Source of the DNA: Pocillopora damicornis
Lineage: Eukaryota
DNA length: 64,000 bases
Direction: 5' to 3'
Assembly (NCBI RefSeq): GCF_003704095.1
Contig: NW_020845867.1
Span: 62,001-126,000, forward strand
In this document: one piece after another, positions 1 to 64,000 of the stretch
How positions within the stretch are numbered: position 1 is the first letter of the stretch
How the letters are laid out: every line of letters starts with the position of its first letter
Made by a program: the position numbers and the translations under genes
The notes under the pieces: generated by a model
Databases searched by the model: none
Seen by the model: the letters and a program-made list of their open reading frames with translations, nothing else
What the model was told of the DNA's origin: nothing

Positions 1-361
1 GATGAATTATGTGGAAATCTGAAAAAATGCCAGAGGGTAGGGTAGGGAGACAAACAATACCTCCCACCCACTAATCTGTTTCATTTCCAAGATCTAAACA
101 TAAATTCTCTGTACTGCCTGCTATACACTTCTAATCATGTAGTTTATGAGAATTTGGTCTTAAATCAAACAATATCCCCTAAATGATACTTTTTTCTGTC
201 TTGTCACTTTTTTCCTTGGAAAAAGGTGCCTTAGAATCAGAGATAAACTTTGATTTTAAAGGGATTTGCCAATAGGCTTGCAAGATGTCACTGTCCATTG
301 TATGAATTTCTTCCTGCAGTTGTAAAGAAAGACCACTAAAGTGCTTTTTTTTTTTCTGTAG

Positions 362-3300
362 GTAATAGGTTCTCCTGGGCCACATCAAGTTATTACTGTC
401 GGTGGAAGTCCAAGAACACCAACCATGATTGCTGCTCCAATTGTGGCACCGAATACAACAGCTTCATGGACGAGGTAAGTGATACTTGTCAAAGAAAAAA
501 ATGTGATAGAGCCAAGCTTTTTTCAAGGAAAGAATCTGGTCATGTTTGGAACTTTGCCATCTTGATTTTTAAATCCAACATGTTACCAATTATTCAACAG
601 CTCAGGGCAAATAAAATATGATGTACTTATTGACTTAATGGAAGGGCCTGATGGGAAAATATCTGGCTTAGGGTTGTTATCTTGGAACTGAGTGCTGTAA
701 GGTCCATGGTCAACCCTTTAACTCCCAGATCAAATTTGTTATTCTCCTTACTGCCAAACATACAATTCTTACAATGTTAGTTCAGAGAATTTAGTATTGG
801 ATCAACTAATTATCCCCAAATTGCTATTTTTCTTTATTCTCGTCACTTATCTGGTTGATATTTTATTGATATTGTGAGGAGAAATTCTGTCTTGGTCACT
901 CATGGGAATTATAGGGTTAATTAATATGAACAAGAAACCCACAAAAAAGTAGAACTTACATGGTCATTTCTGTTTTATTTTAAGTCATTGTCCACAATTA
1001 GAATTGTTGTTCTTAGTATATGCAACAGCTGTGCCACATGTAGTATTGGGCCAGCTGGCTATGTGGTCATAATGATTTTATCTAGGATGGTGCCTTTAGA
1101 GTTCACAGTTGTCACATGACCAAGAACACAACAGAAAAAATTGGCAACTGTGCCCTTACTCGTAATATATAATATGGTTGAACTTGATGTAATTCCTCAA
1201 GAAAAAAATAGTCATTGAGTGATTTTTTCTTAACTCTCCTTAAATTTTCCTACTTAAAGCTTGTTTGAAAAAAATGCAATGAAAATATGTATAGGTCACC
1301 GTGCTTGTTCAAGAGTTTAAAGACCATGGGACCTCTTTACCTGGTCCATGGATTAAGATACAAAACCATGTTCTCCGAATGCACCTATGCTCATTCCCCT
1401 GAATACTTGATTTTTATGCACAATATTGGATGCGCAGTGCAAAACTGAGGAATCACCTTATAGTTATCTTTGTAGTCATGTGGTTTAAACAAGTGATGAT
1501 ATGACAATAACTGGTTTCCTTTCATTGTAGAGTAAACACAACTCCAAATAGTGGAAAGAAAAGAAGAATGGATTGTTTGGAGAATAGTGACCTACTGGAT
1601 AGTGCAGAAAGGTTAGAGATAAAATAAAGACAGGGTTGTTATTAAGAGTTGTAGAATGATGTGAAGAACGGGGGCATTTTCTCTACATATGACTGGAAAG
1701 TTGCTCAGGGTTTGAAAATTTTGCCTGTGAATTTTGGGCAGTAAACTGGTGAACCCTGTGATCTCTAGTGCTTAATTATTAACACTTTAGAAAAGCATGG
1801 ACAGGAATAGCTACACTTCTGATACCCTGATACAGCTTTTAGTTTGGTTAATTTAGGACGGGAAAAATCTGCACTAGATTGTTACTGCAATCCTGAGTTC
1901 ATTTTTAACTCTTGAAAGTTTAGAGACCATAAGTTTTTAAGACTGATTCTTTTTTCTTCGTGAGTTACTGGAGGCATACTTTGAATGCAAAATTTTATCC
2001 CCTCTCAGAAAACGAGGCAAAAGACTACCAAGTGCAGGTCGCTCAGGGGGTGATAAAAGTGGAAAAGGGCTGAGACATTTCTCCATGAAAGTGTGTGAGA
2101 AAGTTCAGCAGAAAAGAACAACATCCTACAATGAGGTAATCACTTTAACACATTTTACTTAATAGTGAGCAGATGTTTGTCAAAATGGTGTGTAATATAC
2201 TGTATGATTTAACTATATTTCCTTGAATAATCACCTGGCCACTTATCCCAAATTTCAGCTTAAGGGAGGGGCACTTATTGGAAGGAGGGTGCTCAATAGT
2301 GGAGAGCGTTTACTAGGAAACTATTCCATTGTAGTTTAAGCTTAAAAAACCATAAATAAAGTAGCTATGGAAACAGGTTTTCCTTGTATCTCTACTAATA
2401 AACCCTTTAACTCCAAAAATTGGAATGATAATTCTCTCCCCTAGCTGCTACTTATCTCCTTGTAAATTGGTTTGGAGAATTTGGTGTTCAGTCAAGATAA
2501 TATCTTGTACCTGATGAGTTTGAGCAATCTCACAACTTGTTTGCTGGATAATGTATGGATACTACAGGGAGAAGTTACATGGTAATCACCTGAGAGTGAA
2601 GGGCTTAGAAAGTGGGGGAGGAGAGAAAGGAGAGAAGGGGCACTCTTTTGAGTGAGTTGTTTGTTTGATATTTGACCAAGGGTGTGGGTGCCTATTTGGG
2701 GGTGGGAGCTTATTGGAGTATGGGCACCTATTTGAAAAAAATTTGGGATGTTGAGTTTCCTTTAACGTAAGATTATTGCAAATTGATTAATTATTATATT
2801 AATTACCAGTTCATTATGATGAGTGGCCTTTGAATTAGAAATGTCAACTGATTCCTTTTCAGGTTGCTGATGAATTGGTTCAGGAGTTCAGTGATCCTGA
2901 CAAACATCTCTCACCCACGGACCAGGTATATTGCTAATGATAACCACAGTATTTTTGTGATGAATTTTTTTAATAAAAAGTAGATAAGCCAGAGAAGTGT
3001 AAGAAATTCACCGTGCCGTTAAATCTGACAACTTTGAAGTATTTAAGCATGTTAACCCTTTGGCTCCTAGCATCTAGTTTCTCCTTACAATATCACCCCT
3101 GAATCACACATTAGGTTTATGAGAATAAAGAAAAAGATCACCCACTAGGGATGCCCTTAATTGTTAAACAATTTCTCCTTGTCAACAACTGAAGAGCAAT
3201 GCAGATAACAGTATGGAGAATATGCATACTGATGGTGGCATGTAAAAGGCTAAAGGGACACAAAATAGGATGAGATTCATGGAAAAGTGGATGAATTATG

Positions 3301-6300
3301 ATATTTGATACATGAAGGTTTCTGTGGTAGGCCATGCTAGGATTATTGGCCTATTAACACTCTTAGATGCCAAAATAATGATGATGATTGTTCAAACTCT
3401 TTTCAAGAACAACTCAATCTCTGTCAAAGCAATCTGATAGTCTCAATTCGTGTTTTTTTTTTTTTTTTTGGCTATCTATTCTATCAAGAAAAACATTGAA
3501 TTTAGTTGTTTGTGCTTATTTTAAGGCTTATGACCAGAAGAACATCAGAAGAAGAGTATACGATGCATTGAATGTGCTGATGGCAATGAACATCATTTCA
3601 AAAGAAAAGAAGGAAATCAAGTGGGTTGGTTTGCCCACAAACTCTGCACAGGAATGCCAACAATTAGAGGTATGTGTAGAAGAGTTGACCCTTTCTTTAA
3701 AACTAGATAGTGTTCTGGATATGTTTGCATACAGTAAAAAAAATCACAAGGTTATTGTGTAAACCTTAGAAGTTGTTCAAGCAAAGTTTTGCTACATGGG
3801 CAACAATGCATGCTGTAAGGATTTTTATGAGGTGAATTTGACAAAAGTAGGAAGGGTAAATTTTTTGTGACAAAATCATGTGAAAATTTGATGATTTTCT
3901 TGTTTGAAGTGTCTGGAAACTCATTTTTGAGCATCTAAAAAGGTTGATGCAAACATCTCAGAGCTCAACTCAAGCCTTGATCCTCAAGGTTTTTGAGGGA
4001 CTGTCAATTTACTTGTAAATTCCTCCTAAGGCTGGCAGAACACCCTACTGTTAAATCTTAGATGTGTACTCCTTTGTCTTAGCTCACTGAAGGTTCCTTT
4101 TCTATATACACACATATTATATACATTTATATATATATATATATATATATATTGCACAATAGAGAATCATCTAACTGCAAATGAAATCTTTATTTTAGAC
4201 CCAATGCGCAATGTGTTTTGGCTACTGCCTTCATCAGGGGTCTTTTCGTTTATTTCAATAATGCATTCATGTACATATACATATATATATGTATATATTT
4301 ACTCCTATATGCTTAAGTTCTTACCAAAAAATTGTCATCTCAGGAAGAAAAAAGGGAAAGACAAGAAAGAATAAGACAAAAGACAGCTCAATTACAGGAG
4401 CTGATCCTGCAGGTAAGCCAATGCAGTAATGAACATCCTCTTTGCCTAACCCAACTTGACTTTCCTCTAGTCAAACTTATGAAAATGAAGGAACAAGTAG
4501 AATAAAGAAAAGATCTTTATGATGAGGAATTTTTAGTAAGCTCCCTGTTGAATTCCAAAAGCATGTGCTGGAGAAAAAAAGTAAATTATTGTGTTTCCTT
4601 GATCTTTCACTCCTACAAGTGACTAGAATCTAATTTTCCCCACAATCTCACTCTTAACCCTTTAACTCCCAAGATCTGATTATTAATTCTCCCCTCTATC
4701 TGCTACACATTTACTTGTAAATTAGTTGTGAGAATTTGGTGTTAGATCAAGTTAACAACTTCTACCTGATTAGTTTGAGTATTCTCATTACCTGTTTGCT
4801 AAATGATGTAAGTATATTATAGGTCGAGTAGTTTCGTGTTGATCACTTCTGGGAATTAAAGGGTTAAATCAAACCCTAAAAGAAATGATTGTCAACTGAA
4901 GGAACTCCAGACTGTTAAACAAATTCTCCTTTTCTGGATTTTCATAATGATGTCTGGGTACAAAAAGCTAATCCAGAAGTGATTAACAAATAACTTCCTC
5001 GTTAAAATATCAATATTTACCTTGCTGAAAAGGGGTGAGAGTAAATGAACTTACCAGCTACAAGGTGTTAAGTTGATGTAGCATTTAAATTCTCTTTACT
5101 TAATTACAATAAAAGTATAGCAGTTGGAAGAGAGAATTTGATTCCTGTTTGGAAATATGGACCTGGTGTTCATGCTGATTTCTTTTTAATGTAATTTCAG
5201 CAAATTGCTTTTAAGAATCTTGTACAAAGGAACAAACAAGTGGAAAAGGATCAGGGTTCACCAGCTGCCAACACAGCTATCCATCTGCCTTTTATCATTG
5301 TGAACACAAGCAAGAAGACTGTCATTGACTGCAGCATATCAAATGACAAGTAAGAAGAACTAGCTTTGAGTAGTCCTGTTTTGCTATTGCATTGGGTGTG
5401 GGGCATGTAGCACAATGGAACCTGGCAGTGTTTGGGCATTGGTTGTGTCAGTTGGTTCAGTATTTCTCACAATTCAGGAATATTTAACAATTGTTCACTG
5501 AGGGTGTGGTATTATTATATTTGTTTCATTATTCAACAGTCTTCACTGAGCCTGGAATGAATAATTGTTTTAGTATAATTTTGCTTAAGTGCTTTCAAAT
5601 TCTGTTGTAACTTGAAAATTGTTAATTCTTCTACAATTGTTTGGATTACTTGTATCAAGATGAGCAGCCAGTTTCCACTAGAATTTAACAGGTTCATTAA
5701 ATTCCATCATCTCTTTCTTTTGAATAGTGTTATGCCAAACCTGTAGGCATCTTTTGTGGTTTTCAGAATTGTATTTTTTCTATCATGTTTATCACAACCT
5801 GTGTAACATTGACAAAATGTGAGACAGCCATTTTGAAATTTACTGCCCCTGCTATAATCACCTTGTGTTAGGTGATTATAGCAAGATATCATGCAATCCT
5901 CAACCAATCATAGCATGTGCATCTCTACGATCACCAGAGCAATTATACTAAAACTTGGTAACAGCGAACTCAAGGGAGGTGAGGGTAAGGGGGAGGGAGT
6001 GACCTGCAATCCCATTCATGTAAACATGCAATACGTCTACAAATGTAGTTGGTTGATGGTGTGGAGACTGTTGGAAAATTTGGAAGAGTAGGCTACTTGG
6101 CAAGTGTGGTGGCCTTCCTTCAGTTAATTTAGTTTGGTTTGAAATGTAATGTCCAAGTTGTAGTGAAGTGGTAGCAGTGTGATATACCTACCATTAGAAT
6201 CTTAAGATCTTGGTGTAGATTTTCTCAACATGCAAAATTTCTAGATCTTTCTCTGCTATTCACCTAAACAATGATTTCTACTTTTCGGCTAAATGTATGT

Positions 6301-6948
6301 ATAACATTATCATCTTTTTCTTGTTTGCTTGTACCCTTTAGATTTGAGTATCTGTTCAACTTTGACAACACATTTGAAATCCATGATGACATTGAGGTTC
6401 TGAAACGAATGGGTATGTCATTCGGTTTGGAAAAGGGACAGTGTGAGGAGGCAAACCTGCGAACCTCAAGAACAATGGTCCCAAAAGCACTTGAGCCTTA
6501 CGTCATGGGTAAGACTGTGGAAAGGTTTATTTGTGAAGTTAGAATGGAACTATTCTTGGGTTTATTATTATTTTTATTAATCATTATTACTCTTATCTCT
6601 TCGATCACAGTCTTTGCTGGTGGTCTTTTTGTGCATCAGCCTGGTGCAAACCATACACTTAGGGCATTAGTCACTCAACTCAATTATTCTGTTCATACAC
6701 TACACACCTTTCTGAGGATTTGTGCAGATCCCAGCATGGAGATCTTTTGAATCTCTGTCACAGAAGCCATTTCTGATACTTTCTTTATGTTTTCCACCAT
6801 CCCCTTCCTTATTATACCAAGCGCACCAACAACCACAAGGATCACTATGGTTTTCATACGCCACATTCTCTGTATTTCTAGTTCTAGGTCTTTGTACTTG
6901 CTTTTCTTTTCCATTTCCTTATTATTATCATTATTATTATTATTATTG

Positions 6949-6986
<38 letters not shown>

Positions 6987-8039
6987 GTTGTTTTAATACA
7001 CAAGTACCATTTCCTGGAAGTTCTTTACAGTATAACTGTGACCTTGGTCTTGAAATTGCCATGGTGAAGGGCACCATTCTTGGCAAGTTCAAATTATAAG
7101 TGACTGACCTTAAGTCAATGAATAATTTTAATTTTTTTTTCTTAAGCTAATTAAAACCCAAAATACAAACTCAAGAAACCGTGTCCATGGGGAGGCAGCA
7201 GTTACCTTGACCATACCAAGATCCAATTGGATTCATTACTGTGACTCCTTGGATAAAAAAATTGTTATAAAAGGACTTAAAATGTGTTCTTTCTTTTCTA
7301 GATATGGCAAAAACTGGTCCAGTTGGACTTGCTGGAATACTTGGCAATCATGCAACACCCAAGTATGTAATGATGATTTAACCTGTTCACTCACAGGATT
7401 AAAGCATAACTTCTCCTTGCCCTTTTCCAAACATTGCTTTTGGTCTAAGTTCTGAGAATTTAGTGTTAAATCAGTGTTCTCTTGGAGATGGTTTCTTCTT
7501 GTCACCTGACTGCTTGACAATGTGTTAATACTGTAAGAAGGAATTATTTATTGTTCACACTTGGGGCGAAATTGTGTTGCAGACCTGGAGAAAGGCTTTG
7601 ATAACCTCTTACGGACTTTACTGTTAAGAATTAGCCTAAAACATGTGGTTTTGTGTGGGCTTTGTGGTTTTGAGTGGCAAAGCTACAAGAGCTAAAAATC
7701 TGTTTGACTTTTTTTAAATTTCAAAGCAAATCCATGGGGTCTTCAGCTTCTCCGTTGGTTGCAGCCACTACGCGGATGTCACCTCTTCCTGCTCCAAACA
7801 CACCTTCGTCACCACTGGCCACCCCCCTGCCTCAAGGACATGGAACTTCACCTGTACCTACGGCAACCAGCCATACACGGAATCGTACCTCAAGAACATC
7901 ATCTATGGCTAGTGATAGTGGGCCCTCACACCGAACCGCGTCTCCATATTCCTTTCCCTCTTCTCCAGCTTCTGATGCTTCTTCAGAATTATCACAAGAT
8001 GGATTTATGGACACAGACGACACCAACACACACCACTGA
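362..8039 (+). CDS. TFDP1: Transcription factor Dp-1 (E2F dimerization partner), 5'-partial; coding exons 362-474, 1531-1611, 2009-2135, 2863-2925, 3526-3669, 4344-4412, 5201-5349, 6342-6508, 7302-7362, 7727-8039
   Basis: Exons join in frame at AG/GT boundaries and give DP motifs: [65 protein letters not shown] (DEF box), [59 protein letters not shown]. The start codon lies upstream of the window. AATAAA near 8670. Confidence 0.95.
710..920. mobile_element. piggyBac-type MITE (~210 bp), subfamily A
   Basis: Begins (T)CAA-CCCTTTAACTCCC and ends GGGAATTATAGGG-TTAA. Closely similar to the copy at 30675-30886. Confidence 0.75.
2399..2607. mobile_element. piggyBac-type MITE, subfamily B (degenerate), inserted in an older repeat spanning about 2215-2740
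   Basis: AACCCTTTAACTCC...GAGAGTGAAGGGCTTA; interior resembles 4654-4867 and 32794-32983. Confidence 0.65.
3052..3253. mobile_element. piggyBac-type MITE, subfamily C
   Basis: TTAACCCTTT...TGTAAAAGGCTAA; interior resembles 31835-32041. Confidence 0.7.
4198..4242 (-). ncRNA. Degenerate minimal type I hammerhead ribozyme (Penelope-like element remnant) between (TA)n tracts
   Basis: Minus strand reads GACCC-CTGATGA-A-GGC-AGTA-GCC-AAAA-CACATTGCGCATT-GGGTC. Stem I (GACCC/GGGTC), the CUGAUGA core and stem II are intact; GAAA has become AAAA. Confidence 0.6.
4654..4867. mobile_element. piggyBac-type MITE, subfamily B, with perfect TTAA target duplication, nested in an older subfamily C copy (about 4600-4930)
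   Basis: TTAA|CCCTTTAACTCCC...GGGAATTAAAGGG|TTAA. The flanks rejoin into sequence similar to 3052-3253. Confidence 0.8.
6592..6918 (-). mobile_element. 5'-truncated R4/Dong-clade (RLE-type) non-LTR retrotransposon: end of ORF plus 3' UTR, within (TAA)n
   Basis: ORF 6914-6693 reads [32 protein letters not shown], the C-terminal part of a restriction-like endonuclease. About 100 nt of 3' UTR follows. (TAA)n tracts lie on both sides (6562-6590, 6919-6990). Confidence 0.8.
6919..6990. repeat. (TTA)n/(TAA)n microsatellite
   Basis: Read directly from the sequence. Confidence 0.95.
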
Positions 8040-9540
8040 TTTTATCATCAATTAAAGTTTTAGGAGTGTGCGTTTAGGCGATAGAGACAATTATGATATT
8101 ACTTCACTTCCCAAGAGTGAAGTATTTTGGTTTTGGAATGCAATAACTGAACTAAGTTTGTACATTTTACAGGCTTATACTATGAAATGCTTACTACCAT
8201 TTGGTATTAGTTGATGCAAGGCTTTTATAGTTTTCTTTTTTTTTTTTTCAACTTGAACATCCTCTGTGGAATGCTACAGAACATCAACAAGAATGTAGTG
8301 TAGTAAAACATATCCAAACATGTACGTACATTTCGTGAGACAAAAAATGGGAGAAAAATAGTGATGTAGATTAGCGAAGTTTTTGATCTGAGTGAGAAGG
8401 TACTGACCAAAGAGAAGGAGGTAATTTTGATATCAATGTTCTTTGGTGTAGATTTGATAAATAAGGTACAAGTTGCAATTTGTAAGTTTTACATCAATTT
8501 GTTGTGATGGAAACAAATTTGAATGTATATGTTAAAGCATCAAATGGACTTCTACTGTGTAACATGCTCTGTGATGTCGAAGCTTAGTTCACAATTCCTC
8601 ACAGAGCTGGTATAATTTCTGATTTTGTACAGCACCTCGGGCAGAGTGCAAAGATGGGTACAAGGCTGCAATAAATAAAAACAACAAACATGTAAACTTT
8701 ACGTGGTTTTACTTGAATATCATAAATTAGCAGGAACTGCGAGACATCTCAACTTCCTTATTTAGCGGATTCCGTCAAGCGAGTCAAAAAGAAGCGAGGA
8801 GTCAGGGCACGAAACTTCCTGTCCCTCTTCCACTCACAGAGTTCCGCGAGGCGCGCTAGCCAGCATTTTTTGTTTTGCAGTTTTTAGTAGCTTTTTTTAA
8901 ATTCTGCTTTGACAAGTCCATCACATGTTGGGTTTTCTCAAAACCGCCATCCCAACGTTTCGAACAGTTCGTGCAGAGCTCTCGCCCTCGAATCGAAATT
9001 TTACTAACATGGCCAATCTCGAGCACAGGGTCATTTTCAGCGGTATGGTTGCTAAGTTAAGATTGAGCAAAGGTTACCTGTAATCCTAACGAATCCGACC
9101 AACACCAAGCTTATCAGTAGTCTCAGTTTGGGACTGCATTGGTCCCATTCTACGGTAATCATGGGTTGAAGACACAGCGACAAGAGCTAACAATTAACTG
9201 ATTGATCAAATACCGCCAAAAAAGCGAGCCACAGGCTCATTGGTAACAAACTTTATGTCGAACTGATCATATGGGAGAAAGTGAGAGTGAGTTTTGGGTC
9301 CATACCAAAACCTCACTATATGACTAATGTCATACCATGAGGCAAAACAAAGATCTCTTTAATGTGCGTTTTGATTGGCTAAAAACAATGTGCTCTATTA
9401 AACGAAGGTTTATAAATTTGCCGATGTAAACTAAAATGAGAACATGAAAAAGACTGTTCGAGTTTTTGAAGGTTTCGAAGCTTGAACATGGTAAATAAAA
9501 ACACTTAAAGATAGCTAACACTCGTATAGTAGAGTTTTCT

Positions 9541-9752
9541 CTATCTTGTGAAACAGGCGCCAAATTTATTTGGCTTTTTAGGCGAGCGGACGAAGACGCG
9601 CGGGGCGAGACAGCATGAGTGGAGGTTTTTTTGTTTTTTTACTCGCTCTTCCCCTTGTGAAAGTCTCGCCCCTCGCGCTTTCTTCACGCTTGTCACGCGC
9701 AGCCCTCCACTCGCCTGAAAGACACGAAAAGTGGCGCTTGTTCCACAAGCTA
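9541..9752. mobile_element. MITE with terminal inverted repeats
   Basis: CTTGTGAAACAGGCGCCA...TGGCGCTTGTTCCACAAG; a related fragment lies near 36810-36960. Confidence 0.55.
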
Positions 9753-9879
9753 ATGTGCCACAATTCACTGTCCTAGGGTTGACTAAGAACTTCGAAAACC
9801 TTTCAAATAAGAACTCTGTCAAATCTTGAGCTGTGCAAAGTGAGAAAGAACGATGTTAATTCGTGTTGTCTCTGTCTTA

Positions 9880-10105
9880 GTCCGTTCACACATGAGACGA
9901 TTTCGACATTGCTTATCGAAGGTATAAGCAGAATGCGTGTCACATAAAGACGTAGTAGCGTAGCTCGTTGTGGAGTCTCTGTAGCTCAGTGGCAGGGCAT
10001 TAGAGCGCGAAATCCGAAGATTTGATGTACGATTACTGATGAGGACGTAGGGTTTTTTTCTTTGTCCTACACCTGAGACAAGACGAATGAACATCTTCCT
10101 CCAGA
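9880..10105 (+). mobile_element. tRNA-derived SINE (degenerate)
   Basis: A-box-like TAGCTCAGTGG at 9982-9992, degenerate B-box GTACGATTAC, then a non-tRNA tail (TTTCTTTGTCC...GACAAGACGAA). Confidence 0.6.
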
Positions 10106-11332
10106 GCCTTTCAAATTTAATTTACCCTCTCTTTTGCGTTCTTTTAATCTTGTTTTTCGTTCAAGAGGGAGTAATGTTAAGTGGGTTAATTTCTCCATGT
10201 TTTTTCTCCTTCATTGGTAAATTTCATTGCATTATCATGATCTTTGCATTCTTTTGGTTACGCTCCCCTCGTTCAAGCGATTTCAAATTGAGGCCATAAA
10301 TTGTTCTTATTCATTACAGAGATTTACTGCTTTTAAGGATATCAGTTTTTCAAATTTGCTCTTTTCGAGTGTCAGAGTAATTTCCTCGTCACATAGCAGT
10401 CGCCGTAAATTTTTTCTCTTGTCTTGTGCGGTCCGTTACTTACAATGCCCTTCATTTAGCTTGATTCTTGATTAGCTGGCAGGGCGTGCAAACAGAACTC
10501 CACGCCAAACTTGTGACGTAGCAGCAGGTTATTGGGTGCAGTTGTTAATCCATATTCATCAGAAGTTGTGAAATTTTCAGCAGACCACGCCGGTCTGTCG
10601 CACAGTGAAGACGTGCCGTCTGTTGTGCTAAACAAACGCTGCGCTCTGGAAGGAAGGAGACACAGGACCTCAGAAAGGATAGAAACGAAAGCACTTTCAT
10701 GAAACTACAACAAAAGGTGAGCATTGCTTTTTGAAAAATATCACCGTAAGCACCTTCAGAGATCTAAACGAGACGTCTTATCTCCGTTCAACGACGTAGC
10801 ATGAATCAGTTGCTCGGTCTAAGTGGTTCCTCGACTAAGAATTTCACTGAATTACAGTGTTGGCTTCGAGAAAAGCAGAGCAATGATTCTAGGATATTTT
10901 TAATGAAACGTTCGAATAAAAATGTTTTGCGTGCTAGCAATCTATCGATGACCTCATTTTGTATTTGAATGCTACCACGTGGAGGTGTGACGAGTCTTCT
11001 TCAGTGGCATTTACTTCATTTCAAATAACATTTACAAAAATGGTTTTGATGATTTCCTTTTTTCTTTAGCTGCGTCAGAGGCAAAAAACAATTTTTTAAT
11101 TTTCGTCCTCATGGAAAATAACATTCCCTGATCACGTCCGTATTTACAACTTTCAGGAAGAGCAATGACGTCAGAGGAGAGAGGATCAAAAGTTCTGGTC
11201 AAGAGAAGACTTTGGAGTCACTGAATTCTTATTGGATACTGCAAAGATAAGAACTTTTACAACATCTTGTAATACCAGCAAAAATGGTGGCTCCTTAAAT
11301 ATCTAATTGTACGAAGTCTTCGCTCTTTCAAC

Positions 11333-11553
11333 AACAGGCCATTCTACAGTTGTGTACTTAGTTACCAAGTCTTTGATTTGGAGCAAGGCTGAAGGTGACC
11401 ATGTTGTGATAGGGACTAATATCTAGTCAGCATGATAACAAAGTAATTTATATTTGAAAAGCAGCAAGGTTTGTATCATAACAAGGTCATCCTTTGCCTC
11501 ACTCCTGTTCAAAGGCTTGGCAACCAAGCACACCACTGTGAAATGGACTATTG
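11333..11553. mobile_element. MITE (~220 bp) with ~35-bp imperfect TIRs
   Basis: CAACAGGCCATTCTACAGTTGTGTACTTAGTTACC versus the reverse complement of the right end, CAATAGTCCATTTCACAGTGGTGTGCTTGGTTGCC. Confidence 0.7.
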
Positions 11554-11886
11554 TCTTGGCATGAATCGACCTGATTACATGATAAGTGAATAGTGCTCAC
11601 TTAGCCACCATTTTTGGAATAGCTGGTTGTGTTACTGATTGTTATGCAGACCGTGAGCGATCATTTGATTTATTCGAGCTACCCGTTACAATTTGGTGTA
11701 ATTAATCTCAGATAATCTGGTTGCATTGAATTAGGGTTAGAAAAGACTGGAAACTGATATAATTCTGGCTACGGGAAAACTGACATTAAATGATCAATTT
11801 CGGAGCTTTGATCGCTCATTTCTTTGGTTTGGTTAGCAGTTAGTACCACAGTTATATCCTAGTTGATGTCACGCCAAGTTGGTATA

Positions 11887-12543
11887 TTAAGGTGGCACTC
11901 CAACAAATTCGGCCAGACAAAGAGCAAATGGGATTCAACATTAAAATTTTTTGACGAGTTTTAATTTTTTGCATGCTTTTTTAAGTCAAAAATCACATTG
12001 ATGAGCACCATCGACTTGCACAATCTTCAAAGACTGACTTTGAAAGCTAGTTTACAACAGAAGACAGTAACTATCAGCTCTTGATAAACGGCGGCTTTAA
12101 AAAACCCTATGCGATCACCAACCAACAAAACAGAACAAACTAACCTTAAAGAATGATCAAAACTGACTTATCAACGGACGAACGCTGTTTGAGTCTGAAA
12201 GCCACTTTACTGCAGAACTGATCAATCATCAGTCTTGCAAACCAAAGTTGTATCGTTCGACTTGTAAAAGTAATTGTTCCCTCGACTCTGATGACTTCTG
12301 CTCAGGCAGACTAGTTTTGACAACCAACCTTTTCATGCAGGAATTCTCTGACCTGGACGATCGTACTTCACGACTGACAACTGAATTATTCCAGGAATAA
12401 AAGTTGGCTAATACATATTATGCAATAGAAAATTCATTCTCGGCATAAACTGAATTAAACTGGAAATTTAAGAACCTTTTATTCCAAAAAGGAAGTATTT
12501 GTTTTTATACACGAAGCAAGAATTTAGTAAAGTGCCATCTTAG
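11887..12543. mobile_element. Possible non-autonomous TTAA-targeting DNA transposon (Kolobok-like), containing a decayed Penelope-type fragment near 12280-12380
   Basis: TTAA-GGTGGCACTCCAACAAATTC...GAATTTAGTAAAGTGCCATC-TTAG imperfect TIRs. Confidence 0.4.
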
Positions 12544-15334
12544 ATTGAATCCATTACTTTGTGCTATCAACTGGGATCGGTTTCCGTTTAAAATAAATAT
12601 GTATTTTAAAACTCTAATGCCTGGTCACGCGCTCGAGATCTTTAACGAAACTGATAAAGTTGAAATTTACCACCATATAACCAGTTTGAAATTAATCCTT
12701 CTTATTACGAAGAAGTACAATTTCATATTTAGAGAGGAGTTTATTCGATAGAAACGAAGGCGGTAAATTGTTTGCTAATATTTGAGAAAAAGTTTACAAA
12801 CTGCGCGAAAATCAACTTAAACATACGAGCCAGTCTTTTGATCAGTGAACAATAGGTCTATTAACAAAGAATCATTTTTATCAAAGATCATAATTGTCTC
12901 AAACAAACAAAAAAATTACATTCTTATTGGCTCATCACGATTTTAAATTTCGTTAAAACACCTTAATTCTAGACAAACGTCAGATTCAGAAATGCAAATT
13001 AAATTGACAAATTTAGAGAATTCGATAGTACCAGATAAAAACAGATACCATGTTTTCAAATTTCGATGATGCCGAGTTTTATGGAAAATTAAGGAATTAT
13101 AAACAGGTTTACTTATTTCAGAATTGAAATTTTTACAAATTAAGTCGCGTTCGATCAAAGAATCACTTGCTACCCTTTGCACCAGGCATTTTGTTTTAAA
13201 ATATATCGTAGTTAGTTATTTACTTCTTAGTGCAAGTGGAAGGAAGATCTTTTATCTTTTATGCAGTCATTCGATGCAACACAGGAATACATTAAAGAAA
13301 AACGATCAACAAAAATATGAAATTTGGATCTTAAAAATCAGTTCATATTTACAATAAAACAGAAATTGAACATGTTTAGCGACTAAATCTCTAAGAAATG
13401 TTTCGCAGGAATTCATCGTAAATGACTTGGCTCAAACTAAAATTCTAAGAGTCATAGATACTATTTTATCTCTCAAATTGTTGAATATCTTAGCCTAAAA
13501 GGCTAAAATAAAATTCAAATAGTTGGTGTCAAATTTATATAATGTTACACCTCCTTGGAAATTTTATTTAAGAAAATTGGAGCCTAATTATAAAATGTCT
13601 TGGTTATTGCGGCTTAACCAAACTTGGGTCTGTTCCAACAATTGAAACTTTGTATTTTTAAAAAAATGTTCCGCGAAGTTAGGTTAAGAAATTTGGAGCC
13701 CAATTGTAAATTGTCTTAGCTCTTGTGGCTAAATTCAAATATTGAAAGAGAGTGCTCCAATCATTCATAATATTTTCATGCAAGTTTGGTCAAAATAGAA
13801 ATTTTTGAAAAGGGGAAGTTACTCAGTCTTTCATAACTATTTTCTGTTTGTCATTCACTTGTGTCCTGTGTTGCATTCGAAAACTGGCAGCTTTCAAGAT
13901 CTTTTATCCCGAAGAAAACCATTATAGCAAGCTAGGCCTTAAAACAAACTCTGAATTTCGAAATTTGTCTCAATTTTAGAGATCAATTAAATATTTCTTA
14001 CCAAACGCTCAATAGCTTGCCATGATGCTTTTTGTAGGGAACGTTCACACATCATCTCGTTCAAAAAAAAAAGGGCGAGTCAGATTATCAGTTGAAAGAA
14101 ACAAAAAATAATTTTCTAAACTGTTTTGATCTTTTATTAAGAGTGAAGGAGAATTTGACGTTAACCATTCCAATTTTTTTTTGCACGAGGTGATTTTTTA
14201 TTATATTTGGTGGGAATTTTTCAAAGGAAATTTTGTTGAAATTTTTGCCGAAAAAGTTGCCAGGGAAAATTCTGTGCAAATTGGTCCAAATTTTCCCGCC
14301 AAAAGTCTTAGTATATACACGAAAAATTTTCCCTGACACCTTTTTTATTGATTCAATTACTTAAGTTATAATTAAAGAAATACTTGCCAAAAAATAATTT
14401 GTTGAATATGAAACTTTGGTGGTTTATTAAGTAGATAATGAGAGACAATAAAAGTTGACATAAAAACAGATCTATTAACTTTATTGCTGATTATACAAGA
14501 AAATAAATATGCTTTTACTGCTAATGAAAAATTTTTTTTTAAAAAAAAAAACCCGGCGCATGCGTACTTTAAGCACCGTATTTTTCCTAAGTCTTTTGGC
14601 GGGAAAATTCGCCACATTTGAACAGATATTATTTACAGAATGAATAAAGAAAAAACTGGCGCATGCGTCCTTTAAGCACCCTTATTTTTTTTTAGCGGGA
14701 TATTTTTCATCTTAAATAGCCTATAACATCAATTGACTGACAGAAATTACGAGGTAATATCTCTCCAGCCCCCGCTTTTGCCGTTTCAATCTTAGCTCTG
14801 ACTCGCCTCATTTGTTTTGTACCTCTCATTAAACTGTGTATTGTTCTTGGATCACAGTCTTTCTTGTTTGATTTTCCTTGAAGCATCAAGAATATTCACC
14901 TGGCAGTCTGCAAGCAAATAGAGACAAACCACAAATTAACAAATGCAATAGATTTTAAACTTTGCCCTCTCAAGTGATAATAGTCTAATGTTGGTTTGTC
15001 ACAGAAAGACTTATTTAATATTAATTTAGTATTTGAAGCCTTGAATATTGTGGCCACAGAAATTAACGTGAGCGTAATCTGGATAAAACTATAAATTTCA
15101 TACGGTCAGCAATGAACATTGCAATAAATTTTTCAACTTTGGTGGTAGGAAGGGTGTTAGTAGGGTTTTAACCGTCAGTCGTCAAAAAATCAACTCAGTC
15201 AATAGCCGCTTGCCAACAACAGTTTTAGATCTGGAAGAATCTTTAGAATGGTAAACTATTCCCCAGATTTCCAAAAAGGGCCCGTTTATCGTGGTTTTCC
15301 AAGCATACTCTGGCATCAATCGAATGCGAGACGA

Positions 15335-17785
15335 TCCTAAAAAAGCGCGAAATACTAACGCAATATACAAATAAAGGGGTATCCGAAAGTGCACTAACGA
15401 ACTGGAACGAATAAAAGAGAATCTTTAAAGTGCGCCAGATACTAACATGACAATCCAATGAAAAATAATCTGAAAAGAACACGAGATACTAACGTAACAA
15501 TCAAATGAAATAGAATCTTAAAAGTGCGCGAGATACTGACGCAACAATTTAATGAAAGAGAGTCTTAAAAGTAGGCAAGATACTACCGTACCAGTAGAGA
15601 TACATACGTAACAACTGAATGCAAGGGAATTCTAAAAGTGCGCTTATTAATCTACGTATTAATTACGTTAATTAACGTATTAATCTAATGGAAAAGAATC
15701 TAAAAAATGTGCGAGATACTAACGTAACATTCGGGATACATATGTGATAATTGAATGCCAGAGAATTCTAAAAGCACGCGAGACACTAACCTAACAATCT
15801 AATAGAAGAGAATCTTAAAAGCTCCTAACATACTAACGTAACAATCAAGATAACTATGGAATGAAGGAAATTTCTAAAAGTGCGCGAGATACTAACATAA
15901 CAATCCAAATACATACGTAACAATTGAATAAAGAGAATTCTAAAAGTGTTCGAGACACTAATGTAGCAATCTTATGAACAAAAATCCTAAAAGTGCACGA
16001 GATACGAACGTAACACTCGGATGAAAAGAAATCCCAAAAGTGCGCGAGATACTAACGTAACACTCGGTTGAAAAGGAATCCTAAAAGTACGTGAAACAGT
16101 AACGTAACAATCGGATGAAGATGAACTCTAAAAGTGCGTGAGATACTAACGTAACACTCGGTAAAAAGAAATCCTAAAATTTCGCGAGATACTAACATAA
16201 CAACCTGAAGAAAAGGAATTCCAAAAGTGCGCGAGATATAAACGTAACACTCGGATGAAGAAGAACCCTAAAAGCGCGCGAGATAATAACGTAACACTCG
16301 GATGAAAAGGAATCATAAAAGTGTGCGAGATACTAACTTAACAATCGGATGAAGAAGAACCCTAAAAGTGCGCGAGATACTAACGTAACACTCGGATGAA
16401 GAAGAACCGTAAAAGTGCGCAAGATACCAACGAAACACTTAGATGAAAAGGAACATAAAAGTGCGTGAAACACAAACGTAACAAGCGGATGGAAAGGAAT
16501 CCCAAAAGTGCGCGAGGTACTAAACTAACACTCGGATGTAAAGGAATCCTAAAAGTACGTGAGACACTAAGGTAACAATCGTATGAAGAAGAACTCTGAA
16601 AGTGCGCGAGATACTAACGTAACACTCGAATGAAAAGGACTCCTAAAAGTGCGTGAGACACTAACGTAACAATTGGATGAAAAGGAATCCCAAAAGTGCG
16701 CGAGATACTAACGNNNNNNNNNNNNNNNNNNNNNNNNNNNNNNNNNNNNNNNNNNNNNNNNNNNNNNNNNNNNNNNNNNNNNNNNNNNNNNNNNNNNNNN
16801 NNNNNNNNNNNNNNNNNNNNNNNNNNNNNNNNNNNNNNNNNNNNNNNNNNNNNNNNNNNNNNNNNNNNNNNNNNNNNNNNNNNNNNNNNNNNNNNNNNNN
16901 NNNNNTAAAAGTGCGCGAGATACTAACGTAACAATCGGATGAAGAAGAACTTTAAAAGTGCGCGAGATACTAACGTAACAATCGGATGAAAAGGAATCCT
17001 GGGAGAGCCTGAAACTCTAACGTAATAGTGGATGAAGAAGAACCCTAAATGTGCACGAGATACTAACGTAACAATTGGATGAAAAGGAATCCCAAAAGTG
17101 CGCGAGATACTAACGNNNNNNNNNNNNNNNNNNNNNNNNNNNNNNNNNNNNNNNNNNNNNNNNNNNNNNNNNNNNNNNNNNNNNNNNNNNNNNNNNNNNN
17201 NNNNNNNNNNNNNNNATTGTTTCTGAACCGAAGAAAAAGAAGTCAATTTGATCACACTGTGGTCCGAAAGGCCATGCTTTTTTGATGCAACGTCGAGCGA
17301 CTGTGGTAATCGTCTCAAGAATGAGATCCAGGTCTTCGACCATATTTTTCTATTGTCCCACTTTTCAGAACGCTTCCTGGAGCGCTTTAGTTGCAAAATT
17401 ATGGCAGCAGCTAACAATTTTTTTCGCTTCGCTGTCGCCATTTTGTTTTTTTACATTGGTTCACGCAATTTTTAAACGTCACCCGATGGAACCTGGAATC
17501 AAAGCTGAAGTAATGGGCCAAAAAAAAAATCGCGAAGTGTGTTCGCAGCGATCTGTGACAATCAAATTCGCCGCGATCGGTGTAGAAAATCGCCAGGTGT
17601 GTCGCCGGCTTAATTTGGGATGAAAAGGAATCCTAAAAGTGCGCGAGACATTAACGTAACAATCGAACTTTAGAGAATCTTGAAAGCGCACGAGATACTA
17701 ACGTAACAGTCGAACTAAAGAAAATCTTGAAAGTGCGCGAGATACTAACGTAACAATCCAATGAAAGAGAATCCCAAAAGTGTGC
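15335..17785. repeat. 47-bp tandem satellite array with two N-gaps and degenerate edges
   Basis: Consensus GGATGAAAAGGAATCCTAAAAGTGCGCGAGATACTAACGTAACACTC; period 47 (unit starts at 16019 and 16066). Confidence 0.95.
17216..17610. mobile_element. Internally deleted PIF/Harbinger transposon inserted in the satellite (left end in the N-gap)
   Basis: The right end ...CAGGTGTGTCGCCGGCT is followed by TAA (TIR AGCCGGCGACACAC, 3-bp TAA target). The + strand gives a MADF-like fragment (LITLWSERPCFFDATSSDCGNR); the - strand gives a transposase-like N-terminus (MATAKRKKLLAAAIILQLKRSRKR...RKIWSKTWI). Confidence 0.7.
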
Positions 17786-20700
17786 ATATCATACAGTTGA
17801 TGAAAAACTCTAAAAGCAATTTGAGAGACTGAAGCAAACTTTTTAGCGCACTGTTCAACTTGGTTGTGGTCTAATTCAAGAGCTCTTGTCGATCGTTAAC
17901 GATTAGGCTCGAATATTTACAATAGGTCATGTTAGAATGAAATTTTATATAAGTTGATGATAAATCATGGGGAAAATTGAGAAACAAAATCTTTTCATGG
18001 AACATACTTTTCCAATTTGTTTCCCCCCAAGAGCTCCTACAATTTTCAATTTTAATTATTAGGTTCGAAGACCTTTACTAAACCATGTCAAAAAACGTTC
18101 TATGTAATTTGATAACAAACACAGGAAGAACTTCGACACAAAAACCTCTTCTGGGTATGGTGTTCACTTTAAATTTGATTAAGACTCAACTTCATAACAC
18201 ACAGGCTCCAAGTGTTTGTCCAGTTTGTCTTACAATTTGTAAGAAACTGTAAGACTATTAAACTTATCATATATTACAAAAAAAGGAACAAAATTCAGAA
18301 ATGATAACTGTAGGCATGGTAGGTAACTATAGATAATTTTGTTTTTGCCTCAGTGGATGAGACATTCAAACAGCCAGTTAATCTCCAAGGCCTTTATCGA
18401 AGGAAGTAATTATAATGGAAAAAATGTTCTTATCGGAGACTTAAAACAAATCATATATATAACTTAATTTGAGAAACGTAAGTAAGTGCATGAGCATGTT
18501 AAATTGTGTTAAGCCTTAGGAGGCGAGAAATTCAGGCTTCAGGTTGAACAAAATTTGACATCTAATGAAAACCTTCTTTAACATCTTATGACCATCATCT
18601 TGGGATATTTTGTTTCCACAGTAACACGTGTAAGAAAATTTCCCGGCCTAGTATCTGTTGTAAGTCTCGCAAATGAATAAGCTCGGTGACTCCCTTTTCT
18701 TTTTATATCTTTACTGTCAAGTAAAGACTGCCTTGCAAAGTAAATCATCCCGAAAAAAAATAGAATATTCTTATTGTTGCCTGGGGCAGTACTACGTTAA
18801 CTTGGAAGTTACAAAACTGGCAATCCTTACGTGAAAACAGGTTACTTTCACAAAAACATTTTGATGCGAGCAGGAATTCAAATACAATATTCGACAAATT
18901 CAAGATCCTGGATGAGCCCCTGGAAAGATTTACGAAACTTGCTTGGCTGGAGACTTATACCTTGTAAAATATTTGCACTCTCCTGGTGAGTAATACCATT
19001 ACAAAGATCGAGAAAAAGTTGAATAATCGATATCAGTCTAACAATGACTCTCTAACCTTATAACTTGAAGATAATTTGATTGGCTAACCGTTGTTATGGT
19101 AACTTGATTAGTCAGGTGGATAGTCATAACATGCACAATAACGACAAGGTATTTCTTTGACACTGGTGAATCAGATAAAAAGTACTCATGATTGAAATAA
19201 TTCGTCAAACGAAAACTGCTGAAAACAACTGAAAACCACCTCAATCGGAAAGAGATCAGAGAAATAAGACAATGAAGTTATTGATACATTCCTTAGTTTT
19301 CAGTAATTCTTCATTATTGTCTGAGTTAGTTAAACTGTCCAACGCAGACGAATAGACCCTCATGTAGAAAACTAATCTGTTATAAAAAGCCAATCATCTA
19401 ACCTTGTTAGAAGTTTTTGTGTAATTCTTTCCTTCCTTGACTTTCTTGATTTCAAAGTGTTCTCATTTTCTTGTCGATACTGTCCTATAGAGGAAAAAGA
19501 GACAAATAAATCGTTTAGAGCCACCACATTTTCTGCTGCATGAACGTAGAAAGATAGTCCTGAAAAAAATTACTCTAAAATCTAACAGTCTAATGCAGTG
19601 ATGTGTCTTACATTCAAAATAGTAAGGAAAAATAAGACAAAAAAAATTATGATAAAGGCCGGTCTAAATCAAATTAAAGCAAGTACTGCTCTCCTCGTCC
19701 TTTGTGTAAAAGATGGGAACCAATCCTCTAATAACCAGAAGCTGGAGTCTATGTTAAAATTTTTACACGATTATCCTCCTCTCCCCTCTCCTTCCTTGGC
19801 GGGTTTGAAGGGGGGGGGGGGGGGGGGGGGGGGAGGGAAGGTAAGGCGGGAAAAATCAACTACGTTTAAAATATACTTTAGGTAATCTGAATATAATCCG
19901 TTCAGGAATGAAAATAAGTAAATAAGCGAGAAGTACACTAACAATAAAGTACAAATTTCTCATGTTGCTACTAGGACACGTTCAAGAAGAACTGTCATGG
20001 CGGCTGCCACTAAGAATTTGTCCCACACTGAGCCATATGCATTACGTTCTTCCGTCTTACATTTGACTCTGTAAATTCATTTTACAAGGACCACAACGAG
20101 AAAGATGAATACTGTATTTCTATCCAAATGTACCTTTCCTTGGGTTATTTACCTGAAGAAAAGTCCTGACAAAGTGTAAAGCCGGCATGAATATTCGACA
20201 TGGCATCTAAACTGCTTGACCCTGCATAAGAAATACCCGCCGACCTGAACAGGACAGGCAATATCCAACGTAATAGGGTCGAAATGACGTATTTCTTGAC
20301 TCCATGGAAGCTAAAAAAGACGCTCAAATTTCTTGTAGTTCGTCAGCTCTTTCCACGTGCAAGACTGAGCGCAAATATGAATATTAATTTGGAAAACTAT
20401 TTGTAATTCAAATGAGTTTTCCGACGAAAAAATGCTGGTTCAAAATAATCGACAGCAAGTTCTTCGGTCTCATACATTCAATTATAAAACAGAGTAAGAT
20501 GCCTCAGCTCGCTTCAGACAGATTTTCAGCTTAGAGAAGTCCAATAAAGTACTGCAAATAGTGTTGTAATTCTAGCAACATCAACTCGAACTGAAATAAA
20601 CTCGAACTCGAGACATTTTGCGTGAACAACAATTTTCCGTCACGACAGAAGTATACAATACAGGTGTTTCTGGTTATTAATTATCGGTTCAGCAGAACTC

Positions 20701-21487
20701 CCCGATATATAGACCTGTTTCCTTTTCCGTGGGCATTTCGAGTTCTCAAGATGTTGCTGTTTTTCAATCTGCACCACTGTCGACGAAATACGTTACAGAC
20801 GAAGGAGCTGTTTTTTCCGACTACTTTCCGACTGGATAAAGACCATTACATGATTTTAATACATATCGGTTACATAAATGCAATATCCCCAAGCCTCTCC
20901 AGTTGATTTTCAGAGGAACATGAGAAGGAAGTTATTCCACCCATCCTTTACTTTAGTCGTTTCCAGAGCCCCCACGTGTTCATCAGTTTAGAGGGAGAAA
21001 AAGAGAGAAGGAAAAGAGATTGGGGCCAAACTTGGGTTCACTCTTCGATGACGTTTGTACTGTATATTTCAAAAACCAAACAGGAACAGGACGAGGGAAA
21101 TAAGTTGCACGTTCACGTCCCAGCATGTTTGGATTAACAATCTCTGAATAAGTTAGCAAAAATGTTATGTTAGAAATAAACTCTAATAAGGAACTTTTTT
21201 AAATTGCTTTTCTGGCTTCTAATAATCATAAATTATTTGATGGCATTAAAACTTTTAAGTAAAGGATCAAAGTGATAAAACTGAGACGAAAAAGACCTAC
21301 ACCCCAGCTTCCCAAAATCGTTTGAGTATTTAAAATTAACGCTCACACAGATGTAAAAAACCTTACCACAAGAGTAAAGTATCCAAAAATACCACTGACC
21401 AAACTCCATCAATCAAGATAAGTACGTATCAGCCAATATCCATTGTAAGGTATCAGTAGGAATTTTTCAAACTTAATTACATCATTT

Positions 21488-21768
21488 TAGAGCAGTTTTC
21501 ATTTGAGAGTTGGAAGTAATCTGGAGTTTCGTTGTTTTTGCTTTACTTCTATTTGTGATTGGTCCAGATAAAATCGCGCAACTCTTTCAACCAATCAGAT
21601 GCAAGACTAAACCAATCACTACTCGTTTTCCTGCGCTTCAGGCGGTTTGGTTGGCTTCACTTCTTAAAAGTTCTCATTGGCTCTTAAGATATATTTTCCT
21701 TTCTTCTGATTGGCCGTTGTGATTATTTTGGTTTTGGTGCTTCGACATCAATCGGAAAGAGCTCTTAT
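21488..21768. mobile_element. CCAAT-rich MITE; second copy at about 41415-41686
   Basis: TAGAGCAGTTTTCATTTGA...TCAATCGGAAAGAGCTCT TIRs; the interior (GATTGGTCCAGA..., CCAATCA, CATTGG) is shared with the second copy. Confidence 0.7.
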
Positions 21769-22319
21769 TGATCAAACTAAAAACAGTCAAACGATATGGC
21801 TGTATGCGGAGTCTCCTCAGATTTGTCTCGTAATTTACAGTAAAATATTTCGATACAGTAAATTTAGGTTGGTGTAACTCGATGTTATGTCACCATCAAT
21901 GGACCAACTTTGGACAGTTGTAGCAGAAAGTGAGTGCAAGCCTGTTGATGACGTCATTGGGACACGCCCAATGTCACATGACTCAGAACTAAAAAAACGG
22001 GAGAGAGTGCTGTGTGACAAGCCCAAGTAACTACTCGAAAGAGACTGAGGGTTTAAATTTTAACTCCTAGAAGTGATTCCCTTGCCACTTTATTGCAGTT
22101 GCAATACATCAACTGGCAAACATCTTATGAGAACAGAAAATCTTGTCAGCTTAAGGGTGTTACCTTGTTTAAAAATGGAATTCTCCTGTCTAGTTTACAT
22201 AGAAATTTTGGCAGTCAGTTGAGAGAATAATTAATTGGGAGTTAAGAGGGAGAGTATTATCAAAGAGAATGATGAGTGGCAGCTGTCCAACAGCTTGAAC
22301 TTTCCCTGGAGATAGCAGC

Positions 22320-22465
22320 ATGGGCAAATGAAGGTCCAGGGTTCACGTCCCACTCTGTCCACTTGATGGATTTGTTTCTGGCTAATCCCTTGTTCAACTG
22401 CTCTACTGTGCTTGTAAACAGCCGACTGGTTTGTCTCCTACCATTGTCATTTGAGTGTTGTTAAT
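22320..22465 (+). mobile_element. SINE fragment downstream of WDR53
   Basis: B-box-like GGGTTCACGTCCC followed by GGATTTGTTTCT...TTCAACT...CTTGTAAACAGCCGACTGGTTTG, recognised as a common anthozoan SINE core. Confidence 0.5.
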
Positions 22466-22594
22466 GAAGGGGCAATGATGAAAACTACAAGGTTACTGGT
22501 AATTGTGTCACCCTTATATACCGGTAGTCTTCTTGTTTTATGTCCAACATGGCACTGATCCACCTAACATACTCTTATCTGTTGACAATGGTTG

Positions 22595-24137
22595 TCATGA
22601 TACATGGTACACTGAGATGTCACTCGTTACATCAGCCACAAATATACTCTCTCTTTGTGAACCAGATGCTATCCAGTTTATCTTGGATCCATGGTTAATT
22701 TCATGGGCAATACCAACAGCACTTGCATTTGCCTCAAGATTGGGCTCTGAGGCACCATTGCATGTACTACCACATAAATTCCAAGTAACAATCCTACTGT
22801 CATCTCCACCTGACACCAATAAGTTGTTTGGGTGAAATCTAGCAAAGTGGACCTGTGTTACACTGGAAGAATGCTTTTTTAGACACTCATCAGGAATAAA
22901 TTTTTTCTTGCCTTCAAACCTGAAGAGTTGGATGTTGCCACTACCTGCAAAGGAAACCTTACTTCTCAAGTTTTTGTCAACAATTAATCATCACAAGGCA
23001 AAGGGTAAGTTGACGAGAGTACTAAAATTATTTAGAGTACTAATTAATTTGACTGTAAAAGTATAAATCTCCTCAACAAGAAGACACGTTCATGTTTTAA
23101 TTCAATTAGTTAATAACTATACACTGTAAAACAACTCACTAGTTATAATGCAATAGATAACATATAGTGTAGCCGATCAGATTGCAGCATATTTTATGGA
23201 ATGCAAGTAGCAATGTACGAATACAAGTTGTCCTTAACATTTTTTGGGTTTTTTTTTTTTTGTTAGTGGATAGAGTTACTGTGAGAGTAAGTGTTTTCCC
23301 CGCAGAAAAATAAAAATTAAAAAATGACCCTACAAGGGGTGAGACCTTAACCCTTTTGCACAAAGACTATAAACTACACCCCCTCCTCCCCCTCTCCCTA
23401 GGAATGTTCAATGCGTTCCTTATGGTGTTTGACAACTAAATTTTGTTGTGCATCAATATATACATTTTTTGAATACCTAGTCCAGCTGCAAACATCCTCC
23501 CATCTCCTGCCATATGAACTGAGTGCACAAAAGGTGGGTTCAGGAAATAAGCCCCTTGATTGCTGTCCTCATCTAGCTCTTGGACATCGAGTTCCTGAAG
23601 TGCTCTCCCGGATGAGAAATCCCAACTGATAATTCTGTAATCCATAGACCCAGACAGTATTTCCCACGGTCTGTTGGGCCTGAACTGAACTGTTGAGCAT
23701 ATGTTATCATTTCTACCACGCAGTGTCTTGAACAACCTTCCTGATAGCACGTCAATCACTTTAATGTCACCGCTGTCATCGCACGCGGCAAGAAAACCGC
23801 CCTTGTAGTGAATAGCTACCTGGTTAATTTCATCTTGGTTAAATTCAAATTCACAAACAGTTGATGACGGATTTCTGAGATCATAACCAAACACTTTGTT
23901 CCTACATGATGCGTATAAACGTTCTGGATTTTTCACGCAAAAGCAGACACCATTGATGTCTTTCGAATCATCCAGCTGGGTCGATGGCGAAGGACATAAA
24001 AGTTTGTTATGAGATGACCCATCTTTTGACCAGACATTAAGTTCTCCTTCACCACCTGAAGCTACAACACCTTCTTTGTTCACGTCTAGTGAAATAACAG
24101 TTGATGTATGCCCACTAGTCCAAGTACTTTTTTGCAT
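22595..24137 (-). CDS. WDR53: WD repeat-containing protein 53-like; exons 24137-23477 and 22944-22595
   Basis: WD40 repeats with WDR53-like segments (FNQDEINQV, LAACDDSGDIKV, NICSTVQFRPNRPWEILSGSMD, LNPPFVHSV, HGSKINW). One phase-1 GT-AG intron joins the two ORFs in frame. Confidence 0.88.
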
Positions 24138-24436
24138 AATTTTGCAAGATTGGAAAATGTTCTGCTTTTCAATCTGCTCTTCTAAATGCTACACATTTCG
24201 TGACATTTCGTCACTTTTATCACGCAATCCTCTTCTAAGAGAAAATTTTATCCAAATTCGGCCATCTTTACCTAATTTGGATAAAGTGAGTCCACGCAAC
24301 GCTGGTCAGTGTTGAAATCGGCGCCATTTTGTAAACCATTGTAAAGATTTGAAGAGGAAGAAATATCGCAATAAAAGCCAGAAATATCGCCAATTTTTTC
24401 ATCTAAATTAAAGAATATAGAAGCCTGAAGATAACC
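24138..24436. promoter_or_regulatory. Bidirectional promoter shared by WDR53 and RBMX2, with a YY1-type motif
   Basis: Divergent ATGs are 300 bp apart; GCGCCATTTT at 24321-24330; CpG retained locally. Confidence 0.65.
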
Positions 24437-27200
24437 ATGAATCCTTTAACGTGAGTAATTAACCTTTACCAATCCTTTTTTACTAAAAAATAATCGATTG
24501 ATCATCGTAGTTTCACGAAAATAGATACATTACTTATGGTCCGTCGGTAGATATGTGTGCGCTGTTGGCAGATAATGCAACCAACTTCCAAAGAGCGGGG
24601 CTTATGTTTTGTTAAGATCTCTCATTCAATATTTATTCTTTCGCTCGTGTTTGAAGTGCAAATGTACGCGTCGTTACAAGGTTACCAATCTTCGTCCAAG
24701 GTTTGTTCACACAGCTGTCAGTTCAGAGTTGAATTTATAGTGATCAGTGTATTACTCTTCACAGAAACGTCAAAAACATTCAGAAAATGAATGAAAAGAT
24801 GTTGGAGATGGGTGTGGAGGACAGCCAGGCATGGCACAAGCAGTACAAAGATAGTGCTTACGTCTTCATAGGTAACGTTGATTAAAAGTTTTCATACCCA
24901 CCGTCAAAATGAGCTACCTTTCCACTGATAACCAATTTCATTGTGCCTTTCATCTTCTGCGCACAAAATGCTGCCCAAGATAACCTTTATTATTCCCCTT
25001 TTTAAGACACAGACTAGTGAATAAAAATTCATTGAAACTGCTTTAAGAAAACTTTAATTGCATTAAAGTAGCCAATTATGAAAGGGATTTGTGGAAAAAC
25101 TCAGGGAGATGTAACCTCCCAAATGTGAGGGGCTGGTTTATGCAGTATAGTAGAACTCTGTGAATGTATGCATGCTTTGCCACTTAATGAAATGCATGGA
25201 ATATAGTCCAGGGGTTTTATTAAAAGCTGGTTACCATTGGTCTGCTGCTGCTTTTGAGACCACGTCATGTTGTTGTTTGGATGTTGCCATTCAGCCCCCT
25301 TTTTGGTCACAGCTGCCTATCACAACATCGGCAGCCTGTTATGAAAACCCCTGGCTAATTGATGGAAGCTCTCAGTTGCTCATATCATGCACTCTTGCAA
25401 ATACATGTCCTTACATTAACTGTAAGCTCTCTCTTTGCAGGTGGCCTACCTTTTGATCTCACTGAGGGCGATGTCCTGTGTGTGTTTTCACAGTATGTTG
25501 TCAAATTTCTGAGTGATAATTTCTTCCATTCACATTGGTTTGTTTACTGTTAAGATGGCCACCTTTTGCTGATGTTCAAGTTTCTTTAGCAGCTGTGTTG
25601 TTTAAAAATTTAGATATCATGAAGATGATGATGACTGCCATTTAGATTGTGAAAATGTCTGTCACTTCTACAAATGACAAACATGTGTATTAAATTACTA
25701 AAATGTTAACAATGGGGTCAATCTTCTAAATCTATTAGCAGTGCTTCTTTCAGAAGCAAACCAATTTTTTGTAACCAATTAAGCCTCTTGAACCTGCTCA
25801 AAAATTGTCTATTTGCATAATTCTGTCTATTTGGATCATTGTTTTCTCACATTGATTTGGCATTTGTGGATAGATATGGGGAAATTGTGAACATAAATCT
25901 GGTGAGAGACAAGAAAACTGGAAAATCAAAAGGATTTTGCTTTTTGTGTTATGAAGACCAGCGAAGCACAATATTGGCTGTGGACAACTTCAATGGAATC
26001 AAGGTCAGATTTTCCACTCATTAATGTTTTCAAAGAGGAAACAGTCATAATTAATCGTACTATCAACTGACTGAGTATTAGTAAAGCCCTTGGTATTCTG
26101 TTAAGATTCTGGTTTGGGACACTTTCATATTGCCTCCTCAATATTAGTATATGCATCCTCCTTATTGTTCTCCCTACATTTCCAAAGGTTCTGATGAGAA
26201 GAATTTGTTCAACAATCAAGATATTCTTTAATTATCATTTCATCTACTTACTTGACCTTATGAGTGATTGGGGGGTCATGTTGTAAAGAGCAATTGGATG
26301 CTATTCACTAGTTTGTATTACATTTTGTTTGGAGCATGCCCTTCTTTTATTTTAATTCCTGTAGTACACTGTAAAGTTTTTAAACTTACAATAGGATTGT
26401 TTGTGTCTTTTCTAAAGCTTGGTGGCAGAATAATCAGAGTGGATCACTGCTCAAATTATCGAAGACCATTAAGTGATGAAAAGGATGAACATGGGAAAAG
26501 AAAGGAGATTATTGAGGAAGGCTGTGCTCCTAAAACACCTTCACCATCACCACCAGCCTCAGAAGATGAGGAGATCCTTGAACTACCAAAGAAAAGAAAG
26601 AAAGAGAAAAAAGCAAAGAAAGACAAGAAACTCAAAGAAGAGAAATTACAAAAGAGAAAGAAAATGTTGTCCAGCTTAGGGGAAGAGGATCTTGAAGAAC
26701 CTACCAATAAAAAGAGAAGTGTGCTTGGGTCTGATAACAAAAGGGAAGGGACTGACAGAGATCTGTCTCGTGACCGTGATTTGCGGAATGTGAAAGCTAG
26801 TGTGATGCACGACAGTGGACGTGATCAGGATTTTAGAGACCATCACGCTTATAAACAGGGTAGAGTTTCAAACAAACATGGCCGCGATGGGCACATCAGT
26901 GATCGTAAGCGTGAGCGAGAAATTAATGAAAGCGATCGCGAAGCACGCAATCGTGAACATGATATTCGTGAGCGTAACCATGAAGCACATACTCACGAAT
27001 TCCGTGACAATCACATCACTAGTAACCGTAAGGAGCAAAGAGACAGAGACTATCGCAACTCATTGCGTGACAATAGAGGGCATGAGGTAGATGGAAGAAA
27101 AAGAGATAGGTTCAATAGGCCAGGAGATCATCGAGATGAAAGTAGGAAGTATGAGAGACGGGACAGAAATAACTTCAGTGATCGAAGGGACAGAAGATGA
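24437..27200 (+). CDS. RBMX2: RNA-binding motif protein X-linked 2 (Snu17/IST3, RES complex); exons 24437-24450, 24765-24871, 25441-25492, 25874-26003, 26418-27200
   Basis: Spliced product reads [15 protein letters not shown]...[85 protein letters not shown], then a K-rich and R/D-rich tail. Confidence 0.95.
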
Positions 27201-28459
27201 CGGGTTTCAAACCAAATTGTTCCCAGTTCCTTAAAAAACTTAGGTTTGAAAGCAATACCAAACAAAATTGTCACTTCATGATTTTATTGTAATAAAATAT
27301 CCATTTACATTTGATAAAGAATTTTTTTGATACCTGAAAATGGTAACTCAAAGAGATTATAGCTTTAGATTGTCAGTAGCTTGGAATTTACCACACTGTA
27401 GAAAGGTTTTCCAAATACACGACTGGCACATGCAGAAAAAATTGAGCCTCAACATACTGTATCTTTTTATAACATGCAAACTATGGAATTTTATTTATGT
27501 TTTATATTATGCAATAAACCGCTTTTTCAATTGGTGACCCACACAGGATGATGGGAGAACATGAGAAAAGTTTGAAAAATCACGAGCCAGAGGTGAGTGA
27601 TTTACAACCTTTTTGTTGTTTTCCCAACATCACGCAAAACCAATAGGATAAGCCATCTAATGCTTTTATAAAATAAACTTCAATTTTCCTCTGAATTTAC
27701 CATTGCAAGACACAATAAGTGTTTGACCAATCAGGGTGCTCAGTTATTTTAGAAAATGCCTTTAACCCTGGTTTCAATAGCAAAGCAGCATTGCAGAGAG
27801 ATTGGATATTGGTGTAAATCATTTTCTGTATGTGAAAGTCCGTAAAAATGATGACTGAGGCAGAAGAGCACAAAGTAGCAAGTTTGGATCTGAAACCTTA
27901 GAGTCCACATGTTATTGAGGGAGACACAAAACGACTTGAACATCACTGCAAGTCTTTAGAAGACAAATTGATTTGACTTCATGCAGTCATTGACATGAGA
28001 TGATGTTCAATTAATGATACAGAAACAAAACAGTGCATGACAATGGTCTCTAGATTTGTCATAAGTATAGCAGAGCCTTTGGAAGGTTAAGGGTTTAAAG
28101 GTGAAGAGAGGGTTTGCCACTTGCAAATTGCAGATATCCCATGAGCAGGCCCCTGTGATAAGCACTACACCACAAGCGTTTCTTTGTCTTCCAGAAAGGT
28201 TAAATACTTTAGGGGGGGGGGGTTCCGAGGTGTCTGCCAAACCCCTCAGAAACCTCTTACCAGCTCCCGTTGCACAAGCCCTCACAGGCAAAGAAATGCT
28301 TATGCCACAAGTTAATAATGACAGCTTCCTTGCAGGCTCTGTCAGATATGGTTAAATTCATCTTATCAAGAGGACTTACTAACCCTATCAGAGCTCCTCT
28401 ATCTGATTGCATTGACCTTATCATTCCATTAGCCCTAAATAACAGAGAGATGTTTGTAT

Positions 28460-31400
28460 TCAGTTAACAGCAATGTGTTTGTGTATTCTAACAGTCCTAG
28501 TCTCAGAGTTGTATGTCTTGCTGCCTTCACTCCTGTCCATGCGAAGAGGAAGAGTACTGGTAGCAAGAGAAGATACCTCCCAATATAAACTCCTTGATAA
28601 AAAGAGTCTGTATAGCAAAAGGATTGACATGGACTGAGCAGTCAACAAGCCCCATGTGATAACCTGAAATCAACAGATATATAAGTATTCATGAATGTTC
28701 AGTTTCAAGTTAGTCCACTTCTAACAGTGTAGGGATAGCAGAAGCTGGGGGGAGGCGGAGGATGGGGATGTGCTGCAGATGGGGTCGTATTTTCATGTCT
28801 GGATTGATTGTAATGGTGTTACTTTTTTAAAAGAGGGAATAGAATGGGGTTGTGCTTTTTCAGGATTTTGGGGCTAAGAAAATTCTTGTAGGTAGGGTCA
28901 GTTAGCAAATTACCAGAAAGTTTGTATTGAAGGTAAAAAGTAAAGTGATCTAAATTCAAATTAATTTATTTTAGGTTGGTGTACTTAAAAAGGCTTTATA
29001 AACAAAAAGTGACAAAGTTGAAGTGACCCAGATGGTCTATAAGCAGCCACAAAATAGACTATGATAAGGTAGGGGTTTTGAGGGGCCTGCAGCATCATAC
29101 ACTATTTCAAGTAGCAGTAATCACATTTAACCTTTGAGAAATAAACCACCCCTTATCATGTACTGGTCAAAAGTGAGTTGTTTATAATCAAACCTATTTG
29201 CAATACACTGTACCTTGATTTGAATTTAATCATAGTTACCTTAAATCTTGAATGAACAGGTAATACCAATGACAAAATTGCTAAAGCTGGGTATGCTAAA
29301 AGCCACGTCAAACAACACTGAAAACAAAAATGCAGTTACCTTAGTTTTTATGAACTACCTCAGTCTGCAACATGGAAAACGGAATGCACATACCTGTATC
29401 ATTAAAACATGATACCCACCTTTGCAAACTTATTGTAAAATTCCCTACGAAGTGTACTTCGTTCTTCTGTGATTTTCTTATTAATGTTGGCACCAAAGCC
29501 ACCAGCTATCAAAATTTTTATAAGAACTAAAAGAAGAGTTGTATCCCAAAATGACGACATGACCTGCAAACAAAAGCAATGATAAATTAGGGTAAACTAT
29601 AATGGCAGAAATCCCTCTTTTGTCAGTTTTTCCCAAAGCACAATTCAAGGGAAATCAGAGATAAAGTTGGTGCCACAAAAGCCCTTGCAAACTGAGTTCA
29701 CAAAGGTTAATTTTTTTGTTAAAAATCTTAAAATTCTAAGACTTTCTACAATGTGTTCCACAACCTTATTGATGTGTTCCATTACCAGTAATTGAGATCT
29801 TGCTTCCCAAATGAGGAAAAAGCAAATATGTCAAAAAGGCATTTTATGTTGTTGTTGAATAATGGGATTAATTTTATAATTAAAAGAAACTGTAGCGCCA
29901 TGTTTGTAGGGGTATAACAACATAATTTGGTTTCATCATCTGAGTAGGTGATGTGAATTGGTCACCATAAAGAGACTCTAATGAGCTGACATTTCCAGCA
30001 TCAGTTTCAATCAAATAACTGTGTCAAGTGTTAGTTTAGGAAGTGGTTGGCAACACACCTCAAAACCTGAAACTACAATAACACCAATATTAATCTGCTT
30101 CATTTGTTTTGGATCAAGAGTTGAAAAAGAAGAACTCAGAGTCCATCCTGTAGATAACTTGGCCATCATCAGTAACATCTGATATCCTGCAAGGCCATTA
30201 ACTGCTGTAATAAAATATCGAATACAAAAGATTAAAGTTTTTGTCGGATTTACTCCACAAGGGAAGAAGTCATGGTCCTAATGTTTGGCCTGAAAGGGTA
30301 TGGTGCGACCTGCTCAACAGGAAGTACTTTGATTCTTGCATTGTGTATACTATATCTCTATTTACCCTCTTTAACTGGAACCAGGAGTCTTTAATATGAG
30401 GTGAGCATTAGCAATGTACAGTCTAAATGGAACGAAGGAGAAGGAGTGAATTTTGCATGGTAGTTATAATTAGGAGAATTTGTTTAACAAACAGGAGCTT
30501 CTTGAGTTTGTGATCATTTCCTTACCTCTCATGACCTTAATGTTTGATTCAGTGATGATACTGTTGGGAGAAATTAGATTCTTACAACTCTTAAGGGTTT
30601 AAGAATTAAGCCTGTTCTCCTTGATGAGATGCTTATAATGCATCTCTATTCACAGGAATGGCAATTGAAACAACTTAACCCTTTAACTCCTGGACCAAAT
30701 TTGTAATTCTCCTTACTGTCAACCACATGATTCTTATAATGTTAGTTCAGAGAATTTAGTATTGGATCAACGAATTATCCAAAAAAATTTTAGTTTTCTT
30801 TATTCTCATCACTTGTCTGGTTGATATTGTATTGATATTGTAAGGAGAAAGTCTGTCTTGGTCACTCATGGAAGCTAAAGGATTAAGTGTAGTAAGAGGA
30901 CTATGTGTAATAAAGTAACTTTCTTTCACACCGTTTACCTGTGGAGAGATTATCAAGAAGAGGATAGCCTTCACCATCCTTGGAATATCTAGGGTTTAAA
31001 AAATTGTAACAGTTAGAATAATCAAGTGATTACATGATTGTGATTAAAACTTTCACCACAAAATCTGTGCAAATGAAAATACAAATTGTGAATACCTGTA
31101 GATATGAATGAGAGTGAGAAAGTGTCCTATGCCTTGGTAAATCAAGGCTATTGACAGCATTTTGATCACCTAAAGATTACACAAAACAAAAATGTCTCAA
31201 CAGTAATATTTTATTGAGGCCAGTCTCATGTGTGGATATTATTAAAAGCAAATATGGATTTTAAGTGGACCCTTAAAATAACATAAAAGACTGTCCGCAG
31301 TAGGTTGAGGTTTTGACACTATTGGAACCTGGACATGACTCAACTTAGCATGAAGTTGCCTAGATTCAGGCTCTTACAGCAGATTTTTGGTAAATTCTTG

Positions 31401-33785
31401 TGCAAGAAACACCAGTGACACACACCAGGCCAATTAGCTACCAATACTCAAAATTACATTCAAGAATGAGACACATGTATTGGTAGTTTTGAAATTCAGA
31501 CTGAAAATATCAGACAATGAAACAAAGTGGACTAATTTTTTTGCTAAGATCCACACATTTATCCATTAAATTAAAATTTAAAAAAAATGGCTTTGGGCCC
31601 ATAGAGCTACCAGGACTTTCAAGAAACTGGTTCTGGGGTTCAAAATGAAACATCTTAATCTGCAGTGCTATGCACTACAAATCTGGCCTTCTTTTATCAC
31701 CAGAAAGGAACAATGACAGCAAACACAACCAACTAAGCAAAATCATACTATTTTGATTTGACATAAAATTCCTTTCAGTAGCAGTAAAAGGAATGCTTGA
31801 TCTTTAGTAAGAAGAACTGATACCTTGACCAAGGTTAACCCTTTTACCCCTAAGAGTCACTAGAATTTCTCCTTACAGTTTCACTCTGGAATCACACATT
31901 GAGGTCATGAGAATAAAAGAAATGATCGCAAACTAAAGAAGCTCTTGATTGTTAAACAAATTCTCCTTGTCAGCACCTTAGGAAATGTATAGAGAACAGT
32001 GTGGAGAATATGCATAATGATGTTAAGGTGTAAAGGGTTAATACAAACATACCAAGTGCATGGGTCCTCCTTTCTGTATAGTCTGCCACAGACGCTGACC
32101 ATAAGCTATTGCTCCAGCAAAGTAAAGGAATGCCAGCACCTCATAGAATGAAAGCAAACCTGTAAATAAAATAACAAAATCCTGTTGCTCCTGAAAATAT
32201 ACTGATGAGGCTGGCAATTGGAAACAGAAGAGGAAGCAAGTATAACCTCTGATGGATGAACATTACATCTTGGGGAAAGTGGCAACACTCTTGGTAATTT
32301 CTTCCTGTTTTTTTGTACAGAAACTGGGAGAAACTAATGGCCACTTAAGAATGACAAAGGACTTAATCTGGTTACCATCTGATTCAAAATATGAACTGCT
32401 TGGATTCTGGAGCCTTCCTAATTATTGTTCCAGAACAAGAATTCTTCATCAGAACTTCAACAAACCCAGATACTGTGAAGTTTAACTCATTTTACAATAC
32501 AAATGCTGACCTGTCTCATCACAGCCACAGTGATTTGTTGGTTTTCCACCAGAATCAGGATTAAGCATTTCTAAAGTGAATGCAATGTCATCAAGAGCTG
32601 GCACACTAGGGTCACAGGTCACAGAATCCGCATACAGAACATACCATACCTTGGGGTCATCCCAAGGGGAAAACTTATTTTCTCCTGATGTAGTTTCAAG
32701 TGCAACTGAAAGAGGCCCAGCAATAGTGGTTAAAAAGGATCTCCATAATTGATAATTCATTAATGGCTCAATTATAAGTATAAATCATCCAAGTTAACCC
32801 TTTAACTCCAAAGATCTGATTGTTAGTTCACCCCCTCTGGCTGCTACACTTTTAATTTCTAGTTAATTCAAGATATCAACTTCTCTCTGACAAGTTCGAG
32901 TTTTCTCATTACCTGTTTGCTGGACAATGTATGGATCTTAAAGGGAAAGGTTATATGTTGGTCATTTCTTGAAGTTAAAGAGGTCTGTCATACATTGTGT
33001 GCAGACCCTAAAATATCTGATAAAGTGGAAGGGACATTCTCTATGTGCATACAGAGAGAGTCTTTATCATTCATGAGTATCAAACAAATAAAGTTGTTCG
33101 ACTTACATGAATATTGAGCCATATCAAGCCTGTTCTGACACTGTGATGTTTGCTCCACCAATGGCCATTTCTCGTCAAGGAAAAAATACAGCTTTCCACT
33201 TGAGGTTGTGTTTAACTTAAAAGTAACCAGGGCATCACCTAATGTACACAATGGTATGACAAGAAAAATTAAATCAACAAGCAATCACTAGAATCTCTCG
33301 AGATCTGCTCCACCTCAAAAGCGTCATCTATGTGTTTCGGGAATGTCAGATACACATTTAGCTGGCCATCATGGCTCATGCTTTCCGTGGCCATTTTCTG
33401 AGGAAAATCACAGAAGGACGAGTTTAAATAATATTCATATAACATAGCAATACGTGGTGAACTGGCGGTAAGCACATCTAACAACCCAGAAATCAGCTGT
33501 CGCGAAAATTCGCGAAAGCTGAAATTCTACCTGCTCACACACACCTCTGGATAATAAAACGAGTGTTTCTTGAAATTGCGTCTCCTGTTATCGTAGGTTA
33601 ATAAATGAAAAGACAAAAATTCATTCCTAGCTGAATTAAAACTTACCGTAAAAGCAGAACTTAGTCAGATACTGACCCTGATACAGTCGGGCCGAACGAG
33701 AGCTGAAAACACCGCGCAAGGTTCTGCAATTTACGATCATTAGGAAGCTAAATAAAACTAGCACAAGGAAACAGAGATTTGGCAT
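28460..33785 (-). CDS. GPR180: Integral membrane protein GPR180-like (GOLD + 7TM); exons 33785-33647, 33238-33107, 32705-32511, 32159-32053, 31169-31096, 30988-30939, 30204-30059, 29563-29420, 29317-29240, 28663-28460
   Basis: Signal peptide followed by RTLRGVFSS; WYVLYAD, MLNPD, KGGPMHLV, YSKDGEG, GWTL, ERSTLRREFY, LYRLFLSRSLYWEVSSL...TLPL. All ten exons join in frame at GT-AG. Confidence 0.9.
29885..30005 (-). mobile_element. Decayed copy of the Penelope-type repeat seen at 40820-40973
   Basis: AGAAACTGTAGCGCC...AATTGGTCACC...GCTGACATTTCCAGC parallels AGAAACTGTGGTGCTG...ATTGGCCA...CTGACGTTTCGAGC. Confidence 0.55.
30675..30886. mobile_element. piggyBac-type MITE, subfamily A
   Basis: TTAACCCTTTAACTCC...GCTAAAGGATTAA; near copy of 710-920. 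Confidence 0.75.
31835..32041. mobile_element. piggyBac-type MITE, subfamily C, TTAA at both ends
   Basis: TTAA|CCCTTTTACCCC...GGTGTAAAGGG|TTAA; sits immediately inside a GPR180 splice donor. Confidence 0.8.
32794..32983. mobile_element. piggyBac-type MITE, subfamily B
   Basis: TTAACCCTTTAACTCCAAAGATCTGATT...GAAGTTAAAGAGG. Confidence 0.7.
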
Positions 33786-33886
33786 AATGATATCTTTCGT
33801 GAGAAAGAATATCTAAAGAATTAATTTGCGTCAAAAACGCATTAAATGACCATTTGTCTGAGGAATATATCTCTGCGTCTGTCCAT

Positions 33887-33897
33887 CCGCCATGTTT
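33887..33897. promoter_or_regulatory. YY1-type motif about 100 bp upstream of the GPR180 ATG
   Basis: CCGCCATGTTT (minus strand AAACATGGCGG) in a CpG-retaining promoter region. Confidence 0.45.
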
Positions 33898-35425
33898 TAG
33901 TTAAAATAAATTGCGCTTGCGCGTTCGGTTGCCACGTGTACTTGGAAATCTAAAACCTTGGACTGGAGGATTGTAGTAGTGGATGGTAACCAGCCACTAT
34001 ATTGAACTTGGAACATAGGAAATTGACGTAGAAATAAAAGGTAAAGCAAACATCAGTGAGTAGTAAAAACTGGAAAAATAAACAAAAAACAACAACAAAA
34101 TACGACAAAACCAACAGAAAAAAGAACAACAACAAAAAACGCAAAATGTTTAAATAAAAAAGTAGATTTAGTTTTTATTTCCTTGAAATTGAAAAAAGAC
34201 ACACATAGAGATACGGTTCCCCAAAAGAAAATGTCCAGTTGACAGTAGAGAACTCGAGTCATGAAAAAAAAAACCCCAAGATTTCGTCCAAAGATTACCG
34301 ATTCGACTGAATACTAGGATATTTACATACGCGTATCCCGTTATTTTACACTGATTGTATGGTTATTACAGGCAAAACGTTTCATATCTTATTTGCAAAG
34401 GAACTTATTTTCTTTTTTAAAAGTTCTTTTTTATTTTAAAAATACGAAAATTTTCCAAGAAAATTGCACCAGGCAAATAACCTTTTTCTACATAATTCAA
34501 GATCGTTTTGCATAAGATTTGTTGGAGGCAAACAAAAAATCAGCAATATGCATTTTTAAGTGCACGATAAGGCATTAGTGGTGGCATGATGGTCATTTTT
34601 TTTTTATTACCAAAGTGAAATACGATAAGGTGCATCACCAAATTACCAGCCACAACAGAGATTGTACCATTTTAACAAGAATGTATATTTGCTTTTTATG
34701 AGTCAAAGAAGGGTGAAGCGATCGCTTTCTACTTGTTCGTGTACGTTTCCTGTGACTATAAACACGAAATAAACGCAAATCTCTCTTGTTGAATGGAAGA
34801 AGTACCGACGTTAGTCTGTGTAATATTGAACTTTTAGCCTTCCCAAAGATGACATCTAATAGAAATAACGATTGTATAAGACGACTTCATCCTCGAAGCC
34901 AAAAGTTTAATTTCGGTTCTAAATATTGTCATCAGGTAAATTGTAATAAGTATTTCCTGGTATATAAGAGATTAAGATAAAAATGTAAATTTAAAGAACA
35001 CAATAATTTAGACTTTTCTTTGTTTATATGAATTATTTTAAGGATTAGACGTCAGATTTTTAACATATATATGCAATAATGCTTGGATTGTCATTGTGGC
35101 AAAACCAATTGAAATAAAACCTTGCAATTGTAAACTGTGGTATGAAAGCTAGCGGGGATTCCAGAACAAATGTAAGTGCCCCCGGGCCATGAGAAATGAT
35201 CAAACATTCAAGACTAATAGGTTTTTCGAGTTAATGAAAAATTTCTATAAGAGTTTATGCTGTTGATGTTAGGAAATTCCCCTTGAGCCCAGTGCGCGTT
35301 CTAACGGGCAAAATATATCAATGTCTGTCACAAATTACATCAACACTAATGAACATAATCCTGTATCAAATTTAATGCTCTTTGCGTTGCATCAGAATCG
35401 ACAGAAATATTGTCAACGCTAAACG

Positions 35426-38400
35426 ATGGATGATCACGAATTAAACTTTGCGTCTTCCTTGCGGCACGATTCCTCAAGCAAGACCCTTGAGTCGGACTCA
35501 TCGGAGCGCATGAATCGACGACAATCGAAGGTTTCCATCTTTCATTTAGCTGCCTTTGTTTTCGTGTTGGGATTTTGCTTCCTTGTAGCTGGAGTAGTGC
35601 TGATAACTTTGTCTCAAACACGGACATCAGAGACGCAAAAGAACTCTGCCTTCAATCAAACGATCGACAGTAAAAAAAACTACACATTTGGCGAAAACAA
35701 GACAGTCACAGAAAGTCGCTGTGCGTTTTCGTCAGGAGGTCAGCTTGCAGGTAGGTGTCATCTCTGTGACAGATGTCTTGTATTAAAATGTTTTGCCGGC
35801 AGTACCAGTCAACCATCGTTAATTGCTACTGATATATTTCTTCCATCGAGTTGATAAGCACAATAGCCAGCGCATCATTCTCGTGTAAGGAATTTTTTAT
35901 TTGTTCGTTTGCTTTTGGTCATTTATTTTTTCTTCTGCTGAAGTCTCAGATCATGGTCCTCGTGACAGACTATTTTTTTAGGGTAATCGGCTTTTTCGAT
36001 CGTGTTGAAAAGGAGCAAGGAATTTGCCTAAGAGCAAAGCATCTTAAATTTTACTATGATCTAAATGACTTTTAACAATGCTTAGCGGTTTTGTTGTTTA
36101 GAATTCTTGGATAACTTAATCGATGTAAGGAAAATATTGAATTTTAATCTTTTTGATAAAATTCTTTGATTAGTTTTGTGACTTCACTATTTTGACAACC
36201 GTTCGACAAATTTGAGCTTCAATGGCAAACTAACATTCAAGTCATGTCGATGCTATATGGCAATCTTATCAATATTGTCATAAATATTACTGCTTCAGTC
36301 TTACACATTTCTTTTGTGCGGCCTACATAACACATCCCCCGTGTGGCTTTTGGCAAACTTTGAAAACATCTGAATTTCCTATTCCTCGAGCATAGAATAA
36401 TGACTAACTCATATGGAAACGAGAAAGTTGTCCAGCTCCCGATTAAGACCGTTGCTAATTTTGTAATGTTCCAAACTGGTTCTGTGACGTCTCGAGGAAT
36501 TTATAGGAATTTCCTCATTGCACAATCATCTAAAAATATGGAAAAATATGAATTACTACGATTCGCGCTTTCATGGGTCGATAGGTGTGTTTAGACAACA
36601 CGATTATGACGCTGTATAGTTTAATTTAAAAGCGATACAGGACCTTTTTCGTCTTATAATCAGGGACTTATCTGAAGAATTCCTCGGAAGGTATGGAATA
36701 CCAGAGTCAAATAAATGTCTCGAATTATTCCAACTCGTTTCATGTTCAGATGAAGATACGTAAACGAAGCCTGAAAAAAAAAGACGCTCTATTTTCAAGT
36801 TGCGTCTTTCAAGCGAACAACCCCCACCCAAAAAAAAAAAAAAAATTCGATGTCTTTGTTTTTTTGGCGCTCCTCTCATACTTGGTTTACGCCAGGCACT
36901 CGCCTCCTGCTTGCCTCCTTTCGCCTGAAAACGCAAAAAAAATTAAGGTTTGTTACAATGTATACGCGCTATACATTATTTTCACCCTTTTCGTGCATTT
37001 TCTTATTTCGTAGTGTAATAATAACCATAAACTGCAAGTAACTTCCCCATAATGAGTGAAACCACGGTTTCCTCGGGCTTGGCACAACAAGATTTGTTTT
37101 TATATTGTTTGCTTGTTTTTTTCTACGCTTTACCAATGTTACAGTCAGTTTAGTGTGTTTTCTGTCCTTTTTCTCTCCGGTCCCGTAGGTTTAGAGTCAT
37201 TCTTCAGAAAGATAAGAGAAGTACAAACCAGCTTTACACCTTACAAAAGTTACCTCACAAAAGAACAATTTAAACCTTACAACCCAGAGCCACAGGCAGT
37301 CAAAAAGTTAACTGACCAAACAAAGAGACTCTATGAAGAACTGTTGGAGATAAAAGCTAGCTTGGAAGTGGGAAAACTAAAGCTACATGAAAGACGACAA
37401 TTAGCTGTTGCGGAGCACGAATTGAAACATTTCTTCGGGAAACCTTATGGAAACAATTATTATACAGGTTAGCCAAAGTGCACCTCTGTATTCTCTATTT
37501 GGTTTCAAGCTATTGCCCTTTCTTTTTGTCAGCAGGAAGGAGTCTGGTGGCAGGAAAGCCTTCAAAGCGCGTGAAACAATTTAGATAACACTTGATGTCA
37601 ACTCTCCGTTAATCTCCCGTCAATTAAAAAGGAGACCCACGTGCTGGAGTGTTTGGGAGACTTCGTATACTCCATGTCTTCTCCTTCTTGGTTCTTCTAC
37701 TGGAACTGAAGCTTACCAATTGATGAATCATAGAATACGATGAACTTACATTTTCCGTTTGTAAGAAGAATAATTGAAAGGATTACCACCGACACGAACG
37801 TAAAGATTGAACGTAAAACAAAATGGAAAAGAAAGAGTGCCCTCGAGCAAAACCTTACTTTAAGTAATCCTCTTCATAACCGCTCGCTTGGATGCAACGC
37901 AGCGCTCCCTGCTCCCTCCCCCCTAGGAGTGGAAGAGTGTGTTGCTTGACACTCCACAGAACGGCTGCGAGGGAGATAATGGTTTTATTGGTGTAAAAGT
38001 CATTAATCATAATTTGCCGATAATTTCCACTAAGATAACAAAAAAATCTTAAGAAAAGTTTTTCTTTTCGTCGAAAAACTGTTCTTAATTTCTGTATCGA
38101 AATAATCGAATTTTACATGCAAGTAGTCAGAAGGTGTTCATAGTCGTGACTCATATAATTTTTTTTCTCCGTGTCGATCAGGAGCTTGGATGCTGGGTCC
38201 GGGTCAGAGATGCACATTGGAACCAATCGCATCTCTACCTCTTCACTTAAACATAGCCCTTTACATATTTTTAACAAATCAGAACAAAACTTTGAAAGTT
38301 GCAGAAGATTTCATAAAGATGCTACCAAAATTTCGAGAAGGAATCCAACGGTACAAGTTGAACCTACAGAGGGGTGTGACATCTGGAATGATCCGCTCCA

Positions 38401-41400
38401 GAAGCGAGTGTGTCGAGGGTATTGACTGCATGAAAGGAAAATACCGTGATCTTTTTACGCAAAAATCTCCCGAGGCTGTGCTATCCTGGTATAGAGTGCA
38501 CAATCGTATAGAAAACTTTGCGAGACACGTAAAACCGCAAGATTTATCTTCGTGGATTGAGAAGTATGGAAAAAATATGTCCGACTCTCTAACAAACAGT
38601 GTCGTCAAATTCATCGGAATGCCAATGGTCAGTTTGTTTGATTATCTCGAAAATGATCACATCTCACACTGCGTGCCTGACAATGTATCCAGTGGACTGG
38701 GAACAAGGCCCGTTGATCACGTGTATATCAACGGAACAAAGACGTCAATCAAGACCAACCAGACATTGGATGGTAAAGAGAGGATAATGAAAGGGAAAGA
38801 TGCGTATGCGGAAATTGTTTCGTATTTCACCACAACAAAGTATACACCAGGCAAGTAGTGATTCTGAAAATTATGATATCAAACTAGGGGACTGGGGGAG
38901 GGGGAGGGGGAGGGGGGAAGGATTATTCGGGTTGATTGTACTTGTGTCACAACAAAATCTGCCTGNNNNNNNNNNNNNNNNNNNNNNNNNNNNNNNNNNN
39001 NNNNNNNNNNNNNNNNNNNNNNNNNNNNNNNNNNNNNNNNNNNNNNNNNNNNNNNNNNNNNNNNNNNNNNCCCCCCCCCAAAAATCTTTCGACCCCTCCC
39101 CCCCGGCGATAGATTTTGACTGGTCTTTATGTGAATGGTGCTCACCATATCAAGATCATTATTTTAACAAGACAAGCAACCATAGCAAAGGTATGATCTA
39201 TGAGATAGATTTTTAAGACACGTTTTAGCCATCGAGAACTCAAAATGAACCGTAATCTAACCTTCTCCGATTCCAACGAATAGAGCTTACCTCAAGCTGC
39301 AGTGGAAACTTTTTGTTTTTTTTACAATTAAGAGCTACTCAGAAATGTCTTAAGTCATAAACTTCTGTCATGTCAAACGTATAGCCATGTTAGTAACATG
39401 GACTTCTGTTGTTTCTGTCAGACGAGGTGCATGACCTTGGATGGAGACAGCTGACAAGGTATCACCAACAAGCTGTAGACATAGCGAAGAAGATAACAGG
39501 TCAAAGAAACGAAAGCGAGGCTGTGTCTGAATTTAAACGCCAGTTGAACTCTTTCGCGTTTTGCATCAACAAGCAGCCTTTTCCCGTAAACGAATCGGAC
39601 GAGAAAGCATTTCAGAGGTGTAAAAATGATAAAGGTTAGCACTATCAAAATCCAGAATCAAATTCAGATCTTCCATAACATTATTATTAAACTACGCTAA
39701 TTTACACCCGTCTTTTCTGTTCATTCGCAGTGATAATGTATAGGAAGATAAACACTTGTAATGACTCGTCGAAATACCCTTATCGAAGTCTTTTCAAGTT
39801 GTTTGATGAATTCTTAAAGTATTGTTCTTGACAGCATTTTTGTATTTATTTGCCTTTCATTCTTTTTTGATCAGATGCAACAATTTATTGTCCTCAGCGT
39901 TATACCGCCATGTCCCACTGGATGGAAACTGTTCGCAGTACAATGACATTCTTGCGAGGCAAGCTGCTCAAGCTGTTTTACTTCAATGGCGACAGAAGGA
40001 CGATACCAACTTGCCCTGATGAGCCGGTAATTAGTTTTTCCCGGTACGTTGGCGTGGCAACGCATACGCCATCCGTCGGTGACTGTCGACGCACAGCCAG
40101 GTACAACTTGCCATTTTTCGTCGATCGAATGGGGTGTAAGTACATGGAATGGACTACAGCTGTACATGAGGCAGTTCCTGGCCATCATCTTCAATCCGAG
40201 GGCTACAAGGCAATATTCCAGCCCCGGTAAGTGCGCAATAGATGGACCTCTCTCCTGATAAACGGCGAGGCTAACTAGTAATCATTTGTTTGCATGTAAT
40301 TGGGCCCTTTTGGCCAACTAAACAAGAACAAGATACCTTTCACTTTAGAGAGGAACTATGAAGACTTATCTGTTCGTTCATAGGAGAATGAAAATCATAT
40401 CCTCCTCTATGAAAGAGATCTGTGGTTTGGTTACACACTTTGGATTAATTTTCAAATCTTCTTGCACCACATAAAAGGAGTGATCAGAAACTTCTGGTTG
40501 AATTGGTTTAGCCTACGGGCTGGCCCTTAGTATTCGTGCTTCGGCACGAGCGTTTCTTCGAACGCGGGTAAATATGAGGCCTTGAGCAACGGGAGGGGTC
40601 TAGAACTAATAATAAAACCTCATTATTAGTGCCAGATTCCTGGCGAACCTTTCCCCGACTCGTCTCAAATCTACCCGGTGGCGGAGAAACGCGTGTCTCG
40701 CAGCGCTAACAGTTAGGGTCTGCTCATGCGCTAGATTCGGATGGCAACACACTGGAGTTCAGTAAAAAGACTTCAAAGTTAGAACTATATTGCTGAGATT
40801 AAACAGTTCCGATCACTGAATGAAGGGGGTAAATTTGTAGAGAAACTGTGGTGCTGCGTCGGTGGGAGAGTCTAACAGGGTAATTAAGTATTTTCAACCG
40901 AATTGATAACGTAGATTGGCCAATTAAGAGTTACAGACCTGACGTTTCGAGCGTTAGCCCTTCGTCAGAGGTCAGTATCTGCTCATTAGAATTGTCACTC
41001 CCCACATCAATGTCAGAACCACCTTTTACTGTGCAATAAACATTATCATACAGAAGAACTGCCCAGTAGCTTTCATTTAAATGACCCCACAAGGTTTGAC
41101 CCACAGGCGCAAAAGTCAAACCATTTCATTACACATCTAAATGTTGCCACTATAAAGTTTTGTCGGAAAGCTAAAGCTACATTATACAATATCACAAATG
41201 GTAACCAATGAAAGCAAGTAACGTTCGTCTCTGTCTTTATTTTATCATTTGAAGGATAGCACCTTGTCCAAGTATATTAAAACCAAGTCCAATTATGGCT
41301 TACAAGGAAGGCTGGGCGACTTACGCTGAACATCCCCTCATGAGCCTCGATTCAGGTAACATCGATTTTCAGTTAGCAGTTGTCTGTGAAGTTAGTTAAG

Positions 41401-42544
41401 TCCGTTAGTTAGTGCCATTTTTAACTGAGTGTCTAAAGTAATCCGAGATTACGCTTGTTTTGCTTTATTCGCTCTGCGATTGGTCCAGAAAACTCGCGGC
41501 ACGCCCCTAACTAATTGGATGCAAAACTAACATCAATTATGACTTGGTCACTCGCGTTTTCCCGCGCTTCAAGCGGTTTCAGTGATTGAGTTTTCATTGG
41601 TTCTTCAAGGCATTTTCCTCTTTCTGATTGGCTGTTGTAGTTTCTTTGGTTTTAGTTTTACGACGCTCAATGTAAAAGTGCTCTAAAGTGTTATTCTGAT
41701 ATTGGCCCCGCATACAAGGTTCAATCAATTTTACTTGAAGAAAATCATTGATTCAGTATGATAAATAGATCTTAGTTACTTTTTAGTTAATAATTCATAC
41801 ATTTAAACCTTAATGCCTTCACATCAAAATACATATTCTCTTTAATGTTCTCTATACATTTCCTACCGTATTGAGAAGGAGAATTTATTCAACAGTTAGG
41901 AGCTAATTGGTTGGCGATCACTTCCTGCAGTCTCATGCACATGTTAATGTGTGATTTAGCGGTAGGACTGTAAGGAGAAATCAGATGCTAATCACTTCCG
42001 GTGTAAAGGGTAAATCTCTTAATAGTAAACTTAGGAATTTCAATCCATCGACATACCTCCTTAATAACACGACGCTTTGCCTCTTTTCTCTCCTAGATCT
42101 ATACGCAGAGCAGCCACTACGCTATTACGGGGTTATAAGATCTCAAATCTGGCGAGCACTACGCCTCGTCATCGACACGGGTCTACATTACAAGAACATG
42201 TCACGTAATGAGGCATTGACCATATTTAGACAATACATGTGGGACAACAGCGACATCGTACGGAAAGAAATTTCTCGTTACCAAGCTTGGCCTGGTCAAG
42301 CGACTTCGTACATGATTGGCCAGTTGGAGATATGGAGAATGCGCAATGAGTCCGAAGCAATCCTTGGATCAAAATACGATATTCGGGATTTTCATTATCA
42401 CGTGCTCTCGCAAGGCAGTATGCCCCTATGGTTTCTCGATGAGCACATCAAAAAGTTTTATGTTCGCTGTGTTTTGTCTGGAGCCTCAGAAGACGATTCG
42501 GAAAGGTGTTTCGGCGATTTCGATAAAAGAGGATTCTCTAGGTC
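35426..42544 (+). CDS. DUF885-family putative zinc metallopeptidase, type II membrane-anchored, paralog 1 (3' end in gap); exons 35426-35750, 37189-37467, 38182-38850, 39422-39634, 39875-40226, 41255-41355, 42097->42544
   Basis: N-terminal TM (IFHLAAFVFVLGFCFLVAGVVLITL); HEAVPGHH at 40165-40188; AYKEGWATYAE near 41300-41330; C-terminal WRALRLVIDTGLH, EISRYQAWPGQATSYMIGQLEI, DIRDFH...VLSQGSMPL, typical of DUF885. Confidence 0.88.
38885..39127. mobile_element. MITE (AGGGACTGG...TGACTGGTC ends), partly gapped; related copy at about 56345-56622
   Basis: G-rich left arm and C-rich right arm; the right end GATAGA...TGACTGGTC is shared by both copies. Confidence 0.5.
40820..40973 (-). mobile_element. 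Penelope-like/retrozyme-type repeat fragment carrying a hammerhead ribozyme
   Basis: On the minus strand the hammerhead is followed by ...TCTCCCACCGACGCAGCACCACAGTTTCTC; a second decayed copy lies at 29885-30005. Confidence 0.6.
40936..40973 (-). ncRNA. Minimal type I hammerhead ribozyme
   Basis: GACCT-CTGACGA-A-GGGC-TAAC-GCTC-GAAA-CGTC-AGGTC: 5-bp stem I, CUGANGA, 4-bp stem II, GAAA, palindromic ACGT stem III, GUC cleavage triplet. Confidence 0.8.
41415..41686. mobile_element. CCAAT-rich MITE, same family as 21488-21768
   Basis: Shared interior and right end ...CTCAATGTAAAAGTGCTCTA. Confidence 0.7.
41803..42014. mobile_element. piggyBac-type MITE (degenerate)
   Basis: TTAAACCTTAATGCC...GGTGTAAAGGGTAAA; interior resembles 49411-49607. 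Confidence 0.6.
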
Positions 42545-43511
42545 NNNNNNNNNNNNNNNNNNNNNNNNNNNNNNNNNNNNNNNNNNNNNNNNNNNNNNNN
42601 NNNNNNNNNNNNNNNNNNNNNNNNNNNNNNNNNNNNNNNNNNNNNNNNNNNNNNNNNNNNNNNNNNNNNNNNNNNNNNNNNNNNNNNNNNNNNNNNNNNN
42701 NNNNNNNNNNNNNNNNNNNNNNNNNNNNNNNNNNNNNNNNNNNNNNNNNNNNNNNNNNNNNNNNNNNNNNNNNNNNNNNNNNNNNNNNNNNNNNNNNNNN
42801 NNNNNNNNNNNNNNNNNNNNNNNNNNNNNNNNNNNNNNNNNNNNNNNNNNNNNNNNNNNNNNNNNNNNNNNNNNNNNNNNNNNNNNNNNNNNNNNNNNNN
42901 NNNNNNNNNNNNNNNNNNNNNNNNNNNNNNNNNNNNNNNNNNNNNNNNNNNNNNNNNNNNNNTTCTTCTCATGTATTCAGTTTTCTAGAGTGAACGCTGT
43001 CTCCAATGAGAACTTAGGATTTTTACAACAAATGAATGACCACTTATGCGGAGAGAATAAAGTTAACCTCTTCGGCAGACGTCACGTCGAGCAAACACTT
43101 TTCCACTCTGTTGACATGCATTGAAAATTGATGAATCATTTCGCCATTTTCCTAAAGAAAGAAAGAAAGAAAGAAAAGATCAATTTTTACGCTCGACAGA
43201 AGTTTCGCGAGCATCTTTTTTTTTGCCGTTTTTGACTCAATTTGAAAATTAGAGACTGAACTGATCTTTCACCGAAACAAGCTTACTGTGCATGAGTTCC
43301 ACTTTTGTTATTCAAATAATTTATTTAAATAAACTTCACCCAATACTTGTTTTTTGTAAAATTCATGCTTGAATGATACTGATAAAATTTACATTTCAGC
43401 TTTCTTTCTCGATGCGTGACTGAATACCATACAACTGTAAAACGGTATCGGTAATCAATTTGTCAACTGAAGCCCGCAAATTCTGTTTGCAGTGGTTTGC
43501 AGACATCTAAG

Positions 43512-46500
43512 ATGGCAGAGATCGAAGCTGGGCAAGCATTAGCACCTGGATATTCAGACAAAATTCAGTACGAATCCGCGACAAAAAAACGCCACAAGCT
43601 ATTCAGAGTTAAACGAAAGACAGCTTTTGTGATTGCAGCTCTCATAGCAGTGCTGGGTTTTATTTTCTTTATCATAGGTTTGGTTCTCTTAGTGAAGAGT
43701 CGTAGCGCCAAATCTGAGACACATAAAACAAGCATTGAGGGAGACATCCGTGAAGATGATGAGATTGCAAAGTGCGCATTTTCAGCCGAGGCAAAGCGTG
43801 TAGGTGAGAGTACAATATTGCAATTTGTGAGCCGAAAATGCTAGTGCAACTGAAAGATTCTTGCAGGAATTTAAACAAAGCACATGTTATATAAGCTCGG
43901 AGATTGTTCGGGGAAGCAGCCAACAGATTTCTTATTGCTCCTGGTTAAGTTAGTCTCCCACGCAGCCTCTTTAGAGACGTTCCCTTACTCCTCCCCTCTT
44001 AAAAAAATAACTGCTGCGAAGGAGACCATTATTATTCACAATCACCAGCTGCGAACTAAAATGATTTTTGACAAATGCACCACTTAAGGGATTATTTAAC
44101 TTAATATGCGCTGAGCAACCAGCCGTGACCAATGGTGTTTTACATCACTGTGTAGTACCTCATGTCAGAGGACTGAGGAGAAGTCATGGATGCAATAAAC
44201 AAATTGACCTTTTCGTCGTCATTTACCTAATATACTTGCTGCTATGTAAAATCTAAAGAAAATTTTTGCCGAGACGTTCCAAAAGAGCTCTCTTTGGGAC
44301 CACCGCTTCACACTTCCGGCTGAACCTTACAGACCGTAACTCCTTGAGAACCAAGTGTTTATAACGTCTTGTTCTGACTGTACTGACTGAGACATACGAG
44401 ACGATGGTTATTTCACCTTATACTCAGAGTAGAGAAAATTACGAGCTTCTCCAAATGACGTCCAAAGTTGGTTTAACGGTTCACGCTTTACTGGGTCCCA
44501 TTCTCCACACTGGCGTGGTAAGCTTTAAGCGCAACATAAACCAGCAATTTTCGACACATGAAAATACACGCTAAAAGATCAAATATTCCTTTATGTTCTT
44601 TTACTGTCAGACAGAAATGGTCATCTTTTTCCTGTCGTTCCATACAATTTCGGTGTATTTGCTCTCTCCTTGCGCTTATTAAATGTTTACCCTAAATTAA
44701 ATTTATATTATTTTGTTTCAGGTCTCCTTGACTTTTTGAAGAGGATTGATAGTACCGTCCGTGAGCTTCATCCCTACGATGCTCGTTTCATGACAGGAGT
44801 CTCCATTGAAGATAAGAAAAAGATATTCCAACCATATAACCCAACCCCGGAGAGTATCAAAGCCATTTCTGAACGCGCGCATTCTATGTTGGAGGAGTTG
44901 GGAAGTTTAAAGATCGACAAGAAGCTTCTCCTTACACGTGAACGGCGCATGATCGCTAAAACGCATCATTTCTTGAAGCATTACTTCGGGCGGCCTTTTG
45001 AAAACAATTATTTAGCCGGTAAGTTTGGATTGAGAGAACTGAGTTACACCGTATTTGGTAACGTTTTCAGAATACCAAGAATTATTTTTTCGCAAAGGAA
45101 ATCTTCTAGAAGGAGCGTTTATTAGGTGTCCAAAGACAAATTGATTTATCGCAAAGTGTATGTTAACACTTTCAGAATGCCAAGAGTCGTCTCTTCGCGA
45201 TGGAAAATCTTTGAGAAGGAACGTGCATTAGTGGTCCAAAGACAAATTATAATAAACCATAGTGCAGAATTTGCGTAGTGTTTCAAATGTTGTCAAAAGA
45301 TCAATCTCTGAATGCTTAAATCGATTTCATGACGATCACAGAAAGGGTATCTGTTTGGGTCTCTCGCTTACGAAGCTCTTTACAAAATTTACCTTCGCTA
45401 TCCTTCTATACCGTAGGGAAATTTCACACTAGAAATGGTCAAGTGTATGAACTCCGAATTCCCAGTTCGTGGTAAAACATCACCTGATAACGATGCAAAG
45501 ATTTTTTCAGTACCTAGGCTCTTCGTGATATCGATACTCGTCTGTGGTTCATTCTTCGACTGATTTTTTCTAGGTTACTGGATGTTGGGACCAGGCAGGT
45601 ACTGCTATCGGACTTTCAAGGGCATCACATCTATCAAGCAACAGCTCACCACCGTATTTCTCCTTTTCGCTCCTAAGACAGCGTCTGAACTGGAAGCAGC
45701 TTTGAATCTTCTCGCCAAATTCAAAACCGGGATTAAACAGTTCAAGGAAAACTTGAAAAGCGGGATTCGAACCGGTATGGTAGGGTCCGTCACTGTGTGC
45801 AAAGAAGGAAAAGAATGTCTAGAAGACATTTACATTGAGGTCTCTTCGCAGCAATCGGGCCGCGGAATCCTGACGGCTTTTCAAGATCAAATTTCAACCT
45901 TTGTCTCTGAACTAAGCTCCCACGAGGCTGCAAAGATTATGGCAAAGCACGGAATGAATGGTGCTGATGTTGTGGAGGAGAGCCTCGTTCGTAATGTTGG
46001 ATCACCGTTGCTTGATTTATTTGAGTACCTTCAGAATGAACACTTGTCACACTGCTTACCGACCAATGTGTCAAGTGGACTGGGTACGTTGCCTGTCAAT
46101 CATGTCTACCTCAACGGGAGTAAAACCTTGGAGATGACAAATCCGACTTTCAGAGAAGGAAACACGGTCCTACCTGGAAAGGAGTCTTACAAAAACTTCT
46201 TGTCTTACTACACAACACAAGAAATTACACCAGGTAACTGAAGCAAATCAAAAAAGAGAACCCATGCCCCAGGAAAGAAGGAAGGATTTTTCACTGGGGG
46301 AAGGGAGGGAGGGGGATATTTTACACCAGCATCTTATTTGAATTCGGAGCATACCAGGATGTATCAGTCTTGATGGTACTGCACATATTCCATTATAGAT
46401 AAGGAACAATCACATTAAGATTCCCCTTAAGCTGGAATGGCTATCTGTAGGTATTAGTGGCGTTGTTTATAAAAGAAACGTTGCTTGAGAAAGGTGCGAT

Positions 46501-48529
46501 GCAGTTAATCGAAAATGGTGGCAGTTGGGGTGTGTTAAAAATTTAGTAACCTTCTAGCCTGATATCGATTGCGATGATCTCCGCGTGATCTAAACTACTT
46601 TACATAAAACTGGCGGAACTGACGGAACGCGGTGGTGCCGCGGTGGTGCTGCGGTGCCGCTGCGGTGGGGCCACGTCCACCTCGTTTGTATTCTTCACCT
46701 TTAGTCATATCATTAGCGTTTTAACCTTCAATATTTCAGTTGAAGTTCAAGATTTGGGCTGGGAGATGTTGGAGAAACTTTACCTACAAGCGGTGGATAT
46801 TGCTAAGAAGATCACCAAACAGGACACGGAGGAGATAGCTGTAAATCAGTTTACAAAATACCTCAACTCGACGGAAATGTACTTTAATGAAAACCCTTTT
46901 CCGGAAAATGAATCTAATGAAGAGGCCTTTCGCAAATGCAAGAGTGAGGAGGGTAGGTAGCATGCTAGTTGACATAACATGCAAGAAATTCTTGTTTTAC
47001 GATCATGCGATGACGTACACACATGCTCGAAATGTACCACCGTGTAGGGAATTATTTTCCTTACTTACATGTTGACGATTTTTTTCAGCCGCCCAAATCT
47101 ATTGTCCACAGCGTTACAAAACGATGTTAAAATGGCTGGATTTGTCACGCAACACCATTTCACGCCTTCTGCCAAAATTGACAGATTTATTTTACTTCAC
47201 TGGAAACAAGACCACCGTTCCCACCTGCCCAGTTGCTATGGAAATATCATTCAATCCCTTACAACCCGTGCAAAGTTATTCTACGAGTGGAAGTTCATGT
47301 CAATCGCCCAGCAAGTACAAGGTGCCCTTCTTTGTTGATCGAATGGGGCCAAAGTACTTTGAGTTCACAGTGAATGCACATGAGGCTAGCCCCGGACACC
47401 ATTTGCAGTCTCAGGGATACGTAGAAAACTTCCGGTGAGTGTAGAATTTGGCTTAACTTAATTCGTTTTCTCTAGTTATTACTCCCGAAAGGAACACCNN
47501 NNNNNNNNNNNNNNNNNNNNNNNNNNNNNNNNNNNNNNNNNNNNNNNNNNNNNNNNNNNNNNNNNNNNNNNNNNNNNNNNNNNNNNNNNNNNNNNNNNNN
47601 NNNNNNNNNNNNNNNNNNNNNNNNNNNNNNNNNNNNNNNNNNNNNNNNNNNNNNNNNNNNNNNNNNNNNNNNNNNNNNNNNNNNNNNNNNNNNNNNNNNN
47701 NNNNNNNNNNAGGAAGTAAAAGGGTTGTAAATCAGAGGTGGGGGGTTGCTGAAGTAGCGAAAACTATTTGATGAAACTTGCTCAAAACTGACACTCGTTG
47801 CTGTTGCAGAGATGCATGCCGGGAAGGCGTCAATTTTCAATTCCTAAAGGATATTACAGGAATTGCCATTAGAGAGGGTTGGGGTTTATACTCCGAGAAT
47901 CCACTAGCAGCACAGGATACAGGTCAGTAAGCAATCATTGAGTTGTCAGCTATCCAAAGTAAGTAACTCAATTGTAGGTGTTTTTTTTTTCATTCTTCGC
48001 AGATCTATATCACAACCGTATCCTTGAACGTTACGGTGCTCTCAAGGGTCAAATATGGCGCGCACTTCGCCTCATCATAGATACCGGCCTCCATTCTAGG
48101 AACATGACGCGAGAAAAAGCCATAGATCTCTTTCGGCGTTATATGTGGGATTACAGCGACGTTGTTCCAAACGAGGTTAGTCGATACCAGGCATATCCGG
48201 GACAGGCGACCGCCTACATGACTGGTCAGCTGGCAATTTGGAGAATGCGCAATGAAACTTCAAAGAAACTCGGAGCAAAGTTCAAAATACAAGATTTTCA
48301 TTATCAAGTATTGTCTCAAGGCGAAGTTCCAATTTCATACCTTCAGACCCATATTGAGGAGTACGCCAACTGTGTCCTGCATGAAAGAGGCAACGGTTGT
48401 TGGGATGCTCTTACTGTTGTTAACGAACAAGAGCATTACGGACAGACATCTGCAATAGATGAGCAACAACAGCGGGTAATACGAGAGAAATTAAACCAGC
48501 TATATCCCGCAGACTCTTGTATATTTTAG
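43512..48529 (+). CDS. DUF885-family putative zinc metallopeptidase, type II membrane-anchored, paralog 2 (complete, 815 aa); exons 43512-43803, 44722-45018, 45574-46233, 46740-46952, 47089-47434, 47810-47922, 48003-48529
   Basis: Exon lengths sum to 2448 nt (816 codons). TM AFVIAALIAVLGFIFFIIGLVLLV follows basic RVKRK; HEASPGHH at 47379-47402; EGWGLYSE at 47874-47897; WRALRLIIDTGLH, EVSRYQAYPGQATAYMTG, IQDFH. Confidence 0.9.
45060..45250. repeat. Imperfect ~108-bp tandem duplication in intron 2 of DUF885 paralog 2
   Basis: TTTCAGAAT(A/G)CCAAGA...AGAAGGA...TCCAAAGACAAATT occurs twice. Confidence 0.7.
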
Positions 48530-48623
48530 CGATGTAAATGATAACACGTAGCATAGAGTATTTTAATGTCCACATTGGGAATTTTTGTAGTCAATTGACA
48601 GAGATCTCAGACTAATGCTATTT

Positions 48624-48780
48624 TCTGAGCAACTGCACACCTACCCCTCCCCTAACCCGATAACAGTTAACTGATAGCGCACCTACCCCTCCCCTAACCC
48701 AACAACAGTCCACTGTAAACAGCTTAGGGTTAAAATGTACATGTTGGGTCAGGGGAAGGGTAGGTGCGCAATTGTTCAGA
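48624..48780. mobile_element. Palindromic MITE just downstream of the paralog 2 stop, left arm partly duplicated
   Basis: TCTGAGCAACTGCACACCTACCCCTCCCCTAACCC...GGGTCAGGGGAAGGGTAGGTGCGCAATTGTTCAGA. Confidence 0.75.
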
Positions 48781-49410
48781 TTCTGTAATAATAATTTATC
48801 TGAGATCTCGCTGTCTAAGAGAAAACACTAAATACAGCCTTAAACTCTTTTATTCGTTGAAAAACAAGGGAGCACTTGGTCATTATAAGAGCTTCATTGC
48901 TTTTTTTTTAGACTTTATCTGCCGTGTGTTTTTCCATTGGCTCAGCGGGACAGAAATAGGAGGGAAATGTTTTCTTATAGTCCGCCGGAGCCTGGTAATG
49001 AATCATGTGATTTTTGACGGGGAGTTTTCTTTTTTTTTTAAGCCCGCCATATCTGTCGTTTTCTCGCCCACCAACTCATTCGATAGATTTCAAGTTTAAG
49101 TGATGAAATGATCTTCTCAGGTGAGTTGCTAAAATTGCGGTCCGCCTGCGAGGATCATTTCACTGAAGATTTGTGATCAAATTTCACGTTACACTACACA
49201 GTGTCGTCAGTCGTATTGATATTTGCGCGTATGGATCTGCATGTATGGATCTGTTGAGTCTGCAGAAAAGGTTCGAGTTGATAGCATTCTTCATGTCATC
49301 GCTGTCGATGGTTTGTGAGAAAAATGTCAAATTAGTTTTGTAAATAAACAAAGAAGGCAATGATAGAAAAAAGAAAGTAGAAATATCGCTTATTGCACAC
49401 GACACATCAT

Positions 49411-49607
49411 TTAACCCTTTACATCCTAACATCAGTATCTATCTTCTCCATACTCTTCTCTCTTTGTTTCTTTTGTTGCTGACAAGGAGAATTCATTTAA
49501 AGATCAAAGCTTCCAAGGTTGGTGATCGTTTCCTTTATTCTCTTGATATTAATGAATGGTTTAGCTGTATTATTGTAAGGAGAAATTAGATGCTGATCAG
49601 GGTTTAA
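49411..49607. mobile_element. piggyBac-type MITE
   Basis: TTAACCCTTTACATCC...AGGGTTTAA. Confidence 0.7.
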
Positions 49608-52600
49608 ACGATTAATACTTTTAAGATTCGCAAATCAAAACGATGTCTTTTAAACCTTTTAACTGCAGGCAAAAGTTGGAAAATACAGGGTTAACCCAGC
49701 GTTTGAAAAGTGTTAAACTGTGTGTATCAGAATTAAAACCAAGCATGGCATAACAACATAAGCAATCCCTTACAGCTTTTTAAAATTTATTCAGTTAGGA
49801 ATTGTAAAGAGCACGAGGAAACGTGCCGGTCTTTTTCCGTCTGATTGCTTTTAGTTTTACAAAAAGAAGGGGTTTATCAGAGCCAATCATATATCAAAGT
49901 AATTATTCTGGTTGTGGATTAAAGGGATGATGGAGGGAGGGGGAAGTGAATTGTCTCGTAAATCCATGCAGCTATTTCTAGTCTTTATAAGAAAAGTGGG
50001 CCAGTATTTTGAAGGTTTTAGCATTGAAATAATGCTGACTGGCTTACATGCATGCTGCAATGTTTATCTGTACTTTCTGAAGTTTTCTTAGCTCGGCTTT
50101 TATCGATGTCTTCAAAGGTTTACTTTTCAACGAGGAAATTTGTTTGTCTCTTTCAAAGCCTATGTTTTTTCTACACGCATCATGTGTTAATCCACCTCAT
50201 AGACGGATTAACACCGGCTCAAGGAAATTTTCCAAACAGCTTAGTCGAGAAACGAGACTGTGGGTCTATTTTGAAAGTCTCTGAAACAGGATTTTTCGGC
50301 CTGTGAGATTTTGTGAAAAATTCTCGGAGACCGTTTCTAAGGGGGATATCTTTCGCCATCCTTAGATTAGAAGGTGAGAAACGTTCTTTTGCGAGAGATT
50401 TTTGGTTTCACTCCTGGCGAGGAAAACTGTTTGTTGTCACTTGTTTAAAACATTAACGAGGTATCTTGCCAAACAAAAATCTGTACGTGTGTTGACGTTA
50501 TTTCGCTATTCAGCAAAATTATAAGCCATTCTTTGCGGATGACTTGGTTCTTTTTGCGATAATACAATGACACTACCCAAAGTTTAACATTTATTTTATC
50601 AACTAGCAACAACACACTGAACTTATACACTCATTGAATACAAACATTAGCGAACGCTATGTGTTTTATGCTAGTGAAAAATGTATAGGAATTCTTTAAA
50701 ATAAATATGCGTTCACCTGCATTGCGAGTTATCTCAAAATAAATCATACATTAGCTGTACACTCGTCATTTCTTGAATTGCTTTGACATTGAGTTCGTCC
50801 ATAGGTGAACGAGACAAGTCAATAGTTTTCCGCACTTGACTGTGGGCTAAATCATAAAATTCAGCACAAAAATAAGTTGGCTGAATTAGCCCTCCGGCAT
50901 CGCCTTTCAAAATGTTTTTTGCCTATATCTGCCAATTTTGCTGAAAAGTTAGTCCTCCGTGCCTACCCAGAAGAATGAGAATTGATGTAAACTTTTAATA
51001 GCGAGCTGATCGAAGATTTTCAATCTTACCCGAAGGCAATGCGCTCTAATCTTTTCAAATTTGTTTACCATCCACGTCAGTGTCCTTTCTATTCTTTTTC
51101 TGCTTTCTGTCAATAATTGTAACCGTCATCAACAGAATTGCTGTGTTCCTTTCGTTTTACCCATTTCAACGCCACTACAAATTGTGAAAACAATCAGTTT
51201 ACCACCCAGAGGCGACTTTTTCAAGGGTTGGTTCTGAACATCTAAACAACAAGTCTTCGCTAAAATAACCCATAAATCATGGCAGAGTGAAGCACGGAAA
51301 ATCACCGAAAATATCAAACTTAATTGAAGACGAACTCTAAATGTAAATTTAGCTCTCCTAGCCGGCAGTTTTGAATAACGAAGCCGCAAGAGAAACGTGC
51401 TAAGGAAAGGGAAGTTGCTTGTTTTGCCGCACGAAGTTTCACCGCCTTTTTTTTGTTTCGACAATTTCCTCCGAGTTCTCTCGGCAGCAACTGCTGGTTA
51501 AATAGAACTATGTTCGGGAAAGGTTTAGGAAAAACTCACGGACTTGGTAAAAAAGCCCGAGGGAATTCTAGAAGCGACGGTGCATTTTCACTCTTCTCCA
51601 AATTTATGGTCTTTAGAAGGGACATTTCTGTGCTCAGAACATGCTTTTTGGCATTTCCGCTACGATTGAGACACATCTATCTTCGGCGTTTTCGGTTAAA
51701 ATATTGCTACGGTAGTTTTCAGGAATCCTGACTAATGAGAACAACACTCATTTTAGAAATTAAAATGTGTTTTGCAGCGGCAGGAGATGAGAACAAACAC
51801 AGCAGGCCCCTGCTTTTTCGATTATAGTAGTCCGTTGTTACAAGTACACCTGCAGTCTTTACGTTAAAGGTTTTTCTTTTCGGGGAGCATCTATTTTGAC
51901 AGCTTGTGCGTCGAACATCAAAATAAAATGATATAAAAAAATCTAATGATAACTTAGAACGGATTTGCATGCAAAGAAATAAAATCAAATAATTTGATTT
52001 CTGCGAATTTTACAGTGCATCACGCTTGTAAGAAAATTAAACTGATTTTTTGCGTAGAAAAAAACTTAAAATTTTAATTGTTGTGATCCGAGAAAGGGCA
52101 ACAGTGTTAAAAATTTTACGATTGAATATTAAACCATTGCAATCAAAATTTGAACATATAATCATTTAGATCAAGTCAAATAAAAGGCGATAATTTTTAC
52201 AAATTTGACAAGTTTAGAACAACAGAACGAGGCGTCAAGTAGTACTTAATCAAAATCTGCGTTTCGTGTGAGACCTGTCTGAAAAGCGAAGAAAGTAATT
52301 TTTCGGAAGGAGATATTCTGTCATTATTTATACGAATGCGTCTATTGGTTGCTAAGAATTCACGTGACCGCCGTAGAACGCGACAGAAATTATCCTTTTG
52401 TGATTAGCCGTACAAAGGAGGCAATTAGCACTAAAAATGCCAAGTGCAGGGAACATGGATCTATGGAATCTATTCACGGTTATGAATATGCAGAGAAATT
52501 GATGTCAAATCGACCAAGAAGTGTTTACCGGCACATCACTTGCGATTTCTCATTCCTCGGCCAACCTAAACAGGATGTAGCAAGCATCGGGGTTTTGCGC

Positions 52601-52687
52601 AGGAAGAAAAAAATCGCATATTATCCGAGCGTGCTTTTTTTTTTGGCATTTTCAAGTCTCACGCCGGCGGGAATCCTCAGCTTTATA

Positions 52688-53911
52688 ATGGAGCCAAACA
52701 ATGGTGTTAAGGTGAATGTTGGTCGCGTCGTAATCAATGTAAGCGGAGCGATCTTCGAAGTAAGCGAAAGCAAGTTGCTGCATTTCCCTCAGTCGCTACT
52801 GGGCTGCCCTCAGAAACGGAGCAAATATTTTGACTCTCAGCGCGAGGAGTATTTCTTCGATCGTCACCGACAAGCATTCGAGGGTATACTGTTTTACTAT
52901 CAAAACGAAGGGAGATTAGTTTATCCGGACAATGTGCCATCAGAAGTTTTTGATGAAGAAGTTAAGTTTTTCATGCTCCCCGTTGAGCCAAACAGCTGTG
53001 AGAAGTTGGAAAGGGTTATACTCGGCGATTACAACCGCTCGCGTCCTCTGAATATTTGGCAGAGGACACTCTGGGAATTGTTTGAGTTTCCCAATTCATC
53101 GCTGGCTGCAAAAATTCTGGCAGTTCTCTCGCAGGTGTTTATTATCGTATCTTTAGTAGGTTCTTGTCTGAAAACTGTCGAATCGCTTCAACCAGAGCGT
53201 ACCAAGGTGATAGAAAACTTTCAGAACCATAACAAGTCTGTTTACCGAGATTTAACGCCGTCTGAGTTACATGACGATGACTGGTTTTCATTCGATCTTG
53301 TTTGCTACAGTTGGTTCACCTTGGAGTGTGCTGTGCGGTTACTCGCGTCCCCAAACAAAAGCGAATATTTCAAATTGCTTCCGAATTGCGCAGATTTTGC
53401 TACGATCTTGGTTTTTTATTTGGAACTCATTGTGAAAATGGCTTGGCCCTCGGCCACCGTGGTGGTCCGTTTACTGGAAACTTTTGCGGTCATTCGAATA
53501 TTAAAGTTAGTACGATACTGCGAGGGAATGAAAATCCTGGTTATTACTGTCGTATCAGGCATCAAAGACCTAGGCCTTTTGGTAACGTTCGCCACAACCT
53601 TTGTTATTTTGGGCTCGAGTGCGGTATTTTTTGTAGAACTGAACGAGCAGGATGATAGTGACTTTAAGAGTATTCCCGATGCATTTTGGTGGGCGATAAT
53701 AACAATTTGTACAGTTGGTTATGGCGATAAAGTTCCTGTCACAACACCGGGAAAGTTTATGGGGGCTATCTGCGCTGTACTTGGTACTGTAACAGTTGCT
53801 CTGCCTCTGTTCCGCTTCGCTGCGCATTTTCGCACGAGTATCGAACACTCCTCTTACATTCTACCGCGTCGCGATAGAAAAGTTTCTTCTTCGAGACGAA
53901 AAAGTCGATGA
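52688..53911 (+). CDS. Intronless Shaker/Kv1-family potassium channel subunit, probably a regulatory (silent) subunit, ~407 aa; in-frame upstream ATGs at 52463 and 52502 make the start uncertain
   Basis: T1 domain (VVINVSG...EYFFDRHRQAFEGILFYYQNEGRL), LWELFEFPNSSLAA, six TM segments, pore FKSIPDAFWWAIITICTVGYGDKVP. S6 has PLF instead of PVP. Confidence 0.9.
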   Translation: MEPNNGVKVNVGRVVINVSGAIFEVSESKLLHFPQSLLGCPQKRSKYFDSQREEYFFDRHRQAFEGILFYYQNEGRLVYPDNVPSEVFDEEVKFFMLPVEPNSCEKLERVILGDYNRSRPLNIWQRTLWELFEFPNSSLAAKILAVLSQVFIIVSLVGSCLKTVESLQPERTKVIENFQNHNKSVYRDLTPSELHDDDWFSFDLVCYSWFTLECAVRLLASPNKSEYFKLLPNCADFATILVFYLELIVKMAWPSATVVVRLLETFAVIRILKLVRYCEGMKILVITVVSGIKDLGLLVTFATTFVILGSSAVFFVELNEQDDSDFKSIPDAFWWAIITICTVGYGDKVPVTTPGKFMGAICAVLGTVTVALPLFRFAAHFRTSIEHSSYILPRRDRKVSSSRRKSR

Positions 53912-56659
53912 AATAGCTTTGATAATTCGTTTTAGAGATGATTTACGCTCTATATTTCATGTAATTTCTAACTTAGCGACAATGAAAATTTAGATTAAAA
54001 GGAGAAAAATAGATTCTACACACGAACAGGACACCGAGGCGATATGATTTTATGCAAAAAGATCATTATGTCAAGAATAAGAAAATATTAATTTGAAAAG
54101 AGATTTTGTATGGTGAATAAAGTGACAGGTCACATTGTAATATGCATTTAAGAACCGCAATCGAGTTGGCCATTTTCCGGAAATGACATGTTCTGTAAAT
54201 TACGCTTTCATTTCAAAGATGATTATCATATTTTTAATATCATGCAAGCGTCCTTGTGACATACAGTTTATCAAAGCCGATGATTAATGTTGAAATTTCC
54301 AGTGAGGATTTTTCATAGGTTCTTGGCTTTGATTAGGAAAAAAAACCGCACAATATTAAGGGACATGTATGGCATTACTGTAGACACTACATGTCACCGC
54401 TAAAAGCGATTGTATACTAAATTTGAGTTTTGTTTTCGAGACAAAGCTTCTGTCCTGTGTTTCCCAAAACAAAGACAAAACATGGAGAAGCCAAGCTGAC
54501 ATAAGTGTTTGTTTTGAAATGAAATTCACATCGCTGCGAGAAAACCTGTTTTCTGAACCAATTGTGGTGTTTATTTTAATGAGCTACAATTTCTTCTTTC
54601 CTCTATGACTTTAGGGCATTTCTTGTATCTTCAAACCCGATCAGTAATATTTTTTTTCTTATTCAAGATTGGACGCGTGTACGGTTGCCTTTGTCGTGGC
54701 AGTAACTAAGTTGTGTGAAAGACGTTTATGAAAAGTTTTCATTTGAAATATCACAAGAGTAAACCTAATAATGGTGATGTTGACAGCGAAATTAAAGCGA
54801 AAAGCTCATTTAATCAAGCAACACCCTGAAGGGACAAGACTAGACATTTCTGGTTTTCATTATATTTCTAAACCTGATGTTCGTTTTCACCGGTACGATT
54901 TCCATAACAAAGAGCCTCTTTTGAGCGTTTTAGACTGAGGGAATTCTCGTGCGAATAGGTTAAAGAATACTCCGATTGGTTAAAAACCGCAGGATTTTAG
55001 AACCCAGTTATATTCAATTGACTATGATAGTAATACATATTATTCGTAACGTTGCAAACCTTCATTTATTTTATTTTAATTAAACTCTGTTTTGATGTTA
55101 TGGTGGAGAGACGGTGAAATAGCATCGTGCGCAACGGGGTAGCTGTAACTTTATCGTCAAGTAATTTTGATGAGTAAAGCTTGAAATTCAAGTTAATCAC
55201 TTGTAGACCAGAGATACAAGGCAAAAATATATTATTAAATAAATTGACAGTAATAGATGGATGTTGTGGGCGGGCACAGCTGCTCTTGAAAATGAACCTC
55301 CTCATTTTTCAGCGCAAAATTTTGTCAGACATTGTAGTTGGGTTACCTGCCATACGTGTAAAGAATTTTGATGTGAAACTGCACAATAATATAGCTATAT
55401 CTGCTAAGCGAACAAAGGATATTTGTTCGGTATCATAACCACAACTTTTTTTTGTTTATTAAAAATCTTCTATGTGACTTCCGCTCAACGCAAATTATTC
55501 AGTGGAGGTTAGTTGTTTAGTTCGTGCATCTGTTTTCATTTTTAAACCAAGGTGCTGCACCTGCCCATAGTATTATTTAGGAAAGAGAAAAGTAGAAGAA
55601 TCTCGTGCGTGTGGAAATATATAAAGCAAACAATTATAATAATAACTATAATTCATTGCTCCTGTGGTTTTCTTTTGATAATGGCCATTAGCTGGACAAA
55701 GAATGGGGAAGTTATGAGAGGACAACTTGCGCAAACTCCTAAAAGTTTGGCACAACGAGAAGAGTTTTTTTTCTCGCGCATGCTAAGTGATATAAAACCC
55801 TCAGGGGAAATTTTCGTATCTTGTCTCTCGGCTATACGGAGTAGACAAAACTTATGTCTGCCAAAGACACCGCTTAATAAAAATATTAAGAGTATGTAAT
55901 CTTTTCTCCGCATGATAGAAGATTTAATTTACAGAAAGAATTTGCGCGGAATAAATTGGTGTTATTCAATAGAATAATAACAATACTGTTTTAAAAAATT
56001 AACTCTCCCTTCGGTTAAAAGATAATGGAAGAATCACATTACCAATAACTGGTACATTTTATTATATTGACAAAATGTTGTCATAAAACCATAACATTGC
56101 GATCAAAATCTGCAGGAACCTGTGTCGACACTGAAAATAAAAAATAATAGCGGTGAATCATCTTCTTTAATTCTTATAATGAAATGACACACACGAGACA
56201 GTCTTAATCACGAGTTATAATTTAATTTTAGAGTCACGTCAAAATTTCAAACGATCCGAACAACATTAAGTTTTTTTTTTAATTTACGTACCAATGTTTA
56301 ATTAGCAAAGCACAGATTATTACCAGAAGCCCATTACTGGCTCTTGTTATTACTTATTCCCTGAGGGGTAGAGGGTCGGGAGATTTTAGCTGTGTCATGG
56401 AAAAATTAAGCTGGTCCTCCAATAAGGCTTTGTAATATTCCAATGATTCTCCCCTCACTGGCAGTTAATTAATTGGCGGTCAATGTTATATCGTTCCCTG
56501 TTTATACATTGTTAGCGAGACTGATTCCCCGCTTCGTTCCACTTGGAATCCATGTAATTCCCCCAAAATTCCTCTGACCCTTCCCCGCAATAGATGATAC
56601 GTAAAAATTGACTGGTCCCTAATCAACCACGATGATGATATGTATACAAAATATTGGAA

Positions 56660-59600
56660 TCATTTTGTTACCATTGACTCTCCCTTGCCAGGCTCCAAGA
56701 TCGCTGGCATCGAAGGAAAACAGCCCGCGCTCGAGTCAGTTTTTTGGGTAACAGATTGACACTCCGAATCCAGACAATTAGCATGTAGTCGTTCATTTTT
56801 GTGTCCTGCCTCTTGCTGACATGTACAACGTTTGTCCGGAGCGATGAAATCTAACTCACTGTTCACTTTTAATTCTGTGAATGGGTTCTTTCCCGTAGAG
56901 TTCATTCGGTTGGCAGCACGTTCCAACTTGGGCGAGTCCTCCACTATTTCGCTATTCTCTGGAGTGGCTAAGAGTATTTTTACGTCATCTTTTTTTTGTT
57001 CCTTCAGGAATGGCACTTTGAACTTGCTTTTTTGTTTCGGATTCTTAGCAGATTCTTCTTTACTTTGCTCGGAACAGGTTGGATTGTCCTCATCGCTCTT
57101 AGCGTTCTCGAGCGCAGAGAACGAGGTTTCCATTGAGTCGCTGCCTTGCCAGCTTGATGAATCCCCGCTGGTCCTCTTTAATATTCCTTTTTTAGGAAAA
57201 GGAGGCCTGATACCTTTTTCTTTAGTGCTGTTAAGTGTGAATGCAACAGGATTTGGTGATAGATCTTTAATTTGCGATCCTCTCTTTTGATCCGAGACGT
57301 TATCGTTCTCTTTGAACGCTAGCAATGGAATGTCTTTACCTGTTGGGGAGGAGGGTTTCGATTCCATTGTGCGGGAATGGGGTCGGCTAAAAAACCTTCT
57401 TTGACTTTTTCTCGTTTGATCGTTTGCACAATTTTCTCCATATGAGGCGTCCTTGAAGCAATTTTCACGCGCATTGTCGACATAGTTGCTTCTATGTGCC
57501 AAGAGACTTTCGTGCGACATAGTGCTTCGCTTGTGGATTTTGCTTCCTCTGTCCTTTGCCAAAAATTCTTTGATTATTTTTCTGGCATCTTCATCTGGTC
57601 TTTCTTGTCTCCCTCGTTCTGCGATGGCAGCCACAATCTCTCGAGGATTCGTAGAGTTACCATTTTCTCTTCGGAATCTGCTGGCTAGAGCTTTAACTTC
57701 GTTTTTGGCCTCAATGAGTGACAGGCGACGCTTAAGAGTTTCCTTGTCGGCCACAAGCCATTTACGAGGGTCATGCCCCTGAAGGCGGGAGTCTTCAGCT
57801 GCAGGGAAATAAAAAGAAAGACAAAGGCAATTTTGTCATCTGAATCGGAATCTAGAAAGTAATGAAACGCTCGGCTGCAACACACTGCAGGCGTCATTCA
57901 CTTTCCAGTCTTTTCTGGTGATTGAACTTGTTTCCGCGCCAGAAAACCGTGGACTACAGCTTTCATGTTCAACAGTCCGGAATTTCTCATCATATGATCT
58001 GACTAGTCACCAATTGGAAAGCTTACTACAAGCTAAGGCAAACCAGGAAAACCTTAACACAGAAAACATTCGATGCGCTCAACATCTTTCAGAAAGTCAA
58101 ATCAGCAAAAAACATGTATTTCAGTTACATTTGTGTAGTCAGTCTGCTTAGTAAGACATTTAACTTCATTTTTTTCAAAGCCAAATCATGACGACGTAGC
58201 TCTGAGAACGAGTAAATGCTGGATGAACCTGCAAGCATCGGTTTACATTCCTCGTTTTGATCATATCAAATGATTATATAACTCCGAAACTTTGCGTAAA
58301 AATATCGGATTTACGTCAATTACTTGGCCACAGGTTGCAGAGCGCTCTAACATGGCGAGGATGTTGTGTATTTAAACGTTTGACACGGTCATAAGAGAAT
58401 CAGTTTTCCTTCAACAAAAAGGCAAAATGAGGTTGGTTTGAAACAATGCCTAGAGGCTCTAGAGATTTTTCTCTCAACTTACTTAACTGATCCTTGTCCA
58501 AGTCGTCATTTTCTACTTTTTGATTCATTCTCTCTCTCCGCTGTTTCTCGTACGTCTGCCGAGCGATTTTCGCCAGTTGTTCTTTCTCCTCTGGGTAGAA
58601 CGCGAGGACCTCCTCTAGATCAGCCTTCGATAGTCGGAAAAGATCAGAGAATCCTACCGAACGAACGGAAGCAGTCCGACGATTTCCAATCCCTTTTATG
58701 TCAAGAATACTTATTTCTCCAAAATGTCGACCGGCGGAAAGTTTCGCTAGTGGTGCTCCCCTCTTGTCAACAACTGCTAACTCGCCTTGATTGACAATGT
58801 ACATTTCACGCCCTATTTCATCTTGACGACAAACATAATCTCCTAGAATTGATTAAAAAAACAAAATCATAAACAGAAACGAAAGACAACACATATCAAC
58901 CGAAGGCTAGAATCCAAATTCGAAAACGCATCTTTTTGGTTTAAATGTGAAGTGCACGGTCTTCAATTTTGCGCAGAACACCTTTCACTTTTTAAACCAA
59001 TCATAGAGCAGACTTAATCTAATCGTGCGGATTCTTTCGCGTGCACGCGAAATTTTCCCGCCCTTGAACCCAATCACATATCCATAATCTGAATTCCTAA
59101 TAGTTAAAAATGTCTTATTTCTACTTTGCATGATACGGGGGAGCGTTACCTGGGGAACATAACATGGGCTTCAACTTTAAAACGAGCTCGCGCAAAAAGC
59201 CTGGATCGCAGTGTTCAAACATCTTCACTTTCTTCAGTGTGTCCAAGTTGACGTGAATGGCAATTTCTGCGCGAATATTGTCGTTTAGTTGTTGAAAGAG
59301 CTCCTCCTCACTCATATCTTTCTTGTTTCTCCACGCAAAATCAAACCACTGAATGACTCGCCGCTGAAGATCCATCGGTAGTTGATTAGCCGCGATATAC
59401 TCCTTCATTCCATCCAACTTAAGATAAAAAGGTATAATCGCATTTAATAAGAAATAATTTGCAGTGAATAAAGGGATAAAAGGTCTGCTAAATTTCTCTC
59501 AGTATGTACCAGAGAGATGAAATGCTAACGTTGTATTTTAGTAATGAGGGTCAAGACTCAGTGAGACGCCTGCTTTTGTTGGTCATTAAATCTAAGTTGA

Positions 59601-61436
59601 GGAATAGACAGGGATGTCATCTTTAGTTATATCTCTAGATTAATTAAGGAAATCCACAAGAGTAACACACGAAATGACATAAAAAAACGGACAATCAAAC
59701 AGGGGGAGACGGACAAAAAGGCGGAGAAAGAAAGAAAAATAAACAGATCATGAAAGACAGAGAGATAGAGAAGTTAGGCACTCACAAAGAACATAGTCTA
59801 AGAGAGAAAGAGAGAAAAACAAGAACAGACAATAAGGAAGGTAGGCTAGCCGCTCGTAGAAAGGACACGCGTAGAAATAGGACAGTCAGAGATCAGATGG
59901 ATGCACTGACTGACAGATTAAAAAACGGGACACATGTTTGAAACATATGCAAAAACGAAAGACAGAGAAACAGACAGTAAGACATACATGGACACAGTCA
60001 AGGAAACAGATAGACAGAAACAGACAGATAGATAAAGGGTACAGGTTTTTACCCTTTACAGTGGCCAATTTACGTTTTCAATTCAGTTGTTAACACTAAA
60101 TTACCAGATAAAGGGTAAGACGGACAGTCGGAGACAGACAGACAGACAGACAGACTGAGAGACAATAGAACCATAAACAACAACAGACCTTCCTATGGTA
60201 TTTCTCTCGATGTCTCCTGAGATCAACAATCATATCTGCCGCGTTACCTACAATGGTAGCAAATATCAGAACTCCACATAGGTACGTGAAGATACAGAAC
60301 ATTAGGCTCATGGTGGTCTGGGGCGAGACCTGTTTACCTGTGCCCACTGTTGTCATGGATACCAGTGAACGAAACAGGCTGTAGAGATATTGAGGACCGA
60401 CCTGAAAATGGGAATAGAGAACACTCAGTCTCGTCTTGTGACAAATTTAAAGTCGCCATGATAGATTGAGCATAGGAATTAAGCACATGTCTTTACTCAC
60501 CTCTTCCCACTGACCCTCGAGCTTGGGATGAAGCCATTTGTCAGCTCCAAATCCCTCCATATATGAAAGAAGAAAGTAGAAACAAGCCACCCAATGAATA
60601 ATCAGAAACAGATAATGAATCTGCTTCAGCAGGTTAAACAGCTTGGGGCGACCGCTGTAGATCTCAACGCGATCGCAAAAGAGAAAAAGTCTGTGCGCCT
60701 TAAGTAGCCGACCAAATCGCAGAGCAGGCCTGGGACCTAACACCAGAAAGAGGAGGTCGACTGGTAGGATGGAAACGCAATCCAGAAAAAAACCCCGAGA
60801 TTTCATGTAACGTTTGGCCAGTTGTTTGGTATCTGTGACTATCTTGCCGTCGAGAAAGTACCCTGTGCGAAATTGCACTATGATGTCGAGGAGAAATACG
60901 AAGTCACAGCTATAATCGATCGCCATGAATGGTATTACGAACTTCTGCTCTCGTACGAAAAAAGCCACGCGGAAAATAATCATCCAGTAGTTGTACAAGA
61001 TTCCGAGAACGACCACGATCAGCCAGAAGAAGTACAAGTCCCCTGAAGGGTCAAACACCAGCGTACAATTGCAGCTTGCCTTGTCAAGCCGCGCATCTGA
61101 TGCGTCGCGAGAACTCCCCGTCCCCTCCGAAGTGGGGCTCTGAACTTGGGGTGAATTTGAGGCTGATCTGCGCATGAGTGGTCGGCGCCAGTCCCTGTCT
61201 TCTTGATATGTGCCGGTGTAGCGCTCGAGCCAAGAATCACGTGATCTTCTGCCAGTTTTCTTGTAGAAACGTTGCATTGATAAAACTCTAAGCACGGAGC
61301 TCGCAAATCGCGTCTGTCCTGTGGATTCAATGACCACCCTGGGGATTTGTGGGCCGGTGGCCTCTCCTTGACCAGATCCATGATTCACCTCGGTCTGGGA
61401 ACTATCGTCTGGAGTTAGATTCGTCGGCCGTTGCAT
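56660..61436 (-). CDS. Cyclic nucleotide-gated channel subunit (CNGA-like CNBD, atypical pore), 971 aa; exons 61436-60501, 60401-60189, 59417-59150, 58842-58483, 57798-56660
   Basis: [33 protein letters not shown]-linker [37 protein letters not shown]...FGEISIL...[24 protein letters not shown]. Exons total 2916 nt in frame. Confidence 0.9.
59680..60180. repeat. Degenerate (GACA)n / purine-rich simple repeat in CNG intron 2
   Basis: GACAGACAGACAGACAGAC at 60132-60153 and scattered GACAGA/GATAGA units. Confidence 0.7.
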
Positions 61437-64000
61437 CTTTTGTGTTCAAACTAAACACCTGTATCGGTAAAAATATCCTTTAAATCTTCGAGGAATAATG
61501 TGTAACTTCAAGTTTATCTACAAAGATTCTTTAATTTCTCAAATAATCCTTTAGCGTGCGAGCAAAACAAAAGCAGCCGGGAATTTTGCGAACAGCTCAA
61601 CATTTTCCTCTAATCAAATTCGCTGACACTCGCAGCAATAAAAAAAGTGCGCTTGTACAAGCCCATAAAAGCAATCCTGATTCGAGTCGTTTTGGGCACC
61701 ATAGCTCGGCCAAGGAGATTTAATTTCAACTCCGGACGGTTACTTTTCATCTATAAACAAACCTCTCTCGCAAACTTTATCCTTTGGTTTCGTGGCAACA
61801 AGAGGATTAGACATCCGCTAATCTGCATGATCGCTTGTTTCATTAAATGACCCCAGTGCTTGGCAAAACTTAACGTGTGAAATATGTTTTGACATCAAAT
61901 TGAATGCCAAATAATTTCCTAATGTAATTTGAAGGTATTTTAAGGCTTTCTAAGACAACTCTGTGAATGCAATTTGTAAATTTGGCGATAAAAAGTGGTG
62001 TTACTTGGTTGCAAACGACCGCAGAACTACCATGGAACAAGTTTTTGGCGATAATTACTGTACACAAATGCAATTTCATCCTATTAAAGAACCTATAACG
62101 TAAAGGAAAAAGCGGAACCAAGGTAACATTTAGAGTATCATAGTTAAAACCACCAAATCATAACCAAGTACGACCTTACATATACGTGATGAAGATGTCA
62201 AGTGACTTTCATTTGGCTCAATTAGTTTAGACATGACGAACGACTTGTGTATGATTCTACCTGCCAAAGACAAAACACCGATATCAAATCGAGTCACACC
62301 TTTGACGAGTAAGGCAGCAACGAAAAATTTCCTCCAATACCGGATAACACCGTAGGTACATCTAAGCGTTTTTTAGGCACATCAAGGTAATCGTTTATTT
62401 TACCTTAAAGAACTTCAGGAGAAAATGATTCAGATTTTAAGTTGTGTTTTTTCCTCGGTAGTGAGTTGTGAGTTACGGATTGTCAGTTGGTATCCAACTA
62501 GAGTTTTTCCAACGATGCCACTTGTGTATAAACTTACCTTTTTTTCGTTTTTCGGCGAGGAAAAGTGTTTCCTGATAAATTTTAAGGTGAGGTGAACTCG
62601 AACACAAAGTGCGCGATAAAAAGAGAAAATGGTAGGAATAAAGCTACCTTTGTATATCGTCATAGCTCGCAAAGATTTCAGCGAATATAAAAATTATCGA
62701 CCCACATCAAGGTGCATTACTATAAATGGTACCATCGACCGTTCAAGGTCACTTTTTCAGTCCGAAAATAGGTTTTCAACTACTGCCCGGGGTAAATTTT
62801 GCTTTGAAATTTAAGATAATAAAAAATGATGATTTACGGCCCTAGGGGCAAAGTGACATGAATGCCCCACGGTGATTTTTTCTTCATTTGCTTTTAACAA
62901 CTAAATTTTAAAAAAATGCAGCTTATAAAAGTTTTAACATTTTTAGCACAAGCCGTCAATGAGAATCAATGAGAAACTCAGACACCTTCTTTTTAATTAT
63001 ATCCTGAAAATTGATTGAATCTCGAAGCCAAAAAAAAGCTTCTCAAATCTGCATCATTGACTCCAGTAATTCCTTCTGAGTAACCTGATTGTGATATACC
63101 ATAGATGAACCATCTATGTGTTCTCCGCGGGCAACCAGAAGGAGTCTAATAGAGACTGAGAACGAGCGAGTGTCTCGAAAAGGGACTAGGCGCGAACCGT
63201 GCGGAGTCCCTCGAGCGCGAGGTTCGTGTCAGTTCCCTTGCTTCGAGTTGCGCGTGAAATAATTTCAAACAAAGATTAAAATTGTTTGGCTGCGAAAATG
63301 CACATCAAGAAAAAGATCGTGTTTTATGCTGGAACCAAGCATGCATGAAGACGAGATTAAGTTAAGCACCTCGCTGGACTTAGAACACGCTCAAGTCATG
63401 CGCGTAATATTGACATGTTTTTTAAGCAGTGGTCATATTTGCACCAACTGTTCCTGTAATTCCAAAAATGCAATTGCAGTTTTGAATAATAGGAGTGATG
63501 GAGGCCGGTAAAAGGTTGGACTGATCCGTCATAGAACTTTGAGGATCCAATGAAGATTACAGTCAAATTATAATATTTTTTTACGAGCTGAATCTTAATC
63601 CAAAACGTGCATATTTGCGGGAGTTCCCGGTAAAAGTGTGATTATGTATTTTCGTTAATACCCTGCGGCTTCCTACTTTGTTTGCCAAATTTCAAATCTA
63701 ACACCTTACCTCAAAATTCAACAAACCACCCCCAACATCACAAACAAAAAACAGATCGACATACAGAAATTACAGATCTAGTCTCCCGTGGTTTTTGTTT
63801 GGACCCAGTCAGGTGAGCAATCTTCCGATTTACTTTTTCTGTGAGTAGGTAATTTTTATGTACATTTCGAATAACAATTCTGTGACTGAGTGATCAGACT
63901 GTCCACAAAATAACTAAATTGGCGGCTCCGTTCCCAGCAAGCAGGTCGACTTTAAAGCACATTATTCATGACAAGGAATTATCTTGACGGTAAAAACACT

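Follow-up and report, generated by a model that had tools for sequence, protein, structure and literature searches.

Are the two adjacent DUF885 genes found in a 64,000-nucleotide window of the Pocillopora damicornis genome (contig NW_020845867.1) genuine coral genes, what kind of protein do they specify, and how did Cnidaria come by them? Both genes, G1 and G2, lie in tandem on the + strand and, as modelled from the sequence, have seven exons apiece. G1 extends from 35426 to at least 42544. Exon 1 (35426..35750) comprises the start codon and the segments for a cytosolic tail, a transmembrane helix and a stalk, ending in phase 1 at the donor CAG|GTAGGT. Exon 2 (37189..37467) can be aligned to sea-anemone homologs. 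Exon 3 (38182..38850; DUF885 profile positions 84-232) ends at a consensus GC donor (CAG|GCAAGT), the sole exception to GT-AG splice sites in either gene. The intron that follows contains an assembly gap (38966..39070), across which exons 3 and 4 join without a break, judged both by the homologs and by the Pfam profile (232 to 233). Exon 4 (39422..39634) measures 213 nt, as do its counterparts in G2, Nematostella P0260 and Actinia P0251. Exon 5 (39875..40226) carries HEAVPGHH at 40165-40188, and exon 6 (41255..41355) carries EGWATYAE at 41307-41330. Exon 7 (42097..42544) encodes RALRLVIDTGLH at 42153-42188 and RYQAWPGQA at 42276-42302; its open frame then enters a second assembly gap (42545..42962), which cuts this last exon after the domain and hides the C-terminal tail and stop codon. 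A frameshift or short exon 6 was considered for G1 and rejected, the acceptor at 41253-41254 giving an intact exon in which the conserved Cys is kept.

G2 (43512-48529) encodes a product of 815 amino acids. The coding part of its exon 1 (43512..43803) lies downstream from a transcript start near 43404-43429 and is followed by exon 2 (44722..45018), exon 3 (45574..46233; placed by Pfam match, RNA and gene model) and exon 4 (46740..46952). HEASPGHH falls in exon 5 (47089..47434) at 47379-47402 and EGWGLYSE in exon 6 (47810..47922) at 47874-47897, the intron between them containing an assembly gap (47499..47710). Exon 7 (48003..48529) contains RALRLIIDTGLH at 48059-48094, RYQAYPGQA at 48182-48208 and a TAG stop codon at 48527-48529.

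RNA contigs, assembled from four poly(A) RNA runs, one from each of four studies, were used to assess these models. The G2 joints 43803|44722 and 45018|45574 are seen directly in all four runs. Further downstream, the RNA measures exactly 1134 letters from position 45949 to an anchor in exon 7, which equals the sum of exons 3-7. This agreement confirms introns 3-6 in sum, including exon 4, and indicates that the gap in intron 5 hides no exon; the alignment to P0263, the full-length Stylophora ortholog of G2, also runs unbroken across it. In G1, the joint 40226|41255 appears in two runs (X1 and X10), ruling out the exon 6 frameshift from a second side; an RNA contig ends at 40226 and others cover 42095-42394 in exon 7. 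RNA contigs enter the gap that cuts this exon, and transcribed sequence picks up again beyond it at 42963-43146. The first-pass annotation had described two 7-exon paralogs with intron phases 1,1,1,1,2,1, and the exon definition and the spliced contigs from the four studies bear out both this structure and its reading as spliced animal genes. The two genes, about 45% identical, arose by tandem duplication, as also proposed there, and are expressed tandem paralogs of a pocilloporid stony coral. The bacterial name carried by the Pfam family might bring contamination or an assembly artefact to mind. This reading, to which we assign practically no weight, is refuted by the six spliceosomal introns of each gene, confirmed in poly(A) RNA of four studies, by animal neighbours (transcription factor DP, a WD40 protein, a Shaker-type Kv channel and a cyclic-nucleotide-gated channel), and by the orthologs P0260 and P0251, whose introns are the same as those of G1 and G2.

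Membership in DUF885 (PF05960) was assessed exon by exon against the Pfam gathering cut-off of 32.4 bits. Exon 7 scores 142.2 bits in G1 and 134.1 bits in G2, exon 5 reaches 34.9 and 36.2 bits, respectively, and the exon matches are collinear along the profile (positions 75-232, 233-283, 288-381 and 416-532). P0263, 85% identical to G2, matches profile positions 19-532 with 247.5 bits. These findings establish the family assignment made from the sequence at the outset. The four motifs claimed for the pair (HE..PGHH, EGW..Y.E, R..R...D.G.H and RY...PGQA) are likewise present at the expected places in both genes, and their columns are invariant or nearly so in an alignment of 90 cnidarian and bacterial sequences. 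All 13 positions invariant in that alignment (E544, P547, G548, H549, E583, G584, W585, Y588, E590, D625, R659, Y670 and G673), among them the Glu of HE, the P-G-H and E-G-W residues and the Tyr, Glu, Asp and Arg that follow, are intact in G1 and G2. Pfam assigns DUF885 to the Peptidase_MA clan (PMC12572635). A Pfam search of P0263 yielded no M32, M3 or M13 match, and NCBIfam gave no match and has no named model for DUF885 proteins.

The fold was predicted for P0263 rather than for the spliced G1 and G2 proteins. The AlphaFold model (pLDDT 91.7, pTM 0.89) superimposes on the bacterial DUF885 structures 3o0y, a Colwellia lipoprotein (Z 37.9, 563 residues aligned), 3iuk from Arthrobacter (Z 30.8) and 3u24 from Shewanella (Z 28.0), in line with the zincin-like fold anticipated by the first-pass annotation. 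Coral and bacterial proteins thus have their family, invariant motifs and fold in common (Z 28-38, 514-563 residues aligned), but they are only about 20% identical, and the coral proteins have, in addition, a cytosolic tail, a signal-anchor helix, a stalk and, relative to the aligned bacterial members, two Cys-rich inserts that are each about 30-35 residues long; the coral genes, moreover, contain spliceosomal introns. Outside DUF885, each of the matches listed is a gluzincin: MATCAP (12.8), M32 BsuCP (12.8), oligoendopeptidase F (11.9), neurolysin (10.9) and ACE (about 9), Z values of 9-13 that, for helical proteins, possibly reflect general architecture only. The similarity of the model to M32, M3 and M2 peptidases is weak.

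The motif of G1 and G2, HE-x-x-P-G-H-H, does not conform to a canonical HExxH carried on a single helix; the P0263 model has a helix that stops at H-E and another that begins at H-H. The invariant Glu of EGW lies on a helix (579-594) about 35 residues past the His motif, as placed by the model and the 90-sequence alignment. A Glu-bearing helix downstream of the His motif is also a feature of the two-lobed, mostly helical gluzincins of families M32 (Taq type; BsuCP, 3hq2) and M3 (PepF, neurolysin), which align with the model over about 285-375 residues at Z 10-13; these enzymes, however, are soluble cytosolic or organellar proteins with HExxH on one helix, in contrast to the broken-helix motif of coral DUF885. 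ACE and ACE2 (M2) are membrane-anchored ectoenzymes whose fold may be of the same broad class as that of the P0263 model (Z about 8-9) and which, unlike the coral proteins, have the canonical HExxH; no sequence similarity to them was detected. Their anchor is of type I, at the C-terminus. G1 and G2 may be zinc metallopeptidases of the two-lobed M32/M3/M2 kind that would admit only short peptides. The zinc ligands would then be the His residues on either side of the P-G break plus the Glu of EGW, with the Glu of HE serving as general base.

Our literature searches found no paper demonstrating activity of any DUF885 protein, and the coral proteins could conceivably be catalytically dead receptors or binding proteins in which the zincin scaffold was kept to hold a ligand. 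In favor of this notion, the first His of the motif is replaced by Leu in the Stylophora ortholog of G2, motifs are altered in 10 of 129 family members, and the big lineage-specific expansions into tandem arrays resemble those of recognition families; furthermore, the bacterial Riemerella protein OMP76, treated in a paper mentioning DUF885, binds a host protein (PMC10281475). Nevertheless, G1 and G2 have lost none of the residues that bacterial and cnidarian members conserve without exception, and HE..PGHH and EGW..Y.E are both kept in 119 of the 129 members, which argues for selection on the catalytic site and makes a purely binding role improbable. G1 and G2 are members of an old hexacorallian subfamily of DUF885, hereafter G-type, and we consider it probable, though well short of certain, that they act at the cell surface or in the secretory lumen as type II zinc metallopeptidases.

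The location of the domain was predicted entirely from hydropathy and charge rules. Each protein appears to start with a cytosolic tail of about 36-40 residues, which leads through a single signal-anchor helix and a short disordered stalk into the DUF885 domain, about 700 residues long; this agrees with the short basic N-terminus, single transmembrane helix and large ectodomain initially described. In G1 the helix corresponds to residues 41-62 (35546..35611; mean Kyte-Doolittle hydropathy 2.78) and in G2 to residues 38-61 (43623..43694; mean hydropathy 3.2). The N-terminal flank is the richer in Lys and Arg in both (4 versus 2 in G1, 8 versus 4 in G2), suggesting a type II signal anchor in the N-in/C-out orientation that would place the domain toward the cell surface or the secretory lumen. 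The portion following the helix has 12 N-glycosylation sequons and 14 Cys in G1 and 7 sequons and 13 Cys in G2. The first-pass annotation had called this topology neprilysin-like. The likeness holds for the predicted layout, since in neprilysin and ECE (M13), too, the cytosolic N-terminus is short and is followed by a signal anchor and a large ectodomain that is glycosylated and rich in disulfides. It does not extend to the M13 domain, whose thermolysin-like catalytic fold is unrelated to DUF885 and for which there was neither a Pfam match nor an M13 chain among the 50 entries listed in a second fold search or the Foldseek rows shown; the resemblance is an analogy of layout only.

A variant of this arrangement would have the helix act in targeting only, with the stalk being cleaved to release a soluble enzyme into the gastric cavity, mucus, or nematocyst or venom fluid. 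The stalk is disordered, residues 29-38 of the P0263 model having a pLDDT below 50, and the Aurelia member P0054 starts with a segment resembling a signal peptide in place of an internal anchor. A spider venom proteome contains DUF885 proteins of about 600 amino acids in abundance (PMC7682650), and DUF885 is listed among putative venom components in snail gland transcriptomes (PMC11359391). These animal proteins, like the coral ones, have no known function, but their chains are shorter (PMC7682650, PMC11359391). The spider protein came from venom, a secreted fluid, and a resemblance to M32 was pointed out in the same study (PMC7682650). In the coral proteins, on the other hand, the helix begins about 30-40 residues from the N-terminus, spans 21-24 residues and has basic flanks, a combination characteristic of signal anchors that are not cleaved, and an N-terminal hydrophobic helix of this pattern is conserved in 109 of the 129 family members. 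Shedding thus seems unlikely, and we favor anchored proteins. If they are indeed surface zinc peptidases, they would be candidates for the inactivation or processing of peptides in animals with nervous systems that depend to a large extent on neuropeptides. The roles in digestion or at microbe/symbiont interfaces that the first-pass annotation also suggested are, like a neuropeptide role, conjectural.

The first-pass annotation had proposed that an animal recast a bacterial-type enzyme in this form. That idea of a recasting special to one animal or locus does not survive a wider survey: the 109 members with the same anchored architecture are spread across Cnidaria, and P. damicornis itself has about 30 DUF885 copies. 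The family extends through Anthozoa, Hydrozoa and Scyphozoa, with members in sea anemones, stony and soft corals, Hydra, Clytia, Sanderia and Aurelia. NCBI and UniProt already list these proteins, as uncharacterised DUF885; a search of a protein atlas yielded only a cnidarian cluster and bacterial clusters, and literature searches on PF05960, on the locus names and on DUF885 in coral found nothing on the cnidarian members. The G1/G2 locus is therefore modest news in itself, an ordinary pair among some 30 copies. Its wider context is a very large protein family with three solved structures and no known activity, which Cnidaria expanded, in a membrane-anchored, disulfide- and glycan-rich form, into dozens of copies per genome.

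What is new here is the set of six introns that marks the G-type subfamily. These introns define an ancient hexacorallian lineage, and not one of their positions is shared with the rest of the cnidarian family (A-type). Two ancient subfamilies with a common fold and architecture and zero shared intron positions make a clean case for the study of intron evolution. One way to account for them, which we regard as a tentative possibility, is a single ancient transfer from a bacterium to a cnidarian: an intronless founder would have gained the anchor and the Cys-rich inserts and duplicated early, and its descendant lineages would then have acquired introns independently, which would explain two non-overlapping sets. 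Consistent with this, all named members of the clade are cnidarian and the next matches are bacterial (27-34% identity over part of the length). The tree was built from cnidarian, bacterial, chytrid and red-algal DUF885. Within this sampling the cnidarian clade is monophyletic and separate from the chytrid and red-algal proteins. It also has a very long stem, measuring about 1.9 substitutions per site to either side of the root, and no specific bacterial sister, both of which weaken the case for transfer. So does the patchy occurrence of DUF885 in other eukaryotes, namely chytrids, red algae, arachnids (PMC7682650), a gastropod (PMC11359391) and Dictyostelium (PMC3188802).

The relative position of the two intron types bears on the same question. 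In the best tree the G clade is nested among lineages with A-type introns, which favors intron replacement inside an already intron-bearing family over independent gain after a transfer. The AU test does not reject a topology that makes the G clade the sister of all remaining cnidarian members, as the transfer scheme would have it (p-AU 0.117). Were the transfer to have taken place, the two intron sets would stand as a preserved record of intron acquisition by a transferred gene. The complete scenario, in which one intronless bacterial gene was acquired in the cnidarian stem, gained the anchor and Cys-rich inserts and duplicated before two independent sets of introns arose, its products being surface zinc peptidases specific to Cnidaria, strikes us as doubtful. 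Among individual sequences examined as possible non-cnidarian relatives, P0104 was rejected as a coral paralog, and P0052, initially taken for such a relative, comes from plankton metatranscriptomes. A search with the red-algal sequence P0101 returned algae and bacteria and no animals; in the first tree this protein is sister to the chytrid domains.

Reading of open segments and splice sites confirmed the tandem gene pair of the first-pass annotation and resolved both DUF885 (PF05960) genes into seven plus-strand exons. The exons of the upstream gene, G1, lie at 35426-35750, 37189-37467, 38182-38850, 39422-39634, 39875-40226, 41255-41355 and 42097 to at least 42544; those of the downstream gene, G2, at 43512-43803, 44722-45018, 45574-46233, 46740-46952, 47089-47434, 47810-47922 and 48003-48529. 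As had been proposed, the two genes have intron phases 1,1,1,1,2,1 in common. All introns carry GT-AG borders except G1 intron 3 (38851-39421), which is of the GC-AG type. Its donor (CAG/GCAAGT) is a strong consensus match, no frame-keeping GT donor lies nearby, and the equivalent site in G2 is a GT donor. The same intron harbors an assembly gap (38966-39070). No coding sequence is lost there, since exons 3 and 4 adjoin in the Pfam profile (positions 232 and 233) and in homologs. A second gap (42545-42962) truncates the last exon of G1 about 30 residues past the domain end; the frame being still open at this point, the C-terminus and stop codon are hidden, and the product is at least 795 residues long. 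G2 encodes 815 residues, ends with a TAG codon, and has a gap (47499-47710) within intron 5.

RNA contigs from four runs, each from a different study, were compared with the 39950-45949 segment. All four carry the G2 joints 43803/44722 and 45018/45574, with 255 letters on either side. In three runs, the G2 contig continues for exactly 1134 letters past 45949 before cross-matching G1 exon 7 at 42275. This length equals the sum of the G2 exon 3 remainder (284), exons 4, 5 and 6 (213, 346 and 113) and 178 letters of exon 7, indicating that introns 3 to 6 are spliced out as modelled and that the gap in intron 5 conceals no exon. RNA depth is lower for G1 than for G2. Two runs show the 40226/41255 joint, which settles the otherwise ambiguous acceptor of G1 exon 6, and exon 7 is also covered. 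Contigs run into the 42545-42962 gap, and transcribed sequence resumes beyond it at 42963-43146. With transcription attributable to G1 reaching at least 43146 and the G2 transcript starting at about 43404-43429, the two genes must be less than about 260 bp apart. Within G1 introns 5 and 6, contig depth at 40750-41149 and 41350-41749 rises to hundreds to thousands of times the exon level, and partial contigs and loose ends are numerous. Both segments resemble copies of abundantly transcribed interspersed repeats rather than parts of the gene.

Exon-by-exon searches of the translations against Pfam yielded DUF885 matches in collinear order in both genes, the last exons scoring 142 (G1) and 134 bits (G2) against a cut-off of 32.4 bits. 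The first-pass annotation thus stands as to family membership, and its layout is borne out at the level of prediction. An N-terminal tail of 36-40 polar residues, basic close to the membrane, is followed by a hydrophobic run of 22-24 residues, beyond which lie 12 N-glycosylation sequons and 14 cysteines in G1, and 7 and 13, respectively, in G2. The domain begins at a conserved Cys-x-x-Ser-x-Glu-Ala. Such a layout predicts a type II membrane protein whose domain would be extracellular or lumenal.

The Stylophora pistillata ortholog of G2 (P0263, LOC111320683, 85% identical to G2) served as a full-length stand-in for domain and fold analysis. It contains a single DUF885 domain (residues 96-716), and its AlphaFold model (pLDDT 91.7, pTM 0.89), in which the stalk beyond the helix is disordered, matches three solved bacterial DUF885 structures with Z scores of 37.9, 30.8 and 28.0 and Foldseek E values of 1e-10 to 1e-19. 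All other fold matches listed are gluzincin peptidases: MATCAP and the M32 enzyme BsuCP (both Z 12.8), oligoendopeptidase F (11.9), neurolysin (10.9), M1 aminopeptidases (about 10) and ACE (about 9). These lower scores, which for a helical protein do not decide the matter, agree with Pfam's assignment of DUF885 to the Peptidase_MA clan (PMC12572635). There is no canonical HExxH motif; in the model, one helix stops at H-E and a new one begins at H-H. Compared to bacterial DUF885, the cnidarian proteins have two extra cysteine-containing inserts. Proteins of 1100-1700 aa in which DUF885 is present as two or three tandem domains occur in chytrid fungi and an Amycolatopsis species (P0002, P0003, P0009, P0011, P0021), the chytrid and actinobacterial versions aligning over their full length.

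In a 90-sequence alignment of cnidarian and bacterial members, the Glu of HE, P-G-H, E-G-W and a Tyr, Glu, Asp, Arg, Tyr and Gly are invariant; G1 and G2 retain every one of them. The most likely reading, which we hold to be probable, is that G1 and G2 encode membrane-tethered putative zinc peptidases that would cleave short peptides at the cell exterior or within the lumen of the secretory pathway. Less likely alternatives are a soluble enzyme shed from the membrane and a non-catalytic binding protein. The latter is kept alive by the Stylophora ortholog as recorded in RefSeq, where Leu543 replaces the first His of HE..PGHH, found in G2 (47379-47381) and in nearly all family members. Either Stylophora has genuinely lost this putative zinc ligand, or the sequence or its annotation is in error.

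The nearest relatives of G1 and G2 are cnidarian without exception: Exaiptasia, Actinia, Actinostola, Nematostella, Acropora, Montipora, Oculina, Stylophora, Porites, Orbicella, Pocillopora, Dendronephthya, Xenia, Hydra, Clytia, Sanderia and Aurelia. In the set of 129 members of at least 600 residues, the N-terminal helix occurs in 109 and the pair of core motifs in 119. The P. damicornis genome holds about 30 DUF885 copies, many in tandem arrays, one of which, on another scaffold, comprises at least a dozen. The proteins are labelled uncharacterised or "DUF885 domain-containing" in NCBI and UniProt, and a literature search found no paper on the cnidarian DUF885 family. The locus itself is an ordinary member of a large family, annotated but undescribed, and the first-pass interpretation is supported in part.

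A feature beyond the view of the first-pass annotation is that the subfamily of G1 and G2 differs in its intron set from the main cnidarian family. The comparison covered 35426-48529 and nine further loci (L016-L024). Nematostella P0260 and Actinia P0251 have seven exons, with all six intron positions and phases identical to those of G1 and G2 (about residues 56, 155, 375, 446, 561 and 599 in ortholog numbering; phases 1,1,1,1,2,1) and the same 213 nt exon 4. The pattern recurs in a third P. damicornis gene, and genes showing it form one hexacorallian clade in the tree. The common phases of G1 and G2 thus mark more than a recent duplication. In the main family, Nematostella P0017 and P0249, Hydra P0174, the coral paralog P0104 and the other P. 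damicornis copies have intron positions in common with one another, near residues 252, 305, 392, 468, 553, 616 and 632. Among the genes compared, not one position coincides between the two sets. In the best tree, the G1/G2 clade is nested among lineages with main-family introns, which suggests that the old introns were wholly lost (e.g., via a retrocopy) and six new ones gained before the split of sea anemones and stony corals. The AU test does not reject (p-AU 0.117) a tree in which this clade and all remaining cnidarian members are sister groups, which leaves room for independent intron gain from an intron-poor ancestor.

The first-pass annotation also raised an ancient horizontal transfer. 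In our trees, the cnidarian clade is monophyletic, on a very long branch apart from all else; chytrid and red-algal sequences do not group with it, and no particular bacterial sister emerges. Published reports also place DUF885 in arachnids, a gastropod and Dictyostelium (PMC7682650, PMC11359391, PMC3188802). On the present trees, in which cnidarian members are compared with bacterial, chytrid and red-algal ones, transfer into the cnidarian stem is rated only as possible.

An intron of the Nematostella P0017 locus (L016, 8369-10253) contains tandem repeats with a period of 80 bases, and every unit copies the first 15 codons of the next exon. The other genes of the window are ordinary animal genes: a transcription factor DP exon (6271-6747, plus strand), a WD40-repeat protein gene (23439-24137, minus strand), a single-exon Shaker-type Kv channel with T1/BTB and ion transport domains (52349-53908, plus strand) and a cyclic-nucleotide-gated channel gene (58403-61436, minus strand).
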